From positions 42,416 to 106,415 of the forward strand of contig JBBCGY010000001.1 of the NCBI GenBank assembly GCA_037200005.1: a DNA stretch of 64,000 nucleotides. Direction: 5' to 3'. The translations under genes and the position numbers were made by a program. The notes under the pieces are model-generated. The model saw nothing but the letters and a program-made list of their open reading frames with translations, had not been told where the DNA came from and ran no database searches. Within the stretch, counting starts at the first letter, position 1. The number at the start of each line of letters is the position of its first letter. Origin of the DNA: Alphaproteobacteria bacterium. Its GTDB lineage: Bacteria; Pseudomonadota; Alphaproteobacteria; UBA9219; RFNS01. Positions 1 to 64,000 of the stretch are shown here, piece after piece.

Positions 1-59
1 TCACTTAACCGCGCACCGGCCTCCGATGCGCGGTTTTTCTATGCCGACTGATCGCCAAT

Positions 60-545
60 TTACGTTTTGAATGGATTATCGAAAACGAGACCGACCTTGC
101 CTGAGAGCGGCCAAATACCATGCTCAGAACCGAATCCTAATTCGAGGGAGAGTTCGCGCAAGGATTTAAAGATTAGAGAAAAGATGCTCCATATCTTACA
201 TGCGATAGAGACGACGTATTCTTTGACCCGCTCGATGAATTCGATAAGCGCATCTCTGGTTCGTCGTGCATAAGTTCTAAGAGAGGCCAACACGCTAGAG
301 GCCAAAGATTTTACATGCAGGAGAAATCGCTCGGCATGCCCTTTGGTCAATTCAACTCCTCTCGCTATTCTATCTGGCATGATGTCGCAATATTCTAGAA
401 AAGCAGAAAAAAGTTCACCTTCTTCCTTTGGAAATTCTCTAGTCGCATCGGTATCTTTGGCGATCCTTATGTCCTGTTTTAGACTCACGAGGATGGCATT
501 GACGGCTGCATCGTCAGCTTTTTCAGATAGTTCTAGAATAAGCAT
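60..545 (-). CDS. hypothetical protein (lower-GC, accessory)
   Basis: 161-aa ORF with no recognisable motifs; AT-richer than the core genome. Confidence 0.3.
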   Translation of the reverse strand: MLILELSEKADDAAVNAILVSLKQDIRIAKDTDATREFPKEEGELFSAFLEYCDIMPDRIARGVELTKGHAERFLLHVKSLASSVLASLRTYARRTRDALIEFIERVKEYVVSIACKIWSIFSLIFKSLRELSLELGFGSEHGIWPLSGKVGLVFDNPFKT

Positions 546-745
546 GGGCTTGATCCTCCCCTATAGATTGCAAAGACTAAATTAAACACATCCATTCCTT
601 AGAATCCAAGCTTCTTCATACCGAACAACTGAAACATACACCGTTATGTGTCTGACCGATAAACCGTCAGCTACTGCTGCGCAGCATTTAAACGCACCCA
701 TCTCTTCAAAACAATTTCCCCCTCACCTCATAGAAAGGAAAGCAT

Positions 746-1006
746 ATGAAAACATCCATGTCCGAAATCATTGATCTTACCCTCACGCAAGCTATTGAGC
801 GTTACATGGAGATGGAGCCGGAGGCGGTTCACGATGCCATTGTCGCCGAATGGCCGGAACAACTGGCCGTCATTCTGGTGGAGTTCTTTTTCAAAACCAC
901 ATGCGGCAATTGCGACGGCTTGCCGGATTTTATCCAAATCCCAAGAGAGCAGAGCGACATTTATTACATCGTCCCGCTATGCGGCTGCGAATGGGGCGGC
1001 GAATAG
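746..1006 (+). CDS. small hypothetical protein with CxxC...CxC cysteines
   Basis: 86-aa ORF preceded by RBS-like 'aggaaagca'; contains CGNC and CGC motifs. Confidence 0.3.
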   Translation: MKTSMSEIIDLTLTQAIERYMEMEPEAVHDAIVAEWPEQLAVILVEFFFKTTCGNCDGLPDFIQIPREQSDIYYIVPLCGCEWGGE

Positions 1007-1091
1007 CGTCTTAACCATACTGAGGGCGTGCGCACGACTTCGCCAAAGATTTTAAGCCCCGATTATTCCAACCATAGAAAGGAACCCTATT

Positions 1092-1772
1092 ATGAAAGCC
1101 GGAAACACCCATACCACGCGCGAAAGCTGGCTGCGGTCGGCGACGAATGAATTACGCCCGTATTTCAGCAAGCTCGGCTACGAATTGCCGGAGAAGATTC
1201 GTTTTGCCATCGCGTTCACATCAACCGGCAAGCGCGGACACATGGCCGGAGAATGCTGGCATCCGGCGTCATCGGCAGACGGGCATTATGAAATCATCAT
1301 CCGCGCGGATATTGCCGATCCCGCAGAAGTCCTTGGCATTCTTGTGCACGAACTTGTGCATACGTTGTTGCCGCCCGAAGTGAAACACGGGAAAGAATTC
1401 AGAGCCATTGCGCTGCGCATCGGCCTTGAAGGCAAAATGCGCGAAACAACGCCCACGCCGATCTTGGCGGAGCGTTTAAACGCTATCGCCATCAATCTCG
1501 GCGCATTGCCTCACGCCAAACTTAATTTTTCCGAGAACGCCGATGCTCCCAAAAAACAAAAAACCCGCTGGCTGAAAGCTGAATGCGGCGCGGCTTGCGG
1601 TTATAGCGTTCAAATCACCGCTAAATGGGCGCGCGCCGGGCTTCCCATTTGTCCAATCGATACCGATCATGGCGCATTGATTTGCAATTTGCCGGATGAT
1701 GGCAAGGACGAAGAAATAACCATGGACAACAAATCGGACATGCAAACAAGCAAAGCAATTTTGCGTTCCTAA
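1092..1772 (+). CDS. SprT-like zinc metallopeptidase domain protein
   Basis: HELVH...HGKEF...IGL matches the SprT pattern HExxH...HGxEW...VG; C-terminal Cys cluster (CGAACGY...CPID...LIC) resembles the SprT zinc ribbon; RBS 'aaggaacc' upstream. Confidence 0.55.
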   Translation: MKAGNTHTTRESWLRSATNELRPYFSKLGYELPEKIRFAIAFTSTGKRGHMAGECWHPASSADGHYEIIIRADIADPAEVLGILVHELVHTLLPPEVKHGKEFRAIALRIGLEGKMRETTPTPILAERLNAIAINLGALPHAKLNFSENADAPKKQKTRWLKAECGAACGYSVQITAKWARAGLPICPIDTDHGALICNLPDDGKDEEITMDNKSDMQTSKAILRS

Positions 1773-1824
1773 ATAACCGACATTGAGAAATTGATTTCGT
1801 CGCAGGCTCCGCAAGGTGTGGGTC

Positions 1825-1871
1825 GTGTGACGTTGTCACACGCCACCCCCTCTGTGTGACGCGTCACACAG
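1825..1871. promoter_or_regulatory. two adjacent palindromic operator-like sites (GTGTGAC-n3-GTCACAC and CTGTGTGAC-gc-GTCACACAG)
   Basis: 7-3-7 inverted repeat at 1825-1841 and perfect 9-2-9 palindrome at 1852-1871, immediately upstream of / overlapping the start of ORF 1856-2200. Confidence 0.4.
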
Positions 1872-2200
1872 AGATAGCAGGGGCTTCGCCCCATGCACCC
1901 CCATATTCATTTCAGCGAGGATATTCACATGACTATTTCGCAAAAATCACGGTTATCAACCAAGTCCTTTCTCAGCATCCGCGAGAGAAAGACGGAATGC
2001 AGTATCATTCCGTCAATATTGAGTCTCCAGTGTTGCCGACGCCGATCAATGCCGCGCTATTCCAGGACAAGGAGGATGACAGCAAGTTCAACCTCATATG
2101 GAACAGGCCGGAGCAGCAGGGACTCAAGGCCGAAGCCACCCTAAGCGTCGCGGGTCAGCCCCAATCCCGCCGCTTCTCCGGCCCGCGCGCAACGCCGTAG
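1856..2200 (+). CDS. hypothetical protein (start uncertain; alternative ATG at 1893)
   Basis: 114-aa ORF downstream of the palindromic sites; no motifs. Confidence 0.25.
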   Translation: MTRHTEIAGASPHAPPYSFQRGYSHDYFAKITVINQVLSQHPREKDGMQYHSVNIESPVLPTPINAALFQDKEDDSKFNLIWNRPEQQGLKAEATLSVAGQPQSRRFSGPRATP

Positions 2201-2331
2201 GTAGTAACGGAGAGGACGACATCCCCGCAGGACGCTCGTCCTGCGGGGATTAATCGGAAAATATCGAACGAATGCCCTATGGCGCAATCCAGAGGCCGCC
2301 ATTATAATGCGCGGAAACTAAGGGATAGCAT

Positions 2332-3892
2332 ATGGCGCAAGCGAAAAAGGCAAAGAAACAGGGCGGCAATGGGGCTAATTTGGGGTTTGAAGCCCAGATG
2401 TTCCAAGCCGCCGACAAAATGCGCGGCAGCATGGATGCCAGCGAATATAAGCATGTCGCCCTGGGACTGATTTTCTTGAAATATATCTCCGACGCTTTTG
2501 AAGCCAGACATGCGACTGTCAAAGCGGACGGCGAGGACCCGGAAGACCGCGATTTTTATATCGCGGAAAATGTCTTCTGGGTTCCCAAAGAGGCCCGATG
2601 GAACCATCTACAAGCGAATGCCAAGCAACCGACCATCGGTAAATTGATTGATAATGCCATGCTGGCGATTGAGTCGGCGAATGCCTCTTTGAAGGGGGTT
2701 TTGCCAAAGGATTATGCCCGCCCAGCCCCTCAACAAACAAATGCTTGGCGAGCTGATCGACCTTATCAGCGGCATCGGGATGCATGAGGGCGCAGGCAAG
2801 AGCAAAGATATTCTTGGGCGCGTTTACGAATATTTCCTCGGTGGCTTTGCCGGAGCCGAAGGCAAGCGCGGCGGTGAATTTTATACGCCGCGTTCCGTAG
2901 TCATGCTGCTGGTTGAAATGCTGGAGCCTTATAAAGGCCGCATCTATGACCCTTGCTGCGGTTCGGGCGGCATGTTCGTTCAATCGGAGAAATTCGTGCT
3001 GGCGCATGGCGGGCGCATCGGCGACATCGCCATCTATGGCCAGGAAATGAATAACACCACATGGCGCTTGGCCAAAATGAATATGGCGGTGCGCGGCATT
3101 GACACGGATATTCGCTGGAACAATGAAGGCAGCTTCCATAAAGATGAATTCAAAGACTTGAAGGCCGATTATATCCTCGCCAATCCACCGTTCAACGTAT
3201 CGGATTGGGGAGCGGATCGCCTGCGCGAAGATGTGCGGTGGAAATACGGCTTGCCGCCTGCTGGCAATGCCAACTACGGCTGGCTACAGCATATCATCCA
3301 CCATTTAGCGCCGAATGGCGTTGCCGGCGTTGTGCTGGCCAATGGCAGCATGTCTTCCAATCAGTCCGGTGAAGGCGAAATCCGCAAGGCTATGATTGAA
3401 AAGGATTTGGTCGATTGCATGGTGGCCTTGCCAGGGCAGCTATTCTATTCAACCCAGATTCCGGCCTGCCTGTGGTTCTTGGCGCGGAACAAAAAAACAT
3501 CGCATCCGCGCAATCGCAGCGGCGAAGTCTTGTTCATTGATGCCCGGAAAATGGGTGTCATGATTGACCGCACCCGCCGTGAGTTAACGGAAGATGACGT
3601 TAAGAAGATCGGCGCTCTCTATCATGCCTGGCGCGGTGAAAAAGACGCCGGGAAATATGCCGACATTCCTGGTCTTTGCAAGGCGGCAAAGTTGGATGAA
3701 GTCTCCGGTCATGGCTTTGTCCTCACCCCTGGCCGCTATGTCGGCAGCGAAGCGGTGGAAGATGACGATGAACCGTTTGAGGTGAAATTTCCCCGACTGG
3801 TTGTTGAGTTGGAAAACCAGTTTGAAGAAAGCGATAAACTCACTGCCCAAATTCGGCGGAATCTGACTTTGTTGGGAGGGTCGCAAAAATGA
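2332..3892 (+). pseudogene. hsdM: type I restriction-modification DNA methyltransferase subunit M, frameshifted (+1 in a C-tract near 2725-2735)
   Basis: N-terminal '[31 protein letters not shown]' in frame 1 continues in frame 2 as '[17 protein letters not shown]...[11 protein letters not shown]...[10 protein letters not shown]...LANPPFN' (SAM-MTase motifs I and IV). Removing one C from 'gcccct' restores ...[19 protein letters not shown]. Confidence 0.8.
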
Positions 3893-4380
3893 CGCTCAAC
3901 CACAAATACATCAAACAGATATTGATTTCCTTGCGGGACAATCCAGCTCCCAGCATGGACAGTTATGATCTGGCAAAAATTTGTGGCGTTGATATGAACC
4001 ATATTGATGAATTGGCGTTTGGTAAGTTTGTGACCCAACTGCGCCTGCTAAAGGATATGGCATGCATAGACTGTCCCGTGGACAATCTCGGCTTTAGCCA
4101 GAACATCAATCGCCACTGGATAATTTGTCGCACCACCTATCGGCTCTCCAGCCAGGGGCACAGTTTTCTGGACACAGAAAACAAAAATACCCTGTTCAAT
4201 AAGGGAAAGGCGTTCTTCTTTTCAGCCTTTACGGAAGCTGGAAAGCGTTTTCTGATTCAGGCAATAACGGCAATTTTTATTGTTGTGCTGGCTACCGTTG
4301 CCGCAAACGCTGGTCTTTTCAAAATTTCGAGTTCGCATGGCCTAGCTAATCTCAAAAATCCAAAAGAGCGAGGGCTATGA
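3889..4380 (+). CDS. hypothetical protein with C-terminal transmembrane helix, inserted between hsdM and hsdS
   Basis: 163 aa; ATGA overlap with the hsdM stop; AT-rich codon usage; C-terminal hydrophobic segment [23 protein letters not shown]; its stop overlaps the hsdS start. Confidence 0.45.
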
Positions 4381-5696
4381 TGTCTCTTTCGGAATGGCAA
4401 ATATTATCATTTAAAGAAGCTGGTGTTCAGTTGATTGATTGCGATCACAAAACACCCCCGGCATCTTCTTATGGGTATCCATATGTTACGATCCCTCAAA
4501 TCAAAAATGGGCGCATAGATGTGTCTGAAGCAAGGCGGATTACCGCAGAACATTTCAAAGAGTGGACAAGGAAGGCCAATCCAAAGCCCTTTGACGTTGT
4601 CTTATCTCGTAGATGCAACCCAGGAGAAACTGCCCATGTCCCTGCGGGGCTAGAGTTCGCTCTTGGACAAAATCTCGTTTTGTTGCGTGCAAATGGTGAA
4701 AAGGTATTTCCGCGATATTTACGATGGCTTACGCGGGGAGTGTTATGGTGGGAACAGATATCAAAGTTTATTAATGTGGGCGCCGTTTTCGATAGTTTGA
4801 GATGTGCGGACGTTCCAAATTTTCAATTTCCAATACCAGCACTGCATGAACAAAAAGCAATTGCTTCAATATTGACCGCACTGGACGATAAGATCGAACT
4901 GAACCGCCGGATGAATGCGAACCTGGAGGCGATGGCGCGGGCGGTGTTCAAAAGTTGGTTTGTCGATTTCGACCCCGTCCGCGCCAAAATGGCAGGCCGC
5001 CAACCCTTCGGTATGAGCGCGGCTACCGCTGCCTTGTTCCCCTCGCGCCTCGCCCCCTCCGAACTCGGCGATATTCCGGAGGGGTGGTCGGTCGATCAAA
5101 TCGGGAACGCGGTCACCGCCGTTGGCGGCAGCACCCCCAGCACCGAAAATCTAGAATATTGGACTGATGGGCAGTATGCCTGGGTAACGCCAAAAGACCT
5201 CTCTGCACTGAAATCGCCTGTTTTGTTCACAACGGAACGCAGGATAACAGATGCAGGAATCCGTGTTATCAGTTCCGGACTTCTGCCGTCGGGTACTGTT
5301 TTGATGTCTTCCCGTGCGCCAATCGGCTATATCGCAATCGCCGAAACGTCCGTTGCCATCAATCAAGGCTTCATAGCCATCGTTTGTGACAAAGAGCTTC
5401 CCAATTTATACGTCTGGCAATGGCTGCACGCCAATCTTGACATGATCAAAAGCCATGCAAACGGCTCAACCTTTCAGGAAATCAGCAAAGGCAGTTTCCG
5501 GCCTCTCCCCTGCATCATTCCATCAGCAAAGGTTCTCGAAAAATTTCAGGCAATCGTTTTGCCTATCTGGCAAAAACTCGTTGCGAATGAAAAAGAGTGT
5601 CTGGGGCTAGAAAAAACGCGCGACTACCTTCTTCCCAAACTAATCTCCGGCGACATCCGCATCCGCGACGCCGAGAAATTTATGGAGGCTGCATAA
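4377..5696 (+). CDS. hsdS: type I restriction-modification specificity subunit S (two target-recognition domains)
   Basis: Central conserved 'LHEQKAIASILTALDDKIELNRRMNANLEAMARAVFKSWFVDFDPV' and C-terminal 'LPKLISGDIRI' repeats typical of HsdS; intact 439-aa ORF. Confidence 0.9.
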   Translation: MMSLSEWQILSFKEAGVQLIDCDHKTPPASSYGYPYVTIPQIKNGRIDVSEARRITAEHFKEWTRKANPKPFDVVLSRRCNPGETAHVPAGLEFALGQNLVLLRANGEKVFPRYLRWLTRGVLWWEQISKFINVGAVFDSLRCADVPNFQFPIPALHEQKAIASILTALDDKIELNRRMNANLEAMARAVFKSWFVDFDPVRAKMAGRQPFGMSAATAALFPSRLAPSELGDIPEGWSVDQIGNAVTAVGGSTPSTENLEYWTDGQYAWVTPKDLSALKSPVLFTTERRITDAGIRVISSGLLPSGTVLMSSRAPIGYIAIAETSVAINQGFIAIVCDKELPNLYVWQWLHANLDMIKSHANGSTFQEISKGSFRPLPCIIPSAKVLEKFQAIVLPIWQKLVANEKECLGLEKTRDYLLPKLISGDIRIRDAEKFMEAA

Positions 5697-7150
5697 TGAA
5701 TCGCTGGGTAAATTCGTTCCAGAACCATCCTTTCCAAAAGCCATGGAAAGATATTGTGGAGCTTTCAGAAAAGATTGCTCTTCAAGATGAGACTGTCGCA
5801 ACTGACGTCCAAGAGCTTGCGCGTCTAAAAAAGGTTATAACCTATGTTGGCCAGTTAATAGGTGCAGCTGATCCGGAATTGATTCCATTAAGCATATGGA
5901 GTTCTTTTCAGGACCAGGCCACGCAGTGTGCAGATCAAATCAATCAGTACAACAGCAATAAGAACATTACTCACCTCAGCAACGCTAATAGCAATCTAGA
6001 TAATTTATTGACATATGTTCGCCCTTATGTGGTTTCTGCAGAGGGGGCGGCTCAGGCGGCAATGTCTGCGTTCATAGTGTATTCCGACACCATCAATACA
6101 CAGACCGATCTGATACAATCAAAAACCCAAGCCTCTGTTAACGGTACGCAGGCGAACAAAGAAAAGTCTGATGAAATATACAAAGAAATAGAGCAGTCAA
6201 AGCACAACATTCAACAATTGGAACAAAAATTTTTGATCGGCGATAGCAATGAGAAGAGCCTCCAGGAAAGAATGCAGATTCTTCTTGGGGAAGCCCAGGA
6301 GTGGAATAAAATAATTGGTGAGTTTCACAAACGGCTGACAAGCGGCAATGAACAAGAAAGCGCAATTTCGCTACAAATCGAAGAAGCAAAAAATAAAGCT
6401 ACTAAGGATAAGGAGGCTATAGAAAGTGCCCTTCAATTATCTGAAAATTTAATCAAAGACCTCAAAGAGTTTTATGAGCGAGTTTTTGGCAAAGAAGGCA
6501 GTGACGGAAACGTCATGGTCGGTCTAAAGCAAGAATTGGATAACCGCATTAAAGAGCTTGATAATTTTAAAATTAATCAAGGAACAGCCTACAATACCTT
6601 ATTTCAAAAAATTGAATCTCTACTGCCCGGAGCAACAAGCACTGGTCTTGCCAGTGCGTATAGAGAATTAAGAGACTCTTTTGCTGCGCCCATCAATATC
6701 TATACGCTAGTGTTTTGCTTCACCCTAGCAGTGATGTTTTTTGTTGGCTTGTGGGGTGTTGACTTCGGTGATGATGTGGGATTGAACAAGATGCTCGGCA
6801 GTCTCTATCACAAACTCCCACTTTTACTGCCCATCCTGTGGCTGGCAATTTTTGCTTCCAGACGAAGAAGCGAAAGTCAAAGGTTGCAACAAGAATATGC
6901 CCATAAAGAGGCGCTCGCAAAATCATTTCAAAGCTTCAAAAAACAAATTGATGCATTGCAGGAGAAGGACGAGGTCCTTACCAAGAAACTCCTGGATGCT
7001 ATGATCGGTGCCGTGTCCCATAATGCATCACAAACACTGGATGGAAAACATGGAGATAAAATTCCAACGCAAGAACTTCTAGAGGGAGTTATCAAGAAAT
7101 TTCCTGCGCAAAGCTTTTTTGAAAAATTAGTCGATAAAATCCTTAAATAG
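5696..7150 (+). CDS. coiled-coil protein with two C-terminal-proximal transmembrane helices, unknown function (candidate defence/abortive-infection effector)
   Basis: 484 aa from an ATG overlapping the hsdS stop (TAATG). N-terminal half is long Q/E/K-rich heptad-like stretches; TM helices 'INIYTLVFCFTLAVMFFVGLWGV' and 'LPLLLPILWLAIFAS'; AT-rich relative to flanks. Confidence 0.6.
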   Translation: MNRWVNSFQNHPFQKPWKDIVELSEKIALQDETVATDVQELARLKKVITYVGQLIGAADPELIPLSIWSSFQDQATQCADQINQYNSNKNITHLSNANSNLDNLLTYVRPYVVSAEGAAQAAMSAFIVYSDTINTQTDLIQSKTQASVNGTQANKEKSDEIYKEIEQSKHNIQQLEQKFLIGDSNEKSLQERMQILLGEAQEWNKIIGEFHKRLTSGNEQESAISLQIEEAKNKATKDKEAIESALQLSENLIKDLKEFYERVFGKEGSDGNVMVGLKQELDNRIKELDNFKINQGTAYNTLFQKIESLLPGATSTGLASAYRELRDSFAAPINIYTLVFCFTLAVMFFVGLWGVDFGDDVGLNKMLGSLYHKLPLLLPILWLAIFASRRRSESQRLQQEYAHKEALAKSFQSFKKQIDALQEKDEVLTKKLLDAMIGAVSHNASQTLDGKHGDKIPTQELLEGVIKKFPAQSFFEKLVDKILK

Positions 7151-7233
7151 GGAACAATGTGAATGGTCTGTTAGGGGCAAAAAACTCGTCACATCCAACT
7201 TATCAAGTACGTTCCTCGGAAAGAGCTACTCAC

Positions 7234-8319
7234 ATGACCTTTGACCGCAACACACCCTACAACGATCTTCCGCTTTTGCCACCGGCGCAGATCGACCTGG
7301 AAACAAAGCCTATTCTCAAAAAGGCGATCACGGCGAATATCGCGCTTGCCAAGCTGTTCGACGCGGGAAAGTTGATTCCCAATCAGGCGCTTCTGGTTCA
7401 GGCGATTGGGTTGCAGGAAGCCAAGCTGTCCAGTGAAATCGAGAATATCGTCACGACCAATGACGATCTTTACCGCGCTTTCGCGGATGAGGGCGTGCAT
7501 TCCAGCCCCGCAGCCAAAGAGGTTCTGTTTTACAAGGACGCGCTCTGGAAAGGCTATAACGCGATCAAACTGGAAAAGCGCCCGCTCTCCACGCGCCTTT
7601 TTGAAGATACGTTCCGCATTATCAAGCAATCCTCTGACGGCATCCGGCGTTTGCCGGGCACGAAATTATCGAACCCGGCAGGCGAGATTATCTACACGCC
7701 GCCCGAAGGCGAAAATCTTTTGCGTGACAAGCTCTCCAATCTCGAAAAATTTCTTTACGCCGAAGACGGGCTTGATCCTTTGATCAAAATGGCCGTCATG
7801 CACTATCAATTCGAGGCTATTCATCCCTTCACCGACGGCAATGGGCGCACGGGGCGCATTCTCAATCTTTTATATTTGATCGAGTGCGGGTTGCTGGAGA
7901 TTCCGGTTTTGTATCTATCCCGCTACATCATCGAACACAAAACGGATTATTATCTGGGACTGCGCGGCGTAACCGAGGGGCAAAATTGGGAATCGTGGAT
8001 TCTCTATATTCTCGATGCGATTGAAGTGACGGCGCAGATGACCAGAGATCGGATTCTTCGCATTCATTCTTTAATGGACAAGACGGCGGAGGCGGTCAAA
8101 GCCCAGGCTCCCAAAATCTATTCCAAAGACCTTATTGAGGTGATTTTCCGCCAACCCTACTGTAAAATTCGCTTTTTGGAGGAGGCAGGGATTGCCCAAA
8201 GGCAGACCGCCTCCACTTATCTCTCCAAATTAGAGGCTTTGGGTATTTTGGAGTCCGTAAAGGCTGGACGCGAGAAATATTATATTAATCCGGCATTCTT
8301 TAACCTTTTGGCAGAATGA
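7234..8319 (+). CDS. Fic family protein (AMPylase-type Fic, class II with N-terminal inhibitory motif, C-terminal wHTH)
   Basis: Canonical Fic motif HPFTDGNGRTGR; N-terminal 'MTFDRNTPYNDLPLLPP' typical of the Fic N-terminal domain; 'SSEIEN' fits the (S/T)xxxE(G/N) inhibitory motif; start taken at an internal Met of ORF 7159-8319. Confidence 0.85.
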   Translation: MTFDRNTPYNDLPLLPPAQIDLETKPILKKAITANIALAKLFDAGKLIPNQALLVQAIGLQEAKLSSEIENIVTTNDDLYRAFADEGVHSSPAAKEVLFYKDALWKGYNAIKLEKRPLSTRLFEDTFRIIKQSSDGIRRLPGTKLSNPAGEIIYTPPEGENLLRDKLSNLEKFLYAEDGLDPLIKMAVMHYQFEAIHPFTDGNGRTGRILNLLYLIECGLLEIPVLYLSRYIIEHKTDYYLGLRGVTEGQNWESWILYILDAIEVTAQMTRDRILRIHSLMDKTAEAVKAQAPKIYSKDLIEVIFRQPYCKIRFLEEAGIAQRQTASTYLSKLEALGILESVKAGREKYYINPAFFNLLAE

Positions 8320-8386
8320 CATGGTTATTTTCTGCATGTTTATGAAGTGCTTAGGTGATATGTTGTTTTGATCGACACATCGTTCC

Positions 8387-8421
8387 AACATGTCGAAAAA
8401 ATCAGAAAATTTCGACATGTT
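8387..8421. promoter_or_regulatory. inverted repeat AACATGTCGAAA-n11-TTTCGACATGTT upstream of hsdR
   Basis: perfect 12-nt arms at 8387-8398 and 8410-8421, ~85 nt upstream of the hsdR ATG. Confidence 0.3.
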
Positions 8422-8503
8422 GAGGCTTGTGCCCTTGTTGGTTCTAAAATGCGCTTAACCGAGGCCAAACAGGCAACGGCATCGCAGTCCAAAGAGAAAA
8501 TCG

Positions 8504-11500
8504 ATGGTCGCTGACATTCAATACACCCAGCCGGAACCGAATTATGACGGATTCCGCGAAGCGCATGTTGAAGAAGCAACTTTCGATTGGCTCTCTGGGC
8601 TTGGCTGGACACTCGCGCATGGGCCGGATTTGGCACCGGAAGGCAAAGCCCCGGAGCGGGCCAGTTATGGCGACGTGCTGTTGTTGGGGCGGTTGAGGAC
8701 AGCCTTGGCCGCGATCAACCCGCAACTCCCCGCCGATGCGATTGACGACGTGGTGCGTAAGATTATCGCAGTCGAAATGCCGTCTTTGGTCGAAGAAAAC
8801 CGGCGCTTGCATAAACTGATGGTCGATGGCGTGGCTGTGCAATACATGCAGGCCGACGGCACGATCAAAAACGACATCGCGTGGCTGATCGACTGGGAAA
8901 ACAAAAAGAACGATTGGCTGGCCGTCAATCAATTCACGGTCATCGAAGAACGCAACAATCGCCGCCCCGACGTGGTGATGTTTATCAACGGTTTGCCCCT
9001 TGCCGTTATTGAATTGAAGAACGCGGGAGACGAAAACGCGACAATCGAAGGCGCGTTCCGCCAGACGCAAGCTTACAAGCAATTGATCCCTTCTCTGTTT
9101 CGCACGAACGGCATACTGATTATTTCCGACGGACTGAAAGCCCGCATCGGCAGCCTGACCGCAGATTATGAGCGTTTCATGCCATGGCGCACGGTGGATG
9201 GGGCCGGTGTCGCGGCCAAAGGAACGCCCGAATTACACACAATGATTCACGGCGTTTTTGAGCAAGGGCGTTTTCTGGAGTTATTGCGCCGGTTCACCGT
9301 GTTTCAAAGCAACGGCAAAGATATTTTCAAAATCGTAGCAGGATATCACCAGTTCCACGCCGTAAAGCTCGCCGTTGCCAGCACCATCGACGCAACGGCC
9401 AGTGAAGGAAATCGCAAAGTCGGCGTCATCTGGCATACGCAAGGATCGGGCAAAAGCCTGTTGATGGCATTTTATGCGGGCAGCGTGATTGCCAATCCTG
9501 CGATGGCCAATCCGACTCTGGTTGTGCTGACCGACCGGAATGATCTGGACGACCAGCTTTTTTAACACTTTCAGCCTATCTCGTGATCTTATCCGCCAGA
9601 CGCCCGCGCAAGCGGGAGATCGCGATGAATTGCGGAAGCTTCTGGCGGTATCATCTGGCGGCGTTATCTTTACGACCATTCAAAAATTTCTGCCCGCTGA
9701 TAGTGAAAAAACTTTCCCGCTGTTGACTGACCGCAAGAATGTCATCGTCATCGCCGATGAAGCGCACCGCAGCCAATATGGCTTCAAGGCCAAGTTGGAT
9801 AAAAAGTCGGGCGAATTAGCTTATGGTTTTGCGAAACACCTGCGCGATGCGCTGCCGAATGCGTCCTTCATTGGCTTTACAGGAACGCCTATTGAGAAAG
9901 CAGATGTCAATACGCCCGCCGTATTCGGCGATTATATTGATGTCTATGATATTCAACGCGCGGTCGAAGACGGCGCGACGGTGCCAATCTATTACGAAAG
10001 CCGCCTAGCCAAACTCCAGCTTGACGAAGAGGAAGTCAAAAATCTTGATGCTGAGGTCGAAGAACTGACCGAAGACGAAGAATCCAGCGAGCGCGAGCGT
10101 AAGAAAAGCAAATGGTCGCGCGTTGAAGCCCTGTGGGAGCCGAAACACGCTTGGCTCAAGTAGCCGCCGATATTGTTCAGCATTTTGAGAACCGTATCAG
10201 CGCCTTAGACGGCAAAGGCATGACCGTATGCATGAGTCGCCGTATTTGCGTGGCGCTCTATAACGAGATTATTAAATTACGGCCCGCATGGCATTCAGAC
10301 GATGACGCGCAAGGCGCTATCAAGATTGTGATGACGGGCAATATCGCCAACGATCCGCCTGAATGGTTGAAACATACGGGCAGCAAGGCGCGCCGTGATT
10401 TCCTGGCAAAGCGGGCGCGCGACGCTAAAGACCCGCTAAAACTTGTTATCGTTCGTGATATGTGGCTTACGGGCTTTGATGCGCCCTGCATGCACACGAT
10501 GTATGTCGATAAGCCGATGCATGGTCATGGCTTGATGCAGGCCATTGCCCGTGTAAATCGCGTATTCCGCGACAAGCCAGGCGGCTTGATCGTTGATTAT
10601 ATCGGGATTGCCCATAATCTGAAACAAGCTCTCTCTATTTATTCCCCCGGCGACCGCGAAGAAGTCGGCATTGACGAGCAGCAAGCCGTCGCAGAGATGA
10701 TGCGCCGCTATGAAATCGTCCGGGATATGTTTTATGGATTCGATTATATGCGCGCGCTGCACGGCACACCGGCTGAACGCTTAGTGCTGATGGCCGAGGC
10801 TCTGGAGTGGATTCTCGATTTGCAGCAACGTGAAGCTGCAAAAGAACAGACCGAACAAGCCAGGAAAGAGGTGCGCCGCAAATTCTCAGACGCCGTTGTT
10901 GGCTTATCGCGCGCCTATGCGCTGGCCGCAACCTCGCCAGAAGCGGGGAAAATTCGTGATGAAGTCGGTTTCTTCCAGGCTATTCGTGCAGCCCTGGCAA
11001 AAAATGAGCCGGGCAAAGGTAGCACACAGGCGGAAATCGATGTGGCCGTCCAACAAATGGTCAGTCGTGCCGTGGTGTCAACGGAGATTGTCGATATTCT
11101 GGCGGCGGCAGGCATTAGAACCCCGGATATATCCATCCTCTCAGATGAATTTCTGGCAGAAATTCAAGGCATGAAGAAGCGTAACCTTGCATTGGAAGCC
11201 TTACAGAAACTCATCAATGGAGAAATAAAATCCCGCATCAAATCGAACGTGGTGCAATCTAAGAAATTCAGCGAACGACTGGAAGCCGCCGTCCGGCGCT
11301 ATCATAACAACGCTATAACTGCCGCGCAGCTTTTGGAGGAGCTGATTGCCATCGCAAAGGATATTAAAGCTGACCGCGAACGAGGAGAAGAACAAGGACT
11401 TAGCGAAGAGGAAATCGCTTTTTATGATGCTCTGGCTGAAAATGAAAGCGCATTGCAGTTGTTGGGCGATGAGAAATTACGAGTGATTGCTACTGAACTG

Positions 11501-11680
11501 GTTGTCTCCGTTCGCAATAATGTGTCTGTTGACTGGATGCACCGCGATAGCGCCCGCGCCAAGTTGCGCATCGAAGTCAAAAAGATTCTCAAGAAATATG
11601 GCTATCCGCCAGATTTACAGGATGCAGCGGTGCAACTGGTGTTGCAGCAGGCCGAAGTTTTGGCCCCACTCTGGGCATAA
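8504..11680 (+). pseudogene. hsdR: type I restriction enzyme R subunit (HsdR), disrupted by two frameshifts (~9555 and ~10140)
   Basis: Three consecutive ORFs (frames 2/3/2) cover an HsdR: N-terminal domain, DEAD-box helicase motifs 'HTQGSGKS', '[12 protein letters not shown]', 'FTGTP', C-terminal domain. First break is in a T6 run (ctttttt; dropping one T reads DDQLFNTF). Second is a 1-nt loss at 'ctgtggga' (restoring g gives [17 protein letters not shown]). Confidence 0.85.
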
Positions 11681-11772
11681 CAATCGCTGACGGCGATCTT
11701 TGGAATTCTATGTAAGAGGCTGCAACAGGTAAGGCCAGATTATGACCGAGAGGAACGAAGATTCTTAAACAA

Positions 11773-12903
11773 TCAAAGCGCCAGCCGGGGCCGGATTAGC
11801 GACAAAGGCCGGGCAGTGGAAAGCTGGAGGCCAACAGCTTCGTTTGGAACATTGGAAAAATCGGTAATAAGCGGCAGCATGGCGTTAGGGCCAAGGGCGC
11901 GTGGTGAGGCACCTAGTTCTTTAAGAGCGGAAACAATTTCCGGTTCATTTAGCGCATGAATGCGCATAAGGGGTTGCGTAGTGTCAGGAATCCATTTCCT
12001 GCGCGAGACTTCATCGCGGCCCGTCGAGATAAGTGCCGCGACCACGTCCTTGAGTTTGTCGCCTTTCGGCAGATTGCCGTTGCTGGTGATTTGAGCGCGG
12101 ACAATCGGCTCGCCCAGGAAGGTCGAAATGGCTTCCGTAAAACTGGCGGCGATTTTCTGATTGCCGTCCTCACTTTGCCAATTCGCCAGGAACACATTTG
12201 GCAAGCTGGAGTCTTTGCCGGGTTTCGCGGCGAAGTCCGCGAGCTGGATTGCAACTCGTGAGCGGCCCGTTTCAATGGGCGCATCGCCGATAAATTCCAG
12301 AACGGCGCTATCGTCCGGCGCTCCCATCGTCGCACCGAGTTTCTTGAAGATGCCGGTCATGGCCGCATTGCCGCCCGCATATTCGCCGACGCGGCCGCGC
12401 GAGACGAGGCCATAGGGCGAATAGCCTTGTTCGCGGCTGACGGATCGCCGGATTTTCTCGTAGATAAAATGCGAGCCAAGTCCAATGCCATTCGGGTATT
12501 CCGCGCTTTTTGTGCGATTACGGAATTCCTGGGATAGTTCCGGCGACACATAGGTATCTTCGCCATAGATAGCAGGATAATGGCGGAAATCCCGGCCATT
12601 GCGTTCCGTGAGAACGGTCGGAAACTCGATTGAGCCACCGGCGAGTTTGGGGCTGCAATTTTCCCACTCCACGATGGCGAAATAAGCCTGAATTTTATTT
12701 TTCTTGATGGCCTCGATAACTTTGCCGAATTTGGCGTTATCAGCGGACGCTCCATGCGTCACGGCTTCACTTTCGACGATTCTATAAAGAATCTCATCAA
12801 GCGCCATATGATGAACGACGTCCGTACCGTTCATGCGCACGATGCTGGCTTTGGCGTTTCCCGGCAGCAGACCGGGCATATTATCGAGCGCAACGGAAGA
12901 CAT
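11773..12903 (-). CDS. hypothetical protein, family A (paralog of 24000-25298)
   Basis: 376 aa; shares blocks with the 432-aa protein at 24000 (KLAGGSIEFPTV/KLAGAAIELPTV, HYPAIYGEDT, YPNGIGLGS/YPNGLGLGT, KIAASFTEAISTF, PIVR.Q.TSNGNLP.GD, MRIHAL.EPEIV.ALK.LGA.PR.LGP); immediately downstream of the HTH regulator gene (2-nt gap). Confidence 0.6.
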   Translation of the reverse strand: MSSVALDNMPGLLPGNAKASIVRMNGTDVVHHMALDEILYRIVESEAVTHGASADNAKFGKVIEAIKKNKIQAYFAIVEWENCSPKLAGGSIEFPTVLTERNGRDFRHYPAIYGEDTYVSPELSQEFRNRTKSAEYPNGIGLGSHFIYEKIRRSVSREQGYSPYGLVSRGRVGEYAGGNAAMTGIFKKLGATMGAPDDSAVLEFIGDAPIETGRSRVAIQLADFAAKPGKDSSLPNVFLANWQSEDGNQKIAASFTEAISTFLGEPIVRAQITSNGNLPKGDKLKDVVAALISTGRDEVSRRKWIPDTTQPLMRIHALNEPEIVSALKELGASPRALGPNAMLPLITDFSNVPNEAVGLQLSTARPLSLIRPRLAL

Positions 12904-12905
12904 GA

Positions 12906-13556
12906 TTATATTTTCCCCTTGTCGTCGGGGATCGAAGCATTTTCCCAGAATGATTCAAATTGCTCGACATATCTTTCGGCCAAGGGCTTGGAGTGTATCG
13001 AAACGACTTCGACATTATGATCGCTGCGATGCACCGCCTGGGCGATATAGTCATTATAGACGTAATAGGGAATGAGGATTTTCGTCGTCTTATCCAGCCA
13101 GCGATATTCGCAATAGCTGGCGGAGAAATTATAGTCGCCATCCAGGATAAGAACGCGGGCGTCAAGATTCGGAAGCTTGCTCATTCTTTCCATATGCTCG
13201 GTCGCATAATCTTGCGCATAGGAAAGGGTCTTGCCGTCGCTGGAATTAAACTGGCGAATGCGTCCACCGTCTTTCAGCGTTTCGTATATATGATCGAGGA
13301 ATTGTCGGTATCCGGCTTTGCCCGAAAAAACCCTGACTTGGTTTCTCCGCATCCGAACGCCCTCGTCATCCAGGAATTCGACGCCGTGCCGGTCGAAAGC
13401 ATTGGTTATGCTGGCGATGGTCTTCTCATGCGGTTGTACCGTATCGGCCTCGATTTTGCTCACGGTCACGCGGGTAAGCCCGGCCTCCCTAGCCAAGTCT
13501 TCCGCTTTCCATTCCAGTAAGCTGCGCGCTGCGCGAATTTGACGCCCGGTAATCAT
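12906..13556 (-). CDS. XRE-family HTH transcriptional regulator with C-terminal domain of unknown function
   Basis: N-terminal 'RQIRAARSLLEWKAEDLAREAGLTRVTVSKIE' is a typical Cro/C1 HTH; ~150-aa C-terminal domain unassigned. Confidence 0.7.
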   Translation of the reverse strand: MITGRQIRAARSLLEWKAEDLAREAGLTRVTVSKIEADTVQPHEKTIASITNAFDRHGVEFLDDEGVRMRRNQVRVFSGKAGYRQFLDHIYETLKDGGRIRQFNSSDGKTLSYAQDYATEHMERMSKLPNLDARVLILDGDYNFSASYCEYRWLDKTTKILIPYYVYNDYIAQAVHRSDHNVEVVSIHSKPLAERYVEQFESFWENASIPDDKGKI

Positions 13557-13817
13557 AAAGTTAGCACTAGCATATGGTTTAGTTAAAAATAGATAACAAT
13601 CGAGATAACTAAAATTGGCAATAACATATTAATATTTGTAAAAACATGCCCTGTCAATTCAGAAACATTAGTTTCATGTAAAATTTACTGATACCATAAG
13701 TATATTCTTCTTGATTCCCAGTCGGCTTTGCATTTATGTTCCCAAATATTGGTAATGCCTAATGGTTGAAATTAGCTCGATTAAGCCATTTAAAGCGATT
13801 TTCAAGGGGAATTTCAG

Positions 13818-13990
13818 ATGACCAATTCATTTAACGCTTATGTCATGCGCCAGGGCGAACCGGCCATTACCGCCATCATCGAAAATTGGGAAAGGCTTGT
13901 CGGCTTGCGGGCCGAGGCCGAAACGCCGCTTGAGCAGCGCTGGGCGGCGATGATGCATGGTTATGAGCCACAGGCAATGGCAGTCGCATG
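13818..13990 (+). CDS. small hypothetical ORF (57 aa), first gene of a small-gene operon
   Basis: ATG after 'aggggaatttcag' RBS-like sequence; stop overlaps the next ORF start (ATGA); not in the supplied ORF track (<60 aa). Confidence 0.3.
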
Positions 13991-14278
13991 AGCCGGAAAG
14001 CCGAAAAACCTTTCAGCCCGGTTGACGAGATGCAGCTTTCTCAGCCGATGGGCAATCGAACCGCCGAACATTTCCGCGATGCCCTGGATGATTTGGAGCA
14101 TGAGGCGACCGCGCAGGACGCAAAAATAAAGCAATTGCGCCAAGCTATTCTGCAACGCGCACAAGAACTCGACACTACCGTTTGCCAATCCTGGCTGGAT
14201 TCAGAAATCGAAAAAGCGGACCACCTCGCGTTGGAAGCGCGGCTGGAAAAACTCATCAAGTTCCTATCGGAAAAATGA
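13988..14278 (+). CDS. hypothetical protein (96 aa, predicted helical)
   Basis: ORF translationally coupled to flanking small ORFs. Confidence 0.4.
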   Translation: MSRKAEKPFSPVDEMQLSQPMGNRTAEHFRDALDDLEHEATAQDAKIKQLRQAILQRAQELDTTVCQSWLDSEIEKADHLALEARLEKLIKFLSEK

Positions 14279-14493
14279 TGATGGCGAATTTTCATGAACG
14301 CCCCATGACATATAAAAAGCTCGTCGCTCGTTACGGCCATGACATGGCTTTCGATTTACTCGTCACTATCGAGAGCCTTGCGAAGATTAAGCACGACATC
14401 ATCGAGATCAACGAAGAAATTCGTCTGCAACGCGCGCTGGAAGTTTTGGACGAGGCGGAATTCGGACAGGCAGATAAAGGCGGGGTCAAATGA
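14275..14493 (+). CDS. hypothetical protein (72 aa)
   Basis: ATG cluster 'atgatgatgg' overlapping the previous stop; stop overlaps the LuxR-type gene start. Confidence 0.35.
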   Translation: MMMANFHERPMTYKKLVARYGHDMAFDLLVTIESLAKIKHDIIEINEEIRLQRALEVLDEAEFGQADKGGVK

Positions 14494-14738
14494 TTTCCGG
14501 TAATAACATACCCAATAAAAAGCTTGCGCCGCGTGAAATCGAAGTCATGACCTTAACGGCGCGTGGCAAGACGACCACCGAAATTGCAATGCTTCTCTCG
14601 ATTGCCGAGGATACAGTTAAGACTCACATCAAACGATCCTGCCAGAAATTGAACGCGGCCAATAAAACACACGCCGTTGCTCTCGTTATGGCTCGCGGCA
14701 TAATAGAATGTTCCTGTTGTCACCCGAAAGGGGGATAG
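14490..14738 (+). CDS. LuxR/GerE-type HTH DNA-binding protein (stand-alone)
   Basis: 'LAPREIEVMTLTARGKTTTEIAMLLSIAEDTVKTHIKRSCQKLNAANKTHAV' matches the GerE/LuxR C-terminal HTH consensus. Confidence 0.6.
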   Translation: MISGNNIPNKKLAPREIEVMTLTARGKTTTEIAMLLSIAEDTVKTHIKRSCQKLNAANKTHAVALVMARGIIECSCCHPKGG

Positions 14739-14820
14739 AACTGCATTTTTATTTGCGCTACATAGTTGCGGCGCATTGGCGATGAAGTTAGAGTAAATTT
14801 TCGCGAAGGGGAGAACGGCG

Positions 14821-17800
14821 ATGGTGGCACCTGCGAAGAAATTTCACGAAGCGAACGGCGAACTCACCAATGAGGCAGGGGCAACGCGACCGCCGCTCTC
14901 GAGGAACAGCCTCTGGCGGACACTGCGCCCCGGGATCTCGGTGGGAGTAAGCCTCGCGGCAGTCGTCGCTTGCGAAAGCGGCGAACCCAACGCTTCAAAT
15001 GACAACATCGTTTCGATTTCCCAAGCGATAGGCTCTGCGACAATCTATAGCTTGCCTACCAATGTTTTGATGCCCAATGCCATCAATAATCAAAATCTCA
15101 TTGTGGGCCAGGGTCTGCCTTCGATCTATGATGCCAACACGGGAACATTTAGTAGCCTTGAAGTAAACCAGCCTTCGGGGGCGGTCACTTCCTATGCAAT
15201 TAGCAATGCCGGTCACGTTGTCGGCAATTCATTCAATGTTGGGCCGGTTTCCAATTCGGCGTTCATTTCACAGGGCGGACATTTGTCCGATCTATACGCC
15301 GGCAACAACAACGGGGTGACCAGCGTCGCTTACGGCGTCAACAATTATGGCCAAGTCGTCGGCACGATGCCGGTGACGGTCAACGATGCGAACAATAGTC
15401 CACATCCTTTCACGCATGCGTTCTCGTGGCAGGGCAGCGTTACAGACCTTACACCGAACTACTATGGAAATTCAGCCGCCTATGGCATCAACGATGCTGG
15501 GCAGATCGTGGGAACGATAGGAACTGCGGGGGTCAAGTGGCAGGGCGGATCGTCAAGCACGCTGCCGAGCGGCACCAGCACGCCCGCCATGATCAACAAT
15601 GTCGGTCAGATCGTCGGGACATATAGTTCAGGCGGTTCGTCGCACGCTTTCCTTGTGCAGAGCGGCACCCTGACCGATCTCGGAGCCATACAGGGAAGCA
15701 CACCTGTGAGGATCAACAACAAAGGACAAGTTACGGGCGGCTTCTACAACACGGGTGCCGGACAATATTACCCGAGCGTCTGGCAGAATGGCGTCGTGGT
15801 TACGATTCCCACTCTGTCGGGCATTCCCGCAGGCTGGTCTATCACGTCGATAAACGGCATCAATGACAGCGGAACCGTCGTAGGGCAAGGCACGCTTTCG
15901 GGTTCTTCACGGGGTTTTTACCTAACTTCGCCGCAGCTTCTGAACTACGCCATTGCCGGAAAGCCCTACGATCCGAAAGCGAATGGTGGTGAGGATTCGG
16001 CGTCAACCCCGACAGACGATCTATGTGGAACTCATGGCATGTGTGTGCCCAACGCGCAATTGCTGTCGGCCAGCTTGAATTTGAACGATACGCCGATTGG
16101 GTATCAGCCGCCCAAAGGGCCACCAGCCTATATCCGGCTTACATATAATCATCGTGACAGTGTCGCGCCCAGCAGCACTTCCTCGCATGTTGGGCCAAAC
16201 TGGACTCTGAATGTCATTTCTTACATTCAGGATGATCCGGCCAGCCCGGGCCAGAGCGTCACGCGCAACGTGGCGGGCGGCGGTATCGTCGACTACACTT
16301 TTGAGGCAGGGCAGTTCAATACCACCACGGGTGCATTCGGGCCGGAGAAGCAAACCGGGGCGATCTTGAAACGGACTCCCGCGACAGGGTTCAGCGCCAG
16401 TGCTTCCTATGAGCTTTCCTTTCCCGATGGGGCCAAGCAAATATTCTCCTACCCGGATGGAAGCTTCAATTATCCGCGCCGCGCATTCCTGACGGATATC
16501 GTTGATGCCTCAGGCCAGGGCCTGCATTTTGGCTACAATTATCTTCAAGGAACTTTCGGCGCGATCAATTGCACGCCGGGATGTCCGCAACTGCAATCAG
16601 TTTCTGATGCTAATTTCCGTGCAACAAACTTCGTCTACGGTGACGCATCTAATGTCTTGCGCGTGACGCGGATTAATGACCCGTTCGGGCGTCACGCCGA
16701 TTTAGCTTATGATGGCAGCGGACGGCTTTCGTCAATCACGGATGTGATCGGCATTCAATCGTCTTTCACCTATGACACCACCGACCCTACTTTCATCAAA
16801 AAGCTAACGACACCCTATGGCGATAGCAATTTCGTCTTTGGGCAAGATACGGCGACGGATCGTCGTTGGCTCACACTCTCCGATGCCGTGGGCAATACGG
16901 AAAAAGTGGAATACCGGGGCAGCAGCGCCAGCGGCATAGCGGCGTGCGACAAAAACACGAGCGATGCGTCGTGCAGTGTCTCGACCTCCGTGCCGACAGG
17001 CATGCCTAACGGCATCAATAACGCCGATCTCGACAAGCGCAACACCTTTGTCTGGAACAAATGGATGTATGCGAATGGCTATGGCAGCGATTACACGCAG
17101 GCGAATGTTACCCATTGGCTCAAGGACGGTGCGGGCAATCCCGTGGGGATTCCGGAAAGCGTCAAGCCGCTGTACGAATCCCGCATTTGGTATAATTATC
17201 CCGGCCAGAACGATCCTAGCACCCCAGGAACCCTGTCTGTGCCGAGGGCGACGGGCCGCGTGATCACCGATCCGCTTTACGGGCAAGCGCCGCAGAATCA
17301 GGTTTACCAAAGTCAATATAACAGCCTCGGCAAGCCCACCTTGACCGTCGATCCCTACAAGGTTTCAGGCAACAACAATGAAGGCCGAACTACACGCATG
17401 ACCTATGATGCCTCCGGCGTCGATCTTTTGACGGTGGAACAGAAAACCGGCAGCGGAACGCCGGGGACATGGGCGACGATTGCTTCCTACGTCTATACCG
17501 ATCCGACAGAACAGCCCACATCGATCCACAAACCGATCCGCTATACCGACGCGGCGGGGCAAACTTATAAATTCAAATACAATGGCGACGGCCAATTGAT
17601 CTATGCCGCCAATCCCTACAACGATACGACGTATAATGAATATCATCCGTCCGGCAAGCTCCTGCGGACGACCATGCCTGTGCCGAGCGTAAACTGGAAT
17701 ACCATCGATTATGGAACCGATATTAACGGCGCGCCGACGGGGGCGAGCAACAGCAGCGCCCTAAGGGACACCGCCATTACCTACGACTCCGCCGATCGTC

Positions 17801-20202
17801 CGTATGACGTGACCGACCGGATGGGTCTGGTGAAGCGTTTCGGCTACGACAATCTCGACCGGGTAACGCGGGTGGATTACGCCCCCGGCACGGCGGGCAC
17901 GACCTATGAGACGAACACCTATACCAACCTCGACCTGACATCGCACCGCGACCGGCTTGGCCGGGTTAGCACCGATGTTTACACGGCGAACCGGCAGCTG
18001 TGGCTGAGCTTCAATGCTTCGGGAACGCGGCGGGGCTTCACCTATTACCCGAACGGCGCGCTACAAGGCTACTACGACGAGAACGACCATCCTACAATCT
18101 ACGGCATCGACGGCCAGGGACGCGCCAACGCCGTCGTCTATCCCAATGGCAACCAGACGAATTACTACTACGATGATGGCGGGCGGATGCGCACCATTGT
18201 CGATCTCGACGGCTCGAACCAGCGCTGGCGGAACATTAAATATAACGTCGATAATAGCGTCCATATCCGCGACTATACCAACCCGGCAAATCCGTCCGAT
18301 CCCGTGGTTCTGGCGACGACAACCGCGACCTTCACCTACGATCCATGGTTCCCCGGACAAATGACTTCAATGGCCGATGCCAGCGGAACGACCAACTATA
18401 CATACAAAACCGTAGGCACCGTCGGCGCCTTACAACTCGCGACCGAAAATCCGCCGACGGTAAGCGGCGACGCGGATAAAATCACCTACACCTATGACCA
18501 GAAGGGACGGCTCGCCTCGCGCCAGATCGGTATCGGCACGGCGAGCGTGCTGCCGCAGGAAAGCTGGGTGCGCGACACCTATGGCCGCATTAACAGGCAC
18601 ATCATTCCCGACGGCAACCTGTTCTATTACGACTTCAACGGCGCGAGCAATCAGGTGACAATGCGCGCGTTTCGCAATCAGGCGCTGACGGAGATCGACC
18701 CGCTGAATACGCGCACGATGATGAGCTACGACACGGCGGCGAACGACTCGCGGCTGCTGACGATCAACAACCCGCCCTACGACAACAGCGCGCCCGGCGC
18801 GCGGGACTTCACCCTCAATTGGGGATCGTCGCCCGCCAATCCGTACGTTCCGGCGACGATCACCGACTCCGCTGGAGGCCCCGGCGGGGCGTGGGGACAG
18901 CGGGTGTGGACGATGGGCTATGACGCGCGCGACCGGCTGACCTCGGCGGTCGCCGCCGACCGCAGCTATTCGTTTACCCTGGACGCGCCGGGCAACGCGA
19001 CGAGCTTCACCAGCACGCACTATCCGAGCGGCGGGCTGTATAGCTTTAACTCGACCTACAACACGTCGAACCAGATGACGGTGGCGAACGGCAACGCGCT
19101 GATCTACGACCCCTACGGCAACCTCGTCACCCACACGAACTACCGCAGCTTCAAGTACGACGCCGAGAACCGCCTGATCGAGGTCGACTTCCCCGCCGCG
19201 CCCGCCGACAAGGTTGAGATGCAATATGACGGTCTTGGTCGCCGCACGCAGATCAAATCCACCATCGGCGGCGTCGTCACGACGCGGAACCTGCAATGGT
19301 GCGCCCAGACGACCTCGCCGCCGTTCCAGGGCGCGGCGGAAGAGATATGCGTCGAGCGCGACGCATCGGGCGGCATGCAGCGCATGGTCTATCCCGAGGG
19401 CGAATATCGCGCCAACGGCGGCCGGTACTTTTATGAACGCGACCAGACCGGCAACATCCGCGACGTGATGAAGATGGCGGCGGGATTGACGACCGCCGCG
19501 CGCGATAGCTCCTTCAACTACACGCCTTATGGCGGCGTCGACGGCAAAGACGGCACTGCCGAGCCGCTGCAGCAGTTCGCGGGACTGCTGTATGAGAAGA
19601 ACAGCAACCTGTTCCTCTCCCGCACCCGCGCCTATGCCCCATGGATCGGCAGATGGCTCCAGCGCGATCCGATTGGGCAGAATGGGGGGAGTAATGTTTA
19701 TGAGTATGCGGGGGCGAGTCCGATTAACAAGATTGATCCGAGCGGGTTGCAGGGGGTGCGACCTGGGTTAATAGAAACGATGCGACCTACAATAGGAGTG
19801 CCACCAGCAGCGGGGATCAACGAGGGGGCAGGAAATTACGCCGATTATCTTCAAGAAAATGGAGAAATGATGGGTGATCTAGCCACCCTTTATAGGGCCA
19901 CTAGCGCGGCGGTTGCCGGTGCGAGCAACCAATCAATGCGAGAGGATATTGAAAAAGCAAAAGTATGCACATCGTTTGGAAACAGCATGTCGGCGGATCA
20001 GCCGTTATGGTGCGGGCCTGGCGGATGCGCGGATAGCGTCAGGCAGCAGTGGCTGGATGCGACCGGCGGCTTAGTGTATCCACAAATCATCGAGTCTTTC
20101 AAAAAGAGGTTTGAACCGGCTCCCTCGCGGCTTGTGTCGACGCCGATGCGTGGCAATGACTTCGGTAATTCGGTTTTATTCCCTAATGTGGGCCCAGGTT
20201 AG
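14821..20202 (+). CDS. RHS/YD-repeat toxin with N-terminal HAF-type extracellular repeats and a C-terminal variable toxin domain
   Basis: 1793 aa. N-terminal repeated 'GINDAGQIVG' and 'HAFLVQSGTLTDLG' motifs (HAF-repeat-like); many YD-type repeats (YDxxGRL, YTYD, YDALGR). RHS core end motif 'YEYAGASPINKIDPSGL' is followed by a ~150-aa Cys-containing CT domain. Confidence 0.9.
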   Translation: MVAPAKKFHEANGELTNEAGATRPPLSRNSLWRTLRPGISVGVSLAAVVACESGEPNASNDNIVSISQAIGSATIYSLPTNVLMPNAINNQNLIVGQGLPSIYDANTGTFSSLEVNQPSGAVTSYAISNAGHVVGNSFNVGPVSNSAFISQGGHLSDLYAGNNNGVTSVAYGVNNYGQVVGTMPVTVNDANNSPHPFTHAFSWQGSVTDLTPNYYGNSAAYGINDAGQIVGTIGTAGVKWQGGSSSTLPSGTSTPAMINNVGQIVGTYSSGGSSHAFLVQSGTLTDLGAIQGSTPVRINNKGQVTGGFYNTGAGQYYPSVWQNGVVVTIPTLSGIPAGWSITSINGINDSGTVVGQGTLSGSSRGFYLTSPQLLNYAIAGKPYDPKANGGEDSASTPTDDLCGTHGMCVPNAQLLSASLNLNDTPIGYQPPKGPPAYIRLTYNHRDSVAPSSTSSHVGPNWTLNVISYIQDDPASPGQSVTRNVAGGGIVDYTFEAGQFNTTTGAFGPEKQTGAILKRTPATGFSASASYELSFPDGAKQIFSYPDGSFNYPRRAFLTDIVDASGQGLHFGYNYLQGTFGAINCTPGCPQLQSVSDANFRATNFVYGDASNVLRVTRINDPFGRHADLAYDGSGRLSSITDVIGIQSSFTYDTTDPTFIKKLTTPYGDSNFVFGQDTATDRRWLTLSDAVGNTEKVEYRGSSASGIAACDKNTSDASCSVSTSVPTGMPNGINNADLDKRNTFVWNKWMYANGYGSDYTQANVTHWLKDGAGNPVGIPESVKPLYESRIWYNYPGQNDPSTPGTLSVPRATGRVITDPLYGQAPQNQVYQSQYNSLGKPTLTVDPYKVSGNNNEGRTTRMTYDASGVDLLTVEQKTGSGTPGTWATIASYVYTDPTEQPTSIHKPIRYTDAAGQTYKFKYNGDGQLIYAANPYNDTTYNEYHPSGKLLRTTMPVPSVNWNTIDYGTDINGAPTGASNSSALRDTAITYDSADRPYDVTDRMGLVKRFGYDNLDRVTRVDYAPGTAGTTYETNTYTNLDLTSHRDRLGRVSTDVYTANRQLWLSFNASGTRRGFTYYPNGALQGYYDENDHPTIYGIDGQGRANAVVYPNGNQTNYYYDDGGRMRTIVDLDGSNQRWRNIKYNVDNSVHIRDYTNPANPSDPVVLATTTATFTYDPWFPGQMTSMADASGTTNYTYKTVGTVGALQLATENPPTVSGDADKITYTYDQKGRLASRQIGIGTASVLPQESWVRDTYGRINRHIIPDGNLFYYDFNGASNQVTMRAFRNQALTEIDPLNTRTMMSYDTAANDSRLLTINNPPYDNSAPGARDFTLNWGSSPANPYVPATITDSAGGPGGAWGQRVWTMGYDARDRLTSAVAADRSYSFTLDAPGNATSFTSTHYPSGGLYSFNSTYNTSNQMTVANGNALIYDPYGNLVTHTNYRSFKYDAENRLIEVDFPAAPADKVEMQYDGLGRRTQIKSTIGGVVTTRNLQWCAQTTSPPFQGAAEEICVERDASGGMQRMVYPEGEYRANGGRYFYERDQTGNIRDVMKMAAGLTTAARDSSFNYTPYGGVDGKDGTAEPLQQFAGLLYEKNSNLFLSRTRAYAPWIGRWLQRDPIGQNGGSNVYEYAGASPINKIDPSGLQGVRPGLIETMRPTIGVPPAAGINEGAGNYADYLQENGEMMGDLATLYRATSAAVAGASNQSMREDIEKAKVCTSFGNSMSADQPLWCGPGGCADSVRQQWLDATGGLVYPQIIESFKKRFEPAPSRLVSTPMRGNDFGNSVLFPNVGPG
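18992..19752. repeat. direct repeat copy 1 (3' part of RHS core), ~99% identical to 21503-22263
   Basis: identical antisense ORFs 19140-19385 and 21651-21896 in the track; aligned offset 2511 nt; the few mismatches give G->D and K->R differences. Confidence 0.85.
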
Positions 20203-20206
20203 TCCT

Positions 20207-21478
20207 ATGAAAAAGTTTACTCTATTGCTTGTCGCGCTTTGTAGTCTGACAATGTTACCGGCTCATGCCGCTGACCAAGACTCCAAACCACCCGTCATTG
20301 ATATTCCTGCCACGCGAAAAGAGGCGGAGTCTGGAGATGCTCGGGCTCAATATAATCTGGGCATAGCTTATCTCAACGGTTACGGGGTGAAGAAAAATAA
20401 AGATGAAGCTATTGAATGGATTTACAAAGCAGGGAAGAACAATGATGCCCTCGCAATATATTTCTTGGGCAGCGCATATCATGATGGCGACCTTTTGCCA
20501 CAAGACTACGCCAAGGCTATGAAGTGGTATCACAGGTCCGATGAATTATACGGCAGTCCCCTTGCGCAGAATATGCTTGGCGTGATGCACGAAAACGGTC
20601 AGGGGGCTCCACAGAATTATGAAGAAGCGGCTAGGTGGTATCGCAAAGCTGCCGAGAATATTTACGCACCGGCTCAATCCCATCTTGGATTCCTATACTA
20701 CGCTGGACGCGGCGTTCCTAAGGACGATCAAAAGGCTCTATATTGGCTTAAGAAAGCAGCCATACAAAACGATGCGCCAGCAAAGCTTATGCTAGGCATT
20801 ATGCACTATAAAGGCGAAGGAGTGGAAAAGAATTACGTTAAAGCTGTCAGCTATTTTCGCGAAGCCGCAGACGTCGGAATATCGATAGCTGAACGATATT
20901 TGGGAAATATGTATTACCACGGCGAAGGCGTTTCCAAGGATGAAGCCCAGGCTGTGTCTTGGTGGCGCAAAGCCGCCGAACAAGGGGATAGGGAGTCGGA
21001 AAAGATCATAGGTGGTATGTACTATTATGGCACAGGAGTGTCGAAGGATTTTTCCCAAGCCGTTTTATGGTGGCAAAAAGCTGCGGAAAAGGGTGATGTC
21101 GATGCTCAATGCAACTTGGCGAAAGCTTACTATCATGGAGAAGGTATAGGAAAAGATGAAACTCAAGCTGTGTTATGGTGGCGGAGGGCCGCGGCACAAG
21201 GACATGGAGAATCCCTCCTTTATTTAGGACAAGCGTATTTTAGTAGCATAGGCGTATCGCAAGATGATGTGCAGGCTTATATATGGCTAAGCTTGGCGGC
21301 TACAAGAAATCAGTCGTCAGCGGTTGCAACACTCACGGAACTCGAAAAGTCCATGACGCCGGAACAAATCGCTGAAGCCAGAAAACGCGTGGCAGAATGG
21401 AAACCCAAGCCTGAGCCAAAGCCTGCCCCAATAGGGCCAATACCCGAAATTCTAAAAGAAGTCCGTGAAGATTTATGA
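20207..21478 (+). CDS. Sel1-repeat (SLR/TPR-like) periplasmic protein, probable cognate immunity protein for the RHS CT toxin
   Basis: Starts 5 nt after the RHS stop; signal peptide MKKFTLLLVALCSLTMLPAHA; ~9 Sel1 repeats (AQYNLGIAYLNGYGVKKN..., AxxWYRKAAE...); start taken at an internal Met of ORF 20111-21478. Confidence 0.75.
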   Translation: MKKFTLLLVALCSLTMLPAHAADQDSKPPVIDIPATRKEAESGDARAQYNLGIAYLNGYGVKKNKDEAIEWIYKAGKNNDALAIYFLGSAYHDGDLLPQDYAKAMKWYHRSDELYGSPLAQNMLGVMHENGQGAPQNYEEAARWYRKAAENIYAPAQSHLGFLYYAGRGVPKDDQKALYWLKKAAIQNDAPAKLMLGIMHYKGEGVEKNYVKAVSYFREAADVGISIAERYLGNMYYHGEGVSKDEAQAVSWWRKAAEQGDRESEKIIGGMYYYGTGVSKDFSQAVLWWQKAAEKGDVDAQCNLAKAYYHGEGIGKDETQAVLWWRRAAAQGHGESLLYLGQAYFSSIGVSQDDVQAYIWLSLAATRNQSSAVATLTELEKSMTPEQIAEARKRVAEWKPKPEPKPAPIGPIPEILKEVREDL

Positions 21479-22668
21479 TCTCGACTTCGAGGATGCATTT
21501 GGGCAATGCGACGAGCTTCACCAGCACGCACTATCCGAGCGGCGGGCTGTATAGCTTTAACTCGACCTACAACACGTCGAACCAGATGACGGTGGCGAAC
21601 GGCAACGCGCTGATCTACGACCCCTACGGCAACCTCGTCACCCACACGAACTACCGCAGCTTCAAGTACGACGCCGAGAATCGCCTGATCGAGGTCGACT
21701 TCCCCGCCGCGCCCGCCGACAAGGTTGAGATGCAATATGACGGTCTTGGCCGCCGCACGCAGATCAAATCCACCATCGGGGGCGTCGTCACGACGCGGAA
21801 TCTGCAATGGTGCGCCCAGACGACCTCGCCGCCGTTCCAGGGCGCGGCGGAAGAGATATGCGTCGAGCGCGACGCATCGGGCGGCATGCAGCGCATGGTC
21901 TATCCCGAGGGCGAATATCGCGCCAACGGCGACCGGTACTTTTATGAACGCGACCAGACCGGCAACATCCGCGACGTGATGAAGATGGCGGCGGGATTGA
22001 CGACCGCCGCGCGCGACAGCTCCTTCAACTACACGCCTTATGGCGGCGTCGACGGCAGAGACGGCACCGCCGAGCCGCTGCAGCAGTTCGCGGGACTGCT
22101 GTATGAGAAGAACAGCAACCTGTTCCTCTCCCGCACCCGCGCCTACGCCCCATGGATCGGCAGATGGCTCCAGCGCGATCCGATTGGGCAGAATGGCGGC
22201 GCGAATGTTTATGAATATGCGGGGGCGAGTCCGATTAACAAGATTGATCCGAGCGGGCTTCAAAGCATCCAGAATGCGGATGACTGGATAAAACAGAGAA
22301 ATGCCCCTGCTCAGCCGTCAAATAGTATTTGGAGTGAGATCCTAGATAAAATCAGAGAACCTGTGTCTAGAAATGAAGCCATTAGTGAGATTACAAATTT
22401 CCGTCAATCTGGAGAGGCCCAAACTGAAGCACAGATAGCTAGAATGCTCATGGGTTTACCCGTCGAACCTGATTTTTCTGTTGCTATAGGAGGGGCTGAA
22501 GGTGAGCAAGATCTTGGCAGAGCGATTATGTCGGTAGCGCGCGAGATTTTGCGCCGCCCTGCGGAGCAGTCGTGCCCAATAGTTCAGAGAAAAGTCTTCG
22601 GTCAATCCTTGCCACCAAGTGATTTTGGTGACAAGAATCTCCCACTGCCATCTATATTAACCCTTTAA
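21475..22668 (+). CDS. orphan RHS C-terminal module (core tail + alternative CT toxin domain)
   Basis: ATGA overlap with the preceding Sel1 gene. After a 9-aa unique leader, residues match RHS 1391-1644 nearly identically through 'DPSGLQ', then diverge into a different ~135-aa C-terminal domain. Confidence 0.8.
   Translation: MISTSRMHLGNATSFTSTHYPSGGLYSFNSTYNTSNQMTVANGNALIYDPYGNLVTHTNYRSFKYDAENRLIEVDFPAAPADKVEMQYDGLGRRTQIKSTIGGVVTTRNLQWCAQTTSPPFQGAAEEICVERDASGGMQRMVYPEGEYRANGDRYFYERDQTGNIRDVMKMAAGLTTAARDSSFNYTPYGGVDGRDGTAEPLQQFAGLLYEKNSNLFLSRTRAYAPWIGRWLQRDPIGQNGGANVYEYAGASPINKIDPSGLQSIQNADDWIKQRNAPAQPSNSIWSEILDKIREPVSRNEAISEITNFRQSGEAQTEAQIARMLMGLPVEPDFSVAIGGAEGEQDLGRAIMSVAREILRRPAEQSCPIVQRKVFGQSLPPSDFGDKNLPLPSILTL
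21503..22263. repeat. direct repeat copy 2 (orphan RHS core tail)
   Basis: see copy 1. Confidence 0.85.
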
Positions 22669-22700
22669 AGAATATGAGTGGAATTGAGGGAGTTAATGCA

Positions 22701-23489
22701 ATGAAGAAGATAATTATTATTACGGCATTTGCTTTGATGGTCGCATCAGTTCAAGCTTATGCTGCCGTCCAGGATGAAAAAGCCGACAGTTTGTTAGGGC
22801 ATCGCCTGTCCGAACAATTACGGAAAACAGAAGCGCAGACAACTCTTGCTGCGGGAAAAGAGCTATTTAAAACAGGCGAAGGTCTTTCTAAGGATAATGT
22901 CGATGCAGTAAAGCTATTTCGCGTAGCTGCCAATCTTGGCTCGATGGAGGCACAAACAATTCTCGGCGCTGCATACCTTAGTGGCGATGGAGTGCAAAAA
23001 GATATTCCTGAAGCTTTAAAATGGATACAAAAATCTGCCGCCCAAGGAGACGCCAAGGCTCAACATTTATTGGGTGTATTGTATCATGAAGGATCAGACG
23101 TAAAAAAAGACAATGTGAAATCGTTAAAATGGATACGGAAAGCAGCGGAGCAAGGTTTGCCATCGGCACAATTTAGTCTTGGCACTATGCTTTCTAAAGG
23201 ATATGGAACACACCGAGATGAAACTTCAGCGATGGAATGGTTTCATAAATCCGCAAACCAAGGCTATGCTAAGGCCCAAATTATGCTCGGAATTGCATAT
23301 CACCTAGGTAAAGATATATCTAAAGACGATATTCTAGCTGATCAATGGCTGATATTGGCCGGGGAAAAAGAGGCACGTGATGATTTGGAAAAATCCATGA
23401 CCCCCGAACAAATCGCCGAAGCTATAAACCGCGCGGCGGAATGGAAGCCGAAACCACCAACCAAGCCCGATCCTGAATCCAAACCGTAG
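22701..23489 (+). CDS. Sel1-repeat periplasmic protein, probable immunity protein for the orphan CT toxin
   Basis: RBS 'gaggga' 9 nt upstream; signal peptide MKKIIIITAFALMVASVQAYA; Sel1 repeats; C-terminal tail 'EKSMTPEQIAEAINRAAEWKPKPPTKP' resembles the first Sel1 protein ('EKSMTPEQIAEARKRVAEWKPKPEPKP'). Confidence 0.7.
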   Translation: MKKIIIITAFALMVASVQAYAAVQDEKADSLLGHRLSEQLRKTEAQTTLAAGKELFKTGEGLSKDNVDAVKLFRVAANLGSMEAQTILGAAYLSGDGVQKDIPEALKWIQKSAAQGDAKAQHLLGVLYHEGSDVKKDNVKSLKWIRKAAEQGLPSAQFSLGTMLSKGYGTHRDETSAMEWFHKSANQGYAKAQIMLGIAYHLGKDISKDDILADQWLILAGEKEARDDLEKSMTPEQIAEAINRAAEWKPKPPTKPDPESKP

Positions 23490-23513
23490 CGTCTAATTTC
23501 AAGGCAAGAAGCG

Positions 23514-23882
23514 ATGAAATTTATCCGATTTTATGTCGTTGCATCTCTTGTTCTTGGAGTTTTGCAGATTGCTGACGGCATCGTTCTTGTTTCGTATGGC
23601 ACAATAGCAATTAGTAATATTTTCTCTTTGCTCGAAGCTATATGGGTTGTTGTCTCGATGATAGCGCTTTGGTTTTTCATAAAAAGCAAATTTCCAATAT
23701 TCATTCCGACGACATATATTTTATACAATGTTGCTGGCTGGGGATACGGGGCCTATTTGTTTTCACAATTGCAAAATTCTGACCAAATAATCGACGTTCC
23801 TCTTTGGTTTAAAATTGCGGGTATTTGTTTTGGCATCTATTTTGCCTGCGTAAATTTCATATTGTATAAACGAAAACTGTGA
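23514..23882 (+). CDS. small 4-TM membrane protein (AT-rich), unknown; possible orphan immunity-like gene
   Basis: 122 aa with four hydrophobic segments; very low GC compared with surroundings. Confidence 0.45.
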   Translation: MKFIRFYVVASLVLGVLQIADGIVLVSYGTIAISNIFSLLEAIWVVVSMIALWFFIKSKFPIFIPTTYILYNVAGWGYGAYLFSQLQNSDQIIDVPLWFKIAGICFGIYFACVNFILYKRKL

Positions 23883-23999
23883 ATCATCTTCCAGCAAGCT
23901 GGGTAGCGCACTGACTTTGGCGATGAAACTAAATTGATTGATTGCCCCATGCTGGCATTAAATTGTATATTCTGAGGTACATTTTAGGGCGGCATATTT

Positions 24000-25298
24000 A
24001 TGAATCAGGCATTTAACTCCGATCCCTATAAGCGCCTGCCCGGCGGCATCCGGGCGGCGGTTTTGCCGATGCAGGGGGCCGACCTTGTGCATCAAGCCAC
24101 GCTCGGCGCGGCGCTTGAGCATATCATCGGTCATGAGGCTGCGGTTCATGAAGCGGCTTTCCAAAGCCAGCATTTTCACAAGATTTTGAAGGCAAGCGAG
24201 AAAGGCGAAATCAACGTCCTTTTTCTTATGGCCGCGATGCATACATGTTTGCCGAAATTGGCGGGCGCGGCGATTGAACTTCCGACCGTCATTACGAAAT
24301 GGCAAGGCAACGAGTTTAAGCACTATCCCGCCATCTATGGCGAAGATACATGCGTTCTGCCGGAATTCTCCAAAACCTTCCGCGAAAAGACGGCGGGCGC
24401 GCTTTATCCTAATGGCCTGGGCCTTGGCACATGGTTCGCCAAAGAACGGATCGAAGGATCGGTATCGGGCCGCTCTGGGTTCGCGCCTCTCGGCATGGTG
24501 TCCCAAGGCCGTGTTTGTGAATATTCCGGGCATAACGGGCCGATGATTGGACTCTTGAACAAATTCGGTGCAACGACTGCGCCGGACGCGAGCGCAGTCC
24601 TCGAACTCGACGGCCTCACTCCCACGATGAAAAGCCGCTGGCAAGTGCCGGTCGATACTGAAGCCTTGGCCGATCAGAACGGCAAGCCCCTCGACAATAT
24701 TTTCGTAACGAGATGGTCAGGCGAAAGCGGCAAGCAACAAATCGCCGCAAGCTTTACGAAAACCATCTCCACCTTTACCGGCGATCCTATTGTGCGCGTT
24801 CAGCTAACGAGCAACGGCAATCTTCCGAATGGCGATATGCTGCAAAATGTACTATCTTCACTGCTGGCTGCCGGTCACGACGAAATCCGCGAGCGGAAAT
24901 GGGCCATAGCAGGCGAATTAAAAAGTGTTGCTAGCAACCGAAGCCCGATCATCCCGCTCCTTGCTTCCCGGCAGCAGCAAATGGCTGCGCTTCTGTCCGC
25001 AGGGCGAGATGAAATTCTATCCCGGCGTATCGGCATGGATGATTTAAGCCATATTTTCGGCGGCGCGGTTCCGACAATGCGGATTCATGCGCTCAGGAAG
25101 CCGGAAATAGTCGCGGCCTTGAAAGACTTAGGTGCACAACCCCGTATTCTCGGCCCCCACGTCATGCTGCCCGCGATTATGGACTTCGCCAATATGCCGC
25201 AGGAGGCGCTTAATTTCGATCTGCCCCCGGCGAGGCCGCTGAATACGGTCAATCATAGAGGCGCAACCAGCACGCCGCTTTTCTCTCTGGCGGCATAA
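24000..25298 (+). CDS. hypothetical protein, family A paralog
   Basis: 432 aa; conserved blocks shared with 11773-12903 (see that feature). Confidence 0.6.
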   Translation: MNQAFNSDPYKRLPGGIRAAVLPMQGADLVHQATLGAALEHIIGHEAAVHEAAFQSQHFHKILKASEKGEINVLFLMAAMHTCLPKLAGAAIELPTVITKWQGNEFKHYPAIYGEDTCVLPEFSKTFREKTAGALYPNGLGLGTWFAKERIEGSVSGRSGFAPLGMVSQGRVCEYSGHNGPMIGLLNKFGATTAPDASAVLELDGLTPTMKSRWQVPVDTEALADQNGKPLDNIFVTRWSGESGKQQIAASFTKTISTFTGDPIVRVQLTSNGNLPNGDMLQNVLSSLLAAGHDEIRERKWAIAGELKSVASNRSPIIPLLASRQQQMAALLSAGRDEILSRRIGMDDLSHIFGGAVPTMRIHALRKPEIVAALKDLGAQPRILGPHVMLPAIMDFANMPQEALNFDLPPARPLNTVNHRGATSTPLFSLAA

Positions 25299-25524
25299 CC
25301 ACCTCTTGATCTAAATTCCAACAATAGATCGACTTTCCGCGAGGGCGCGGAAAGCGGTTCCCGCCGCCGTTCTGCCGCGTAAAGAACGCGGCGCGGTGGC
25401 TCGCTACGCGCTGCGCCGACAAGAGCGGCTTACGCTTTCGCGCCCCCAAGCGGGCGCATTTGCTTACCGGCATGAGTGAGCGCGGCCAGCACCACTCTCT
25501 ATTTCCAACCGCCTTTTTCTAACC

Positions 25525-25552
25525 CCCTCTTTCGCCGAAAGAGGGTTTTTTC
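25525..25552 (+). terminator. putative rho-independent terminator
   Basis: 'cccctctttcgccgaaagagggtttttt': GC stem with T-run, downstream of 24000-25298. Confidence 0.4.
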
Positions 25553-25584
25553 ATTTCAACCACAGCATAACAAGGGAGGAAGAT

Positions 25585-25776
25585 ATGAGCCAGGAAGCAT
25601 ATCGCGTGAAAGAATTCTGCAACCGCTACGCCATTTCAAAAGCCAGCTTCTACCGGGAAACAGCGGCGAAGCGGCTGCATATCCTAAAACGTGGCCGTAC
25701 AACGCTCGTTGCCCGCACCGAAGCCGAACGCTGGTTTGAAAGCCTTGGCCAAGGCCAGCCGCAGCAATCAGCCTGA
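25585..25776 (+). CDS. AlpA/Xis-like DNA-binding protein (prophage CP4-57 regulatory family)
   Basis: 63 aa, 'KEFCNRYAISKASFYRETAAKRLHILKRGRTTLV' fits the AlpA HTH; strong RBS 'gggaggaag'; sits directly upstream of the integrase. Confidence 0.65.
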   Translation: MSQEAYRVKEFCNRYAISKASFYRETAAKRLHILKRGRTTLVARTEAERWFESLGQGQPQQSA

Positions 25777-25843
25777 TCGCATTCAATATCCCGAATATTT
25801 CCAAAGCCATTTTTCGTCAATCTTATTCTCATGGAGGCATGTC

Positions 25844-27031
25844 ATGCGCCATACGGGACATATTCGCCAGCGTTCAGAAGGGAGTTTCGAGCTTCGCTAT
25901 AGCATCGGCACCGATCCGGTCACGGGAAAATGGAAAGTCAAAACCGTCACCGTTAAGGGAACGCGCAAAGCTGCCGAGAAAGAATTGCGCCGCATACTCG
26001 ATGCAATCGATGACAATGATTATGTCGAACCCAATAAAATCACTACCCGTGATTTTTTGACACAATGGCTTGAAACAATGCGTTCCCAGATAACCCCCAA
26101 ATCCTATGAAAGCTACGCTGAAATAGTCGATAACTTCCTTATCCCAACTCTTGGCGGTCATATTCTGGCGAAACTTGCTCCGGCTGTTATCCAAAAAGCC
26201 TACAATGGATGGGAAGCTGGTGGCCGCAGGGATAAAAAGGCGGGCGGGCTGGCGGCGCGTTCCCGTCTCTATATCCACCGCATCCTTAAATCGGCACTCA
26301 AACATGCCGTGCAAATACAGCTAATCGCCCGCAATCCCGCCGACGCGGTTAAAGCGCCGCGCGTCAAGAAAGCCGCCATAACTACATTGACCGTGGATCA
26401 ATCGGCGGCGCTGCTCGATGCCCTGTCCGGCAAGCCGCTTTATTGGCCTGTGTTGCTTGCCCTAACAACGGGCATGCGCCGGGGTGAAATTCTGGCGCTT
26501 CGCTGGAAGAATATCGACTTTGAAAAGAAAACTGTTCGCGTCGTCGAAAGTCTAGAGCAAACCAACACAGGCATTCGCTTCAAGGCTCCGAAAACGGAAC
26601 GGAGTCGTGCCGTCATGTTGCCGGATTATGCCGTTGAAGAACTGCGGAGACTGAAAAAAGAACAGGAGAAAAAATTGTCGGAATCAGGAATCGGCCAAAC
26701 CACTGAAACGCTGGTTTGCGGTCGCTATGACGGCGAACCGCTATGGCCTACCTCACTTACGCATGAATTCGTGAAGGCCATGAAGAAACTGCCGAAACTG
26801 CCGCGCGCCAGATTCCATGATTTGCGCCATTCCCATGCCACGCAACTCCTGACAGCAGGAATCCATCCCAAAATCGCGCAAGAACGGCTGGGACATACCA
26901 CGATTACGACAACCCTAGACCTCTATTCCCATGCGACGGACACCATGCAAGACGAGGCTGCATCAAAGCTCGACAATGCCTTCCGTTCTGCTATAAAGGC
27001 CCGTTCCGACCAAGCGCCACGACTAGGATAA
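25844..27031 (+). CDS. int: tyrosine-type site-specific recombinase / phage integrase
   Basis: C-terminal catalytic signature 'RFHDLRHSHAT...LGHTTITTTLDLYSH' (R..HxxR..Y); N-terminal SAM-like domain; start taken at the internal ATG with 'ggaggc' RBS. Confidence 0.9.
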   Translation: MRHTGHIRQRSEGSFELRYSIGTDPVTGKWKVKTVTVKGTRKAAEKELRRILDAIDDNDYVEPNKITTRDFLTQWLETMRSQITPKSYESYAEIVDNFLIPTLGGHILAKLAPAVIQKAYNGWEAGGRRDKKAGGLAARSRLYIHRILKSALKHAVQIQLIARNPADAVKAPRVKKAAITTLTVDQSAALLDALSGKPLYWPVLLALTTGMRRGEILALRWKNIDFEKKTVRVVESLEQTNTGIRFKAPKTERSRAVMLPDYAVEELRRLKKEQEKKLSESGIGQTTETLVCGRYDGEPLWPTSLTHEFVKAMKKLPKLPRARFHDLRHSHATQLLTAGIHPKIAQERLGHTTITTTLDLYSHATDTMQDEAASKLDNAFRSAIKARSDQAPRLG

Positions 27032-27111
27032 ATTGGTTCTGTAGCAATTTCTGTAGCAAAATCGATTTTGCTTCCGGTAGGAATACTCTAAGTGTATGTT
27101 TTTGCTGATGT

Positions 27112-27187
27112 GACCTTGTAGCTCAGCCGGTAGAGCATCTGACTTTTAATCAGGGGGTCGCGGGTTCGAACCCCGCCGAGGTCACCA
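27112..27187 (+). tRNA. tRNA-Lys (anticodon UUU)
   Basis: 76-nt cloverleaf folded by hand: acceptor GACCTTG/CGAGGTC, D-stem GCTC/GAGC, anticodon loop CTTTTAA, T-arm GCGGG-TTCGAAC-CCCGC, encoded CCA. Confidence 0.9.
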
Positions 27188-27220
27188 GCTATAAACGGAC
27201 TTTTAAGTCCGTTTATAGCT
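27187..27220 (+). terminator. perfect 14-bp hairpin immediately after the tRNA
   Basis: agctataaacggac-ttttaa-gtccgtttatagct. Confidence 0.4.
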
Positions 27221-27228
27221 GGTTATGA

Positions 27229-27250
27229 AGTTGGGTTCGAACCCGCGACA
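27229..27250. repeat. tRNA 3'-end-like fragment (GGGTTCGAACCCGCGAC), possible att-site remnant
   Basis: 12/12 match to the tRNA T-arm 'GGGTTCGAACCC', located 45 nt downstream of the tRNA. Confidence 0.3.
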
Positions 27251-27268
27251 AAATAACAGTCGGGTTCA

Positions 27269-27291
27269 CTTCCTGCCCAAGAGGCAGGAAG
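27269..27291 (-). terminator. hairpin downstream of the EAL regulator gene (possible terminator)
   Basis: cttcctgcc-caaga-ggcaggaag, ~70 nt beyond the stop of 27361-28557. Confidence 0.3.
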
Positions 27292-27360
27292 CCACGCGGC
27301 AAAAAATCCAATAAAACACTTCGCGTACAACCCCGCCACAGCGCCGCCATACACGAGGCT

Positions 27361-28557
27361 CTAACCCCGCCCATAACCCGCGCAGAATTCGACGAGCGAT
27401 TCCAAATTCATCGGCCTGGCGATAAAATATCCCTGAGCGAGATCGCATCCCATGCCCTTCACGGTCTCCCAGTCTTTCTCAGTTTCGATTCCTTCCGCGA
27501 CGCATTGGATCTCCAGCTGATGCGCCATCTCAATGCTGGATTTTACGATGATGCCCAATGCGTTGTTGTCGGCGCAGTCTCTGATGAAGGACTGGTCGAT
27601 TTTCAGTTCTCTGAAATCGATGCGCATCATCTGCTGGATATTGGAAAATCCCGTGCCGTAATCGTCGATGGAAAGCGGAAAGCCGTGCATCCTCAGCCTG
27701 GCCAGATTTTCCAGGGAATGCGCGACATTCAGCATGGCCGCGGACTCGGTGATCTCGAACATGACGAGATTCGGATTGATGCCCGCATCGCGCACGACCC
27801 GCAGGATTTTATCCGCGAGATCGGGATTGTCCAGGAGACTGGGGGATAGATTGACGGAGACGGAAAGCGGATGGCCGTTGTCGTGCAGAAGCCGGCAAGC
27901 GGCGATGGATTTTTCCATAATGAGGTAGGTCAGCTTCTCGATATTATCGCTTTTCTCGAGCGGCTCGATGAAGGCGTAGGGGGAGATGACGCCATGTTCG
28001 GGGTGAATCCACCGGGCGAGCGCCTCCGCGCCATGCACGATGCCGGTCTTAAACCCGACCTTGGGCTGATAGAAAGGCTCGAACTGCTTCTGCTCTATGC
28101 CGTTCAGAATATCCTCGATGGTAAAATCAGGCGTCGCCGCCTGCCTGGACGTCCTGGACTGGAGGGCGCGATGCCGTGAAATAAAGGCTTCGATATGCAA
28201 CGGCGAAAGAGGCTTCTGTATCGCTCCCAGCAGCCTGACATTATAGGCGGCGGCCATTTTCTTCACCGTCCCGATGAGGGCGCCGTCGTGCGAGCTTATG
28301 ATGACGACGGAAACGTCCGGATGATTCTTCCCCAAATGGCGGAGAAATTCCATGCCGTCCATTCCGGGCATATTGAGATCGCAAAGAACGATATCGATCG
28401 AATTTCCGTCCTGGCGCCGGAGTATCTCCAGCGCCATTTTGCCGTCGGATGCTTCCAATACCGGCTTGGAGCTATGCGGGCGCAGCATATTCGCCGTCGT
28501 CAGCCGCAAGAAATCGTCATCGTCCAGCACCAGGAAATTCAACTCATCTTTGCTCAT
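27361..28557 (-). CDS. response regulator with REC and EAL (c-di-GMP phosphodiesterase) domains, RocR/PvrR-like
   Basis: N-terminal REC (LVLDDDDF...DIVLCDLNMPGMDG); EAL motifs 'EALARW', 'DDYGTG', 'EGIET', 'QGYFIARP'. Confidence 0.9.
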   Translation of the reverse strand: MSKDELNFLVLDDDDFLRLTTANMLRPHSSKPVLEASDGKMALEILRRQDGNSIDIVLCDLNMPGMDGMEFLRHLGKNHPDVSVVIISSHDGALIGTVKKMAAAYNVRLLGAIQKPLSPLHIEAFISRHRALQSRTSRQAATPDFTIEDILNGIEQKQFEPFYQPKVGFKTGIVHGAEALARWIHPEHGVISPYAFIEPLEKSDNIEKLTYLIMEKSIAACRLLHDNGHPLSVSVNLSPSLLDNPDLADKILRVVRDAGINPNLVMFEITESAAMLNVAHSLENLARLRMHGFPLSIDDYGTGFSNIQQMMRIDFRELKIDQSFIRDCADNNALGIIVKSSIEMAHQLEIQCVAEGIETEKDWETVKGMGCDLAQGYFIARPMNLESLVEFCAGYGRG

Positions 28558-29338
28558 GGGCCGCCTTCCTATGCATCACGGTCGGACAGTTGGTATAGTA
28601 ATATTCGAGCTTCTCGGGAGAAAAATTCTTGGCGACGAAGCCCTTGGCGCCGAGATTCTTAGCGGTCAGGACATTATCCTTCACGCTGTCGCTGCTGATA
28701 ATAATAACATAAGCGCTGGGGTCGAAGCTAAGAATCTCGGATAACGCTTCCATGCCCGAGCCTCCAGGCAGATGAATATCGAGAAAAAGTATGTCGGGGA
28801 GCATACTTAAGTATGTTTCCACGAGGCCGTCGATGCCGCCCACTTCGACGACATGTATTTTGGGATGGAAAACCCTGGCGATCAGCGACCTGACGAACAT
28901 ATCGTCCTCGACCACCATGACGATGTCGCGCGCCCTTTCCATTCTCGCCGTGAGCAAAGGAGGCGTGTCCGATTTTTCCTTCATGGCGTCCTGAAGCCGA
29001 AGCTGGAGCCTGGGCAGCCCTCCCATGGCGGCGGGCATCGCCTCGACGGAACAGCTATATTGCGGCATTGTCTTTTCAATATCCGAGCACAGGCCGTCAG
29101 GATCCGTTTGCGGCCCCATATTGACGAGCGCCAGAATCTCCCGGCCGGCGCATACGAAAATAACCCCATCGATGCCGCGAAAGTACTCGCGCAACTTCCA
29201 TGCTATATGGGGCGCGTTATGCGTGGTCTTCCCTGTCAGGGAGACGGCGACGAATTGCCACGCGTTTATATCTTTTTTGACTTTGGCGGCGAATTGTAAG
29301 AGCTTCGCATGATCATAGGAAGGCAGAAACTCCATCAT
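28544..29338 (-). CDS. response regulator: C-terminal REC domain with N-terminal domain of unknown function
   Basis: 'VMVVEDDMFVRSLIARVF...ILFLDIHLPGGSGMEALSEI...AKGFVAK' is a CheY-like receiver; 14-nt overlap with the downstream EAL gene. Confidence 0.75.
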   Translation of the reverse strand: MMEFLPSYDHAKLLQFAAKVKKDINAWQFVAVSLTGKTTHNAPHIAWKLREYFRGIDGVIFVCAGREILALVNMGPQTDPDGLCSDIEKTMPQYSCSVEAMPAAMGGLPRLQLRLQDAMKEKSDTPPLLTARMERARDIVMVVEDDMFVRSLIARVFHPKIHVVEVGGIDGLVETYLSMLPDILFLDIHLPGGSGMEALSEILSFDPSAYVIIISSDSVKDNVLTAKNLGAKGFVAKNFSPEKLEYYYTNCPTVMHRKAAHEQR

Positions 29339-29346
29339 CTTCTCCC

Positions 29347-31860
29347 ATGCCGCATAAGGTGGCCTTATGCATAAGGAATGAAACCGTGGCCGAGCCGTAT
29401 AATGAACAATTTTTGACTAAACTCCACCTGTTTGTCAAAGCCGCAAGCGTAGCCATTATTCTGGGCGGCTGCGCCTCTATTGCCGGGTGGCAATTCGATA
29501 TTGCCGCGCTGCGGAGCCTCGGGCCGGGCTTCACGGCGATGAATCCCGGCTCGACGGCGATCGGCTTTTTGCTGACGGGCTGGGCGCTATGGGGCCGGCA
29601 GGCGGGAGTGCCTCACCGTCTAAAATATCAGGCTCATATATGCGCTTTCGGCATTCTGGCGATCGCTATCTGCTGGATCGTCGTCCGATGGCTCGGCTGC
29701 GATTGCGGCATGGACCAGATGCTGTATCGGGATAAGCTTCACATGGAAGCTCTGCTCACCGGCCGTCCCAACCGCATGGCGCCGAACACGGCGGCGACGT
29801 TTCTTCTTGCCGGGCTTGCGCTGCTGTTTCTCGACGTCAAATACCGCCGCATACGCATATGGCCGGCGCAGTTTCTCGCCGTAGGCGTCATATTAAGCTC
29901 CCTGCTGACACTTATCGGCTATTTATACAACTCGATCTCCTTGATCGGCTTCAAGAATTTTACGCCCATGGCGCCCAATACGGCCACCTTGTTCCTGCTG
30001 ACGGGCGGCGCGATTCTATGCCTGCGTCCCAAACGCGGCCTGATGGCCATTATAAGCGGCGCAGGCGCGGGCGGCATGCAAGCGCGCCGCCTGCTGCCTT
30101 TGATCGTCGCGATCCCCGCCAGCGTCGGCTTGATAGAAGAACACGCCCAGTCGGCGGGCCTGCTGGATCAAGCCCTCCTGCTGCCGGTTTTCGCGCTGAC
30201 CAATATCGTCGCCCTTGCGGCATTGATCTGGTGGGGCTCGGCTTCCGTAGGAAAATTGGATCGCCAGAGGCGGCACGCCGAGGAGGATCTGCAAAAAGAA
30301 AAAGCCGCTTCCGACAAAGCCAATCAGGCCAAATCCGAATTCCTGGCCAATATGTCGCATGAGCTGAGAACGCCGCTCAACAGCATCATCGGCCTGAACC
30401 GGATGCTTTACGAAGATAAAACCCTCGATGCCGAGCATAAGGAAATGGTCGGCATTTCCTTCCGGGCGGCCACCAATCTGCTGAACATCGTCAATGATAT
30501 TCTCGATTTATCGAAGATCGAGGCCGGAGCCCTGGAACTCGAAAAGATCATCTTCTCGCCGGAAGAAGTGGCCAACAACATCATGGAGGTATTCCTTCCT
30601 CTATGCAGTCAGAAGGGCCTGGCGCTGACGTGCGATTTCGCCACCGGCACCGCGCCTTATCTCGTCGGCGATCCGCTCCGGCTGGGGCGCATCATGCTCA
30701 ACCTGGTCAGCAATGCCGTCAAATACACCGAGAAGGGATCGATCAAGATCGATATCTCGTTTTCTCCCGCCGGTCCGGATTACCTGACGATGGATTGCGG
30801 CGTCACGGACACGGGTATCGGGATACCGGCGGACAGGCTGGACCGCATCTTCGACAAATTCATGCAGGCGGATTCTTCCATCACGCGCAAATATGGCGGC
30901 ACCGGGCTTGGCCTGAATATCGCCCAGCATTTGACCGCGCAGATGGGAGGGCAGATGGGCGTGGAGAGCGCCGAAGGCGTAGGGTCGCGTTTTTGGTTCA
31001 GAATTCCGTTCCCGACTTCGGAAATCAGGCCCATGCTCGATAAAAGAATCTTCCAGGGCCAGCATCCGGACAGGCTGCCCGAAGAACGGCGGAAAAGAAT
31101 GGAGGATATCAGCATTCTGGTCGGGGAGGACCATCTGCTGAATCAGGAATATGTGACAAGGCTTCTGGCCAGAATGGGCCTCGGCAACCATCATATCGTG
31201 GACAGCGGGAAAATGATCCTGGAGGCCCTGGACCGGAAATCATACGATCTCATCCTGATGGATTGCCACATGCCCCTCCTGAGCGGATATGAGGCGACGA
31301 AGGCGATCCGGCTCAAGGAAAAAGAAACCGAGAACCATGTTCCCATCATCGCCATGACGGCGGACGCCATGCCCGGAACGCGGGAACGGTGCCTGATCTC
31401 GGGCATGGATGATTATATCAGCAAGCCGATCAATCCCGACGAACTGCGTCATATCATGAGCCGGTGGGTGACGTTCGCGGACGATGATAGCGCGGACGGC
31501 CCCCATGAAGCCGCGGCGGCGCTCGGCGGCGCATTCGGTCTTCCCACCTTGATGGCTTTCGCGAAAAGCGACGACGATCTGCGGCGGCTGCAGGAAGTGT
31601 TCGTGCGGCAGTCGGAGCACACCCTCGAAGGCTTGCGCAATAATCGCAGCGACGGAGAGAATGCGGCATGGGTCGAAGCGGCGCATAAATTAATGGGAAG
31701 CGCGACGGCGGCAAAGGCGGAAAAACTAAGGGCCGCGTGCGAACGGGCGCAAGAAATGGCAAACGCCGCCGCCATTCAGCGCCAGGCGATCTTCGATGAG
31801 ATTTGCGCGGCCTATGACGAAGTCAAGAAAATCCTTCTGGAAGAAAAATGGCATGGCTGA
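29347..31860 (+). CDS. hybrid sensor histidine kinase (membrane sensor - HisKA - HATPase_c - REC - Hpt), RocS1/unorthodox-type
   Basis: Multiple N-terminal TM segments; H-box 'ANMSHELRTPLNSIIGL'; ATPase G-boxes 'DTGIGIP', 'GGTGLGL'; REC 'LILMDCHMPLLSGYEATKAIR'; C-terminal Hpt-like 'AHKLMGSATAAKAEKL'. Confidence 0.9.
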   Translation: MPHKVALCIRNETVAEPYNEQFLTKLHLFVKAASVAIILGGCASIAGWQFDIAALRSLGPGFTAMNPGSTAIGFLLTGWALWGRQAGVPHRLKYQAHICAFGILAIAICWIVVRWLGCDCGMDQMLYRDKLHMEALLTGRPNRMAPNTAATFLLAGLALLFLDVKYRRIRIWPAQFLAVGVILSSLLTLIGYLYNSISLIGFKNFTPMAPNTATLFLLTGGAILCLRPKRGLMAIISGAGAGGMQARRLLPLIVAIPASVGLIEEHAQSAGLLDQALLLPVFALTNIVALAALIWWGSASVGKLDRQRRHAEEDLQKEKAASDKANQAKSEFLANMSHELRTPLNSIIGLNRMLYEDKTLDAEHKEMVGISFRAATNLLNIVNDILDLSKIEAGALELEKIIFSPEEVANNIMEVFLPLCSQKGLALTCDFATGTAPYLVGDPLRLGRIMLNLVSNAVKYTEKGSIKIDISFSPAGPDYLTMDCGVTDTGIGIPADRLDRIFDKFMQADSSITRKYGGTGLGLNIAQHLTAQMGGQMGVESAEGVGSRFWFRIPFPTSEIRPMLDKRIFQGQHPDRLPEERRKRMEDISILVGEDHLLNQEYVTRLLARMGLGNHHIVDSGKMILEALDRKSYDLILMDCHMPLLSGYEATKAIRLKEKETENHVPIIAMTADAMPGTRERCLISGMDDYISKPINPDELRHIMSRWVTFADDDSADGPHEAAAALGGAFGLPTLMAFAKSDDDLRRLQEVFVRQSEHTLEGLRNNRSDGENAAWVEAAHKLMGSATAAKAEKLRAACERAQEMANAAAIQRQAIFDEICAAYDEVKKILLEEKWHG

Positions 31861-31961
31861 TGACGGCCCGCGGAAAGTCGCGGCCGGGCGCATCGCCGTC
31901 TTGAATTCTTCACAATTCCATGCGTCAATGATGGCATCATTTTTTTCAGACGGGGTGCGTC

Positions 31962-32405
31962 ATGATGCGTCATTTATTCTTGGGACTTGGCCTTATGCTG
32001 CTCTCGGACTGCGCGGCGGCCGATACGATGGCTGAGGGGATGGCCAATGGGATGGAAAGCCCATCCTGGCAGGGAGCGATAGCGGCGCATGCGGATGTGT
32101 CCGATTTCGCCGTCGCCATAGACGAAAATTCATGGCGGGAATTATGGCAGCGGATCGGACAGCCCGCCCCTTCTCCCTTGCCGGAAGGCCAAATGGCGGT
32201 CGCGGTTTTCCTGGGACAGAAGCGAAGCGGGGGCTATAAAGCCGAAATCGTCGGGGTGCAGGAGCATGAGAGCAACCTGACCGTTTCTTACCGCGAGCAT
32301 CGCCCCCGCCTCGGCGCCATGGTGACGCAGGTGATCACGTCGCCCTATGCGGTGACGCTTCTGCCGCTCACGACACTGCCGGTCAAATTCGAAAAGGCCG
32401 ATTAG
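31962..32405 (+). CDS. exported hypothetical protein (possible PrcB_C-like domain)
   Basis: signal peptide MMRHLFLGLGLMLLSDCAAA; 'GQKRSGGYKAEIVGV' resembles the PrcB C-terminal TGGY motif. Confidence 0.4.
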   Translation: MMRHLFLGLGLMLLSDCAAADTMAEGMANGMESPSWQGAIAAHADVSDFAVAIDENSWRELWQRIGQPAPSPLPEGQMAVAVFLGQKRSGGYKAEIVGVQEHESNLTVSYREHRPRLGAMVTQVITSPYAVTLLPLTTLPVKFEKAD

Positions 32406-33733
32406 CCGGCAGCGGCAGGGGCCTCAGGGGCTTCTTTCCGCGCCATGATCGCCGTGAAGAATCCGTCCGTGCCGTGCTGGGCCGGGGTCAGACGCATGAC
32501 ATCCCCTTCGCACGGCGGCGGCGCCGAGGCGACTTCGCGCCAGACCTCGCTATAGGGCATAAGCGTGAAATCCTCATGCGCGGCGAGAAATGTTTCCACC
32601 TGCTGCTGATTTTCTTCCGCGAGTAATGAGCATGTCGCATAAATCAGCCGCCCGCCCGGCTTGACCAGCCGCGCGGCGCTGGCGAGAATCCGCGCCTGAA
32701 GCGGCAGAAGCTCGGCAAGTCCTGGGCCTAGCTTTTTCCAGCGCGCGTCGGGATTGCGCCGCCAGGTGCCCGTGCCGGAACAGGGCGCGTCGGCCAGCAC
32801 GCGGTCGAACGCGCCTTTCTGCCGCTTGACCCAAGGATCGGATTCCGCCGCCAGAGTCCGGGTTTCGATATTATGCAGCCCGGCGCGGCGGAACCGTTCT
32901 GTCGCCCGTTCCAGGCGCTTGCCGAGAACGTCGCAGGCCGAGACGCGCCCCTTATTCGCCATCGCCGCCGCCATGGCCAGGGTTTTGCCGCCCGCTCCGG
33001 CGCAGAAATCGGCGACGCGCATGCCCGGACGGGCGTCGGCCAGCAGCGCGGCGAGCTGCGAGCCTTCATCCTGAATCTCCACCCTGCCTTCCTTGAAGGC
33101 CGCGAGCGTCGGCAGCGCGGCGCGCGCGCCGAGCCGCAGCCCGTAAGGCGCATAGCGGCTTGGCTTGGCCGAAAGCCCGGCTTCCGCAAGCTCGCGGATA
33201 ACGTCGTCGCGGTTTGCCTTGACCTGATTGACCCGCAGGTCGAACGGCGCGGGCGCGCATAGCGCCTCGAGCTCTTCTTCGCATCGCGCGCCGAACTGCG
33301 CCTCGAACAGCGGCCATAAATCTTCGGGACATTCCACGCGGACATGGACGGGCATGCGGGGATGCAGAAGGTCATGCCCCTTGAGCTTGCCGAGAAATTT
33401 TTCCTCCTCCATGCCGAGCATGTCGGGCGCGAATCGCGCGCCGGAAAAATAGGCGGCGGTCGGCGCTTCCTTCTCGTCCAGCACCAATCGCAGATACGCA
33501 ATCGTCAGCAGGCGCGGCGACGGCGAAGCCCCGTAATGCCCGCACCACCAGGAAAGCCGCGCCCTGTGGCGCAGGATGCCGTAAGCGGTCTCCGCGACCG
33601 AGGTGCGGTCTTTCGCGCCGATATAGCGATGGCCGCGGAAATACGCGGATATCAGCGCGTCGGCGGGCCGCGCCTCCTGCTCGATCATGCCGAGAATATC
33701 GATGACGGCTTGCAGCCGCGCGGCGGGGCTCAT
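32402..33733 (-). CDS. rsmB: 16S rRNA (cytosine967-C5)-methyltransferase RsmB/Sun
   Basis: N-terminal NusB-like domain; SAM motif 'DFCAGAGGKT'; catalytic 'DAPCSGTG' and 'LIYATCS'; C-terminal 'GTDGFF'. Confidence 0.85.
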   Translation of the reverse strand: MSPAARLQAVIDILGMIEQEARPADALISAYFRGHRYIGAKDRTSVAETAYGILRHRARLSWWCGHYGASPSPRLLTIAYLRLVLDEKEAPTAAYFSGARFAPDMLGMEEEKFLGKLKGHDLLHPRMPVHVRVECPEDLWPLFEAQFGARCEEELEALCAPAPFDLRVNQVKANRDDVIRELAEAGLSAKPSRYAPYGLRLGARAALPTLAAFKEGRVEIQDEGSQLAALLADARPGMRVADFCAGAGGKTLAMAAAMANKGRVSACDVLGKRLERATERFRRAGLHNIETRTLAAESDPWVKRQKGAFDRVLADAPCSGTGTWRRNPDARWKKLGPGLAELLPLQARILASAARLVKPGGRLIYATCSLLAEENQQQVETFLAAHEDFTLMPYSEVWREVASAPPPCEGDVMRLTPAQHGTDGFFTAIMARKEAPEAPAAAG

Positions 33734-34959
33734 GGCTCACCTATAAGACGCCGCGCCTCGGCCAGGCAAGCATCGCGCTCCGCCTTGAAACCGCCCGCGA
33801 TCCACCAATCCTCGATCTCGCGCATCATGACGCCGAGGCGCGGCGACGACGCAAGACCAAGCTTCAAGAAATCCTCGCCGGTCAGAGGAAAGCGCGGCGC
33901 GTTCCACGCAGCGGCAGCCGCCAGCAATTCCGGCAATAGGGGCGGCAGGCCGTCCGCTGCCGCCTGCAGCAGCAGCCGCGCCTTGCCGTAAGGTGCGCCG
34001 TAACGGTACAGCGCCTTGTTAAACGCCTTGCGGTCGGGCGCGGCGGCGCGCGCCGGATCGAGCAGATCGAGAATATCGCGCATCTCGCGGTTCGGCAGGC
34101 GCAGCGCGGCATGCAGCACCGGCTCGAGCTGCCTGTCCTCGCGCAGCAGCGCCGCGAAACGCAGTGCGAAACCGGCATCGGGCGCAAGGGACAGCAAGCG
34201 CCCCAGCCGCTCAAGATCGAGATCGAGCGGCAGGACTTCCGCCAGCACGCCGTGTTTTTTCATCAAGGCGAGCGCGGACGCGGGATCGGGCGCGAGCAAC
34301 AATTTCCGCCATTCCTGCGTGATCCGTTCGCGCGAAAGCTGGACCATGCCGCCCGCAGCTTCGGCGCAGGCGGCAAGCGCCGCCTCATCGGCTTTGGCGC
34401 GCCCGTACCAGGCATGAAAGCGGAAGAACCTTAAAATCCGCAGATAATCCTCGGCGATTCTTTCCTCGGCACGGCCGATGAACCGCACGCGCCCGGCGCG
34501 CAAATCCTCCAGCCCGCAATGATAGTCATAAACGCGGCCCTCGGAATCGGCATAAAGCGCGTTCATCGTAAAATCGCGCCGCGCCGCGTCTTCGGCCCAT
34601 TCGTCGGTATAGGCGACTTCGGCATGGCGGCCGTCGGTTTCCACGTCGCGGCGCAGGCTGGTGATCTCGTAGCCCCTGCCCTTGACCACCGCCGTGACGG
34701 TGCCGTGCGCGAAGCCGGTGCGGACCACCTTGATCCCCGCCTGCAGCAAAAGCGCCTCGGCGATTTCGGGCGGACGGTTTACGGCGAGATCGACCTCCCC
34801 CACCAGCCTGCCCAGAAACATATCCCGCACCGCGCCGCCGACGGCCCGCGCCTCGGCTCCCGCCGCCGCGAAGATGGTGAAAATCGCGCGCAGGCTTTTA
34901 TCGCGCAGCCATGGTTGCTGCGCGGCGTCGATGGCCGTCGCGGGTTGTCCTGTATTCAT
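33730..34959 (-). CDS. cca: CCA-adding tRNA nucleotidyltransferase / poly(A) polymerase family protein
   Basis: head motif 'GGAVRDMFLG...DLAV' (GGxVRD...DxD) of class II nucleotidyltransferases; 4-nt overlap with rsmB. Confidence 0.8.
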   Translation of the reverse strand: MNTGQPATAIDAAQQPWLRDKSLRAIFTIFAAAGAEARAVGGAVRDMFLGRLVGEVDLAVNRPPEIAEALLLQAGIKVVRTGFAHGTVTAVVKGRGYEITSLRRDVETDGRHAEVAYTDEWAEDAARRDFTMNALYADSEGRVYDYHCGLEDLRAGRVRFIGRAEERIAEDYLRILRFFRFHAWYGRAKADEAALAACAEAAGGMVQLSRERITQEWRKLLLAPDPASALALMKKHGVLAEVLPLDLDLERLGRLLSLAPDAGFALRFAALLREDRQLEPVLHAALRLPNREMRDILDLLDPARAAAPDRKAFNKALYRYGAPYGKARLLLQAAADGLPPLLPELLAAAAAWNAPRFPLTGEDFLKLGLASSPRLGVMMREIEDWWIAGGFKAERDACLAEARRLIGEP

Positions 34960-35007
34960 GTGACGAGGGTTATAGAACAGATTGCGCGGCGGGGGAACTT
35001 CCGAAAA

Positions 35008-35658
35008 TTACATGGTTCCGAACATGCGGTCCCCGGCATCGCCGATGCCGGGAACGATATAGGCGTTCTCGTTGAGCCGGTCGTCGAGGGCGGCGCAATA
35101 GACCCTGATCGCGGGATGCTTGGCGAAAAAGGCGCGCAGGCCTTCCGGCGCGGCGATCAAGGCCATGACGCGGATTTTTTCCGGCGCGATGCCCTGCTTG
35201 AGGACGAGATCGCAGGCATGAATCAGCGAGTTGCCGGTCGCCAGCATCGGGTCGACGACGAAAAACATCTGCCCCCTGTCCTTGGGCAGACGCACCAGAT
35301 ATTCGACGGGCATTTTGGTGTCGTGGTCGCGATACACGCCGATATGCCCCACCTGAGCGGTCGGCATCAGGTCGAGCAGGCTTTCCGCCATGACGAGGCC
35401 GGCGCGCAGCACCGGCACGATGCAGGGTGGCGGCCCGGCCAGCGCCGGCGCCATCATCTCGGCGAGCGGCGTTTTGATGGGACGCTTGGTGGTCTCGAGG
35501 CCGCGCGTCACTTCATAGCCGACCAAAAGCGAGATTTCGCGCAATAAGGTGCGGAAGCCGTAAGCCTCGCGCGACACTTCGCGCATCTGCGTCAGTTTAT
35601 GCTGGATAAGGGGATGATCGACGATGAAGAAATTGGGGTACTCGCTGACCTTTTGCAT
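35008..35658 (-). CDS. upp: uracil phosphoribosyltransferase
   Basis: 'VVDPMLATGNS' PRPP-binding motif and C-terminal 'YIVPGIGDAGDRMFGT'; start taken at MQKVSEYPN. Confidence 0.9.
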   Translation of the reverse strand: MQKVSEYPNFFIVDHPLIQHKLTQMREVSREAYGFRTLLREISLLVGYEVTRGLETTKRPIKTPLAEMMAPALAGPPPCIVPVLRAGLVMAESLLDLMPTAQVGHIGVYRDHDTKMPVEYLVRLPKDRGQMFFVVDPMLATGNSLIHACDLVLKQGIAPEKIRVMALIAAPEGLRAFFAKHPAIRVYCAALDDRLNENAYIVPGIGDAGDRMFGTM

Positions 35659-35663
35659 CGCTT

Positions 35664-36284
35664 CTATTCCCCAAAGACCCAATCGACCGGTATATAGACA
35701 TTCGCGGATAGAATCTCGGTGCCTGGATTAAGATAGGTCAGCCCGGCATTCGATATATGCCCGAAGGAAGCGGCGATCCGCATATCGTTATCGAAGCGCC
35801 AGCCCACCTCCATGGTGGAGCGGAACTCGACGAAAGAGCCAAGCCTCTTGCCGTTGCCGCGGTAATAAACGCCGACGACCTCGTTGGGAGCTATGAAGAA
35901 ATTCCTGCCGAAAGGAAAAATATCGAACATGAAGCCGCCATAGCCGTACAGCGCCCCCGAACTGGTGCCCTCGATTCCGGTCATGGGACGAATCTGAAAA
36001 TATTTATCCCAGCTCTTGAAACTATCCGACACGATCGGCAGCAGCGACGTGCCCCAGCGATATTCGGCGCGGAAATCCACCGCCTGATGGCGGGGATTAT
36101 TCTGGTCGACGTCATAATAGCCAACGCTGAAGCCCAGAAGATCGGGCTGCTTCCACCACAGCAAATTCCTGTCCTCGGCGGACGCGTCCTGCGACCGCAC
36201 ATAGGTCAAGGGCGGCTCGGCAGCGTGGGCCAGGCCGGCGATCAGGCATGAAAGAACGAGCGCGGCGCAGAACTTCATGGGCAT
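35664..36284 (-). CDS. outer-membrane acyloxyacyl hydrolase / lipid A 3-O-deacylase (PagL-like)
   Basis: signal peptide MKFCAALVLSCLIAGLAHA; 'FGHISNAG' matches the PagL catalytic His-Ser motif; beta-barrel-like alternating pattern. Confidence 0.55.
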   Translation of the reverse strand: MPMKFCAALVLSCLIAGLAHAAEPPLTYVRSQDASAEDRNLLWWKQPDLLGFSVGYYDVDQNNPRHQAVDFRAEYRWGTSLLPIVSDSFKSWDKYFQIRPMTGIEGTSSGALYGYGGFMFDIFPFGRNFFIAPNEVVGVYYRGNGKRLGSFVEFRSTMEVGWRFDNDMRIAASFGHISNAGLTYLNPGTEILSANVYIPVDWVFGE

Positions 36285-36351
36285 GGGAGAACCTTCGGAA
36301 AGAGCGATCTTCGGAGACGGAGCCGGATTCTGCGCAGAGGCGGGAATTTTA

Positions 36352-39054
36352 TCAAGGACGTTTTGCTTGCCGCCCCGGCGAGGCGAGGGATTTCGTGACG
36401 ATTTCATAGCTATTGGTCGAAAGGCCCCTGACCGCCTGCAATTCCTTAAGCGCCGCCTGCATCAATTTCTGCCGCGCGGGATCGAAGCTCCGCCAGCGGT
36501 CGAACGCCCCGGCAAGCCGGGCGGCCATCTGCGGATTGAGCTTATCGACCTTGCTGATTTCCTCCACCAGCAAACGATAGCCCGCGCCCGACGCCGCGTG
36601 AAAGGCGAACAGATTGCCGGCAAAGCCGCCGATCAGCGAACGCAGCTTGTTGGGATTGGCGCGGTCGAAGTCCGGATGTTTCAATAGTTCCCTAACCCGC
36701 CGCACCGTATCGCCGCGCCCTGCCGACGCTTGCACCGCGAACCATTTATTAATGACGAGCTCGTCCTCGCGCCAGCGGGCATAGAAATCCATCAGCGCGC
36801 GGATTCTGAGCTTGTCGCCGCTTTGCACGAGCACGCCGAGCGCGGCGGCCTGATCGGTCATGTTGGGCGACTGCCGCACTTGCGCCGCCGCCGCGGCCAA
36901 AGCCTTCCCATCGCCGCTCAGTCCCAGATAGCCAAGGCACAGGTTTTTCAAGGCGCGCGCGCCCATCGCCTTGCCGTCCACCCCATAGGGATCGGGCGCG
37001 AGATCGCGCCAGCGCGCCCAGAACAAATCGCGATGCTCGCGGGCGATCGCGCGGCGCAAGGCATCGCGCGCCTTCTGCACGGCGGCCGGATCGACGGTCT
37101 TGCCCGCCGCCGCGAGCAACAGCGCGATTTCATGCTCGCCGGGTATTTGCAAAAGCAGCGCGGCGAAGGCCGGATCGAGCGTCTTGTCGGCCAGAACCGC
37201 GCCCAGCGCCGCGATGAATTTTTCCGGCATCGCCGGTTTGCGCCCGGCCTTGAAAGCGGCGACGAGGCGCAGCAATATGCGGTTGAACAATGTCTGTCCG
37301 GCATCGAAACGGCTGAAGGAATCTGTATCGTGCGCCAGCAGAAAAAGCAGTTCCGATTCCCGCCAGGCGTAATCAACCCGCACCGGCGCCGAGAAATTCC
37401 GCAACAGAGAGGGGATCGGCTCGGATTCGATATTCTTGAACGTGAAATTCTCGACCGGCTTGCGCAGCTGCAAAATCTCGGTGCCGATAAGATCGCGCCC
37501 GCTTTTATCCAGAAGGCCGATAGCGAAAGGAATATGCAGCGGGCGCTTCTTCGGCTGCCCCGGCGTCGGCGGGCAGGATTGCCTGACCTGCAGGGCATAA
37601 GTCTGTTTCTTCTTGTTATAGCGCGACGTCACCTTGAGCAGCGGCGTGCCCGCCTGGCTGTACCACAGCTTGAATTGATCGAGATCGACGCGGTTGGCAT
37701 CGCTCATCGCGGCGACGAAATCGTCGCAGGTCGCGGCGCTGCCGTCATGCCGCTTGACATAGAGCTTCATCCCGCGCTGCCAGCCGGTTTCGCCGAGCAT
37801 GAGATGGAGCATATGGCATAATTCCGCGCCCTTCTGGTAAATCGTCGACGTATAGAAATTGTCGATGGTGAGATAGCTTTCGGGACGGACGGGGTGCGCG
37901 TTCGGCCCGGAATCTTCGGCGAATTGCTGAATTCGCAGCCCGCGCACTTCACGTACCCGCTCGACGGCGGGCGAATTCATCGCCTCGACGAATTGCCGCT
38001 CGCGGAATACCGTCAGCCCTTCTTTCAAACTCAGCTGAAACCAGTCGCGGCAGGTGATGCGGTTGCCGGTCCAGTTATGGAAATATTCATGGCCGACGAC
38101 GCGCTCGACGAAGGAAATATCGCCGTCGGTCGCGGTTTCCGGGCGCGCCAGCACGCAATCGGAATTAAAGATATTGAGTCCCTTATTCTCCATCGCGCCC
38201 ATATTGAAGAAGCGCGTGGCGACGATCATGAACCGGTCGAGATCGTATTCGAGGCCGTAGGCCTCTTCGTCCCAGCGCATCGAATTCTTGAGCGCGCGCA
38301 GCGCGATGGCCGTCTGGCTTCCGTTGCCCGGCTCGACATAGATTTCGAGCAGCACCTTGCGCCCGGATTGGGTGACGAATTTGTCCGGCACGCGGTCAAG
38401 CTTGCCCGCGACCATGGCGAACAGATAACAGGGTTTCGGAAACGGGTCTTCCCACGACACCCAATGCCTTCCACGGAGCCGTCCGCCGGCAATCCTGCCC
38501 TTGCCGATGAGATTGCCGTTCGAGAGCAGCACCGGATATCGCGCCGCGTCCGCTTCGATCCGCACGCGAAACCGCGCCAGCACGTCGGGCCGGTCGGGAT
38601 AATAGGTGATGCGGCGAAATCCTTCGGCCTCGCATTGGGTGCAAAGCATGTCGCCGGACTGATAAAAACCGGACAGCGCGGTATTTTTATGCGGCTCGTG
38701 CGTGCTGACGATCTCGAGCGTAAAGGGCTTGCCGCCATCCGGCACGAGCTTTTTCAGGACGATAAGATGCTCCGGCGTGACCTCATATTCCGCCGCCGCG
38801 AGCTTGCGGCCATCGAGGCGGACTTCCTTCAAATCCTGCGCTTCGCCGTTCAGGGTCAGCGCGCCGCCCGCGGACGCGGCGGGATTGCGCTTCATGCGCA
38901 GCGTCGCGTGGACCCGCGTATGATCGTCATGAATTTGCACATCGAGCGCCGTATCCGTAACCAGAAACGGCGGGGGCGAATAATCGGCCCGCAGCACGGG
39001 CATGGGCTTGGGCGGCGTGGGCGCGTCATAGGGGAATTTAGAAAATTTAGACAC
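36352..39054 (-). CDS. pepN: aminopeptidase N
   Basis: 'GAMEN' exopeptidase motif and 'HEYFHNWTGNRIT...E' (HExxH-x18-E) zincin motif; 900 aa. Confidence 0.9.
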   Translation of the reverse strand: MSKFSKFPYDAPTPPKPMPVLRADYSPPPFLVTDTALDVQIHDDHTRVHATLRMKRNPAASAGGALTLNGEAQDLKEVRLDGRKLAAAEYEVTPEHLIVLKKLVPDGGKPFTLEIVSTHEPHKNTALSGFYQSGDMLCTQCEAEGFRRITYYPDRPDVLARFRVRIEADAARYPVLLSNGNLIGKGRIAGGRLRGRHWVSWEDPFPKPCYLFAMVAGKLDRVPDKFVTQSGRKVLLEIYVEPGNGSQTAIALRALKNSMRWDEEAYGLEYDLDRFMIVATRFFNMGAMENKGLNIFNSDCVLARPETATDGDISFVERVVGHEYFHNWTGNRITCRDWFQLSLKEGLTVFRERQFVEAMNSPAVERVREVRGLRIQQFAEDSGPNAHPVRPESYLTIDNFYTSTIYQKGAELCHMLHLMLGETGWQRGMKLYVKRHDGSAATCDDFVAAMSDANRVDLDQFKLWYSQAGTPLLKVTSRYNKKKQTYALQVRQSCPPTPGQPKKRPLHIPFAIGLLDKSGRDLIGTEILQLRKPVENFTFKNIESEPIPSLLRNFSAPVRVDYAWRESELLFLLAHDTDSFSRFDAGQTLFNRILLRLVAAFKAGRKPAMPEKFIAALGAVLADKTLDPAFAALLLQIPGEHEIALLLAAAGKTVDPAAVQKARDALRRAIAREHRDLFWARWRDLAPDPYGVDGKAMGARALKNLCLGYLGLSGDGKALAAAAAQVRQSPNMTDQAAALGVLVQSGDKLRIRALMDFYARWREDELVINKWFAVQASAGRGDTVRRVRELLKHPDFDRANPNKLRSLIGGFAGNLFAFHAASGAGYRLLVEEISKVDKLNPQMAARLAGAFDRWRSFDPARQKLMQAALKELQAVRGLSTNSYEIVTKSLASPGRQAKRP

Positions 39055-39133
39055 GGGCTGATCTCCGACGGAACCATATAGACATCAGAGAAGCTTGCGG
39101 CAAAAGTCAATCGGACTCAAGCGCCGTCCGGCA

Positions 39134-39805
39134 TTAGGCCTCCAGCGCGGTCTTCTGGAACGTACGGCGCAGCATCGTCTGGTCTATATTATAGCGCTGT
39201 TCCGCATCATAGCCGAGCACGGGCATATTGCCCGGCGTCGCCCCTTCGCGCGGCTTCAGCGCGCCGAGATAAAGGAAACCGACCTGCCCAAGAATCATGT
39301 TCCGCATCACGAAAGGCAGATAGCCCGGACGGGGCCAGCCGTCGGCGATGCCGCGCGGCTTGTCGTAATCGGGATAGCCGAAAATCTCCGCGCCGCGCAT
39401 GGTGCGAAAACCGCCCGCGCCGCCGCCCGTCTTGCCGCCGGTCTCTCCGCCGCTTTTTTCGCCGGAATTTTTCTTTTCACCGTCGTCATTGGCGGCAAAG
39501 CCGCCGCGCCAGTCGTCATGCAGCAAATCCTGCAGCGTTTTCGAAGTATCCGGCAATTCGCGCAGGAACCGCCTGTAGACCATCGCGTAATTATGCCGGT
39601 AAAGATCGCCATGCTCCCGGTCGCGCTGCGTTTTCAGCCAAAGCGCTTTCAGCTCTGACCGGTAGTACCGGAAAAAGTCGGCCTCTTTTTCCCTGTCATG
39701 CTCGGCGAGGGTATATTGGATGACGCCCATCTGGTCATAGACGATGTCGCTCCATTCCCACCAGAAACGCATGGGGATCTTTTTTTGCGGTACGAGTAGA
39801 GTCAT
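39134..39805 (-). CDS. hypothetical protein with Gly/Lys-rich low-complexity segment
   Basis: 223-aa ORF; no recognisable catalytic motif. Confidence 0.4.
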   Translation of the reverse strand: MTLLVPQKKIPMRFWWEWSDIVYDQMGVIQYTLAEHDREKEADFFRYYRSELKALWLKTQRDREHGDLYRHNYAMVYRRFLRELPDTSKTLQDLLHDDWRGGFAANDDGEKKNSGEKSGGETGGKTGGGAGGFRTMRGAEIFGYPDYDKPRGIADGWPRPGYLPFVMRNMILGQVGFLYLGALKPREGATPGNMPVLGYDAEQRYNIDQTMLRRTFQKTALEA

Positions 39806-39915
39806 GGCCGGATTATTGCTCCTTCCCGTTGCAAAAGTAAATTCCTGTTTTTAGGCAAGTCATGAGTATATATCTTGTATGAACCGGTCTTGCGTTAACT
39901 ATAATAAACTCCGCC

Positions 39916-41109
39916 ATGAATGATCCTGCCGCCGATTCTCGCCCCTTGCTCCTTTATCTCGTCACCGAGGATTGGGCCTTTATGTCCCATCGGCTTCCGG
40001 TGGCGCGGGGGGCCGAAGAAGCCGGGATGCGCGTCGGCGTCATGACGCGCGTCGGACGGCATGGCGGGGACATTCAGGCGCTCGGCTATGATTTATATCC
40101 CCTTCAATGGGTCAGGCGCAGCCTTAACCCGCTCAGGATTCTGCGCGATCTTACGCAGATTATCGCGCTATATCGCCGCCTTCGCCCGCGCATCGCGCAG
40201 CATGTGGCCCTCAAGGCCGTTCTCATAGGAGGCCTCGCGGCGCGGTTCGCCGATATCCCGGCGCAAATCGCCGCGATCAACGGCGTGGGTTTCGTCTTTA
40301 CCGATCCGGGGCTGAAGGCGCGCCTCATGCGCCTCGCTTTCGTGCCCATGCTGCGTTTTGTCCTGCGCCGCGAGCATGTCATGGCATGGTTCCAGAATGC
40401 GGACGACCGCGATTTATTCATCAGGCTCGGCATCGTCGTGCCGGAACAAACCGTCATCCTGCGCGGCGCGGGCGTCGATACCGATATATTGCAGCCGGCG
40501 CCGGAAGCGGCCGGCCCCATCACATGCGCTTATGCCGGACGGATGCTGCGCTCGAAAGGCGTGGACGCGCTGGTCGAGGCCGTGCGGCGATGCAGGGCCG
40601 AAGGCATGGATCTTCGCCTTCTTCTGGCCGGATCGGCCGACGACAATCCGACCAGTTTCTCGCAGCAACAGCTCGAAGCCTGGAATCGCATGGAAGGGAT
40701 CGAGCATCTTGGCCACATTTCGGACATCGGCGATCTGTGGAGACGGGCGCATATCGCCGTCCTGCCCTGCCGCGTGCGCGAGGGAATGCCGAAAACCCTG
40801 CTCGACGCGGCGGCATGCGGGCGGCCCATCGTGGCCAGCGACCTCGAAGGCGTGCGGGAAGTCGCGCGGCACGGGCATAACGCCATCCTCGTTCCGCCTG
40901 GCGATACGAATGCGCTCGCGGCGGCGCTCGCGGCGCTGACGAAAGACGCGGCGCGGCGGCAAAATATGGGGCGCGAAAGCCGCGCCATGGTCATGGGAGA
41001 AATGTCGGCAGCCGCCATTCAGGCAGGCGCGGCGGCGATTTACCGCCGGATCATAGCGTCTTCCCGATCAGCGCCGGATTCCCTTCGGCGTCGCGGGCCC
41101 GCATCGTGA
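39916..41109 (+). CDS. glycosyltransferase family 1 (GT4-like)
   Basis: C-terminal 'LLLAGSADD...EGMPKTLLDAAACGRPIVASDLEGVREVARHGHNAILVPPGD' matches the GT1 EX7E region. Confidence 0.8.
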   Translation: MNDPAADSRPLLLYLVTEDWAFMSHRLPVARGAEEAGMRVGVMTRVGRHGGDIQALGYDLYPLQWVRRSLNPLRILRDLTQIIALYRRLRPRIAQHVALKAVLIGGLAARFADIPAQIAAINGVGFVFTDPGLKARLMRLAFVPMLRFVLRREHVMAWFQNADDRDLFIRLGIVVPEQTVILRGAGVDTDILQPAPEAAGPITCAYAGRMLRSKGVDALVEAVRRCRAEGMDLRLLLAGSADDNPTSFSQQQLEAWNRMEGIEHLGHISDIGDLWRRAHIAVLPCRVREGMPKTLLDAAACGRPIVASDLEGVREVARHGHNAILVPPGDTNALAAALAALTKDAARRQNMGRESRAMVMGEMSAAAIQAGAAAIYRRIIASSRSAPDSLRRRGPAS

Positions 41110-41803
41110 ACGTGCCGCGCGCGCAAAGCCGCCGCGCGCCGGTCAGAAAATTTTCGGCGGTCATGGCGACCGAAACCGTGACGTCGCTTCCGGAAACGGC
41201 CGTGGGATGAGCGACCAGATCGATCAATTCGCCCTGATAAGAGGGCAAATGGAAGTCGATCTCCCCTGACGCGATCATGATCATGGACTGACGGCAAAAG
41301 CGCGACGCCGCCACGAAGGCGGCCTTGCCCATCAACCCGAGCGCCGCGCCATGATCGAGTTCGCCATGATGATCGGTGGAGTCGGGAAAGATCATTTCCA
41401 TCATATGCGCCGCGTGAGGCGGCAAGGGCCGGTCGTCGCCGGGCGCCGCGCGGATCGGCTCCTTGCCGTCCACCGCCACGAGAACGAAGCTGCCGCGCGC
41501 GCAAAGCTTGCGCGTTCCCGCGATCAGGTCTTCGGCATAGAGTTCGACTCCGGCGGCGAGCGATGTGTTGCCGACTCGCTCGATGCTGCCGGCAAGTTCG
41601 ACAAGCTGACCCTGGCGCGCCGGAGCGAGGAAATCGATCTGAGCCGCGGAGGCCGTGACGAAATTGCGCCGCGCATAGCGGCTCCCGGTCAGGAAGGCCG
41701 TCTTATCCATCAGTGCCAGCGCCGTGCCGCCGTAAAGCGTGCCGTGATGATTGGCCTGCTTCGGCACGACGAGTTCGACGATCTTGGTGACGGCGAGAGG
41801 CAT
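41051..41803 (-). CDS. tandem hotdog-fold acyl-CoA thioesterase
   Basis: two repeats of 'HHG.L.GG.AL.LMDKAAF' (4HBT/YciA-like) in one 250-aa protein. Confidence 0.7.
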   Translation of the reverse strand: MPLAVTKIVELVVPKQANHHGTLYGGTALALMDKTAFLTGSRYARRNFVTASAAQIDFLAPARQGQLVELAGSIERVGNTSLAAGVELYAEDLIAGTRKLCARGSFVLVAVDGKEPIRAAPGDDRPLPPHAAHMMEMIFPDSTDHHGELDHGAALGLMGKAAFVAASRFCRQSMIMIASGEIDFHLPSYQGELIDLVAHPTAVSGSDVTVSVAMTAENFLTGARRLCARGTFTMRARDAEGNPALIGKTL

Positions 41804-41806
41804 GCT

Positions 41807-42673
41807 TTATCCTGCGCGGGATTTCGGGAACATGAAAGCGAGCGGCAGCGCCAAAGTCTGCATGATGAGAATCAGCACCCGGAAGCTCAGAGCGTAAAGC
41901 GCCGCCACGCCCTTAGCGTCGCCCCACAGCATCAGCGAGAAAACCCAGCCCCATTCGGCGAGGCCGAGATTGCCCGGCGTCAGCGGGACCAGCACCGTCA
42001 AAGTGGCGAACGGCAGGGCGTAGGCGATATGGGCGGGCGCAAGCGCCAGATTGAACGCCATCGCTCCCAAGAGCAGACGCAGCGTCATGAACAGGATGCG
42101 CAGGAACGACCACATCAAGGCTTCGGGAAAGACCAGGCGCGGAAAAATTTTAACGCCTGCCGCGCCGCCCAGCACAGCGACCCCAAGCCCGCATATCAGC
42201 CAGGCCGGGAAGCTGATATCCATCCATAGCTGCAGCAGGCTGCCGGGCATGAACGCCATGACGATGAACAATTCCCCCAGCTGGTCGACCATCGCATTCT
42301 TGAAACCACGCTTCCAGTTGCGCTCTCCGCCGCCATGCGTCGCCAGCGCGCGTCCGGCGATCAACGCCACGGTCGAGGGCAGGATTTGCGCGAGCCAGCT
42401 TTGCCAGACGAAATGCCGCCAGTAATAACCGGTGGCGTGCGGCGCATGATGATCGAGGGCGCGGTCGAGAAACGCCCATTTGCGCGCGCCCGTCCACAGC
42501 ATCAGGAATGTCAGCGCGACGACCCCGATCAAGGCCTGAATATTGATATTCTCGAGAAGCTGCCGCCGGTCGTCGCCGGTCAACGCCGTCTGCCGCACGA
42601 GATAAATGCAAAGCCCCAGGCCGAGCGCGAGGCCCGCCGCGGCCTGAAGAGCCAGAGGAATACGTTTTTTCAT
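41807..42673 (-). CDS. integral membrane protein, lysylphosphatidylglycerol-synthase TM-region/flippase-like family
   Basis: 288 aa from internal Met (MKKRIPLALQ...) with 'aggag'-free ATGA overlap with the upstream GT gene; ~8 TM helices; the upstream part of the ORF is Arg-rich and implausible. Confidence 0.5.
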   Translation of the reverse strand: MKKRIPLALQAAAGLALGLGLCIYLVRQTALTGDDRRQLLENINIQALIGVVALTFLMLWTGARKWAFLDRALDHHAPHATGYYWRHFVWQSWLAQILPSTVALIAGRALATHGGGERNWKRGFKNAMVDQLGELFIVMAFMPGSLLQLWMDISFPAWLICGLGVAVLGGAAGVKIFPRLVFPEALMWSFLRILFMTLRLLLGAMAFNLALAPAHIAYALPFATLTVLVPLTPGNLGLAEWGWVFSLMLWGDAKGVAALYALSFRVLILIMQTLALPLAFMFPKSRAG

Positions 42674-43824
42674 GGGATCAGCCCGCGAAAAATCGCCGCG
42701 TAATTCTCGACGGCGTCCGGCCACGACCAGTTGGACAATGCGAAGGCTGCCAGCTCGGCGCGCCGCGTCTCCAGTTTTTCCGGATCGGCCAGAACAGCCT
42801 TGATTCTTTCCGCCCAGCGCGCCGCCGTCGCCTCGGGATCGGCGGAATCGACGGTTTCCGTAAACAATATCTCCGGCAGGCGCGCGTCGGCTCCCGCGAT
42901 CTCGGCGCCGCAAAGAATCGGAAGACCGCAGGCGGCGGCTTCCTGAACCACCAGCGGAAAGCCCTCGCCGCTGCTGGGCAAAACCAGAAGATCGGCGGCC
43001 TGATAAAGTTCGGCGACGCCCGCGCCATTGCGATCCCGCACCGCCATGCAATTGCGCAATCCCCACAGCGCGGGATCGAGCGGGCCGCGCCCGGCGAACA
43101 TCCAGTCATATTCCGGCAGCGAAGCCGCGAGGCGCTTCAGCGCCGGCAATCCCTTTTTCTCGACGAAGCGCCCCACGAACAGCATGGCGGGCTGTTCGTC
43201 CAGGCCGAATTTCTGCCGCAGCACATGGCGCCGGTCGGACGTGACCGGCTTGAAAACGCTGGTCAGCACGCCGTTGGGAATTAATTGCGGCGCGTGCTTC
43301 CATTTGCCGATCAGGCCGGAGAAATAATCCTGCACCTGCGCGGCGATGAACACCGTCTGGTCGGCATGCTGGAGCATCTTCGCGGCGATCCAGCGATTCC
43401 CGTGACGCATAAGGTCGCGCAGCAGGCGGTTTTGATAAGGCACCGCGCCGATATGCTGGGTAATCACCACCGGCCTTTTAAAGACTTTCGCGAACAGATA
43501 CGCGGCGATATTGCCGGAATAAAGCGTATCATGCAGCCACAGCGCGTCATGCTCGCGCACCGCTCTCGCCAGCTTCATCAGCGCCCGCGGCGACCAGACC
43601 GGCATCGGCACGCCGTATTTCCGCTCGATGATGTTGGTGCCTCCCATCGGCAGATAGGTCACGCCCGGCAGCTCGACCACCGGATCGCAGGCCGTTGCCG
43701 CCCAGGTGAAATCGATGCCCGGCGCGACCTGGCGCATCGTCAGCAGCAATTGCCGCGCGACCAGCTCAATCCCGCCGCCATGAGCGGGGTAATAATGCGT
43801 GACGACCAGAACCTTCATAACCAC
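42670..43824 (-). CDS. glycosyltransferase family 1 (GT4)
   Basis: 'VLPSSGEGFPLVVQEAAACGLPIL' EX7E motif; N-terminal 'KVLVVTHYYPAHGGGIE'. Confidence 0.8.
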   Translation of the reverse strand: MVMKVLVVTHYYPAHGGGIELVARQLLLTMRQVAPGIDFTWAATACDPVVELPGVTYLPMGGTNIIERKYGVPMPVWSPRALMKLARAVREHDALWLHDTLYSGNIAAYLFAKVFKRPVVITQHIGAVPYQNRLLRDLMRHGNRWIAAKMLQHADQTVFIAAQVQDYFSGLIGKWKHAPQLIPNGVLTSVFKPVTSDRRHVLRQKFGLDEQPAMLFVGRFVEKKGLPALKRLAASLPEYDWMFAGRGPLDPALWGLRNCMAVRDRNGAGVAELYQAADLLVLPSSGEGFPLVVQEAAACGLPILCGAEIAGADARLPEILFTETVDSADPEATAARWAERIKAVLADPEKLETRRAELAAFALSNWSWPDAVENYAAIFRGLIP

Positions 43825-44849
43825 CGCACCTGCCCGGCAGCCTGCTGCTGCAGATCCAGCACCGCCATCGCATCCGCCGCGTCGATGCCTTGCGGCTTGG
43901 CGCCGGACGTCATGGCATCGGAGAAACGGCGGAACACTTCGTCATTGCCGTAATCTAGGCGTCCGCGAAGATAGGCGATGCCGTTCGGAACATATTGCGC
44001 CATATGCCAGGCGCAGGCGCGCAGACTCGTCCCCACGATCTGCGGCAGTTCATGCGCGCCGTCCTGCGGCAGGCGGATATAGAAATCGCGGAAGATATCG
44101 ACGATGCCCAGCGCCTTCTCGCCGCCGACGGTGAGCGTCCATTCGCTCAGCGGGCTGACAAAGTTGCAGCCTATCGTCACCGGAATATCGCGCTCGCCCT
44201 GATAGACGAGGCGGATTTCGTCCGGAGTATTGTCCTTCCCCTTCCGCCACGCCACCGCGTCGCGCAGCCGCATGCCGCCCGCGAGCCGCCGCAGCAGATA
44301 GAAGAAATGCGGACTTTCGTCATAAAACAGTCCAAGCGGCAATTGCTGATACCATACCGGCAGGCGGCGGCGCGGATTGCCGAGTTGCTGCGCCGCGATC
44401 CATTTCACCGCGCCCAGCCGCCCAGCCGCGATATCGCGCTCCAGCCGGGCGAAAGCGCGGGAGAACTGAAAATTATGCACGACCGCCAGAATCTTTCCCG
44501 AATCCGCCGAGGCTTTAAGCATGGCCCTGCCTTCGTCCCCGCTCATGGCGAAAGGCTTTTCGGTCAGCACATGCTTGCCCATGCCGAGCGCCTCGCGCGC
44601 AAGCTCCGCATGCGCAAAGGGCGGCGCGGCGATCGTCATTGCTTCGATTTCATCGCGCCACGGCGCATCGGCCAGGCTCATGCCGGCCGCGTGATAGGGA
44701 ATGCCGAACCGCTCGGCGACCATTTTAGCTTTGTCGGCATGCCGGTCGATGACTCCGGCAAGCTCGAGGCCGCCGCAGCGCATGATCGAGGGAATGTGCC
44801 GCGCCTGCGCGACCCAGCCCAGGCCGATGACGGCAACCTTACGCGCCAT
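43815..44849 (-). CDS. Gfo/Idh/MocA family oxidoreductase
   Basis: N-terminal Rossmann 'KVAVIGLGWVAQARHIP' and 'HVLTEKPFA' motif. Confidence 0.8.
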   Translation of the reverse strand: MARKVAVIGLGWVAQARHIPSIMRCGGLELAGVIDRHADKAKMVAERFGIPYHAAGMSLADAPWRDEIEAMTIAAPPFAHAELAREALGMGKHVLTEKPFAMSGDEGRAMLKASADSGKILAVVHNFQFSRAFARLERDIAAGRLGAVKWIAAQQLGNPRRRLPVWYQQLPLGLFYDESPHFFYLLRRLAGGMRLRDAVAWRKGKDNTPDEIRLVYQGERDIPVTIGCNFVSPLSEWTLTVGGEKALGIVDIFRDFYIRLPQDGAHELPQIVGTSLRACAWHMAQYVPNGIAYLRGRLDYGNDEVFRRFSDAMTSGAKPQGIDAADAMAVLDLQQQAAGQVRWL

Positions 44850-45975
44850 GGCGGGACGATCGCTTGGAAGTCAGGAACAGCACCATGTAACCCATCACGG
44901 CGGCAAGGAACGATCCGGTCATAATGGCAAGCCGCGTCCTATCGATCAAGGCTCCATCCTGAAAGCTGAGGCTGCCGATGAACAGGGCCATAGTGAAGCC
45001 GACGCCGCCCAGAATGCTCATGCCATAGACCTGCGCCCAGCCGGCATGCGGCGGCAGGCGCGAGATTCCCGATTTCACCGCCACCGCGATCGCGGAGAAA
45101 ATGCCGATCTGCTTGCCGAGAAACATGCCCAGCACGATGCCCCAGAAGACCGGATGATCGAGGGATTCAATCGTCATGCCTTTCAGCGTCACCCCCGCAT
45201 TGGCGAAGGCGAACACCGGAAGAATGGCGAAAGCCACCCATGCATGCAGCGCCGACAATACCTTCTTGCCGCTGGCGCGCGGCAGCGCGAAAGCCAGAAT
45301 CACGCCCGCGATGGTGGCGTGGATGCCGCTGTGATGCACGCAGTACCATAGCGGCACGCTCAGCAGCAGATACGGCCAAGCCCTGTCGATTTTCAGGCGG
45401 CGCAGTCCCCACATGGCGCCGACGATGGCAAGCGCATTGCCGACATACAGCGCGTCGAGCTGCCCGGCGTAAAATAATCCGATGATGAGGATCGAGCCGA
45501 GATCGTCCACGATGGCGAGCGTCAGCATGAAGACGCGCAGGCTGGGGGGCAGGCGCTTGGCCAGCAGTGCCATGATTCCCACGGCGAAAGCGATATCGGT
45601 CGCCGCCGGGACCGCCCAGCCGCGATAAAACTCCGGATGGCCTGCTACACAGATGAAATAGACGATGGCGGGTGCCACCATGCCGCCGAGCGCAGCGATG
45701 ATCGGCAGGCTGGCGCGCCGCCAATCGGAAAGCGAGCCGTGGGAACCCATTTCGCGTTTGATTTCCAGCCCGACGACCAGATAAAAAACCGGGATCAGCG
45801 CGTCGTTGATCCAGCCGGCATAATGGATGCCGAGAAACTCGACGCGCCAGAAAGCGTGATAGAAATCGGCCAGCGGCGTATTGGCCAAAATCAGCCCCGC
45901 CGATCCCGCCAGCAGCAGCACGATCCCGGACGCGGCTTCGTCGCGCAGAATTTTATGCAGCCATGATTTGGGCAC
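44839..45975 (-). CDS. nhaA: Na+/H+ antiporter NhaA
   Basis: 'AVPAATDIAFAVG' and 'LAIVDDLGSI' NhaA signatures; start assigned to GTG (VPKSWLHKIL) preceded by 'aggag'; the long upstream extension in the track is Arg/Pro-rich and implausible. Confidence 0.85.
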   Translation of the reverse strand: MPKSWLHKILRDEAASGIVLLLAGSAGLILANTPLADFYHAFWRVEFLGIHYAGWINDALIPVFYLVVGLEIKREMGSHGSLSDWRRASLPIIAALGGMVAPAIVYFICVAGHPEFYRGWAVPAATDIAFAVGIMALLAKRLPPSLRVFMLTLAIVDDLGSILIIGLFYAGQLDALYVGNALAIVGAMWGLRRLKIDRAWPYLLLSVPLWYCVHHSGIHATIAGVILAFALPRASGKKVLSALHAWVAFAILPVFAFANAGVTLKGMTIESLDHPVFWGIVLGMFLGKQIGIFSAIAVAVKSGISRLPPHAGWAQVYGMSILGGVGFTMALFIGSLSFQDGALIDRTRLAIMTGSFLAAVMGYMVLFLTSKRSSRHGA

Positions 45976-46024
45976 GGAAACTCCTGGAAACAACGGATGG
46001 ATTCGCGAGGATGGAATTATAGAA

Positions 46025-46639
46025 TCAGTCAGCGCGCAAACGATAGCCGAAACGCACCTTCGCCGTCGCGTTTTCGGAACATTGCCCGGCGGCGGTGCCG
46101 ATGATCGCGGTCGGGTTGGGCGGCAAAGCGGTGATTGGGGCGTCATTGATCGAAGCCGCGGCAAGTCCGCGGGAAATTTCGCCCGGTGCTGTCGCTTTCA
46201 AGACCAGCGCGGCGCAGGCGGCAGGCGGCAGATTCAGGTAATCGACGGTGTATTGGAACGCTTCGGGCGCATCGCATCCCGCCGCGCCGGTTCCCGCCAC
46301 CGTTCCGCGCGTTACCGTCACCGCCGTGCCCCAGGGGCTGGAGATGTTATTCGCCTGCAGCATTTCGCGCGGGATGAGGGGCGGATTGATCGCCGTCAGC
46401 GTCGCCGTCAAATCGCCGGTCGCGGCGATGCAGGGCCGCTCCTGGTAATAAGTGCGGATATTCTTGTTGATAACGAGGAGTTGCTCGCCGGTCTGCTGAA
46501 GTTTTACCGAATCGCGCGTGCTGACGATCACCAGCCATACGCCGCCGAGAATTACGCCCGCGACCCCGAACACGATGGCAAGCTCGATGAGCGTCACCCC
46601 GGCGCAGAACTTTCTGGCTCTTAATCGATGCTGTTTCAT
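46025..46639 (-). CDS. type IVb prepilin-like protein (N-terminal methylation motif)
   Basis: leader MKQHRLRARKFCAG followed by 'VTLIELAIVFGVAGVILGG' hydrophobic alpha1 segment; C-terminal Cys pair. Confidence 0.7.
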   Translation of the reverse strand: MKQHRLRARKFCAGVTLIELAIVFGVAGVILGGVWLVIVSTRDSVKLQQTGEQLLVINKNIRTYYQERPCIAATGDLTATLTAINPPLIPREMLQANNISSPWGTAVTVTRGTVAGTGAAGCDAPEAFQYTVDYLNLPPAACAALVLKATAPGEISRGLAAASINDAPITALPPNPTAIIGTAAGQCSENATAKVRFGYRLRAD

Positions 46640-47304
46640 GACGGATTCAGCCTGAAGGCAAAATAAAGACGGTTGGCATTGGCGCTGGTGCAACTGGCGG
46701 CGAGCCAGGTAGGCGTAGGCGGCATAGGAGTGGCAATCGCGCCGGGAATGGCGGCGTCTCCCGTATCGACGCCGATACCGACCAAACCGACCTGATCCAT
46801 GACCCCCAACAATTTAGTGCCCAGATCGATGCATGCGGCTTGCGGCAGATTGCGCAGCATAATCGTAATGCCATAGCGGGGATTCACGTTGCCGAAGGCA
46901 TTGGCGACGGGGGAAGCGGACACGCAAATCGTACCGTCGCCGCAAATCGATCCCGCGCCGTCGGAACTCCAGGGATGGGCGAAATAGCAGGGCGCTCCCA
47001 GACCGCAAGTCTTCGGATCGGCATCGGGCGTCAATTTGGTTTCGGCGGGAAATACATCTTTCCTCGCGACCCTTTGCGTGAAAAGAATATAGTCCTCATC
47101 CGGCAAGATCGCCGCATTCGTATAAGCGTCGCGGACATTTTCCACGATCTGCTGCAATTGATCGACGGCGCGGTTGATGTTGTGATGATGGGCCACGGCG
47201 CGCGCGCCGAGCCATATGGCGCCCGCCAGCATGCCCGCCACGCCCAGCACGATCGCAAGCTCGATAAGGTTGAACCCGCGCTGTCGATGCGGCATGCGGC
47301 GCAT
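46636..47304 (-). CDS. type IVb prepilin-like protein
   Basis: leader MRRMPHRQRG then FNLIELAIVLGVAGML; paralogous architecture to neighbours ('NLPQAACIDLGTKL' vs 'NLPPAACAALVLK' vs 'NLPVDVCIALASR'). Confidence 0.7.
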   Translation of the reverse strand: MRRMPHRQRGFNLIELAIVLGVAGMLAGAIWLGARAVAHHHNINRAVDQLQQIVENVRDAYTNAAILPDEDYILFTQRVARKDVFPAETKLTPDADPKTCGLGAPCYFAHPWSSDGAGSICGDGTICVSASPVANAFGNVNPRYGITIMLRNLPQAACIDLGTKLLGVMDQVGLVGIGVDTGDAAIPGAIATPMPPTPTWLAASCTSANANRLYFAFRLNPS

Positions 47305-47325
47305 TGTCCGTTCTCCATTCCCTGA

Positions 47326-48003
47326 TTACCGCAGCATAAACGCCCATTCCAGCGTCACCAGACCGCCCGCCGCCGCATTCTGGCATTCCGTGACCGCCTG
47401 CGTCGGATTAACCGGCAGGCTGGTCCCATTCGCCCACACCGTTCCCGCCGCCGTATAGGCCGTCCCGGCAGGGCCGCCGAATAGAACCGCCCGCAGCATC
47501 ATTTTCTGATCCGGCGCGGAGATGCGCGACGCGAGCGCGATACAAACGTCAACCGGCAAATTGGCATAACGCACGCCAAAACTTGTTTCGCCCGGCGCGG
47601 CGGCGGCGGCCGTATTCAGATCCTTGTCCATCGGCTCGACGACAACCGCTCCCCAATCATTGGCGGGCGGAGTGCCGGGCACGCCGCCGATCATGTCGCT
47701 CGGAAAAGCGCCCTGGCAGCTCAATTTGGCCGTCAAATCCGCAGGATTGCAGCCGCCAATCGGGCTGTTGTCATGATAAATTCCCCGCTGGCTGGTATAA
47801 ATGCCGCGCACATTGGCGACAATTTCGAACAGCTGTTCGCCCGCCTTGTTGATGGAAGTGGAGCGGCTCACCCGGCCCGCCGCGAACATAATCCCGGCGA
47901 CGACCATTCCAGCGACGCCCAGCACGATGGCGGCCTCGACCAAAGAGAAGCCGGAGAATGAGCGGCCCCGCCTTCTGTTTTTTTCTCTCCGGCTAAAATC
48001 CAC
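47326..48003 (-). CDS. type IVb prepilin-like protein
   Basis: leader ...RSFSG then FSLVEAAIVLGVAGMV. Confidence 0.7.
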   Translation of the reverse strand: MDFSRREKNRRRGRSFSGFSLVEAAIVLGVAGMVVAGIMFAAGRVSRSTSINKAGEQLFEIVANVRGIYTSQRGIYHDNSPIGGCNPADLTAKLSCQGAFPSDMIGGVPGTPPANDWGAVVVEPMDKDLNTAAAAAPGETSFGVRYANLPVDVCIALASRISAPDQKMMLRAVLFGGPAGTAYTAAGTVWANGTSLPVNPTQAVTECQNAAAGGLVTLEWAFMLR

Positions 48004-49084
48004 TGCCGCCGCCCTTGCTCGAGTCGCTGATGACCACGGTGATATGCAGGATCGAGCTCATGGCGAAGGCGATGACGGTGCCGACCACGGCGAGGCCGAT
48101 ATTCCGCACCACCACCGACTGCGCCTTAAGCTCGTCGATCTGCTCCCTGATCCATTCCTGGGTCACTTCCTCGATCACCGAGCCGATATCGCCGCGCTCG
48201 GAGAGAATTTCCATGTCGAGCGCGACCTGCGGATCGGGGAAACCGTAATTGCCCTGGCGCAGCGCCTCGCCGAGATTCTTGCCCTGCAGCACCGCTTCGA
48301 CTGCCGACGCGATCCGCTCCTTGATCCAGGGATTGCCCTGCTGTTCCAGGATTTCCAGCGCGCGGCGCAGCGGCACCTGCGCGCCCATGAGCGCCGAAAG
48401 GCCGAGCATGAAGCCGCTGCCCTGCCAGATGCGGAACCACGACCAGGGCGGATATTTATCGAACTTCGCCCGCGTCTTGCCCCTCCAGAACGGCATCGTG
48501 ACCGAAGTGATGACGGCGAGCGTGCCGATCGACAAAAGAATGGCGATGCCCCATTTCATGATGAAATCCGACACGTCGGCGAGCGGCCCGATCGATTCCA
48601 GCACCGCTTTCGGCGCGTTCTTGCGCATATTCTGGATCAGGTTGACGCCGAACATCCACAAGACGCCAGAAATCAGGATGATCATGAAGGCGGGATAGGT
48701 GATCGCCTGCATGACGGCGGTGCGCATTTCCTTGGCGCTCTCGCCCATCATCATGATGGAACGCAGCGACTTCGCCACGGTGCCCGATTCTTCCCCGGCG
48801 CGGAGCATGTATAATTCCGCCGACGGCACCCATCCGGCCATCGCCTGCGAAAGCGAATCTCCCGCCCGGTCGCGCTGCAGCCATTCGCGCAGCGCCATCG
48901 CCGCGGGGCGATTCGGGTATTTGCCCATCTCGCTGGAATTGTACCAAAGCCGCTCCAAGGCGCGCGACAGCGCCTCGTTCATCGCCAGCATGCCCTGAAG
49001 CTTGCGATAGACGCGAAAGCGCATCTTCGTGTTGCTGCGGAATTTCCACATGGCGTAGGAGCGTGAGAACTCTGCGCTATTCAT
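47993..49084 (-). CDS. type IV pilus / T2SS inner-membrane platform protein (GspF/PilC family; R64 PilR-like)
   Basis: 363 aa, two GspF-type repeats with TM segments; start ATG forms ATGA overlap with the ATPase stop. Confidence 0.8.
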   Translation of the reverse strand: MNSAEFSRSYAMWKFRSNTKMRFRVYRKLQGMLAMNEALSRALERLWYNSSEMGKYPNRPAAMALREWLQRDRAGDSLSQAMAGWVPSAELYMLRAGEESGTVAKSLRSIMMMGESAKEMRTAVMQAITYPAFMIILISGVLWMFGVNLIQNMRKNAPKAVLESIGPLADVSDFIMKWGIAILLSIGTLAVITSVTMPFWRGKTRAKFDKYPPWSWFRIWQGSGFMLGLSALMGAQVPLRRALEILEQQGNPWIKERIASAVEAVLQGKNLGEALRQGNYGFPDPQVALDMEILSERGDIGSVIEEVTQEWIREQIDELKAQSVVVRNIGLAVVGTVIAFAMSSILHITVVISDSSKGGGSGF

Positions 49085-51009
49085 CGCCATACACCGAGGC
49101 GCTGCTCGACTTCGGCGATCTCGCGTTCGCGGGCGAGCGGCCCGACCTCGACTTCGGCGTCGGCGGGAGAAACTTCGCCGCGGCGGATTTTTTCGAGAGC
49201 GTGCCAGGCCATCGTGATGCCATTCAGCCCATGGGGCGAAAGCCAGTATTCCTCGGCCTCGATGATCTTGCCCTCCTGGAGCAGATTCATCAGCTTGATA
49301 TCGGTTTCCGCTACCTCGGCGCAAACTGTGCGCCCGCTGCGCCCCTTGAAGCATTTCGGGCAGCCGTCGGGATTGGCGACGTAAATCTGGCTCATGTCAG
49401 GCTCCTCGATCCGGTCGAGGGCGGGCTGTCCCGGATCGGCCTTCATGCGGCGCGCGATCATCAGCGCGAGGCCGGTCCGCACCCGGCGCGCGAGGTCTTC
49501 GTAATCCGGCCCGAACTGCTTGGGCGCTTCCTTGATCGGAACGCGGCAAGAGGGGCACAGGCCCTTGAGCAGCCTTTGGCAGAACATGCCGCACAGCAGA
49601 TGCGGATCATAAATCAGATAAGGCTCGATGCCGAGATCGAGCAGGCGGCGCGGCACGGCGATCGCCGAATAGACGTGCAGCGTCGTGTAAATCTGCCGCC
49701 CGGAAAGCGCCAGGCGGAAGGCGAATTTGGCGGTCTGGATGTCGCGGATTTCGCCGAGCATGACGATGTCGGGATCGAGGCGCAGGGCGCTGCGCATCAC
49801 TTCCGAAAAGCTTTTCTCGCGCTGCTCTTCCTTGACTGACGCGGACACGCCGATCTGGCTCGCGCCCATCACGCCGCCTTCCGGCGGGTCTTCGATCAGA
49901 TAGCATTTGCGGTCGAAATTGGTTTCCACCATGCGCCGGTTGAGCATCACGCGCAGCGTCGTGGTCTTGCCTTGGTTCACCGGGCCGGAAAATATCCGCA
50001 TGCCGCCGGGCAGGCTGCGCAGGAAGCGCACCGTCTTGAGCTGTTCCTGGGAAAAGCCGATCGAATCGACATCCGCCATGGCGAAATTCTCGCCGAACAG
50101 ATGCGCCGAGTCATATTGCAGGCGCATATTGAGATAGCGCCCCCCGTCCGACAGCGGCACCCACTGGCAGCGCATCGACGGCACGCCGATCGGAAGCTGG
50201 ACGGATTCCTGACCGCCGGTTCCGGCCAGCATCGCCGCCTGCGGCTCGAGCCAGTTGGCGGTCGCGCCCGACTGGCCGATCGAATGCGAATAGACGGCGG
50301 ACAGAACCTGCTCGCCTTCGCGCTGAGTCCAGGTTTCCCACAGGCGCAGCGCGCCATCGACGCGGAACTCCACCTTGGCGCGGCCGCCCGCCGCCTCGAT
50401 GTGAATGTCGTTGGCGCCCATGTCGGCGGCCTGCTGGATCATCTCGACGATCTTGCGCCTGACGGCATTGTCGTCGAGGCGAACCATCGCCGCCTGGCGC
50501 TCGGCATAGGCATAGGCCTGCTGCACGATATTCGGGGTGACGTAATGCGGCTCGTCGACTTTATAGCCTTGCCGCCGCGCCTGCAGCGCCACCGAAGTGA
50601 CGAGCGGCGAATTGCGGTGCGCGGCGCTGACCAGCCACATGCCGTTATCGAACAGCGCGCAGAAATTGCGCGACTCGGCAGTGATTTTGAGCGTGCTGCC
50701 CTCGACGGTCAGCACCAGGCCGGTGAATTTCAGCGCCCCGGACAGCGCCATCGAGCGCTCGTCAACGATCTTGATCTGCTGCTGCGCCGCAATGGCGGTT
50801 TTGGCCGCGTTATCCGCGCCCGAGGACGCCGCCTTGCCCTGCGCGGACGGCGCTTGATCGGGGGATGGCGGGGCTTCCGGCGGAGGGGACGGCGGCGCAA
50901 CGGCTCCCTTGGCCGGCGCGGTCAGCTCTCCGGACTTCGGCGCTGGTTTCGACGCCTCCGGTGCCTTATTGATAAGTTTGCGGGTGCGGTCGGCGAGATC
51001 GGACAGCAT
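49081..51009 (-). CDS. type IV pilus assembly ATPase (GspE/PilB family; R64 PilQ/TcpT/BfpD-like)
   Basis: Walker A 'GPVNQGKTTT', 'YLIEDPPE', Walker B 'DPDIVMLGEIRD', His box, tetracysteine 'CPSC...CPKC'; Pro/Ala-rich N-terminus. Confidence 0.9.
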   Translation of the reverse strand: MLSDLADRTRKLINKAPEASKPAPKSGELTAPAKGAVAPPSPPPEAPPSPDQAPSAQGKAASSGADNAAKTAIAAQQQIKIVDERSMALSGALKFTGLVLTVEGSTLKITAESRNFCALFDNGMWLVSAAHRNSPLVTSVALQARRQGYKVDEPHYVTPNIVQQAYAYAERQAAMVRLDDNAVRRKIVEMIQQAADMGANDIHIEAAGGRAKVEFRVDGALRLWETWTQREGEQVLSAVYSHSIGQSGATANWLEPQAAMLAGTGGQESVQLPIGVPSMRCQWVPLSDGGRYLNMRLQYDSAHLFGENFAMADVDSIGFSQEQLKTVRFLRSLPGGMRIFSGPVNQGKTTTLRVMLNRRMVETNFDRKCYLIEDPPEGGVMGASQIGVSASVKEEQREKSFSEVMRSALRLDPDIVMLGEIRDIQTAKFAFRLALSGRQIYTTLHVYSAIAVPRRLLDLGIEPYLIYDPHLLCGMFCQRLLKGLCPSCRVPIKEAPKQFGPDYEDLARRVRTGLALMIARRMKADPGQPALDRIEEPDMSQIYVANPDGCPKCFKGRSGRTVCAEVAETDIKLMNLLQEGKIIEAEEYWLSPHGLNGITMAWHALEKIRRGEVSPADAEVEVGPLAREREIAEVEQRLGVWR

Positions 51010-51015
51010 AATATC

Positions 51016-51855
51016 TCACGGCGCCCCGCGCCCATGGCTTAAAGCGCCGGCATTGTCGATGCGAAGGCTGTGCTCGTTTTTATCGCCCGGAGATTTAAGT
51101 TGAACCGTCGTGGCGTCGATGAGCTGGACTTCGGTGCCATCGGCGAGCTTGTCGCCGGCGCGCACATTGATCGTCTTGCCGTCCTGCGCAGAATCCAGAT
51201 CGGCGCTGTATCTTCCGCCGGCGCCGACGATCTTGTGCACTTCATAATCCGCGGGCGAAACGGCCGATGGCGTCCGGCGCGGCGCGGAAGCCGAGGCAAG
51301 CTCGGTCACCGGCACGGCCAGAGAGGCCTTTTGCATTCCCCTGGGCATTTTCGTGACGCCGGAGGGCAGCATGGCGCCGACTTCGCTCGCCATGTCGTCC
51401 CCGCCCTCGCGCTTGGCGCGAGCTTTTTCGAGATCATGCATTTTCTGCTCGAGTTCCAGCAGAAGATCGAGGCGCGCCAGCGCTGCGCGCGCCTGATTCA
51501 TGTCTTCGAGGCTGAGATCGATTTTTCCCGTCTCGAGCTTTTTCATCACGCTTTTAACCTGATCGGGAATTTCCTTGTCTTCGCCGGTCCCATCAGTCGC
51601 ACTAGCCGAAGCGGCTTTGGTTTCCTCGGTCGTCCCTACTCCCGGGCCGCCGGGAGGATGGGCGAGATTGATTCCGCCGCCGGGCTGTCCCGCCTGCGCG
51701 GGGATCGATGGCGCGGCCGATGATGCGGCGCCCGTCATGGCAGCGGTATGGGCGACGGCGAGATCGGTTACGGTCGTTTGGGCAAAAGCCATGGAAGACG
51801 CGGCGCCGAGGGCCAGCACAAAGGCCGGAAACCAAGATCTAAAGGCAATTCTCAT
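51016..51855 (-). CDS. periplasmic pilus-assembly accessory protein (PilP-like), signal peptide
   Basis: signal peptide MRIAFRSWFPAFVLALGAASSMAFA; operon position between the ATPase and PilO-like genes. Confidence 0.4.
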   Translation of the reverse strand: MRIAFRSWFPAFVLALGAASSMAFAQTTVTDLAVAHTAAMTGAASSAAPSIPAQAGQPGGGINLAHPPGGPGVGTTEETKAASASATDGTGEDKEIPDQVKSVMKKLETGKIDLSLEDMNQARAALARLDLLLELEQKMHDLEKARAKREGGDDMASEVGAMLPSGVTKMPRGMQKASLAVPVTELASASAPRRTPSAVSPADYEVHKIVGAGGRYSADLDSAQDGKTINVRAGDKLADGTEVQLIDATTVQLKSPGDKNEHSLRIDNAGALSHGRGAP

Positions 51856-52129
51856 CCTACACTCCTTCGACCAGCCAGGGATCGTCCGATCGGTCAAACT
51901 TCTGATAAAGCCCCCAGGATCGGAGGCCCCATACCTAATCTGGGAAGTCGGTTCATCATCGGCGAATAGGGTTAAGTTCCCGTAAACATAGGCTTTATGA
52001 ACCTCGTGCCATTAACGAATGGTTATCGCCCTGCGGCAAGGCGTCAGTTTTGAAATCGGGCATGGAGGGGGATTGGCCTTCATGTCGGCCTAGACGCGGC
52101 GCGGCGCGGCGGCAGGGCGACAAAAAGCG

Positions 52130-53386
52130 TTATTTTCTGTTTTCGTAGATCACGCCGCTGATCTGCCAGCTTCCGCTCTGCGAGACGATGCTGTTGATGA
52201 TAACGCCGGGAACGCCGCCGAAATATTGCGGCAATTCGCCTGGTAAATCGGTAACCTTCAGCGTGAATCCGCGCTTGATCCAGGGCGTAGGCGGCGGATT
52301 CCAGTCTTCCGGCCGCACATTTTCCGGTTTCGGCGGCGGCGGATCGTCAGGCAGGCGCGAAATCGTGCCGTTCCAGTTCTGCGCCAGATAGCGTTTGGTG
52401 ATTTCCGCCGGATCGATCAAATCCTGGGGGCCGCGATTTTTCAGGCCCTCGATCGGCACGCCGCGCGAAGCGTTCGACCCCGATGGATCGATGGAGGCAT
52501 CGGCAAGGGGCTGAGTGTAGCCGACGATGCGGGTCCATGACAGCGACAGGCCGCCCTTCGCGCAACTTAATGTGCTAAGATTCCATCCCAGCCTCGCCTG
52601 CGGCACCTTGTCCAGCGCGACGCGGCACGCCTCTATCAATTCCAGAGGATGAGGCTCATCCTCCCAGAACCGCTTCGGCGGCGGATACGCGATCTGAATC
52701 GGACCGCCGAGACCCGCCGCTTTCATTTCGATCGCACGCTTCTGGGCCTCGATCCTGATCAATTCCCTTTGCGCTTCCTGCGCTTTTTCTTCCTGGTATT
52801 GGTAATACCAGAATCCCGCGATACCCAATACGACGACGAGCGCCGTGACGGCCACGCCGATAAGGATCGCGCGCGGTATCTTGACCGGCTGCAAGGGGCA
52901 GTCGCCGCGATTTTGCAGCACGAAGGGAAGCGCGACCGTTTCCGAAGCGGGAATCGACCATGCTTCAGGAGCATAGATGCGCTGCAGGCCGCCAAGCGTG
53001 ACTTCCTGGATAAGACGGTCGCGGGCGCTGGCGTCATCGAGATATATCTGGTCACCGTCCGGCGCGATCAAATCGTCGCGCACCACGATGACCACGATGC
53101 CTTCGCTTAACTTGAAGGCGCCCGCCCATGAACCCGGCAGCCGGTTGGCAAGCGACGCGGCCAAGGTCGCCATGCCGAGCTTGTGGCCGGATTGCTGAAG
53201 CCCCAGACCGAACTGGGCGACGCGGCCGCCCTTGACGCCGGGACGCACCGCAAAAAAGTCGGCGTGCTGGCCCGGCTGGCGCGCCGCCTCTTTAGCCGCT
53301 TGCGCGACACGGCCGCTCGGCGAAGGCTGCCAATAGAGGCCGACCGCGTATTTGCGCCGTCCGACTGTCGCGACGCCAGATCCCAT
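52130..53386 (-). CDS. bitopic membrane pilus-assembly protein (R64 PilO-like)
   Basis: 418 aa with a single central TM 'AILIGVAVTALVVVLGIAGFWYY'; size and position match PilO of IncI thin-pilus operons. Confidence 0.45.
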   Translation of the reverse strand: MGSGVATVGRRKYAVGLYWQPSPSGRVAQAAKEAARQPGQHADFFAVRPGVKGGRVAQFGLGLQQSGHKLGMATLAASLANRLPGSWAGAFKLSEGIVVIVVRDDLIAPDGDQIYLDDASARDRLIQEVTLGGLQRIYAPEAWSIPASETVALPFVLQNRGDCPLQPVKIPRAILIGVAVTALVVVLGIAGFWYYQYQEEKAQEAQRELIRIEAQKRAIEMKAAGLGGPIQIAYPPPKRFWEDEPHPLELIEACRVALDKVPQARLGWNLSTLSCAKGGLSLSWTRIVGYTQPLADASIDPSGSNASRGVPIEGLKNRGPQDLIDPAEITKRYLAQNWNGTISRLPDDPPPPKPENVRPEDWNPPPTPWIKRGFTLKVTDLPGELPQYFGGVPGVIINSIVSQSGSWQISGVIYENRK

Positions 53387-53388
53387 TA

Positions 53389-53651
53389 GGGTCCAACCTT
53401 AATTAGAATGGGGTTTCGCGCAGGCGAAAAAGCCGCCCGGCTACGAAAAGACAGAAGCAGGTATCGGCGACTACCTGCGAGGTCTTTGAGAACGCCGGTC
53501 GGCTTTTTCGCCGCGCCCCTTGGGTATGCAAAAGAAGGCCGATCTGCGTTGTCGGCTTCGCTCGCCGTAGATTGACTACGGCTTCGCTCGCCTCCTAGCA
53601 TCTCAGCCTTCTTTTGCATACGAAACTCCCATTCTAATTAAGGTTGGACCC
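53389..53651. mobile_element. 263-bp MITE-like element with ~31-bp terminal inverted repeats and TA target-site duplication (Tc1/IS630-like)
   Basis: TIR-L GGGTCCAACCTTAATTAGAATGGGGTTTCG (53389-) vs TIR-R CGAAACTCCCATTCTAATTAAGGTTGGACCC (-53651), 30/31 complementary; flanked by TA on both sides; internal sub-palindromes; no ORF. Confidence 0.6.
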
Positions 53652-55207
53652 TAGGGCTGCTCCGCCGAGGGAACGTCCAGCTCCTGCGGCGTAATGGCGA
53701 TAAGGAGAAGCTGTTTCGTCTTGGAATTGCCGATGCCGCCGCCGAGGAGATAATTATAGGGATTGATGGTTCCCGAGGCCGCTTGGCTGGTTTGATCCTG
53801 GCCGTAACCGGCAAGCACGAGCGTGGAACCGCTGCGCAGCAGGGATTGCTGCACGAAAACCCGGCTCGTGGTTTCCGGCAGCTGCACGCTGCTGGTCCCG
53901 GAGGTGAAGGCGGTGATTCGGACCAGATCGATCAGGTTCAGCGAATATTGCATGAGCACGCGTCCGTCGGCCAGCAGGCGCGGCGTCAGCTGGATCGAAA
54001 AACCTTCGCGCAGCGTGCCGGGCGTCAGCGTCGTGGTCGTCGTGCCGCTGGTTCCGGTCGTCGTCGTGGAGGACGAAGCCAGATAGGCGATATCGCGTCC
54101 GACCCGGCGCGTAATGGTGCGCCCGTTCAGCGTCGTCATCGGGAATTGCGCGACCCGCACATTATGCGAGATCTTCGATATCGCCCGCAGAACCGAGTCC
54201 GCCGACACATTGGCGTTGTCGATGATGCCGATGGTCAGATTGCTGAAATCCGCCACGTTGGTCGCGAAAGCGGGCGCGGCGACGCCGGCGAAGGTGAAGG
54301 GCTTGATGGTCTTCAGCGCCGCCGTGAGCTGGTTGTTGAAATCGTCCTCGTTATCGATCTCGGCGGTGTAAATTTCGACATTGATGGCAAGCTGGCGGAC
54401 AAGCCGCTTGTTTTCCTCGGCGACATAATGCGCTATGCTCTTCATGATTTCAGGCGTCGTCGTCACGGTGATGGTGCCGACCGCGGGCGAAATCACCGCC
54501 GTGCCGGTGCCGCCGAGAATGGAATTCACGGTATTGCCGATCTCGGCCCACATATCGATATCGGCCTTCATTTCGATTTCTTGCTTCAGGCTGTTCGAGC
54601 CGGCTTCCGTGGGGATGGAATCCTCAAATTTGCCCTTGCCGGCCATGACCTCGACCAGAAATACGCGCGTCTCGTAACGGCTGAAAAGAATCGCGCTGCC
54701 GTCATAGCGCCAGTCGACGCCGAACCGCGAACTGGCGTGATCCAGAAGCCCGGAAAGCGGCCCCTCATAAGCGACGCTCATCGTATCGCCGGCATCGGCC
54801 ACGGGAGCGCCCGCGCCGCGGGCGACGACGGGCACTGCCGCGGAAGCGGAAGGGCCGGCCGGAACGCCGGGTCCCAGACGGACCGGAATGCCGGTTTGGC
54901 TGGAAAGCGTCGAGGCGATATCGCCCAGCGACTGCGGCGTGCGCGCGACGAACGTCACGCCCTTCGCCGTCTCATATTTTTCGGGAAGCGGCAGCCCTCT
55001 ATGCAAGCGCACCGCCTGGCTTCCCACCCAAAGCCGGTCGGTCACGACGAGCGGATTGCTTTTGAAGGGAGGCAGGGGCTGCTGGGCGCGGACGAGATTT
55101 TGTTCGACTTGCTGCGCCTTCTGTTCGATTTCCTCGCGTACCGCGCCCGTATCACAAGCGGCGACGGCACAAACAACCGCTACTAAGAACAGGTTCCGCA
55201 GTTTCAT
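53651..55207 (-). CDS. type IVb pilus secretin lipoprotein (R64 PilN / BfpB / TcpC-like)
   Basis: lipobox LFLVAVVCAVAAC; C-terminal secretin-like 'GSTLVLAGYGQD...KTKQLLLIAITPQ'; Thr/Gly-rich linker. Confidence 0.8.
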   Translation of the reverse strand: MKLRNLFLVAVVCAVAACDTGAVREEIEQKAQQVEQNLVRAQQPLPPFKSNPLVVTDRLWVGSQAVRLHRGLPLPEKYETAKGVTFVARTPQSLGDIASTLSSQTGIPVRLGPGVPAGPSASAAVPVVARGAGAPVADAGDTMSVAYEGPLSGLLDHASSRFGVDWRYDGSAILFSRYETRVFLVEVMAGKGKFEDSIPTEAGSNSLKQEIEMKADIDMWAEIGNTVNSILGGTGTAVISPAVGTITVTTTPEIMKSIAHYVAEENKRLVRQLAINVEIYTAEIDNEDDFNNQLTAALKTIKPFTFAGVAAPAFATNVADFSNLTIGIIDNANVSADSVLRAISKISHNVRVAQFPMTTLNGRTITRRVGRDIAYLASSSTTTTGTSGTTTTTLTPGTLREGFSIQLTPRLLADGRVLMQYSLNLIDLVRITAFTSGTSSVQLPETTSRVFVQQSLLRSGSTLVLAGYGQDQTSQAASGTINPYNYLLGGGIGNSKTKQLLLIAITPQELDVPSAEQP

Positions 55208-55270
55208 CATTCTTTCCATCCAAGGCTAATTGAGGCGCGAACCTTATGACTTAATTGTTAACATTGGCTT

Positions 55271-56713
55271 TCATTCTCCGCCGCTGTTGCCGCGCGTTTC
55301 GATCACCAGAATTCTCTGCCCCGCGGTCGGATTATCATGCAAGCGCCCGAAAGGCTGCGGCTTGGCGTCGACAAAACCGCTAAGCAGATTGCGCACGGCG
55401 TCTTCGAACGAGCCGGAGAAATTCACGCTGGCCTGAATCGGATAGTCATATTCGGTCGCCCATACCAGTTCGACATTGGCGCGCTCGCTCCACTTTTTGA
55501 TGACGGCGCGCAGCTGATCACCCGGTTCGGCTTTCCACGCTTCCGCCGGAGCGGCTTGCGTCGCAGGCGTGAGGGGACTCGGTGTCACGACGGAGCCCGT
55601 TACCGGCGGCGCATCGGACGGCGGCGCGGCGGTAATAGGCTGAACCGCATCCACCGCATCTTTCGCGGGAGGCACGGAAGCCGGCGCGGGCTCAACCGGC
55701 GGCAAGGGTGGCGGGGCATCGGCGGCAAGCGCGGGCGCGGCGGCCGCGGCAATCATCGAATCATCCACGACCGGCGGCAGCGCGGCAGCCGTAGCCGGCG
55801 TTTCCAGCGGCGGCAGAGGCACCATCATGGCCTCGGGGGGAGCACCCGCCACAGGCGCGGGCATATCGGAGCCGGCCGGCGTTGCGGCAGCGGCCGCCGA
55901 AGGAACAGGCGGCGCCTCGGTGGGCAACTCGGCTACCGGCAAAGGCGCGGGAACTTCCAGCGGAGCGGCGGACGCTGCATGCACCCCTGTTTTACCGCCC
56001 AGACCCGCGCGGGCAATTTTGACGATTTTACCCTCTTCCTGGGCCGACAGCCCCGCGCCCGTCAGAGCATCATTCAGCACCGTCCGCCAAGGCTTGCCGC
56101 CCTGCCAGTCGACCGACGTGGAATTGTCTATTCCCTGCTCCAGCGCAAAACCGTAATCCGGCGGCAAAATCTGTTTGAGCGCGACCGTAAGCGGAATCTT
56201 CTTGCCAAATCCCACAATGGCCGGCCCTTGGTCAACCGGAAGAGGAGGCGGGACATCGGCGGCAAGCGTGGGCGCCAATTCCGGCGGCGGGACGGATAGC
56301 GGCGCAGACGGCTCTATCGGCGACGGCTCTATCGGCGGCAAGGGCACCGGAGAAGCAACGGCAGCCATAGGCTCAAGCGGCAATGGCTCCATCGGCGCCA
56401 AGGCTTGCGGCGACGATGCCACAGGAGAGGCGGCCGCCGGGGGGCTTACTTCCGGCAATTGCATGGGAGCGGGCAAAGCGGCCTGATCGGCAGGCGCTGG
56501 CGCAAGCGGAACTGCCGGCACATCCTCGACAGGAGCGGGAACGGGCGCGGGTGCAAGCGGAACCGCGGCAGGAGCCTCTTCAAGCGGCGTGACCCACTGA
56601 AACCCGGCCTGGGCGGTGCCGCACATAAGCGTAACGCCGATGATGCCTAATGCGAGACTGAGCAAGAGACGATGTTGTCGGGCAAACCAGGCCATGAGCG
56701 AACACTTCCGCAT
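55271..56713 (-). CDS. Pro/Ala-rich periplasmic protein with C-terminal TcpQ-like domain (pilus secretin-associated)
   Basis: signal peptide; >300 aa of PAPV-type low-complexity with short tandem DNA repeats (e.g. gacggctctatcggc x2 at 56309-56338); conserved C-terminal ~110 aa 'LRAVIKKWSERANVELVW...NFSGSFEDAVRNLL'. Confidence 0.45.
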   Translation of the reverse strand: MRKCSLMAWFARQHRLLLSLALGIIGVTLMCGTAQAGFQWVTPLEEAPAAVPLAPAPVPAPVEDVPAVPLAPAPADQAALPAPMQLPEVSPPAAASPVASSPQALAPMEPLPLEPMAAVASPVPLPPIEPSPIEPSAPLSVPPPELAPTLAADVPPPLPVDQGPAIVGFGKKIPLTVALKQILPPDYGFALEQGIDNSTSVDWQGGKPWRTVLNDALTGAGLSAQEEGKIVKIARAGLGGKTGVHAASAAPLEVPAPLPVAELPTEAPPVPSAAAAATPAGSDMPAPVAGAPPEAMMVPLPPLETPATAAALPPVVDDSMIAAAAAPALAADAPPPLPPVEPAPASVPPAKDAVDAVQPITAAPPSDAPPVTGSVVTPSPLTPATQAAPAEAWKAEPGDQLRAVIKKWSERANVELVWATEYDYPIQASVNFSGSFEDAVRNLLSGFVDAKPQPFGRLHDNPTAGQRILVIETRGNSGGE

Positions 56714-56762
56714 AGGAGGGATAAAACCGATTCGTGATTCATACTACGTTATAGTCAGTCCG

Positions 56763-56962
56763 CTTGAAAACCCGAAAAAACTCCGTCGCGCCTACCCCGT
56801 CATTAAGGAGGAAACCCATCGCGAGCGCGACATAGATTTTTCGGATTTTTAGGCGGACGTCATCCACATCACTTGAAAACCCAAAAAATATTCTGTCGCA
56901 TCCGCATGGCTTTACTGCTTGGGGGAGAACGATGGCGACGGAATATTTTTTGGGTTTTCAAG
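56763..56962. promoter_or_regulatory. three copies of a ~28-nt motif CTTGAAAACCC(A/G)AAAAA...TC(C/T)GTCGC (two direct, one inverted) in the 400-bp gap upstream of the pil genes
   Basis: 56763-56790 and 56872-56900 are direct copies; 56936-56962 is the reverse complement of copy 2 (1 mismatch). Confidence 0.4.
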
Positions 56963-57115
56963 CCAAGTAACTATAGGAAATAGCCGGAAAAGCGCCATGA
57001 GAAAACAACAATTTTCGACTTTTCCCCAGAAGCAGGCGTGACATGGGTGCAACGGACGGTGAACAACAAAGATTAACGGATAGATAAGCGGGAAACAAAC
57101 CGCTCGATAGCGGCT

Positions 57116-57427
57116 TTATGAAGCGGTTTCGTCGCTCTCTTCCTGCGCCCGGGCATCTGCGGCGCCATAATCGGTCATGCGCCGCCGCAAAAGACGGATT
57201 GTTGCCGGACGCTCTTGGCCAAGAACCCAGCAGCGCAGGGCGCGCAGCGCCGACTCGAAGCTCAAGCCGCGCTGCTCGACGGCCCAGAAGATCAAAATCG
57301 TGATGACGGTCAGCGTCAAGGTCCAAAGCTGGATATACATCAAGCAGGCCAGAACCACGAAAAAAAGCCGCGCGTCAAAGATAAAGAAGCGGGCGATTTT
57401 CTGACTATTGCGCCAATGATCATCCAT
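57116..57427 (-). CDS. IcmT/TraK-like small inner-membrane protein (type IVB secretion/conjugation)
   Basis: 103 aa; N-terminal 'DDHWRNSQKIARFFIFDARLFFVVLACLMYIQLWT' resembles the IcmT HWR...RFF...D.R...F pattern; RBS 'ggag' upstream. Confidence 0.45.
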   Translation of the reverse strand: MDDHWRNSQKIARFFIFDARLFFVVLACLMYIQLWTLTLTVITILIFWAVEQRGLSFESALRALRCWVLGQERPATIRLLRRRMTDYGAADARAQEESDETAS

Positions 57428-57513
57428 AATTCAGACTCCAGATGTCGGTGATCGGAAAGGGCAACGCGCGCCCTATCCGCCGGTTTCGGATAACTGGCAA
57501 CCGGTATTCGACT

Positions 57514-58743
57514 TTATACGTCCGTCGTTACGGTATCGTTAACGGCTTGCGTCGCCAAAGGCTCGAAATTCTGGTCTTCCCGTTCGTCGCCGGAGAAGCC
57601 CTTGGTAAGCAGCAGATACCAGCGGCGATCGATCAGCCCCGCCTTGAACGCCGATGTCGCCGATTGTTCCATGGTCTTGCCGTAGCGCACGAGCAAACGC
57701 TGGGCCTCGCTGGTCCAGCGCTCGATCGGCATATCAAGCAGAATTTCGCGGACATTCTCGTCAAAGATCATGAATTCGCGCAATCCCATGCGGCCGCCGC
57801 CGACTTTAGGCACGAGCGCCTGCGTGACGATCATGCGCAGCGTTTCCATCAGGGCGAAAGCGCGCTCGGAACGCTCGGAGGGCTCAAACACGCTGACCAT
57901 GCGTCGAATGGTGGCCGCCACCCCGGTCGTATGGGCCGTGGAATAGACCGCGTGGCCGGTTTGCCCTGCCTCAATGGAGGCCGAGACCGTTTCGCGATCG
58001 CGCGATTCGCCGACCAGGATAATGTTGGGCTTGCGGCGCAGCGCGTTGCGCACCCCGGCCGCGAAATTAGGCAAATGCTTTGGGATTTCCGATTGCGAAA
58101 CCAGCGACCGCTCGCCGACGATCGAATCGTACACATATTCGATCGGGGCTTCATAGGTCAGCATCTTGCCGCAGCCCTGAGCCCGCTCGATCAGCATCCG
58201 GTTGCCCGCGGCAAGCAATGTCGATTTGCCGCTGCCGGTCGGTCCCGTCACCAGGATCAGCCCCTGGCGCGGCGCCCAATTATCGATGATTTTTTCCTCG
58301 ATCCCCAGTTCGTGCATCGTCGGGGGAAGATTGGGCAGCGACCGCATGGTGATCTGCACCCCGTCCCGCCCTCTGCTCAGCATGGCCGTGATGTTGACGC
58401 GAAAACGGTAACGCGTGTTGCGATCGGGCCTAACCTCGTAGGACAAATCGAGATCGACGCCCGACGCAAGCTTGGCGATAGCGTCCTGGCCGTAAATTTT
58501 GGCCAGGACATTGGCCATATCCGCCGAATCGATCGATCGCCTGGTTATCGGAAACAGGACGCCGTCGACTTCGATATAAACCGGGCGGTCGGTTTGAATG
58601 CTGACGTCGGTGGTGCGCCGCTCGACGCACCACATCAGCAGGCCGTCGACATGCTCTTCGCGAATGCGCAAAGGCTCATCGGTCCAGGTTCCAAGCTCTT
58701 CGCTTTTGCGCCTGGCATCCGCTAGCGTAGCGTCGACTGCCAC
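57514..58743 (-). CDS. DotB/TraJ-family secretion ATPase (PilT-like hexameric ATPase of T4BSS)
   Basis: Walker A 'GPTGSGKST', Asp box 'YEAPIEY', Walker B 'PNIILVGESRD', His box 'GHAVYSTAHT'; GTG start. Confidence 0.85.
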   Translation of the reverse strand: MAVDATLADARRKSEELGTWTDEPLRIREEHVDGLLMWCVERRTTDVSIQTDRPVYIEVDGVLFPITRRSIDSADMANVLAKIYGQDAIAKLASGVDLDLSYEVRPDRNTRYRFRVNITAMLSRGRDGVQITMRSLPNLPPTMHELGIEEKIIDNWAPRQGLILVTGPTGSGKSTLLAAGNRMLIERAQGCGKMLTYEAPIEYVYDSIVGERSLVSQSEIPKHLPNFAAGVRNALRRKPNIILVGESRDRETVSASIEAGQTGHAVYSTAHTTGVAATIRRMVSVFEPSERSERAFALMETLRMIVTQALVPKVGGGRMGLREFMIFDENVREILLDMPIERWTSEAQRLLVRYGKTMEQSATSAFKAGLIDRRWYLLLTKGFSGDEREDQNFEPLATQAVNDTVTTDV

Positions 58744-59549
58744 TGTTCGCTCCGCGGAATAAGCGTGGATTGGCCGGTGATGGTAACGCCCCGGTCGCCG
58801 ATGCGCATTTCGGCGCCTCCGCCCGTGATGCCGCGATCCTCGTGAATCGCGAAGGGCGGAGAAATCATCCCCTGCGCCAGCAATTCACGGTAATGCACCA
58901 TGCCGACGAAATCGCTCGTCATGCGATCGAGATCGGCCTCGAAAGTATCGTCCGCCTGAATCACGCCGGCGTCCCACCCTTCCTTGACCCATTTGCGCCA
59001 ATCGGCGCGCTCTTCCTTGGTCTTGGGCACCAGGAGGCCCGGCGGCGGCTCCACTTTGCCCCAATCGCGCTCCAGATACAGGCGCCAGTCGCGCGAGGCC
59101 GTGACGATGCGGGCGATGCGATTGATGCGGATAATCCGGTCGGCAACGGCAGCCTTTTGACCGCCGCCGGTCACGATCACGGCGCGCTGGGCGTCCGAGA
59201 CGATCGGCGGCTCGATCAAAAGCCCCGAAGGAGCGTTAATGAGCAGCCTTTTGAAATCGAAAGTTTTGCTGAGGGTCGCTTCCTGTTCGGCAAGACGGCG
59301 CTGGATTTCAAAAGTGCGGTGGGCAAGGCCGCCGCGAGCGCCGTATGAAAGGGCCGCTTCGCGCAGCGCGTCATGACGGATTTGAAGCCCCATATTCTCG
59401 CTGGGCTTGGCGTTGACGCCTTCCGTCTGTTCCTGCAGCTGCCACAGATCGGGAGGCGGTTCGAGCGGCCCGACTGGCGTGCTGTCGGCCCACGCCGGCA
59501 TTGCCGCCAACAACAGCAGTCCGATCACGATAGCGGAAAGCCTGCGCAT
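58722..59549 (-). CDS. DotC/TraI-like lipoprotein (assignment by synteny and size)
   Basis: signal/lipoprotein-like N-terminus MRRLSAIVIGLLLLAAMPAWA; lies between DotD-like and DotB genes, as in Legionella dotDCB and R64 traHIJ. Confidence 0.45.
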   Translation of the reverse strand: MRRLSAIVIGLLLLAAMPAWADSTPVGPLEPPPDLWQLQEQTEGVNAKPSENMGLQIRHDALREAALSYGARGGLAHRTFEIQRRLAEQEATLSKTFDFKRLLINAPSGLLIEPPIVSDAQRAVIVTGGGQKAAVADRIIRINRIARIVTASRDWRLYLERDWGKVEPPPGLLVPKTKEERADWRKWVKEGWDAGVIQADDTFEADLDRMTSDFVGMVHYRELLAQGMISPPFAIHEDRGITGGGAEMRIGDRGVTITGQSTLIPRSEQWQSTLR

Positions 59550-59550
59550 T

Positions 59551-60072
59551 TCAGATTTTACCGTCGGTTGGAGCATAACGCAATTGCACCGCGCCGGCCT
59601 TGGCATCGACCGCGACATCGGCCCGGTTGCCCAGCTGCAGCCCGATATCGCGCAAGATATCGATCAGCGGCCGCTCGTAAACATCGACCGCGACCGTAAG
59701 GGGGACGGGCGTAGGCATACCCGCCGTCCGATAGGCGTAACCGGCCTTGGCCGCCAGAGTCTGCACCAACTGCTCCGCCGGTCCGTTCCAGGTTATGGTC
59801 ACGGGCTGCGAGAGGGCGTGCGGCGCGCCCATGAAATCTTCCATCGGCGGCAGCGGATTGCGATATTGCTCGATCCCAGCGACGGTATTGAGCGCTTTAG
59901 CCGCCTTTTCCGAAGCCTGGGCAATACGAAAAGCAACCGGATCGTTTTCAGCGACGAGAGGAGACACCGTTGGATTCGGCTCCTGACATGCCGCGAGCGG
60001 CATCAGCAGGATGAGAAATAAAGCGCCCGTGAAAGCGCCGGCGCAAGTAAGTGTAAATTTGGGCATGAACAT
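59551..60072 (-). CDS. DotD/TraH-like outer-membrane lipoprotein
   Basis: lipobox LMPLAAC; C-terminal 'VTITWNGPAEQLVQTLAAKAGYAYRTAG.PTPVPLTVAVDVYERPLIDILRDIGLQLGNRADVAVDAKAGAVQLRY' resembles the DotD N0-like domain. Confidence 0.55.
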   Translation of the reverse strand: MFMPKFTLTCAGAFTGALFLILLMPLAACQEPNPTVSPLVAENDPVAFRIAQASEKAAKALNTVAGIEQYRNPLPPMEDFMGAPHALSQPVTITWNGPAEQLVQTLAAKAGYAYRTAGMPTPVPLTVAVDVYERPLIDILRDIGLQLGNRADVAVDAKAGAVQLRYAPTDGKI

Positions 60073-60217
60073 CGATCCCTGTCGATATCGGAAGTCAAGG
60101 GGCGATTCTGTTTTAAGCACAAGCACAGCCAAAAACCAAGCCCTAAACCGACATAGAGCGCGATCATTCCTCAGTGAAGTGTGTCTGCGCGTCCATGGGG
60201 ATGATCGCGCTCTAGCT

Positions 60218-60517
60218 CTAAGTCCTGAAGCGCATGAAGAACATCGCGTAGCCGAACAGCGCTCCGGCAAGAAGCAGAAGCAGAAGGCCGTTGAGCCACA
60301 CGCCGTTAATAAGAAAATAAAGCCCGAGCGCCGCGATCACGGCGGACGCTATGCCGTAAATCACCGTCGCATTCGGCATGGCGCCCTGCTTGGGCGGCGG
60401 GCTGGCCGGCCCCGACGGCACATAGGGAGAAACCGTCTGCCCGTTTCCCGGGGCCTGCAACGATTTGCCGCCGCCTATGGCGGGAACGGCGGGCGGCTTC
60501 TCTGAATCACGGGCCAT
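60218..60517 (-). CDS. small membrane protein (Pro-rich N-terminus, 2 TM)
   Basis: 99-aa ORF in the tra-like operon. Confidence 0.4.
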   Translation of the reverse strand: MARDSEKPPAVPAIGGGKSLQAPGNGQTVSPYVPSGPASPPPKQGAMPNATVIYGIASAVIAALGLYFLINGVWLNGLLLLLLAGALFGYAMFFMRFRT

Positions 60518-60549
60518 GGATCACCTCTTCCCCGCATTGCCGATGATCG

Positions 60550-61536
60550 TCATGGCGACAGATCCGACAGGATGGTGGCGACCTTGTCAGGCTTCCCGAG
60601 CACGACTTTGATCTTGCCGTCCTTGCCGCGATAAACAATGTAGGGCGTCGCGGAAATTTTCCATTCCTTGGTCATCTCCATGGTCGCCCGCACCGCCGTA
60701 ATATCGGCGGTGGGCGGCACGCCGGCAAGAGCGTTGGCATCGCCATCCACGAACTGGCTCCAAGCCTTGAAAGGCTCGGCCACGCGCAGGAATATTGCAG
60801 ACTGGCGCTCGTCTTCGCTGTCAGGCGCGCCGATGGGCAGTAATTTGACGCGCAGCTCTCCCTTGTCGACATGATCCTTGAGTTCTTTCCATGTCGCCTT
60901 GCAGAAGGGGCAATGGGGCTCGACCAGCATTACCACGAGCGGCTTGTCGCCTTGGCCCATGGTCACGCCCACCGCTCCCTGGAAATCCTGATAGAGTCGC
61001 TCGCCGGGCGACAGGGACACGAGTTCCGGCGGTCCACTTTTCGACGCAGGCTGCGGGTCACTGCCGCCACCGCCGCCCACCTTTTGAATTTCTTCCTGTT
61101 TTTCTGCCGCCGAAGTCAGCAGCGCCTTGATCTGGGGTATCTGCATGCCGACCGTATTCATTTGCTCGGCGGTAATATTGGTGCCCTCGGCCGAGAACAT
61201 CGCGCCGAAAAGCAATGACTGGCGATCGGGAGCGATATAGAAAAACTGAAGCTGCCCGTCTTTCTGCAGCATGAAGCCGGGCATGCCGGAACGCTCGCCC
61301 ATATAATAAAGCTCGGCGCCTTGCTGCAGCATCGTACGCAACACCGGTATCCTCTTGATATCCACATCGGTCGCAGGCATCTGCTGCGCCTTGGCGATCT
61401 CCGCCGGATCGGCCTTGAGCAGGGCGCCCACCGGTATTTGCGAGGATTTCTGGGCCGCCGCTGGAAACGCAAAAAGCGCAACCGCCAGAGTCAAAGGAAA
61501 AAGCCGCTTTGTCAGGGATTTCATCGTCATGGTCAT
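60550..61536 (-). CDS. periplasmic thiol:disulfide interchange protein, DsbC/TrbB-like
   Basis: signal peptide; thioredoxin active site 'CPFC'; N-terminal dimerisation-like domain. Confidence 0.75.
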   Translation of the reverse strand: MTMTMKSLTKRLFPLTLAVALFAFPAAAQKSSQIPVGALLKADPAEIAKAQQMPATDVDIKRIPVLRTMLQQGAELYYMGERSGMPGFMLQKDGQLQFFYIAPDRQSLLFGAMFSAEGTNITAEQMNTVGMQIPQIKALLTSAAEKQEEIQKVGGGGGSDPQPASKSGPPELVSLSPGERLYQDFQGAVGVTMGQGDKPLVVMLVEPHCPFCKATWKELKDHVDKGELRVKLLPIGAPDSEDERQSAIFLRVAEPFKAWSQFVDGDANALAGVPPTADITAVRATMEMTKEWKISATPYIVYRGKDGKIKVVLGKPDKVATILSDLSP

Positions 61537-62021
61537 TCGTCCACCTTGGCTATTTTAACGTTCCGATTCTCGGCTCCCGCCGCTGATTTCGGCGGCGGAT
61601 TTGCGGCGTATAACTCGTGCGCCACCAGCCCCTTATGCTCCATCACATCGATGACTTTGCCAGCATATCGCCCGCCGCGCCAGGGGGTAGCGGAATGATA
61701 ACGCGCGATACCGCCGCGCAAATAACCCGCTTCATCGATTTTCTGCCGCAGAATCCAGGCGGAAACATAAACATTGACGCAGCCGTTATCGCGCACCCAT
61801 TGCCGCGCGGTGCCGCCATCCACGCCCCACAGCCGCGCCAATTGCGGCATCCATACCGTGTTGACTTGCATCGGGCCTAAATCGTAGCTGCCATTGGTAT
61901 TATGGACTTCCTGGCCCACGCGGCCGCCCTCGACATGCATCATGGCAATCATCACCGCCGGCGGTACATGATAGGTTTGAGCGGCGAGCAGCAGGCATGC
62001 TGCGATCATTTGCGAAGTCAT
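61533..62021 (-). CDS. lytic transglycosylase (SLT domain; VirB1/PilT(R64)/IagB-like)
   Basis: 'MHVEGG' catalytic Glu region, 'DLGPMQVN', 'ARYHS' motifs; signal peptide. Confidence 0.8.
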   Translation of the reverse strand: MTSQMIAACLLLAAQTYHVPPAVMIAMMHVEGGRVGQEVHNTNGSYDLGPMQVNTVWMPQLARLWGVDGGTARQWVRDNGCVNVYVSAWILRQKIDEAGYLRGGIARYHSATPWRGGRYAGKVIDVMEHKGLVAHELYAANPPPKSAAGAENRNVKIAKVDE

Positions 62022-62025
62022 GGCG

Positions 62026-62907
62026 TTAGCTCCATCCTTCTTCTTCCAGCTTGGCGGCAGACGGCACCTCTAGATAAGTGCCCAGCGTCGCAAGCAGCGC
62101 CATGCGCTGGTTGAATTCTTGCCATACTTGGGCCATCGGCACAACATTGCCGTGCTTGGCGAAATAGGCCGCGCGATCATCAGGATTCATGTAAAGCAGC
62201 CGGTCCGCCTCGGCATAATGGCTATCGGCATAAATCTGCCCCGCGGATTTCAGAACCGCCCAGCACAGCAGCCGCCATTGCTCCGGGCTGGCCCCGGCCG
62301 GCGCCAGCGAACGCGTAATCTGATCGGCGGTTTTGACGAGCCGCTCCGCCACCTCGGCAAGCAAACCGTGCTCGCCGCGCCCGAAAGAATATTGCGAGAT
62401 GGCGCCAACCACGGGCACCAGCGTCTCCAGCATTTTGGCGCGAAAAGTCGCCACTTGATTGGGGACAGGCTCGATGCCGCCGGTCACAAGGTTCTTGAAT
62501 TTTTCCGGCAGCGCGCCAATGACCGCGAGAATCGGCTCGGCCGCGCCCGCATCAAGCATATGTCCCGTTGCCCGGTAATTGGCCGCGACCAATTGACAGG
62601 CGGCGCCGATAGCGCCCCAGCGCAGAGCGGCGGGGGCGGCCGCGCCCTCCATTTTATCCGCCATCTGGCGCGCTAAATTGGCGGCATTTTCGATCAGAAG
62701 CGGAAATGCCTCAAAATTCGCTTTACGGGTTGCGCCGGCGCCGGCCGCGTTGCGGTCTTGCTGGCCGGCTTCCAGCAACGCCGTCAATAAGGGCGTTCCG
62801 ACAAGACGCAGCGCCGCCGCCAGCGTTTGCATGCGCTGACCGGCGTCAATTTCGCTCTGTGCTCCCGCACTATCCATGAATAAAATCCAACCGGCATCGC
62901 CAGCCAT
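62026..62907 (-). CDS. hypothetical cytoplasmic protein in tra-like operon
   Basis: 293-aa Ala/Leu-rich ORF, no motifs. Confidence 0.4.
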   Translation of the reverse strand: MAGDAGWILFMDSAGAQSEIDAGQRMQTLAAALRLVGTPLLTALLEAGQQDRNAAGAGATRKANFEAFPLLIENAANLARQMADKMEGAAAPAALRWGAIGAACQLVAANYRATGHMLDAGAAEPILAVIGALPEKFKNLVTGGIEPVPNQVATFRAKMLETLVPVVGAISQYSFGRGEHGLLAEVAERLVKTADQITRSLAPAGASPEQWRLLCWAVLKSAGQIYADSHYAEADRLLYMNPDDRAAYFAKHGNVVPMAQVWQEFNQRMALLATLGTYLEVPSAAKLEEEGWS

Positions 62908-62996
62908 CCTGGGATGAACACGCCATAGCTTTCACGAAAACGGTTAACACTTGCCTTATGCCATGACAAGAAGTCATTAAGAAAACTAAAAGCGCC

Positions 62997-63971
62997 TTAC
63001 ATGCCCTTGGATTTCGACGCGGGGCCGGGGACGGTATATTTCACCCGCCGCGGGCCGGACTCGTTTTCGACCTTGATCGGACTGGCGACGCCCTCCGTAA
63101 AGTCCTTGCTGATACTGTCAACGCCGATGACAAACTGATTGAAAGTCGCCCGATAGGTTTCGTCCCGCTGTTCGGCTATGCTTTTAAGCTGGTTGCATTG
63201 CGCCAAAACGGCGGTTTTGACTGAGTCGGGACCGGTATCGGCCTCGAAGCTGTGATTGTTTTTGCAAAAAACAATATCGCGGTAATGCTGCAAGAGGGCT
63301 TGGCTCACATATGTTCTCGGATCGGGAGTGCCATCGCCGTCGATATCTTCACCCACCACCGCGTTACCGTTGCTGTCATAAGCCTGGAATATCTTCTGGT
63401 CATAGCCCGACTTGACCATATTATAGCCGATACGGATGCCATTCTCGCCGATGGAATTGGCTTTCATCAGCGGGTCGCCGACGGCGAGCTTCGTGCCGTC
63501 GGCAAGCTTGCCGTCGGGATCGGGAGCGGTGCGCCGCGCAATTTCATCGTAACAGGTGCGAATAAGCGTGCTGACCTTATCGAGCGTGCTGAAATTCTTC
63601 ATGATCACATGCACATTTTTCGGATCCATCGCCCTATCGCCGGTGATCGTATTCGGCTGGATCGCTTGAAGCTCGATATTTTGGCAAAAACGCACGGCCG
63701 ACACATACAGTTTCTGCTTGTCCGTCATGGAGTCCCACGCGCCCTTGGCCGAACCGGTCCACTTCGTGCAGGGAGAGTTGGGAATGGTGCTATCATAAGC
63801 ATCGGGACTATCGAGGCAGGTCATCTGCTCCGCGCTCGGCTGAACCATAACCAAATTGGCGAGAATGGTCGAAGGCTTGACGAAAGCGTGGGCAAAAGCA
63901 GGGTCCTCGAAGCAGGGATTGGCGGCGCTTCCCATGGCATTCCACCACTTCATGCCGAAATCGCCCTTCAA
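62997..63971 (-). CDS. hypothetical protein (324 aa)
   Basis: ORF with several Cys residues; no recognisable domain. Confidence 0.4.
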   Translation of the reverse strand: MKGDFGMKWWNAMGSAANPCFEDPAFAHAFVKPSTILANLVMVQPSAEQMTCLDSPDAYDSTIPNSPCTKWTGSAKGAWDSMTDKQKLYVSAVRFCQNIELQAIQPNTITGDRAMDPKNVHVIMKNFSTLDKVSTLIRTCYDEIARRTAPDPDGKLADGTKLAVGDPLMKANSIGENGIRIGYNMVKSGYDQKIFQAYDSNGNAVVGEDIDGDGTPDPRTYVSQALLQHYRDIVFCKNNHSFEADTGPDSVKTAVLAQCNQLKSIAEQRDETYRATFNQFVIGVDSISKDFTEGVASPIKVENESGPRRVKYTVPGPASKSKGM

Positions 63972-64000
63972 AAACTGTCCGTTCTTGCATAGCCTCTGCA

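Follow-up and report, generated by a model that had tools for sequence, protein, structure and literature searches.

The window, by which we mean the whole 64,000-nucleotide stretch of DNA that was analysed, carries a type I RM operon, and this operon lies on a tRNA-Lys-associated genomic island. Pfam domains of HsdM, HsdS and HsdR all fall within one same-strand cluster, and open reading frames together with Pfam matches confirm the four same-strand genes that an earlier, sequence-only reading had placed between hsdM and hsdR. Besides hsdS, these genes encode a small protein of 163 aa (p163), a protein of 484 aa (p484) and a Fic protein (Table 1).

Table 1. Genes, protein regions and repeat of the RM operon, in window coordinates.
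Feature	Coordinates	Strand	Basis
hsdM (type I RM methyltransferase)	2332..3892	+	Pfam HsdM_N and N6_Mtase
p163, divergent DUF2513-like small protein with putative C-terminal membrane anchor	3889..4380	+	profile matches, hydropathy
hsdS (specificity subunit)	4377..5696	+	Pfam Methylase_S, two stretches; PADLOC Specificity_I, E 2e-119
p484, 484-aa member of a large unnamed family	5696..7150	+	junction, homologues
p484 N-terminal helical domain, residues 1-115	5696..6040	+	pLDDT above 90, alignments
p484 antiparallel helical (coiled-coil) stalk, residues ~116-300	6041..6595	+	AF2 model
p484 conserved membrane module	6596..7075	+	alignments, hydropathy
SoFic-type class II Fic protein adenylyltransferase	7234..8319	+	Pfam, PADLOC, motifs
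Perfect 13-bp inverted repeat CAACATGTCGAAA-N11-TTTCGACATGTTG	8386..8422	no strand	SoFic-hsdR spacer
hsdR (restriction subunit)	8504..11680	+	Pfam HSDR_N, SWI2_SNF2, T1R_D3-like, T1RH-like_C

Two of the RM genes are interrupted in the window. The hsdM gene is read as two open reading frames (2332-2787 and 2714-3892), split by one extra base, defined relative to the close relative L003, in a run of C residues near positions 2744-2748. The same extra base is present in an independent Logan assembly of the locus (L002); it may be genuine or an error common to both assemblies. The hsdR gene appears as three open reading frames owing to single-base homopolymer indels at 9558 and 10132, both of which are missing from L002, where an intact frame of 1058 aa is found. 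Because hsdM looks frameshifted, the RM system of the window may be inactive.

The genes had been described as tightly coupled throughout, which is true only of the first three junctions in the run from hsdM to hsdR. An ATGA overlap joins hsdM to p163 and again p163 to hsdS, and a TAATG at the end of hsdS overlaps its stop codon with the start codon of p484, with GGAGG 8 nt upstream. The homologue-supported start of the Fic gene (ATG 7234) instead lies 83 nt past the p484 stop codon, and a spacer of 184 nt separates this gene from hsdR. Since it has no T-run, the inverted repeat in this spacer resembles an operator more than it does a terminator. The reported AT-richness of the two non-Fic genes is likewise evident, with GC contents of 45.1% for p163 and 41.5% for p484, compared with 50-53% for the RM genes and 56.9% for the window.

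The Fic gene is one that is already known, encoding the Fic AMPylase SoFic, a named anti-phage defence system consisting of a single gene (PADLOC; PMC12249575). Its product has the Pfam architecture Fic_N, Fic and SoFic-like_C, and the PADLOC SoFic model PDLC03963 covers residues 13-360 of 361 (E 2.4e-115). The active-site motif HPFTDGNGRTGR (residues 197-208) fits HxFx(D/E)GNGRxxR and the inhibitory motif SSEIEN (residues 66-71), which fits (S/T)xxxE(G/N), lies N-terminal to it; the protein therefore belongs to class II, as had been proposed. Thus it resembles SoFic in domain architecture, class II inhibitory helix, active-site motif and full-length PADLOC match, and differs in scoring 484.3 bits against NCBIfam equivalog NF046030, under the cut-off of 550. 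We assign it to the SoFic family, although not to the NCBI equivalog. No clear homologue of the 47-aa AS1 antitoxin is found downstream of the gene.

The predicted C-terminal membrane anchor of p163 holds up as a single strong hydrophobic helix at residues 121-139 (nt 4249-4305; Kyte-Doolittle 2.52). Neither p163 nor p484 had been placed in a named family, and this stands for p484, for which Pfam, NCBIfam and PADLOC models assign no family, but not for p163. The match of p163 to Pfam DUF2513 (PF10711) is weak by itself (E 1e-3; 19.7 bits against a gathering score of 29.6). Nonetheless, phrog_585 matches at E 4e-9, and the N-terminal ∼128 residues can be aligned to a small family in which 21 of 25 aligned relatives match PF10711 (best E 1e-11). 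We therefore take p163 to be a divergent relative of DUF2513 and phrog_585, and a very rare one: a set of 1.84 billion representative proteins contains just 32 relatives. The additional C-terminal transmembrane helix occurs in only four of the 25 aligned members, p163 included.

The sequence-only reading had treated the three genes as one cassette. That p163, p484 and Fic constitute a single co-operating defence module would agree with their shared strand and operon and with the three overlapping junctions, but is very improbable given how these genes are distributed. Among 80 other genomes carrying p484, each from a different species, neither p163 nor SoFic ever accompanies it: a p163 homologue is present at 0/80 loci and SoFic at 0/80, with a weak Fic fragment 4 kb away at one locus. 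The closest p163 homologues either precede an hsdS that differs in specificity (L096), on a short contig where p484 is not visible, or lie on a small plasmid-like contig. SoFic, moreover, is described as acting as a single gene. We conclude that SoFic, p163 and p484 are three independent passenger genes collected at intergenic junctions of the RM operon. Of the proposal that the locus holds an undescribed defence module, what survives is p484, a candidate from an unnamed family; the Fic gene is a described system and the three genes form no cassette. The real find of the locus is p484 and not the three-gene set.

The AF2 model of p484 (mean pLDDT 78.9) is all-helical with very long helices (residues 115-181, 189-215, 219-264 and 277-354), in keeping with the coiled-coil N-terminal region and two transmembrane helices noted before. 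The N-terminal domain has conserved residues W4, F8, H11, F13, W17, D31, R43, K46, D59, E61, N98 and D102, and conservation is lowest in the stalk that follows (mean column conservation 0.37). Conservation rises again at the membrane. A pre-TM1 helix (residues 301-336) carries the motif LLPGATS(A/T)GLA, and is followed by a strong TM1 (337-355), a short acidic loop and a proline-containing TM2 (∼373-389) that is conserved family-wide and only moderately hydrophobic. The post-TM2 helix (390-420), with the sequence RRSExxRLQQEYAHKEA, is near-invariant and reaches the highest conservation in the protein (0.81), and a further motif, NASxTLDxKHGD, occupies residues 443-454. Within Campylobacter concisus, the post-TM2 helix shows no substitutions at all; these concentrate in the stalk and in the N-terminal domain, and among near-identical alleles of this species the N-terminal domain is the most variable region.

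At 90% identity the family resolves into more than 1,210 clusters, of ∼450-500 aa throughout and without exception annotated as hypothetical, and none of these clusters contains a Pfam domain. No solved fold resembling p484 was found, and matches to its stalk in the PDB are confined to designed coiled coils, an SMC coil and an MCP coil (E 1e-3 to 1e-5). Assignment to SMC or TrlF was rejected at 17-20 bits against NCBIfam cut-offs of 350-567. Homology to a housekeeping family such as MCP or SMC, which would have counted against a defence role, likewise reduces to low-score coiled-coil noise over the stalk. Among PADLOC v2 models, including 145 ‘embedded’ PDC candidates, p484 matches nothing beyond a JetC coiled-coil at E 0.026, and, as weaker evidence, six accessions of the family are absent from the rows listed in the supplement tables of Payne et al. 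Pfam, NCBIfam and PADLOC reveal no P-loop or ABC family. SLATT is absent from the Pfam matches listed for whole p484 and for 66 C-terminal modules, the latter listing covering the 25 most frequent families at E values up to 10.

In 19 of the 80 sampled genomes, the p484 homologue resides in a type I RM operon, always immediately 3′ of hsdS and often overlapping its stop codon, so that the recurrence with RM genes anticipated earlier is conserved. The operons concerned show two gene orders and belong to no fewer than three type I RM families, among them the family of the window, that of C. concisus, and an EcoEI-like family with the order hsdR-hsdM-hsdS-p484. A metagenomic homologue belongs to a BrxR-regulated operon, BrxR-hsdM-hsdS-p484-hsdR, with a Tn7-like TniQ gene at a distance of 1.4 kb. 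On the family tree the RM-linked copies are interspersed with solitary ones and fall into nine or more distinct clades. The corresponding positions in sister operons are filled by RhuM, RhuM-Fic, a KAP NTPase, DUF4917 or DUF4268, and the operon partners of p484, among them PDC-S05, S11, S20, S21, S23 and S42 genes, are mostly PADLOC ‘embedded’ defence candidates.

Approximately 75% of p484 copies are solitary, with no hsd remnants or RM genes within 10 kb. Housekeeping genes make up most of their immediate surroundings, integrases are few, and defence genes are not enriched beside them. One solitary copy is a moron-like insertion in the portal/terminase interval of a Mu-like prophage, and another is flanked by a D12 methylase and a type III RM system. 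Seven IMG/VR viral contigs encode p484, which is absent from INPHARED phages, PLSDB plasmids and E. coli collections. The gene is AT-richer than its flanks in 67/67 loci, by a mean of 10 GC points, a bias that is partly expected from its Lys/Glu/Asn-rich coiled coil.

Because this large unnamed family sits directly after hsdS in about one-quarter of the sampled genomes, p484 is a promising candidate for an undescribed gene of phage defence. More specifically, we give an even chance to the reading that p484 acts on its own as an anti-phage effector, anchored in the membrane, spread by horizontal transfer and causing abortive infection. Both ends of the protein would face the cytoplasm, where the N-terminal helical domain and the ∼100-angstrom antiparallel stalk might serve for sensing and oligomerization. 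The juxtamembrane module, consisting of the pre-TM1 helix, the TM hairpin and the post-TM2 helix, would be the effector, which upon a phage cue might perturb the inner membrane or strike a membrane-proximal target, and so stop the infected cell. Copies located after hsdS would be transcribed together with the RM genes, and probably translated together with them too, and could provide a second layer of defence like PrrC (PMC2610378), DarTG2 (PMC12255303) and TgvAB (PMC11411939), each embedded between hsdS and hsdR. Such ‘guilt by embedding’ has been validated experimentally for seven systems (bioRxiv 10.1101/2024.01.29.577857). We infer this role for p484, which has no homology to any validated defence protein. 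The more particular suggestion of a membrane-disrupting effector had been drawn from architecture, and no HMM or fold links p484 to known pore-forming or 2-TM effector families; its many invariant membrane-adjacent polar residues would suit a pore no better than they would an enzyme or a binding site. Also weighing against the defence reading are the moderate hydrophobicity of TM2, the lack of a PADLOC v2 match, the predominance of solitary copies among housekeeping genes, the absence from the phage, plasmid and E. coli collections, and the possibly inactive RM system of the window.

The polar residues also bear on whether p484 guards the RM enzyme as PrrC does, being held latent through contact with HsdS or M2S and firing once that enzyme is knocked out by an anti-restriction protein of the phage, perhaps by means of a membrane-proximal RNase-like site in place of a pore. 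R396, E400 and H403 are near-invariant and H452 is invariant in an alignment of 65 sequences, such that R396 and H403 fit the HEPN-like Rx6H, and the conserved R396-x3-E400-x51-H452 resembles the PrrC/RloC triad R-x3-E-x36-52-H (PMC2610378). The location also matches that of prrC: in three RM families that are unrelated, and under two gene orders, p484 begins directly after hsdS at a start codon that overlaps the hsdS stop. However, chance yields short motif matches of this kind, and this one has neither HMM nor fold backing: it opens a short helical region of low confidence with no recognizable four-helix HEPN bundle, the listed matches of the C-terminal module (the 25 most frequent Pfam families at E up to 10, and PDB profiles) and of the fold include no HEPN, PrrC or RloC model, and p484 has no ABC ATPase domain. 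The 75% of copies with no RM genes within 10 kb also argue against a guard, although RloC is RM-linked in only 8/73 genomes and is nonetheless thought to serve RM enzymes in trans. Overall, we regard a PrrC-like guard as unlikely.

It is distinctly improbable that p484 is an accessory of type I RM systems instead of an effector, acting as a membrane tether or as a regulator of assembly or restriction alleviation, with solitary copies working in trans. Strict adjacency to hsdS and translational coupling in 19/80 genomes would be expected of such a factor, and a membrane-anchored cytoplasmic stalk would suit a scaffold. The classical, well-studied type I RM systems are not known to require a p484-type protein, which counts against this role, as do the predominance of solitary copies, the moron-like copy in a prophage, the copy that neighbours a type III RM system, and the co-embedding of p484 with independent defence candidates. 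Rather unlikely, finally, is that p484 is mobile-element cargo with a function other than defence, such as superinfection exclusion or entry blocking, addiction or envelope stress, and that it sits behind hsdS only because the variable 3′ end of that gene is a hotspot of recombination. The patchy distribution, low GC content, and prophage and Tn7-like contexts are consistent with cargo, and the hsdS-hsdR junction accepts many unrelated genes. Conversely, blocking an incoming phage would itself be defence, and no antitoxin gene that could be its partner is conserved beside p484.

Compared with known systems, the putative effector p484 is like PrrC and RloC in being a single gene directly after hsdS and before hsdR that is presumably co-expressed with the RM genes; it also carries a conserved R-x3-E...H pattern, which may resemble theirs only by chance. 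It lacks their ABC ATPase domain, resembles neither by HMM or fold and, unlike them, is an integral membrane protein with a coiled-coil stalk. Its family also occurs away from RM loci as RloC does, whereas PrrC is almost always embedded and 75% of p484 copies are solitary. Like the 2-TM effectors (SLATT, retron, CBASS, AbiZ and Tmn), p484 joins a putative cytoplasmic sensing part to a two-helix membrane module, and is similarly single-gene and horizontally mobile. It is not tied to nucleotide-signalling enzymes, however, its neighbours being RM or unrelated genes. It does not have the NTPase domain of Tmn, and its invariant polar juxtamembrane helix is undescribed for these families. Although p484 matches none of the PADLOC v2 models for embedded PDC candidates and has no recognizable enzymatic domain, it shares its genetic logic and its slot between hsdS and hsdR with those candidates, with DarTG2 of EPEC and with TgvAB of Vibrio cholerae VPI-2.

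Six plus-strand genes lie within positions 2332-11680 of the window, with genes for a 163-residue protein (p163), a 484-residue protein (p484) and a Fic protein set among those for a type I restriction-modification (RM) enzyme. The sequence-only reading, which took these three as one undescribed defence cassette and all genes as tightly coupled, was largely right about the genes present, but the coupling and the identities of the Fic protein and p163 required correction. ATGA overlaps are found at the hsdM/p163 and p163/hsdS junctions and TAATG at the hsdS/p484 junction, and good Shine-Dalgarno sequences precede both the p163 and the p484 start codons. However, the Fic gene begins at ATG 7234, a start backed by homologs and by the SoFic profile, and is uncoupled from the p484 gene, whose stop codon lies 83 nt upstream. 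The two non-Fic genes are indeed AT-richer, with GC contents of 45.1% (p163) and 41.5% (p484) versus 50-53% for the RM and Fic genes and 56.9% for the whole window.

In the window, hsdR is divided into three ORFs by single-base homopolymer indels at 9558 and 10132, the only positions at which a second, independent assembly of this locus, from Logan (L002), differs. Because L002 lacks these indels and encodes an intact HsdR of 1058 residues, they are errors of the metagenomic assembly. A split of hsdM into two ORFs results from one extra base in a C-run at 2740-2750 (CCAGCCCCTC versus CCA-TCTCTC in the closest relative, L003) that is common to the two assemblies. The frameshift may be real, reflecting either a pseudogene or phase variation of the tract, or it could stem from a sequencing error common to both.

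An inverted repeat in the 184-nt spacer between the Fic gene and hsdR may act as an hsdR operator. It is overlapped by small ORFs encoding 22 and 48 residues; an anti-SoFic gene with a 47-residue product, AS1, has been described in E. coli. A second inverted repeat precedes hsdM and might serve as a regulatory site or as a terminator for the gene before it. No signal above chance emerged when the operon was scanned for promoters, terminators and Rfam families. The operon resides in a low-GC island that adjoins tyrosine integrase and tRNA-Lys genes and is seen over positions 1-27200, its far boundary lying beyond the window. DUF736 and several HTH regulators are also encoded in the island.

Features of the RM operon and its island (window positions) and segments of p484 (residues)
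Feature	Position	Strand	Remarks
SprT-like protein	1092-1772		in island
Inverted repeat	2221-2250		perfect, 14 bp, 2-nt loop (ATCCCCGCAGGACG/CGTCCTGCGGGGAT); ~80 nt upstream of hsdM
hsdM	2332-3892	+	RM subunit confirmed by Pfam
p163 gene	3889-4380	+	163-aa ORF
hsdS	4377-5696	+	RM subunit confirmed by Pfam
p484 gene	5696-7150	+	484-aa ORF
Fic gene	7234-8319	+	
Inverted repeat	8386-8422		perfect, 13 bp, 11-nt spacer, without T-run
hsdR	8504-11680	+	RM subunit confirmed by Pfam
RHS-repeat protein (RHS toxin)	14821-20202		1793 aa; in island
Sel1-repeat proteins	20111-23489		in island
Tyrosine integrase	25691-27031		adjoins island
tRNA-Lys	27112-27187		adjoins island
p484 N-terminal domain	residues 1-115		compact, helical, pLDDT >90
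p484 three very long antiparallel helices	residues 115-264		end in conserved glycine-rich turn (FGxK...GGL)
p484 78-residue helix			runs into TM1 (337-355); short acidic loop after TM1
p484 second helix			holds proline-containing TM2 (about 373-389) and cytoplasmic extension

The Fic protein has the Pfam domains Fic_N, Fic and a SoFic-like C-terminal domain, and matches the PADLOC SoFic model from end to end (E 2e-115), although it falls under the NCBIfam equivalog cut-off (484 versus 550 bits). It carries the active-site motif HPFTDGNGRTGR together with the class II inhibitory motif SSEIEN. Judged by these matches, the gene is SoFic, which PADLOC names as a single-gene defence system and which has been described as an AMPylating abortive-infection toxin (PMC12249575), and this portion of the locus is already known.

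A word-indexed search with p163 returned only the protein itself and one homolog, whereas exhaustive phmmer comparison with 1.84 billion representative proteins yielded 32 relatives, most of them about 130 residues long and aligning to residues 1-128. Pfam DUF2513 is matched by 21 of the 25 aligned relatives; p163 is itself under the Pfam threshold, and it matches phrog_585 (E 4e-9). Of the two proteins that the sequence-only reading could not assign to a family, p163 is a divergent relative of DUF2513/phrog_585, and p484 matches no Pfam, NCBIfam or PADLOC family. Near its C-terminus p163 has one strong hydrophobic helix (residues 121-139), and a hydrophobic C-terminal extension is present in only four aligned sequences, p163 included; a single-sequence AF2 model was too poor for use (pLDDT 46). 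The closest homolog (70% identity) is also encoded directly upstream of an hsdS, one with different target-recognition domains, and the next closest (58%) is on a small plasmid-like contig (L097, 3581-4998). Genes for an RPA replication protein, ParA, an RHH antitoxin and an integrase are also on this contig, and the p163 homolog there comes 2 nt after an unrelated gene for a 311-residue protein, of which no relative occurs in any of the loci compared. Because its relatives are few and its homologs lie beside hsdS and on a plasmid-like contig, p163 is a genuine gene that is rare and travels on mobile elements.

For p484, searches of Pfam, NCBIfam and PADLOC v2, including its 145 'embedded' candidates, gave only low-scoring coiled-coil matches (SMC, TrlF, JetC). 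Weak matches were obtained to two PHROGs phage families of similar length and unknown function, phrog_30912 (E 1.6e-4, over the C-terminal module) and phrog_34659 (E 9e-3), perhaps distant relatives in phages, and BFVD gave one marginal full-length match. When 66 C-terminal modules of the family were scanned against Pfam at E values up to 10, PilO (a TM helix plus coil) was the sole recurrent match, and the 25 most frequent families listed included no SLATT or HEPN family. A PDB profile search returned coiled-coil noise for full-length p484 and nothing for the C-terminal module. The 240 listed homologs have no Pfam domain and are labelled 'hypothetical' or 'coiled-coil domain-containing', apart from one spurious 'MIC60'. 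The gene is absent from E. coli genomes (by DNA search), PLSDB plasmids and INPHARED phages, and literature and accession searches found no paper on the family or on six of its accession numbers. p484 represents a widespread and genuinely uncharacterised family that is not a housekeeping one.

Scanning one genome per species returned 80 p484 loci, from alpha-, beta-, gamma- and epsilon-proteobacteria and Verrucomicrobia; among the hosts are Campylobacter concisus, which is associated with humans, and marine members of Vibrio, Pseudoalteromonas and Shewanella. In 19 of the 80 the gene lies immediately 3' of hsdS, usually with codons that overlap or nearly abut, so p484 homologs do recur in RM loci. 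The order is hsdM-hsdS-p484-hsdR in the RM family of the window and in a distinct C. concisus family, and hsdR-hsdM-hsdS-p484 in an EcoEI-like family. The link between p484 and type I RM operons is strong and repeated, and we estimate that p484 lies beside hsdS far more often than random placement would give. In several RM operons p484 is the sole passenger. Elsewhere its co-passengers are mostly PADLOC embedded-defence candidates (PDC): RhuM PDC-S05, RhuM-Fic PDC-S23, KAP NTPase PDC-S20, DUF4917 PDC-S21, DUF4268 PDC-S11, PDC-S42 and an RmrA-like gene. Neither SoFic nor p163 recurs with p484 among the 80 loci, which contradicts a three-gene cassette of p163, p484 and Fic. The locus is instead a mosaic of independent insertions, one passenger of which is already known, and the interpretation first placed on it was partly right.

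Around the other 61 p484 loci, neither hsd genes nor their remnants occur within 10 kb; an apparent hsdS fragment at one locus (L029) was rejected as a 31-residue chance match. These solitary copies show no enrichment in defence islands, their immediate neighbours being mostly unrelated housekeeping genes, and no conserved partner gene was found beside them. The only consistent neighbour of p484 is an upstream hsdS, with hsdR downstream in RM-linked loci, and other neighbours cluster only within close lineages. In a neighbour-joining tree, RM-linked copies are scattered over at least nine clades and intermixed with solitary ones, so the association has been gained or lost many times, and p484 shifts repeatedly between the two states. 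A PrrC-like guard of the RM enzyme would account for the strict hsdS adjacency, but 75% of p484 copies are solitary. Alternatively, p484 might be a non-defensive accessory of the RM enzyme.

Several p484 loci have informative settings, some of them on or near mobile elements. In an Endozoicomonas Mu-like prophage (L083, 8398-13975), p484 and a gene for a 192-residue protein are inserted in opposite orientation where the portal and large-terminase genes meet, a moron-like position, and seven IMG/VR viral contigs carry p484. Another copy lies between a D12 methylase gene and a type III RM system. The L103/L104 locus (3613-15113) has the order BrxR(WYL)-130 aa-hsdM-hsdS-p484-hsdR followed by a gene for an HATPase_c_3 protein; a Tn7-like TniQ gene lies in opposite orientation 1.4 kb upstream, and the locus looks like a regulated, transposon-borne defence island. 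In an IS110-rich island (L087, 4425-17801), one solitary copy lies within an extended series of small ORFs that share one strand, together with genes for a Fic protein and an FRG-domain protein, a layout that resembles an integron cassette array. A serine recombinase (resolvase/invertase, 188 aa) is encoded directly upstream of hsdM in three p484-RM operons (L004, 6639-7205; L024; L080), and a homolog lies upstream of a solitary p484 on the opposite strand (L051, 9119-9685); this placement hints at mobility or inversion of p484 loci. In each of the 67 loci that allowed the comparison, p484 has a higher AT content than its flanks, the difference averaging 10 points. It could also be non-defence cargo of mobile elements that lands in a recombination hotspot.

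Homologs align with p484 from the first methionine, which confirms its start. An AlphaFold2 model built with 65 homologs is wholly helical (mean pLDDT 78.9). By the positive-inside rule both termini are predicted to be cytoplasmic, since the loop is acidic and RRRSE comes after TM2. The most conserved segment is the helix after TM2 (0.81), followed by the helix before TM1 (0.68) and TM2 (0.64), and the least conserved is the stalk (0.37). Residues R390, R391, R396, Q399, E400, Y401, H403, K404, E405, S410, Y411, Q417, N443 and S445 are nearly invariant. Among 26 C. concisus alleles (85-97% identity), substitutions concentrate in residues 1-20, 61-120 and 161-200, and residues 361-400 are invariant, a pattern compatible with, though no proof of, a sensing end that varies and an effector end that stays fixed. 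R396-x6-H403 forms a HEPN-like pattern and R396-x3-E400-x51-H452 resembles the PrrC/RloC triad. Profile and fold comparisons lend these motifs no support, and we regard them as coincidences that offer leads rather than evidence.

p484 shows several features expected of an embedded defence gene, namely frequent adjacency to hsdS, repeated shifts between RM-linked and solitary states, prophage carriage, a nearby transposon gene, foreign base composition and membership of a family that is not a housekeeping one, and for this reason its best explanation is an autonomous anti-phage effector, a proposal to which we give about an even chance. From the anatomy, a cytoplasmic sensor and stalk would control the membrane hairpin and the invariant polar juxtamembrane helix, and the simplest output would be membrane perturbation. 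An enzymatic or ion-binding site is allowed equally well, because invariant polar residues are dense in that helix. A more ambitious proposal, which we consider improbable, is that p484 is the first of a new class of membrane-anchored, RM-coupled sentinels that kill or arrest the cell through an undescribed site. Such a protein would be translated together with HsdS and would keep watch either on whether the type I enzyme stays intact or on an anti-restriction factor of the phage. R396, E400, H403, K404 and E405 of the juxtamembrane helix would form a catalytic or ion-conducting site at the cytoplasmic face of the TM hairpin, and solitary copies would be the same effector with an N-terminal domain that senses phage directly.

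p484 fits the known theme of a defence gene embedded in an RM operon and merits experiment. It is unnamed in every library tested, and its architecture has no solved relative. Embedding has been shown experimentally to predict defence function (Payne et al., bioRxiv 10.1101/2024.01.29.577857). If p484 is defensive, it would add a membrane-based single-gene system, and communication between RM enzyme and passenger would become testable in several hosts. RM-operon-nested genes have been a productive source of new immune mechanisms, among them PrrC, DarTG2, TgvAB and Hma-embedded systems, and the first three of these are documented to have landed at the hsdS-hsdR junction (PMC2610378, PMC12255303 and PMC11411939, respectively). 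Were p484 defensive, it would follow PrrC as the second gene with a strong preference for the junction at the 3' end of hsdS.

Follow-up and report, generated by a model that had tools for sequence, protein, structure and literature searches.

The type I RM operon described here carries three one-base frame breaks, one in hsdM and two in hsdR, all of them present in the window (the whole 64-kb stretch of DNA that was analysed) as the initial annotation had described them. A comparison of the deposited contig with a public k-mer assembly of the reads suggests that both breaks in hsdR most likely go back to errors of sequencing or assembly, and that the break in hsdM is probably real and recent. 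The genes stand in the order hsdM-orf163-hsdS-orf484-SoFic-hsdR on an island of about 31.7 kb that is integrated at tRNA-Lys. The features are as follows.

2332..3892, + strand: hsdM, methyltransferase subunit of the type I system (Pfam), split by one additional C at 2726-2729
3889..4380, + strand: orf163, a small near-orphan protein, hydrophobic in a C-terminal segment; the gene overlaps the stop of hsdM at its start and the start of hsdS at its stop
4377..5696, + strand: hsdS, specificity subunit, intact, with two target-recognition domains (Pfam Methylase_S twice; PADLOC)
5696..7150, + strand: orf484, member of an all-helical uncharacterised family of about 485 aa, directly after hsdS
7234..8319, + strand: SoFic-type Fic/DOC protein, intact (Pfam Fic_N, Fic and SoFic-like_C; PADLOC)
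8504..11680, + strand: hsdR, restriction subunit, with Pfam domains that run on across the pieces; three ORFs in the window
27109..27150, + strand: right copy of a perfect 42-bp direct repeat, in the 5' half of tRNA-Lys-UUU (27112-27187)

The left copy of the 42-bp repeat is located outside the window, some 4.5 kb before its first base. The two copies bound the island, which is low in GC (about 50% inside vs. about 61% outside), bears the RM operon, and has a tyrosine integrase gene at about 25.8-27.0 kb, as identified by Pfam. A scan of the operon for promoters and terminators gave hits no more numerous than in shuffled sequence. The statement that the other genes of the window are intact holds: the ORF layout, the Pfam domains of suspicious ORF pairs, and the deposited gene calls reveal no further split gene in the 64 kb. 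Several overlapping ORF pairs (pilins, T2SS/T4SS genes) were considered as further frameshifts and turned out to be separate genes according to Pfam.

The window is identical to contig JBBCBH010010965.1 of GCA_037975565.1, an unpolished hifiasm-meta r058 co-assembly of the PacBio HiFi metagenome runs SRR28211698-701. This 1,828,711-bp contig was assigned to the alphaproteobacterial MAG 40_UBA9219, which represents an uncultured organism of beech deadwood, found in a single sample at a coverage of 8.6 (about 8.6x); prior to dereplication the study had obtained this MAG 4 times. The cross-check between assemblies was performed with two Logan contigs and covered 24.3 kb of the 64-kb window. The first, SRR28211700_31730, aligns with window positions 1-13375 with 0 mismatches and two one-base gaps, both in hsdR. 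The second, of 10.9 kb, corresponds to positions 27141-38062 with zero differences. Logan is a k-mer assembly in which k-mers occurring once are discarded, hence the run lengths that it carries at the three sites (C4 in hsdM, T5 and TT in hsdR) are each backed by at least two reads. In Table S5 of the study the run SRR28211700 is entered twice and the MAG is put in 'sample 7', so that the Logan run may hold either the contig's own reads or those of a sister sample. Exact-protein look-ups for further Logan contigs mostly yielded nothing beyond the GenBank contig. A search for near-identical DNA gave no match in E. coli genomes and only short distant matches in plasmids.

In the window, hsdR is distributed over three ORFs, 8504-9565, 9540-10163, and 10133-11680. 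The first break is caused by a T6 run at 9558-9563, after which the protein ends at DDQLF; the second is due to one base missing at 10132/10133, where the contig has a single T at 10132. Where the window has T6 and a single T, the Logan contig has T5 and TT, and this yields one HsdR ORF of 1058 aa. The initial annotation was correct about the site of the second break and about the protein that its repair restores, whereas the restoring base is a T and not the G that it had proposed: at this site a relative with 90% identity in protein has CTT, the same as in Logan (CTT GTG GGA). Both junction peptides of the restored HsdR correspond to the family consensus. The intact protein retains 291 of the 292 invariant residues, contains all the expected domains according to Pfam (N-terminal nuclease, SWI2/SNF2 motor, and C-terminal domain), scores 611 bits against TIGR00348, and aligns nearly full-length with the hsdR products of the 80 loci that were kept from a genome scan in which 584 relatives were found. 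The 207-aa piece of the broken gene was found only in the GenBank assembly.

The breaks in hsdR exist only in the hifiasm-meta assembly, and both are changes in the length of a T run (T5 to T6 and TT to T). It is known that residual errors of HiFi assemblies concentrate in homopolymers, and two homopolymer indels with no substitution across 24.3 kb are consistent with the HiFi error profile. Since an assembly built of k-mers seen at least twice carries T5 and TT and, with them, an intact full-length HsdR, the most likely source of the hsdR frameshifts is homopolymer read errors that passed into the contig without correction; a minority haplotype or minority alleles are a less likely one. The frameshifts resemble the artefacts of low-coverage unpolished long-read (HiFi/ONT) assemblies, in which the same one-base homopolymer changes split genes in the absence of substitutions. 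Unlike such artefacts, the hsdM lesion holds up in the cross-check and probably has a biological origin. Of the three causes that the initial annotation had offered (sequencing error, decay, and phase variation), error of sequencing or assembly, or at most a minority allele, is the best one for hsdR; for hsdM, in which both assemblies have C4, a real lesion is the best reading.

As deposited, hsdM consists of two pieces, 2332-2787 with the HsdM_N domain and 2714/2741-3892 with the N6_Mtase domain. The two Pfam domains of the family, PF12161 and PF02384, are found across these pieces, and the frame between them is broken as written: the first piece reads ...DYARPAPQQ... and stops at 2787. The window has C4 at 2726-2729, the 47 related loci have C3 or less, and the closest intact relative reads GCC CTT at the junction, i.e., a C3 run. 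With one C removed, the junction becomes DYARPALNK, which is near-invariant in the HsdM of the 47 loci. HsdM repaired in this way shows about 75-90% identity to HsdM proteins of 517-519 aa and retains 186 of the 186 residues that are invariant in the family, as determined by an alignment of 106 full-length relatives. No intact HsdM with more than 90% identity was found among the 5.8 billion proteins searched. The extra C is common to the GenBank contig and the Logan contig, with one allele only seen, and the 151-aa product specific to C4 occurs solely in these two assemblies. Given its presence in both assemblies, the extra C most likely reflects a genuine inactivating mutation that arose very recently. 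The two assemblies do not confirm C4 in a fully independent way, since they share the sequencing chemistry and probably the reads too.

For this reason the extra C could in principle be a read or consensus error as well, an error common to both assemblies because they go back to the same HiFi reads, in which case all three breaks would be artefacts and the RM system fully intact and active. The change in hsdM is again one of homopolymer length, the coverage is low (8.6x), and the repaired HsdM has no other defect. However, the C4 k-mers occur at least twice in the reads and both assemblers picked C4; judging from the HiFi error profile, an identical +1 error in several reads at a run of three bases would be improbable. 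We consider a fully artefactual origin decidedly improbable.

Another possibility is that HsdM is functional in two parts, i.e., that the N-terminal part (2332-2787) and a catalytic domain starting at ATG 2714 or 2741 assemble into an active methylase. The break indeed lies between the HsdM_N and N6_Mtase Pfam domains, and in-frame ATGs are located shortly upstream of the stop of the first ORF. Nevertheless, the 106 aligned relatives and the 47 loci have single ORFs of about 517-519 aa with no split form seen, and ATG 2714 lacks a good ribosome-binding site spacing. A split methylase is hardly conceivable on these grounds; together with programmed frameshifting it was rejected, as every examined relative has a single ORF across the near-invariant junction.

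The initial annotation had taken the three indels as a sign of real decay or of phase variation of the RM system. In its strict form, decay means that the three frameshifts are real and sit on one genuine haplotype, that hsdR drifted after the loss of HsdM, and that the Logan contig represents a co-existing haplotype with an intact hsdR. Such a scenario is not without merit, since the loss of HsdM would lift selection on hsdR, given that the subunits are required together in the complex, and hifiasm-meta is made to separate haplotypes. The RM genes that harbour all three lesions make up 4.7 kb of the 64-kb window, in which about 55 other genes are intact, and both differences between the assemblies fall in hsdR, which accounts for 3.2 of the 24.3 kb compared; the chance of the latter is about 1.7% if the two are independent and about 13% if they are one clustered event. 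Clustering of this kind in RM genes speaks to some extent for true heterogeneity at a locus that the hsdM lesion has released from selection. On the other hand, real divergence should be dominated by substitutions, which are absent over the 24.3 kb where the two homopolymer indels were found. A second hsdR frameshift 570 bp past the first adds nothing selectable, Logan did not assemble the broken hsdR allele, and HsdR otherwise keeps all invariant residues but one. A single haplotype with three real lesions is unlikely in our opinion, and a decay cluster is not supported, because only one lesion is reproducible and the conserved residues of HsdM and HsdR are essentially all kept.

A related reading, which we regard as quite unlikely, is that the runs truly vary in length within a natural population, as standing variation: the RM system has just been silenced via hsdM, hsdR-null alleles are accumulating, and SoFic, orf484, and orf163 are kept. 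In that case, the RM operon would persist chiefly as a scaffold that carries the embedded cargo and allows its expression. The earlier proposal that selection now acts on the cargo has no support; a single recent frameshift in a 9-kb operon that is otherwise pristine does not allow such an inference.

Phase variation, in which short homopolymers would act as contingency tracts that toggle RM on and off within the population, had also been put forward. Phase-variable type I systems do exist in other bacteria, and at two of the three sites the two assemblies of this population disagree on the length of the run, a difference that is inseparable from read error. Known contingency loci consist of runs of about 7 or more bases or of multi-copy repeats, and the phase-variable type I RM systems of Haemophilus and Neisseria carry simple-sequence repeats in hsdM or hsdS. 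In those systems, as here, homopolymer indels in an hsd gene shift the frame. However, the long homopolymers or multi-copy repeats are conserved there as tracts, whereas the runs here are of 3-6 bases and are not conserved. The tracts C3/C4, T5/T6, and T1/T2 are far below the length of hypermutable tracts, the relatives use varied synonymous codons at these sites rather than a conserved tract, and runs of the T6 type are common, with 46 runs of at least six bases in the window. Phase variation of this operon therefore seems very improbable.

The restriction complex is composed of two HsdR, two HsdM, and one HsdS (R2M2S1) (PMC11411939). If the hsdM lesion is real, as we prefer to assume, it would shut down the entire system (r- m-) and cause no self-restriction, because methylation and restriction both depend on HsdM. 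The hsdS, hsdR, and embedded genes would still be physically intact after the loss of hsdM because there has been no time yet for decay. What remains is one hsdM frameshift, probably real, in a type I RM operon that is pristine in all other respects; this is a common state that adds little. The more general lesson is one of caution: frameshifts in low-coverage unpolished HiFi metagenomes should not be equated with decay or phase variation before they are checked against the reads. In the case considered, a public k-mer assembly of the reads sufficed to remove two of the three breaks.

The remaining genes of the operon are intact. PADLOC recognises HsdS over its full length as Specificity_I with E = 1.9e-119, and both of its target-recognition domains are found. 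SoFic-type Fic/DOC proteins are a defence-associated AMPylase family. The protein encoded at 7234..8319 has the Fic_N, Fic, and SoFic-like_C architecture of the single-gene anti-phage defence of this name (PADLOC SoFic; NCBIfam 'protein adenylyltransferase Fic'). It matches PADLOC PDLC03963 with E = 2.4e-115 over residues 13-360 of 361, and its translation retains the active-site motif HPFTDGNGRTGR, in agreement with the pattern HxFx[D/E]GNGRxxR. It differs from the family in scoring below the NCBIfam equivalog cut-off (484 vs. 550 bits for NF046030), and its activity is a prediction from the sequence.

Genes embedded in type I RM operons are a known and common feature of the family and are frequent according to the literature. 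The V. cholerae VPI-2 T1RM operon (TgvAB), EcoprrI (PrrC), and the operons of the 'guilt-by-embedding' survey by Payne et al. (2024) have, similarly to the one described here, hsdM, hsdS, and hsdR in this order on one strand with unrelated genes between them. The present operon differs in its cargo, i.e., SoFic and the uncharacterised membrane-type orf163 and orf484, and in its frameshifted hsdM. In 58 relatives of the system the gap between hsdM and hsdR varies from 1.3 kb to more than 9 kb, and in the closest intact relative the same slots are occupied by RhuM, SLFN/AlbA_2, and an AAA_13 ATPase. orf163 has no family in Pfam, PADLOC, or NCBIfam, was not found in the 80 related RM loci, and has a single relative among 5.8 billion proteins.

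The family of orf484 is widespread, with more than 1200 relatives, none of which has a Pfam domain. The protein is made up of long coiled coils followed by a C-terminal hydrophobic hairpin. Its AlphaFold model is all-helical, of moderate confidence (pLDDT 73.8), and shows no significant fold match in the PDB (best E = 0.2); the search for orf484 in plasmids gave no match. Among the 80 loci, 53 metagenome loci have a readable upstream neighbour, and in 13 of these a relative of orf484 follows hsdS. Since the family recurs directly after hsdS, its embedded position makes it a candidate defence gene, an observation of modest value for follow-up.

The locus at window positions 2332-11680 is an ordinary type I restriction-modification (RM) operon with embedded cargo; of the three frameshifts in its deposited sequence, two are most likely assembly artefacts. 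The genes are arranged as follows.

2332-2787, + strand: ORF with HsdM_N (ORF layout, Pfam)
2714-3892, + strand: ORF with N6_Mtase (ORF layout, Pfam)
3889-4380, + strand: orf163, 163 aa (ORF layout)
4377-5696, + strand: hsdS (ORF layout, Pfam)
5696-7150, + strand: orf484, 484 aa (ORF layout)
7234-8319, + strand: Fic gene (ORF layout, Pfam)
8504-9565, 9540-10163 and 10133-11680, + strand: three consecutive ORFs with successive parts of HsdR (ORF layout, Pfam)

The three frame breaks are present exactly where the initial annotation placed them: a C4 run at 2726-2729 in hsdM, a T6 run at 9558-9563 that ends the first part of hsdR at DDQLF*, and a second hsdR break at 10132/10133. Its statement that the other genes are intact also holds, the ORF layout, Pfam scans and deposited gene calls revealing no further split gene across the 64-kb window.

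An exact-protein look-up showed that the window is contained in contig JBBCBH010010965.1 of GCA_037975565.1. The JBBCBH assembly was made with hifiasm-meta r058 by co-assembling the PacBio HiFi metagenome reads of four samples of beech deadwood (SRR28211698-701); the depositing paper, PMC11613949, describes no polishing step. Together with one other, the 1,828,711-bp contig makes up MAG 40_UBA9219 (class Alphaproteobacteria, order UBA9219, family RFNS01, genus JAGOHT01), which has 2.36 Mb, 59.3% GC and a coverage of 8.6, with detection limited to one sample (PMC11613949). In Tables S5 and S8 of that paper two samples carry the accession SRR28211700 and none carries SRR28211701, and the MAG is reported in 'sample 7' only (labelled SRR28211699), yet its sequence occurs in what Logan assembled from SRR28211700, so the assignment of runs to samples is unreliable. 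The SRR28211700 reads, one of the four read sets in the co-assembly, may be the ones that built the JBBCBH contig or may come from a sister sample; neither case alters the conclusions.

Two Logan contigs from SRR28211700 were compared with the window, covering 24.3 kb of it. The first, L003 (SRR28211700_31730; 13,726 bp), aligns to positions 1-13375 without a mismatch, the only differences being two one-base gaps: it carries T5 where the window has T6, and CCCTTGTGGG where the window has CCCTGTGGG. With both L003 bases, hsdR is a single 1058-aa ORF. The second, L006 (10,922 bp), shows zero differences from positions 27141-38062. Logan unitigs are built from 31-mers, and 31-mers seen once per run are dropped (PMC12424806), so the reads must contain T5, TT and the hsdM C4 two or more times each. 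Of the hsdR products, the broken 207-aa piece is found only in the GenBank assembly, and the intact 1058-aa protein only in the Logan contig.

A genome scan identified 584 relatives of the intact HsdR, the best matches having 87% and 82% identity; the 80 that were kept are single ORFs aligned across nearly their full length. In an alignment with 76 of these 80, the repaired junctions read LDDQLF.TFS and VEALVG, as in the family consensus, with 291 of 292 invariant columns retained. CTT is also present at the second hsdR site in a relative that is 90% identical in protein. On these comparisons the intact hsdR allele is real, because two reading frames would not be repaired by random error. Over the 24.3 kb, two changes in homopolymer length and not a single substitution separate the assemblies, a pattern that is the signature of HiFi read error and not of diverged strains. 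Such error, carried into an unpolished low-coverage contig, probably explains the hsdR breaks. That they represent a real minority haplotype is unlikely. What speaks for such a haplotype is location: both differences lie inside hsdR, the chance of which is ~1.7% if they are independent or ~13% if they form one cluster from a single poor read. Sequencing error, initially left as an option, is the likely reading for the two hsdR breaks (T5/TT in L003, intact ORF) and an unlikely one for hsdM, where both assemblies have C4.

The extra C in hsdM is identical in the GenBank contig and L003, and the diagnostic 151-aa hsdM product is restricted to these two assemblies. Residues 19-515 of the repaired HsdM align at ~75% identity in 58 loci, and the full-length protein is up to 90% identical to proteins of 517-519 aa. 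The junction peptide, with one position V/Q, is near-invariant among relatives, and the closest relative reads GCC CTT at this site, i.e., a C3 run. Judged from the relatives, the hsdM frame is truly broken. The protein collection searched contained no intact near-identical HsdM copy. All 186 invariant residues are present in the repaired protein, among them the catalytic motifs DPCCGSGG and NPPF. Given C4 in both assemblies, C3 in the closest relative and this complete set of invariant residues, the lesion is probably real and very recent. The C4 may instead be an error common to both assemblies, which share the same sequencing chemistry, although its 31-mers occur at least twice in the reads. 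In the suggested comparison with orthologous loci, relatives were intact across all three sites (C3 in hsdM of the closest one, consensus junctions in hsdR), and of the real decay proposed from three indels what is left is one probably real, recent hsdM lesion.

Restriction requires two HsdR, two HsdM and HsdS, and methylation requires HsdM and HsdS (PMC11411939). Because both need HsdM, the hsdM frameshift, if real, would yield an r- m- cell with no self-restriction. Phase variation via homopolymers, also proposed initially, is unlikely: the runs are only 1-6 bases long, relatives do not conserve them as tracts, and the window holds 46 runs of at least 6 bases. Nor can it be argued that selection now acts on the cargo, as a single recent lesion in an otherwise pristine operon carries no information on differential selection.

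Defence genes embedded in type I RM operons are documented (PMC11411939). Over its whole length, the Fic protein fits the SoFic model of PADLOC (E = 2.4e-115); this SoFic-type protein has an intact Fic motif and scores under the NCBIfam equivalog cut-off. The family of orf484 comprises >1200 uncharacterised ~485-aa proteins that have a hydrophobic hairpin and, at the C-terminus, the conserved motif RRSE..RLQQEYAHKEALAKS. Its predicted model is all-helical, and searches of Pfam, PADLOC and PDB gave no match (for PDB, none significant). Among 80 metagenome loci with orf484 relatives, hsdS is the commonest upstream neighbour (13 of the 53 loci with a readable upstream neighbour), and no other conserved partner was found across the 80. 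In those 13 the gene follows hsdS directly within a type I RM operon, and this embedded position makes orf484 a candidate defence gene. Between hsdM and hsdS, orf163 overlaps the hsdM stop and hsdS start codons and has a hydrophobic segment at its C-terminal end; it is a near-orphan, with one 121-aa relative (70% identity) among 5.8 billion proteins.

The hsdM-to-hsdR gap varies from 1.3 kb to >9 kb among 58 relatives of the RM system. The closest intact relative (L089, ENA ERZ27314162 k119_64252, and L090), whose HsdM and HsdR are each 90% identical to those here, is carried by an element that also encodes a serine recombinase and a primase. Its cargo is different: RhuM and orf173 in the hsdM-hsdS slot, and SLFN/AlbA_2, orf201 and a 766-aa AAA_13 ATPase in the hsdS-hsdR slot.

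The operon lies on a ~31.7-kb island of ~50% GC, vs. ~61% in the core, with a perfect direct repeat of 42 bp at its two ends.

~4.5 kb upstream of the window start: left copy of the repeat (direct-repeat search)
about 25844-27031: tyrosine integrase, beside the repeat (Pfam)
27109-27150, + strand: right copy of the repeat (direct-repeat search)
27112-27187, + strand: tRNA-Lys(UUU) (tRNA scan)

The tRNA duplication at islands is usually of the 3' end, whereas the repeat here is the 5' half of tRNA-Lys(UUU). The island also carries DUF736, HTH regulators, a 1793-aa RHS protein with downstream genes, and a Sel1 protein. At core GC, mostly on the - strand of window ~45000-64000, are type IVb pilus genes (PilS- and bundlin-like pilins, T2SSF, T2SSE) and Dot/Icm- or IncI-like type IV secretion parts (TraI, DotD, a second T2SSE-type ATPase). 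Directly downstream of hsdR and convergent with it (11773-13556, - strand), a 376-aa protein without known family lies beside a 216-aa HTH protein that weakly matches control-protein and RmrA N-terminal models; the two are candidates for a regulator or an additional defence pair.

Follow-up and report, generated by a model that had tools for sequence, protein, structure and literature searches.

Pairs of a GNAT-fold gene with a gene for an XRE-family or an RHH protein, i.e., GNAT-Xre and GNAT-RHH pairs, have been recognised as toxin–antitoxin-like modules (Makarova, Wolf and Koonin 2009, PMC2701414), and the GNAT-RHH pairs were later shown to be toxins acetylating aminoacyl-tRNA. The toxins of TacAT, AtaRT, KacAT and ItaRT are dimeric, Pfam-recognised proteins of about 160–180 aa with a single GNAT domain, and their antitoxin is a small RHH-DUF1778 protein. 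The function of the GNAT-Xre modules was debated, the choice being between resistance and toxin–antitoxin roles (PMC2701414); literature searches revealed no experimental characterisation of this class, flagged in 2009, and neither a defence system nor a tandem-GNAT module like the one documented below had been described in the papers they found. Two GNAT-like halves in a single chain are found in Eis, N-myristoyltransferase, MshD and VipF, and just one of the halves is catalytic in the characterised tandem GNATs (PMC10936415). As to regulators, the C proteins of restriction-modification systems are single-domain proteins of about 80 aa controlling nucleases, and TrmB/TrmBL2, mainly archaeal regulators of sugar metabolism, possess a winged helix and not an XRE HTH.

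The locus considered here comes from an alphaproteobacterial contig, of which a stretch of 64,000 nucleotides (hereafter the window) was analysed; its features are collected in Table 1. Like the GNAT-Xre modules, it comprises an XRE-family HTH gene tightly linked to a gene for a predicted GNAT-fold protein, termed X1, in a mobile two-gene module. Unlike in those modules, the partner is a tandem GNAT of 376–432 aa missed by every GNAT sequence model, the HTH protein bears an additional pseudo-PLD domain, and the pair is confined to islands of uncultured Alphaproteobacteria. X is none of the TacAT-, AtaRT-, KacAT- or ItaRT-type toxins, and the antitoxin of the latter has no counterpart in the HTH–X pair, which lacks both DUF1778 and RHH and hence differs from the combination of a single-domain GNAT toxin with an RHH/DUF1778 antitoxin.

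Table 1. Features of the regulator–X1 operon, its paralog X2 and the surrounding island (positions are counted from the first nucleotide of the window)
Feature	Position	Strand	Basis
X1, 376 aa, tandem-GNAT-fold protein, predicted acyl-CoA-dependent N-acyltransferase	11773..12903	-	ORF
C-terminal GNAT-like half of X1 (predicted), residues about 219–375	11779..12249	-	secondary structure, conservation
N-terminal complete GNAT domain of X1 (predicted), residues about 15–205	12289..12861	-	secondary structure, conservation, hhalign
Regulator gene, 216 aa, XRE/C-protein-like HTH and PLD-like domain	12906..13556	-	ORF; Pfam HTH_3; PADLOC Control_protein; AF2
PLD-like domain of the regulator lacking the HKD motif, residues about 70–210	12927..13349	-	
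HTH DNA-binding domain of the regulator, residues 1–66	13359..13556	-	
AT-rich intergenic control region upstream of the regulator	13557..13817	.	sequence, repeats
57-aa ORF divergent from the regulator	13818..13991	+	tblastn, 38% identity, 52 aa, E 3e-9
RHS	14821–20202		
Sel1	20111–21478		
RHS-repeat fragment	21475–22668		
Sel1 (second)	22674–23489		
X2, 432 aa, stand-alone X1 paralog	24000..25298	+	ORF, BLASTP, tblastn
X2 insertion	24903..25070	+	alignments; common to the "long" subfamily (about 425–432 aa)
HTH_17 (AlpA-like)	25585–25776		
Tyrosine integrase	25691–27031	+	Pfam Phage_integrase, E 6e-29
tRNA-Lys	27112–27187	+	ARAGORN

The two-gene operon proposed by the first-pass annotation is borne out by the ORF list: the stop codon of the HTH gene occupies 12906–12908 and the ATG of X1 runs from 12903, leaving 2 nt between the genes. 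The layout is that of type II toxin–antitoxin systems, i.e., the genes are adjacent, co-oriented and tightly spaced, and the DNA-binding partner comes first. Both proteins are far larger than the classical type II partners. The paralogy of X1 and X2, put at ~40% identity by eye in that annotation, holds as well (44% identity over 411 columns, E 3e-119, BLASTP), and the shared blocks quoted there (HYPAIYGEDT, YPNG(I/L)GLG, PIVR.Q.TSNGNLP.GD and MRIHAL.EPEIV.ALK.LGA.PR.LGP) are all present in both proteins. The main difference between them is an insertion of ~50–56 aa in X2 (residues about 302–357), where X1 has 8 residues; the insertion partly duplicates the helix just before it, as read from the sequence (SSLLAAGHDEIRERKW versus AALLSAGRDEILSRRIG). 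Every residue conserved in the family is kept in X2. No HTH gene or its remnant was found upstream of X2 (tblastn with five HTH variants gave the copy at 12906–13556 as the sole match in the window), and the search for the candidate operator described below upstream of X2 was negative.

Both X genes reside in a horizontally acquired island, in line with the accessory region proposed initially. The G+C content is about 0.45–0.55 up to about 27 kb and 0.58–0.66 past 32 kb in the G+C profile of the window; on its right side, the low-G+C island ends at the integrase and the adjoining tRNA-Lys (25691..27187). The position of X2 between the RHS/immunity cluster and the AlpA-integrase module agrees with the annotated gene order.

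Sequence models recognise X1 and X2 poorly. Searches against Pfam, NCBIfam, PADLOC and PHROGs yielded nothing meaningful, the PADLOC-DB v2 defence-system models matched neither protein, and PDB sequence searches, whether started from the single protein or from the profile, returned noise only (CdiA tRNase, E 0.3; Crov588, E 1.2). In a Pfam scan of 73 X members, no GNAT or Eis model rose above noise; Acetyltransf_1 was hit in one of the 73 members only (E 0.025). The initial remark that the proteins could not be matched to a known family holds at the sequence level; it was overturned at the level of the fold by Foldseek, whose best whole-chain matches to the AF2 model (pLDDT 88.6, pTM 0.89) are two-GNAT-domain proteins (B. 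anthracis Eis-like 3n7z, E 1e-7; Eis2; NMT; probability 1.0). The TM-scores are low, amounting to 0.28–0.35 for Eis and to about 0.36 at best overall.

In the predicted structure, X displays the GNAT core fold (b1-a1-a2-b2-b3-b4-a3-b5-a4-b6). The N half of X1 follows the order b1-a1-a2-b2-b3-b4-(inserted helix)-a3-b5-a4, and a second unit, b2'-b3'-b4'-a3'-b5'-a4'-b6', devoid of the a1/a2 helices, spans residues about 219–375. Invariant or near-invariant positions of the N half, as documented in 73 sequences, include E115 and D116 in strand beta4, E174 in strand beta5 and the N178..KxLGA motif; the G141-L-G143 loop, about 80% conserved, precedes helix alpha3 and is parted from beta4 by the extra helix. 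In the C half, the same sequences conserve F238, W242, ASFT..ISTF.G, Q271-x-x-S-x-G276, H316, R335 and G338, with Q271-x-x-S-x-G following b4'. The canonical Q/RxxGxG/A loop of motif A is not cleanly present. The alignment of the N half with three classical GNATs by hhalign is co-linear through motifs A and B, GLG and N..KxLGA included, and weak (E 0.007, probability 5%); b5-a4 of the N half and b5'-a4' of the C half also match weakly (E 0.018), with E174 opposite H316, and this similarity appears compatible with an ancient duplication.

Overall, X represents a rare unannotated family with a predicted tandem GNAT fold, and from this fold we infer an acyl-CoA-dependent N-acyltransferase, including CoA binding and catalysis. 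The two GNAT-like halves in one chain are shared with Eis, N-myristoyltransferase, MshD and VipF; X differs from these enzymes by the absence of sequence similarity, a variable C-terminus and another genomic context, and it lacks the SCP domain of Eis.

The same fold would also be kept by a protein making no use of acyl-CoA: it could depend on aminoacyl-tRNA, like transferases of the Fem/L,F-transferase type, or it could be a scaffold without catalytic activity. Aminoacyl-tRNA is the substrate of other families that contain a pair of GNAT-like domains, and the helical insertion of the long subfamily, the imperfect Q/RxxGxG/A motif and the extra helix between beta4 and the GLG loop point in the same direction. 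The median pI of the X family, 6.9, is near neutral and gives no hint of tRNA binding. A protein independent of acyl-CoA seems quite improbable. A Fem-like aminoacyl-tRNA transferase was considered specifically, and no Fem-type protein is present among the structural matches listed.

The regulator is a 100% match to an NCBI helix-turn-helix transcriptional regulator from an Alphaproteobacteria MAG (P0020). Its residues 7–58 match Pfam HTH_3 (E 1.4e-7), and about 150 further residues have no family match in Pfam. In PADLOC-DB v2, the HTH domain alone matches Control_protein (E 7.4e-7) and, generically, also RmrA and capH; it is similar to controller proteins and Aca proteins. The regulator was modelled with AF2 (pLDDT 87.3), and its C-terminal domain has a PLD fold; the sensor-like C-terminal domain noted at the outset does exist as a second, PLD-like domain devoid of the HKD catalytic motif. 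No HxK of the catalytic HxK(x)4D is conserved across the C-terminal domains of 54 homologs, where the invariant histidines are H89 (HIY) and H121 (HME), and the profile alignment with FAM83B places R152, L and P163 at the H, K and D positions. The C-terminal part of the regulator is a PLD-like domain incapable of catalysis; its presumed role is sensing, dimerisation or partner binding. The missing HKD motif also led to the rejection of an active PLD nuclease in a pair resembling restriction-modification systems. In contrast to C proteins, the regulator possesses an extra ~150-aa domain and its partner is a predicted acyltransferase; the Pfam TrmB model did not match it. Some relatives of the regulator stand by themselves or precede RHS genes, which is more in keeping with a general island regulator than with a dedicated antitoxin.

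The AT-rich region upstream of the regulator harbors a candidate palindromic operator at 13740–13755, TCCCAAATATTGGTAA, with a half-similar second copy at 13631–13641 (repeat analysis). A ACCnAATATTGGT-like block recurs upstream of the HTH genes in four further loci (L023, L024, L025 and L009), and it has one match in the window versus 0.05 expected. The divergent 57-aa ORF is homologous to the small ORF located immediately before the HTH–X pair in L001, and small ORFs of 55–58 aa were called in L001, L003 and L004. A promoter/terminator scan performed no better than on shuffled sequence.

The X profile matches 150 clusters among 1.84 billion. All seven genome loci with a named organism belong to uncultured Alphaproteobacteria, and a metagenome scan contributed six loci. 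The layout of an HTH regulator plus an effector, suspected from the single locus, was borne out and is strongly conserved: in 16 of the 18 loci examined, the gene immediately before the X homolog encodes an HTH homolog, even where X is at about 27% identity. In several loci, the spacing is +2, -1 or -4 nt (gap or overlap), and HTH and X are probably translationally coupled. The comparison of L001 with L003 yielded a dN/dS of 0.068 for X and 0.12 for HTH; X is under purifying selection. In the X1 clade, HTH is more conserved (71%) than X (43–48%), opposite to the usual antitoxin pattern, which is seen in the long clade (HTH 37% versus X 61%). More than one copy may be present: two X genes occur in the window, and contig JAQUHK010000002.1 carries two HTH–X pairs. 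One X copy (L007) is accompanied by an HTH remnant only and keeps all conserved residues.

The neighbours of the X loci include NikA with a relaxase, integrases, a serine recombinase, type I R-M, Fic, RHS, Abi_2, a reverse transcriptase, SLATT and ArdC. Since these are mobile-element and conflict genes, the survey did not uncover the conserved housekeeping context that would have spoken for an ordinary metabolic enzyme. The HTH–X pairs ride integrative mobilizable islands of uncultured Alphaproteobacteria; in one element of about 7 kb (L030), the pair is the only sizeable cargo. The partner slot is variable: in L021, the gene after the homologous HTH encodes a plain GNAT of 148 aa, and the NikA/relaxase genes divergent upstream are those of the X loci L010–L013, and the partners of paralogous regulators are a GNAT, methyltransferase-like and formyltransferase-like proteins and a 316-aa unknown protein. 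The 316-aa and 422-aa partner proteins encoded just outside the window were tested as X relatives and found unrelated. In tblastn searches, no X homologs were found in plasmid or phage collections, and HTH had only two partial matches, to Sulfitobacter plasmids, in the plasmid collection.

We tentatively favour, while granting it less than an even chance, the reading that the pair is a repressor-controlled cargo module with an acyl-CoA N-acyltransferase, of the GNAT-Xre toxin–antitoxin-like kind. The regulated defence or anti-defence module suggested in the first-pass annotation is one candidate role beside toxin–antitoxin and resistance functions. By binding the candidate operator in front of its own gene, the regulator would repress the bicistronic operon, with the pseudo-PLD domain sensing a signal, oligomerising or binding a partner. 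X would work as an N-acyltransferase dependent on acyl-CoA, which would be bound by one of its GNAT halves, most probably the complete one at the N-terminus (E115, D116, E174 and the GLG loop); the other half would shape the acceptor site, cf. Eis, N-myristoyltransferase and VipF. The C half also carries a Q-x-x-S-x-G motif and, because of this, either half could be the active one. Left unchecked, X might arrest growth by acylating a macromolecule that the cell cannot do without, be it a protein or, as with the GNAT toxins, aminoacyl-tRNA; such an arrest could stabilise the island or cut an infection short. The regulator would silence X and may also neutralise it. Points against this reading are the missing match to any GNAT family model, the size of both proteins, the absence of a DUF1778/RHH antitoxin, the near-neutral pI, the regulator relatives found alone or before RHS genes, the conservation pattern of the X1 clade and the lack of a PADLOC match for X. 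The stand-alone X2 and the remnant-only L007 argue somewhat, if mildly, against a toxin strictly needing a partner encoded in cis: both keep all conserved residues without an intact cis regulator, so the reading of X as a lethal toxin is awkward.

A broader version, which seems possible if rather doubtful, is that a promiscuous XRE-HTH/pseudo-PLD regulator or neutraliser combined with interchangeable group-transfer enzymes forms an unrecognised modular conflict-system family, with X as a new acyltransferase toxin with a new target. The interchangeable partners would comprise tandem GNATs, plain GNATs, methyltransferase-like, formyltransferase-like and unknown-fold proteins, and the conflicts would be of the toxin–antitoxin, abortive-infection or anti-defence type, on integrative mobilizable elements of uncultured Alphaproteobacteria.

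The acyltransferase predicted for X could also serve a host that it leaves unharmed, as a regulated detoxification or resistance enzyme acylating a small-molecule toxin or antibiotic, with the pseudo-PLD domain sensing the compound and inducing the operon; Eis-like and aminoglycoside/tabtoxin-acetyltransferase-like enzymes are the models. This is unlikely given the low TM-scores to Eis and the silence of the GNAT and Eis Pfam models across the family. Moreover, a minimal mobilizable element carries the pair as its chief cargo, and unrelated transferases occupy the same slot elsewhere. Unlike typical resistance genes, the X family is extremely rare and has no member in the plasmid collections.

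The mobilizable context also accommodates an anti-defence or establishment factor, acting early after transfer by acylating a defence protein of the recipient and shut off by HTH in an Aca-like or C-protein-like manner. AcrVA5 is a GNAT anti-CRISPR protein that acylates a defence protein. In several loci, the pair is divergent from and adjoins the NikA-relaxase operon, ArdC lies near the pair in L004, and the similarity of the HTH domain to controller and Aca proteins fits such a shut-off. However, there is no relaxase near the X1 pair in the window, X is large for an Acr-type protein and it has no matches in the phage or plasmid collections, which makes this role a slim prospect.

The least probable role, scarcely to be expected, is that of an effector secreted into a host by an alphaproteobacterium living inside cells or in association with protists: tandem-GNAT effectors are known, such as VipF of Legionella, a Dot/Icm effector acetylating eIF3 (PMC10936415), DotI/IcmL adjoins an HTH homolog in a related MAG and Sel1, Fic and RHS genes abound in the islands, but no secretion signal or secretion-system linkage was found for X, no secretion-system gene was seen in the annotated part of the window, and effectors are not typically coupled so tightly to a repressor on a mobilizable element.

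If X proves to be a resistance or metabolic enzyme instead, what remains is a new fold assignment for a cargo gene of the ordinary kind found on islands. If the repressor-controlled acyltransferase reading is true, it would add a structurally distinct new branch, a tandem GNAT undetected by sequence models, to the repertoire of acetyltransferase toxins and effectors, and the unusual regulator architecture, an XRE HTH joined to a dead PLD domain, would seem to be a shared means of controlling diverse transferase cargo on mobilizable islands. In that case, the HTH–X pair would offer a testable entry to the accessory genome of uncultured Alphaproteobacteria and to the GNAT-Xre class.

The three open reading frames recognized in the first-pass annotation, i.e., those of an XRE-type helix–turn–helix (HTH) regulator and of two related proteins (X1 and X2 of family X), are all present in the ORF list of the window, and the start of X1 lies 2 nt beyond the stop codon of the regulator. 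The paralogy of X1 and X2 claimed there is clear (44% identity, E 3e-119), all the sequence blocks quoted in its favor being common to both. X2 bears an insertion of ~56 residues, part of which repeats the helix just before it; the corresponding stretch of X1 comprises 8 residues.

Table. Coordinates of features in the window and in loci carrying X or regulator homologs in other contigs or genomes (L labels)
Feature	Position	Strand	Source
Regulator, 216 aa	12906-13556	-	ORF list
X1, 376 aa	11773-12903	-	ORF list
X2, 432 aa	24000-25298	+	ORF list
Near-palindromic match to shared upstream block	13740-13755		
57-aa ORF	13818-13991	+	
Low-G+C island	1 to ~27,000		
hsdM (HsdM_N piece; N6_Mtase piece)	2332-3892 (2332-2787; 2714-3892)	+	
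517-aa protein and Fic gene (Fic gene)	5597-8319 (7159-8319)	+	
hsdR, three overlapping ORFs	8504-11680 (8504-9565, 9540-10163, 10133-11680)	+	
RHS region	14490-23882	+	
Integrase and tRNA-Lys(UUU)	25691-27187	+	
EAL response regulators, hybrid histidine kinase	27361-31860		
474-aa protein	L005 9214-10638; L006 1775-3199		
129-151-aa gene	L010 7222-7611; L011 7218-7619; L013 7203-7658		
P0084 region	L015 6001-9575		

X1 and X2 match no model in Pfam, NCBIfam, PADLOC or PHROG, so the earlier statement that they could not be matched to a known family holds at the sequence level; at the level of fold it gives way to a tandem GNAT. A word-indexed search of 5.8 billion proteins returned only 19 relatives, all hypothetical, and the X profile matched 150 cluster representatives among 1.84 billion with E up to 0.001 (86 of them <1e-30); hence, X is a real but rare family. 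Whole-chain Foldseek search with its AlphaFold model (19 input sequences; pLDDT 88.6, pTM 0.89) leads to two-GNAT-domain proteins, i.e., 3n7z (Eis-like, from B. anthracis, E 1e-7), Eis2 and N-myristoyltransferase, with TM-scores of only 0.28–0.36. Judging by the order of secondary-structure elements, residues ~15–205 make up a complete GNAT unit with one extra helix between β4 and α3, and residues ~219–375 a second GNAT-like unit devoid of α1 and α2. All of the 73 diverse members compared retain E174 and F238; A47, G89, E115, D116, G264, R335 and G338 are kept in at least 90%, and G141-L-G143, H316 and W242 in ~80–86%. E115 and D116 on β4 and E174 on β5 occupy the usual positions of GNAT catalytic residues; aligned with three classical GNATs encoded in related loci, the GLG loop and N178..K-x-L-G-A fall co-linearly on motifs A and B, the match being weak (hhalign E 0.007, probability 5%). 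A weak alignment of the β5–α4 segments of the two halves, in which E174 is matched to H316, would fit an old duplication. The C half features a Q271-x-x-S-x-G motif directly after β4′; activity resides in a single half of the characterized tandem GNATs (PMC10936415). As a tandem-GNAT protein by its modeled fold, X would most likely be an acyl-CoA-dependent N-acyltransferase. Strong purifying selection acts on it (dN/dS 0.068 at dS 0.86, L001 versus L003); dN/dS of the HTH is 0.12 in the same comparison.

The regulator starts with an XRE-type HTH (Pfam HTH_3, residues 7–58). The second, sensor-like domain suspected earlier does exist: the ~150 residues past the HTH match no family but are PLD-like by profile. 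The best PDB sequence match of a profile covering this domain alone is the pseudo-PLD protein FAM83B (E 0.12), in whose alignment the H, K and D positions are held by R152, L and P163 of the regulator. Since these positions are replaced and no conserved HxK occurs among 54 homologs, the domain is PLD-like but catalytically dead, resembling that of TrmB-type regulators, and presumably used for sensing, oligomerization or partner binding. A restriction–modification (R-M)-like pairing of a PLD nuclease with a modifying enzyme is ruled out by this loss of catalytic residues.

The ‘HTH regulator plus effector’ layout proposed at first pass recurs: at 16 of the 18 distinct loci where the region upstream of X homologs was read, an HTH homolog resides directly upstream on the same strand (X1 of the window, L001/2, L003, L004, L005/6, L009, L010, L011, L013, L014, L023, L024, L025, L029, L030 and L032). 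L007/8 retains only an HTH remnant (residues 119–204), and X2 of the window has none. The spacing is often minimal (+2 nt in the window and L005, −1 nt in L032, −4 nt in L029), and the pairing is kept down to X homologs of ~27% identity (L029). The seven loci from genomes of named organisms all belong to metagenome-assembled genomes (MAGs) of uncultured Alphaproteobacteria. In one X subclade (L010, L011, L013), the X stop codon overlaps or adjoins a gene for 129–151 aa. This gene matches no family apart from sub-threshold FliS-like hits, is lacking in the window, and could add a third component to the module in this subclade.

The regulator family (169 matches) is larger than X. Paralogs within it that are homologous over the full length, PLD-like domain included, are followed by various genes: in L003 and L021 a GNAT that Pfam recognizes, in L001 a protein resembling class I methyltransferases, in L004 one resembling formyltransferases, just outside the window a 316-aa protein without a family (two copies in the genome), elsewhere RHS genes or no evident partner. 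The GNAT behind the HTH of L021 is a plain one of 148 aa, and the divergent NikA/relaxase genes upstream are the same as in the X loci L010–L013. The 316-aa protein follows P0084, a 223-aa HTH/pseudo-PLD paralog (61% identical) encoded ~800 nt past the left edge of the window on contig JBBCBH010010965.1 (L015, just left of position 1; also L016); farther on, an HTH_26 protein of 141 aa and one of 422 aa without a family are encoded. A second copy of the 3-kb segment with the P0084 pair (96.6% identity) occurs in this genome at a distance of ~0.9 Mb. A block similar to ACCnAATATTGGT recurs upstream of the pair in seven HTH-X loci; the window contains one near-palindromic match (0.05 expected), and none lies upstream of X2.

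The island context described previously is borne out by low G+C (0.45–0.55 versus 0.58–0.66 past 32 kb) and a tyrosine integrase with tRNA-Lys at the apparent island end. In tRNA-integrated islands, the integrase is usually found beyond the tRNA 3′ end; here, it precedes the same-strand tRNA on the 5′ side. The adjoining signaling genes show intermediate G+C (0.52–0.58). A protein identical to the regulator is recorded at NCBI on a 1.83-Mb contig of the ‘Alphaproteobacteria bacterium’ MAG GCA_037975565.1, and a locus of that contig overlaps window positions 1–5201 (100% identity, reverse orientation). The cargo includes a LuxR-type solo gene, a type I R-M system interrupted by a Fic gene, and a 1793-aa RHS protein accompanied by Sel1-repeat genes and an orphan fragment of RHS type. 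The X1 pair is flanked by hsdR and the RHS cluster, X2 by the RHS/Sel1 cluster on one side and the AlpA-like/integrase module on the other. Both hsdM and hsdR are split by frameshifts, which stem from either decay or MAG assembly errors; the split gene calls are identical in the NCBI record (L015). Between hsdS and hsdR, a 517-aa protein without a family and the SoFic-like Fic gene are encoded; next to an X homolog, L007 displays the similar order HsdM-Fic-HsdS-(PD-(D/E)XK-like)-HsdR, so Fic within type I R-M recurs on X islands. An 82-aa LuxR/GerE-only protein is encoded directly upstream of the RHS gene (its place is taken by an HTH/pseudo-PLD paralog in L001 and L005), which is followed by a Sel1-repeat protein, the orphan fragment, another Sel1 protein and a probable membrane protein of 122 aa; the region resembles the usual RHS array of toxin, immunity and orphan genes.

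Other X loci are likewise surrounded by mobile-element and conflict genes: NikA and relaxase (often divergent from the HTH-X pair), DUF736, ArdC, tyrosine integrases or a serine recombinase, along with type I R-M with Fic, RHS, Abi_2, reverse transcriptase and SLATT. L030 is a ~7-kb element between argG and rpmE; since it otherwise holds only a serine recombinase, three small ORFs and relaxase/NikA, the HTH-X pair is its main cargo. In L005/L006, a 474-aa protein with PD-(D/E)XK/Cas4-like and RNase_H_2 domains, directly 3′ of the pair, precedes an integrase and a Mrr-cat/DEAD helicase gene, probably another defense cluster adjoining X. The 57-aa ORF, divergently oriented with respect to the regulator, has a homolog (E 3e-9) in a 55-aa ORF directly before HTH-X in L001; ORFs of similar size (55–58 aa) take the same position in L003 and L004. 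The 57-aa ORF may encode a small island protein that is conserved but oriented differently to the HTH from locus to locus.

Overall, it is well supported that X and its C-protein-like HTH/pseudo-PLD regulator travel as a coupled cargo module on integrative mobilizable islands. Among described systems, the toxin–antitoxin-like GNAT-Xre pair of Makarova et al. 2009 (PMC2701414) comes closest, its function having been left between resistance and toxin–antitoxin; the sister GNAT-RHH pairs later proved to be toxins acetylating aminoacyl-tRNA. The preferred, though tentative, reading is a repressor-controlled, toxin-like acyltransferase stabilizing or defending the island, because the genes are tightly coupled, the paralogs are expanded, the pair is the cargo of the minimal element L030, effectors interchange behind one regulator family, and neighborhoods hold conflict genes. 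Several points speak against it: intact copies of X occur where a functional cis regulator is lacking (X2, L007); the pI of X is near neutral; some regulators stand by themselves or accompany RHS genes; within the X1 clade, conservation is higher for the HTH than for X, which does not apply to the long clade; and the proteins are large, with neither DUF1778 nor a PADLOC match. It is rather unlikely that X is a ligand-induced enzyme detoxifying small molecules, and less probable still that it serves as an anti-defense or establishment factor; a transferase not using acyl-CoA, or an inactive scaffold, is improbable, and a VipF-like host-directed effector very much so. New within the GNAT-Xre class are the tandem-GNAT family and the unusual regulator architecture, and the module would gain in importance if the pattern ‘one regulator, many transferases’ represents a new family of conflict systems.
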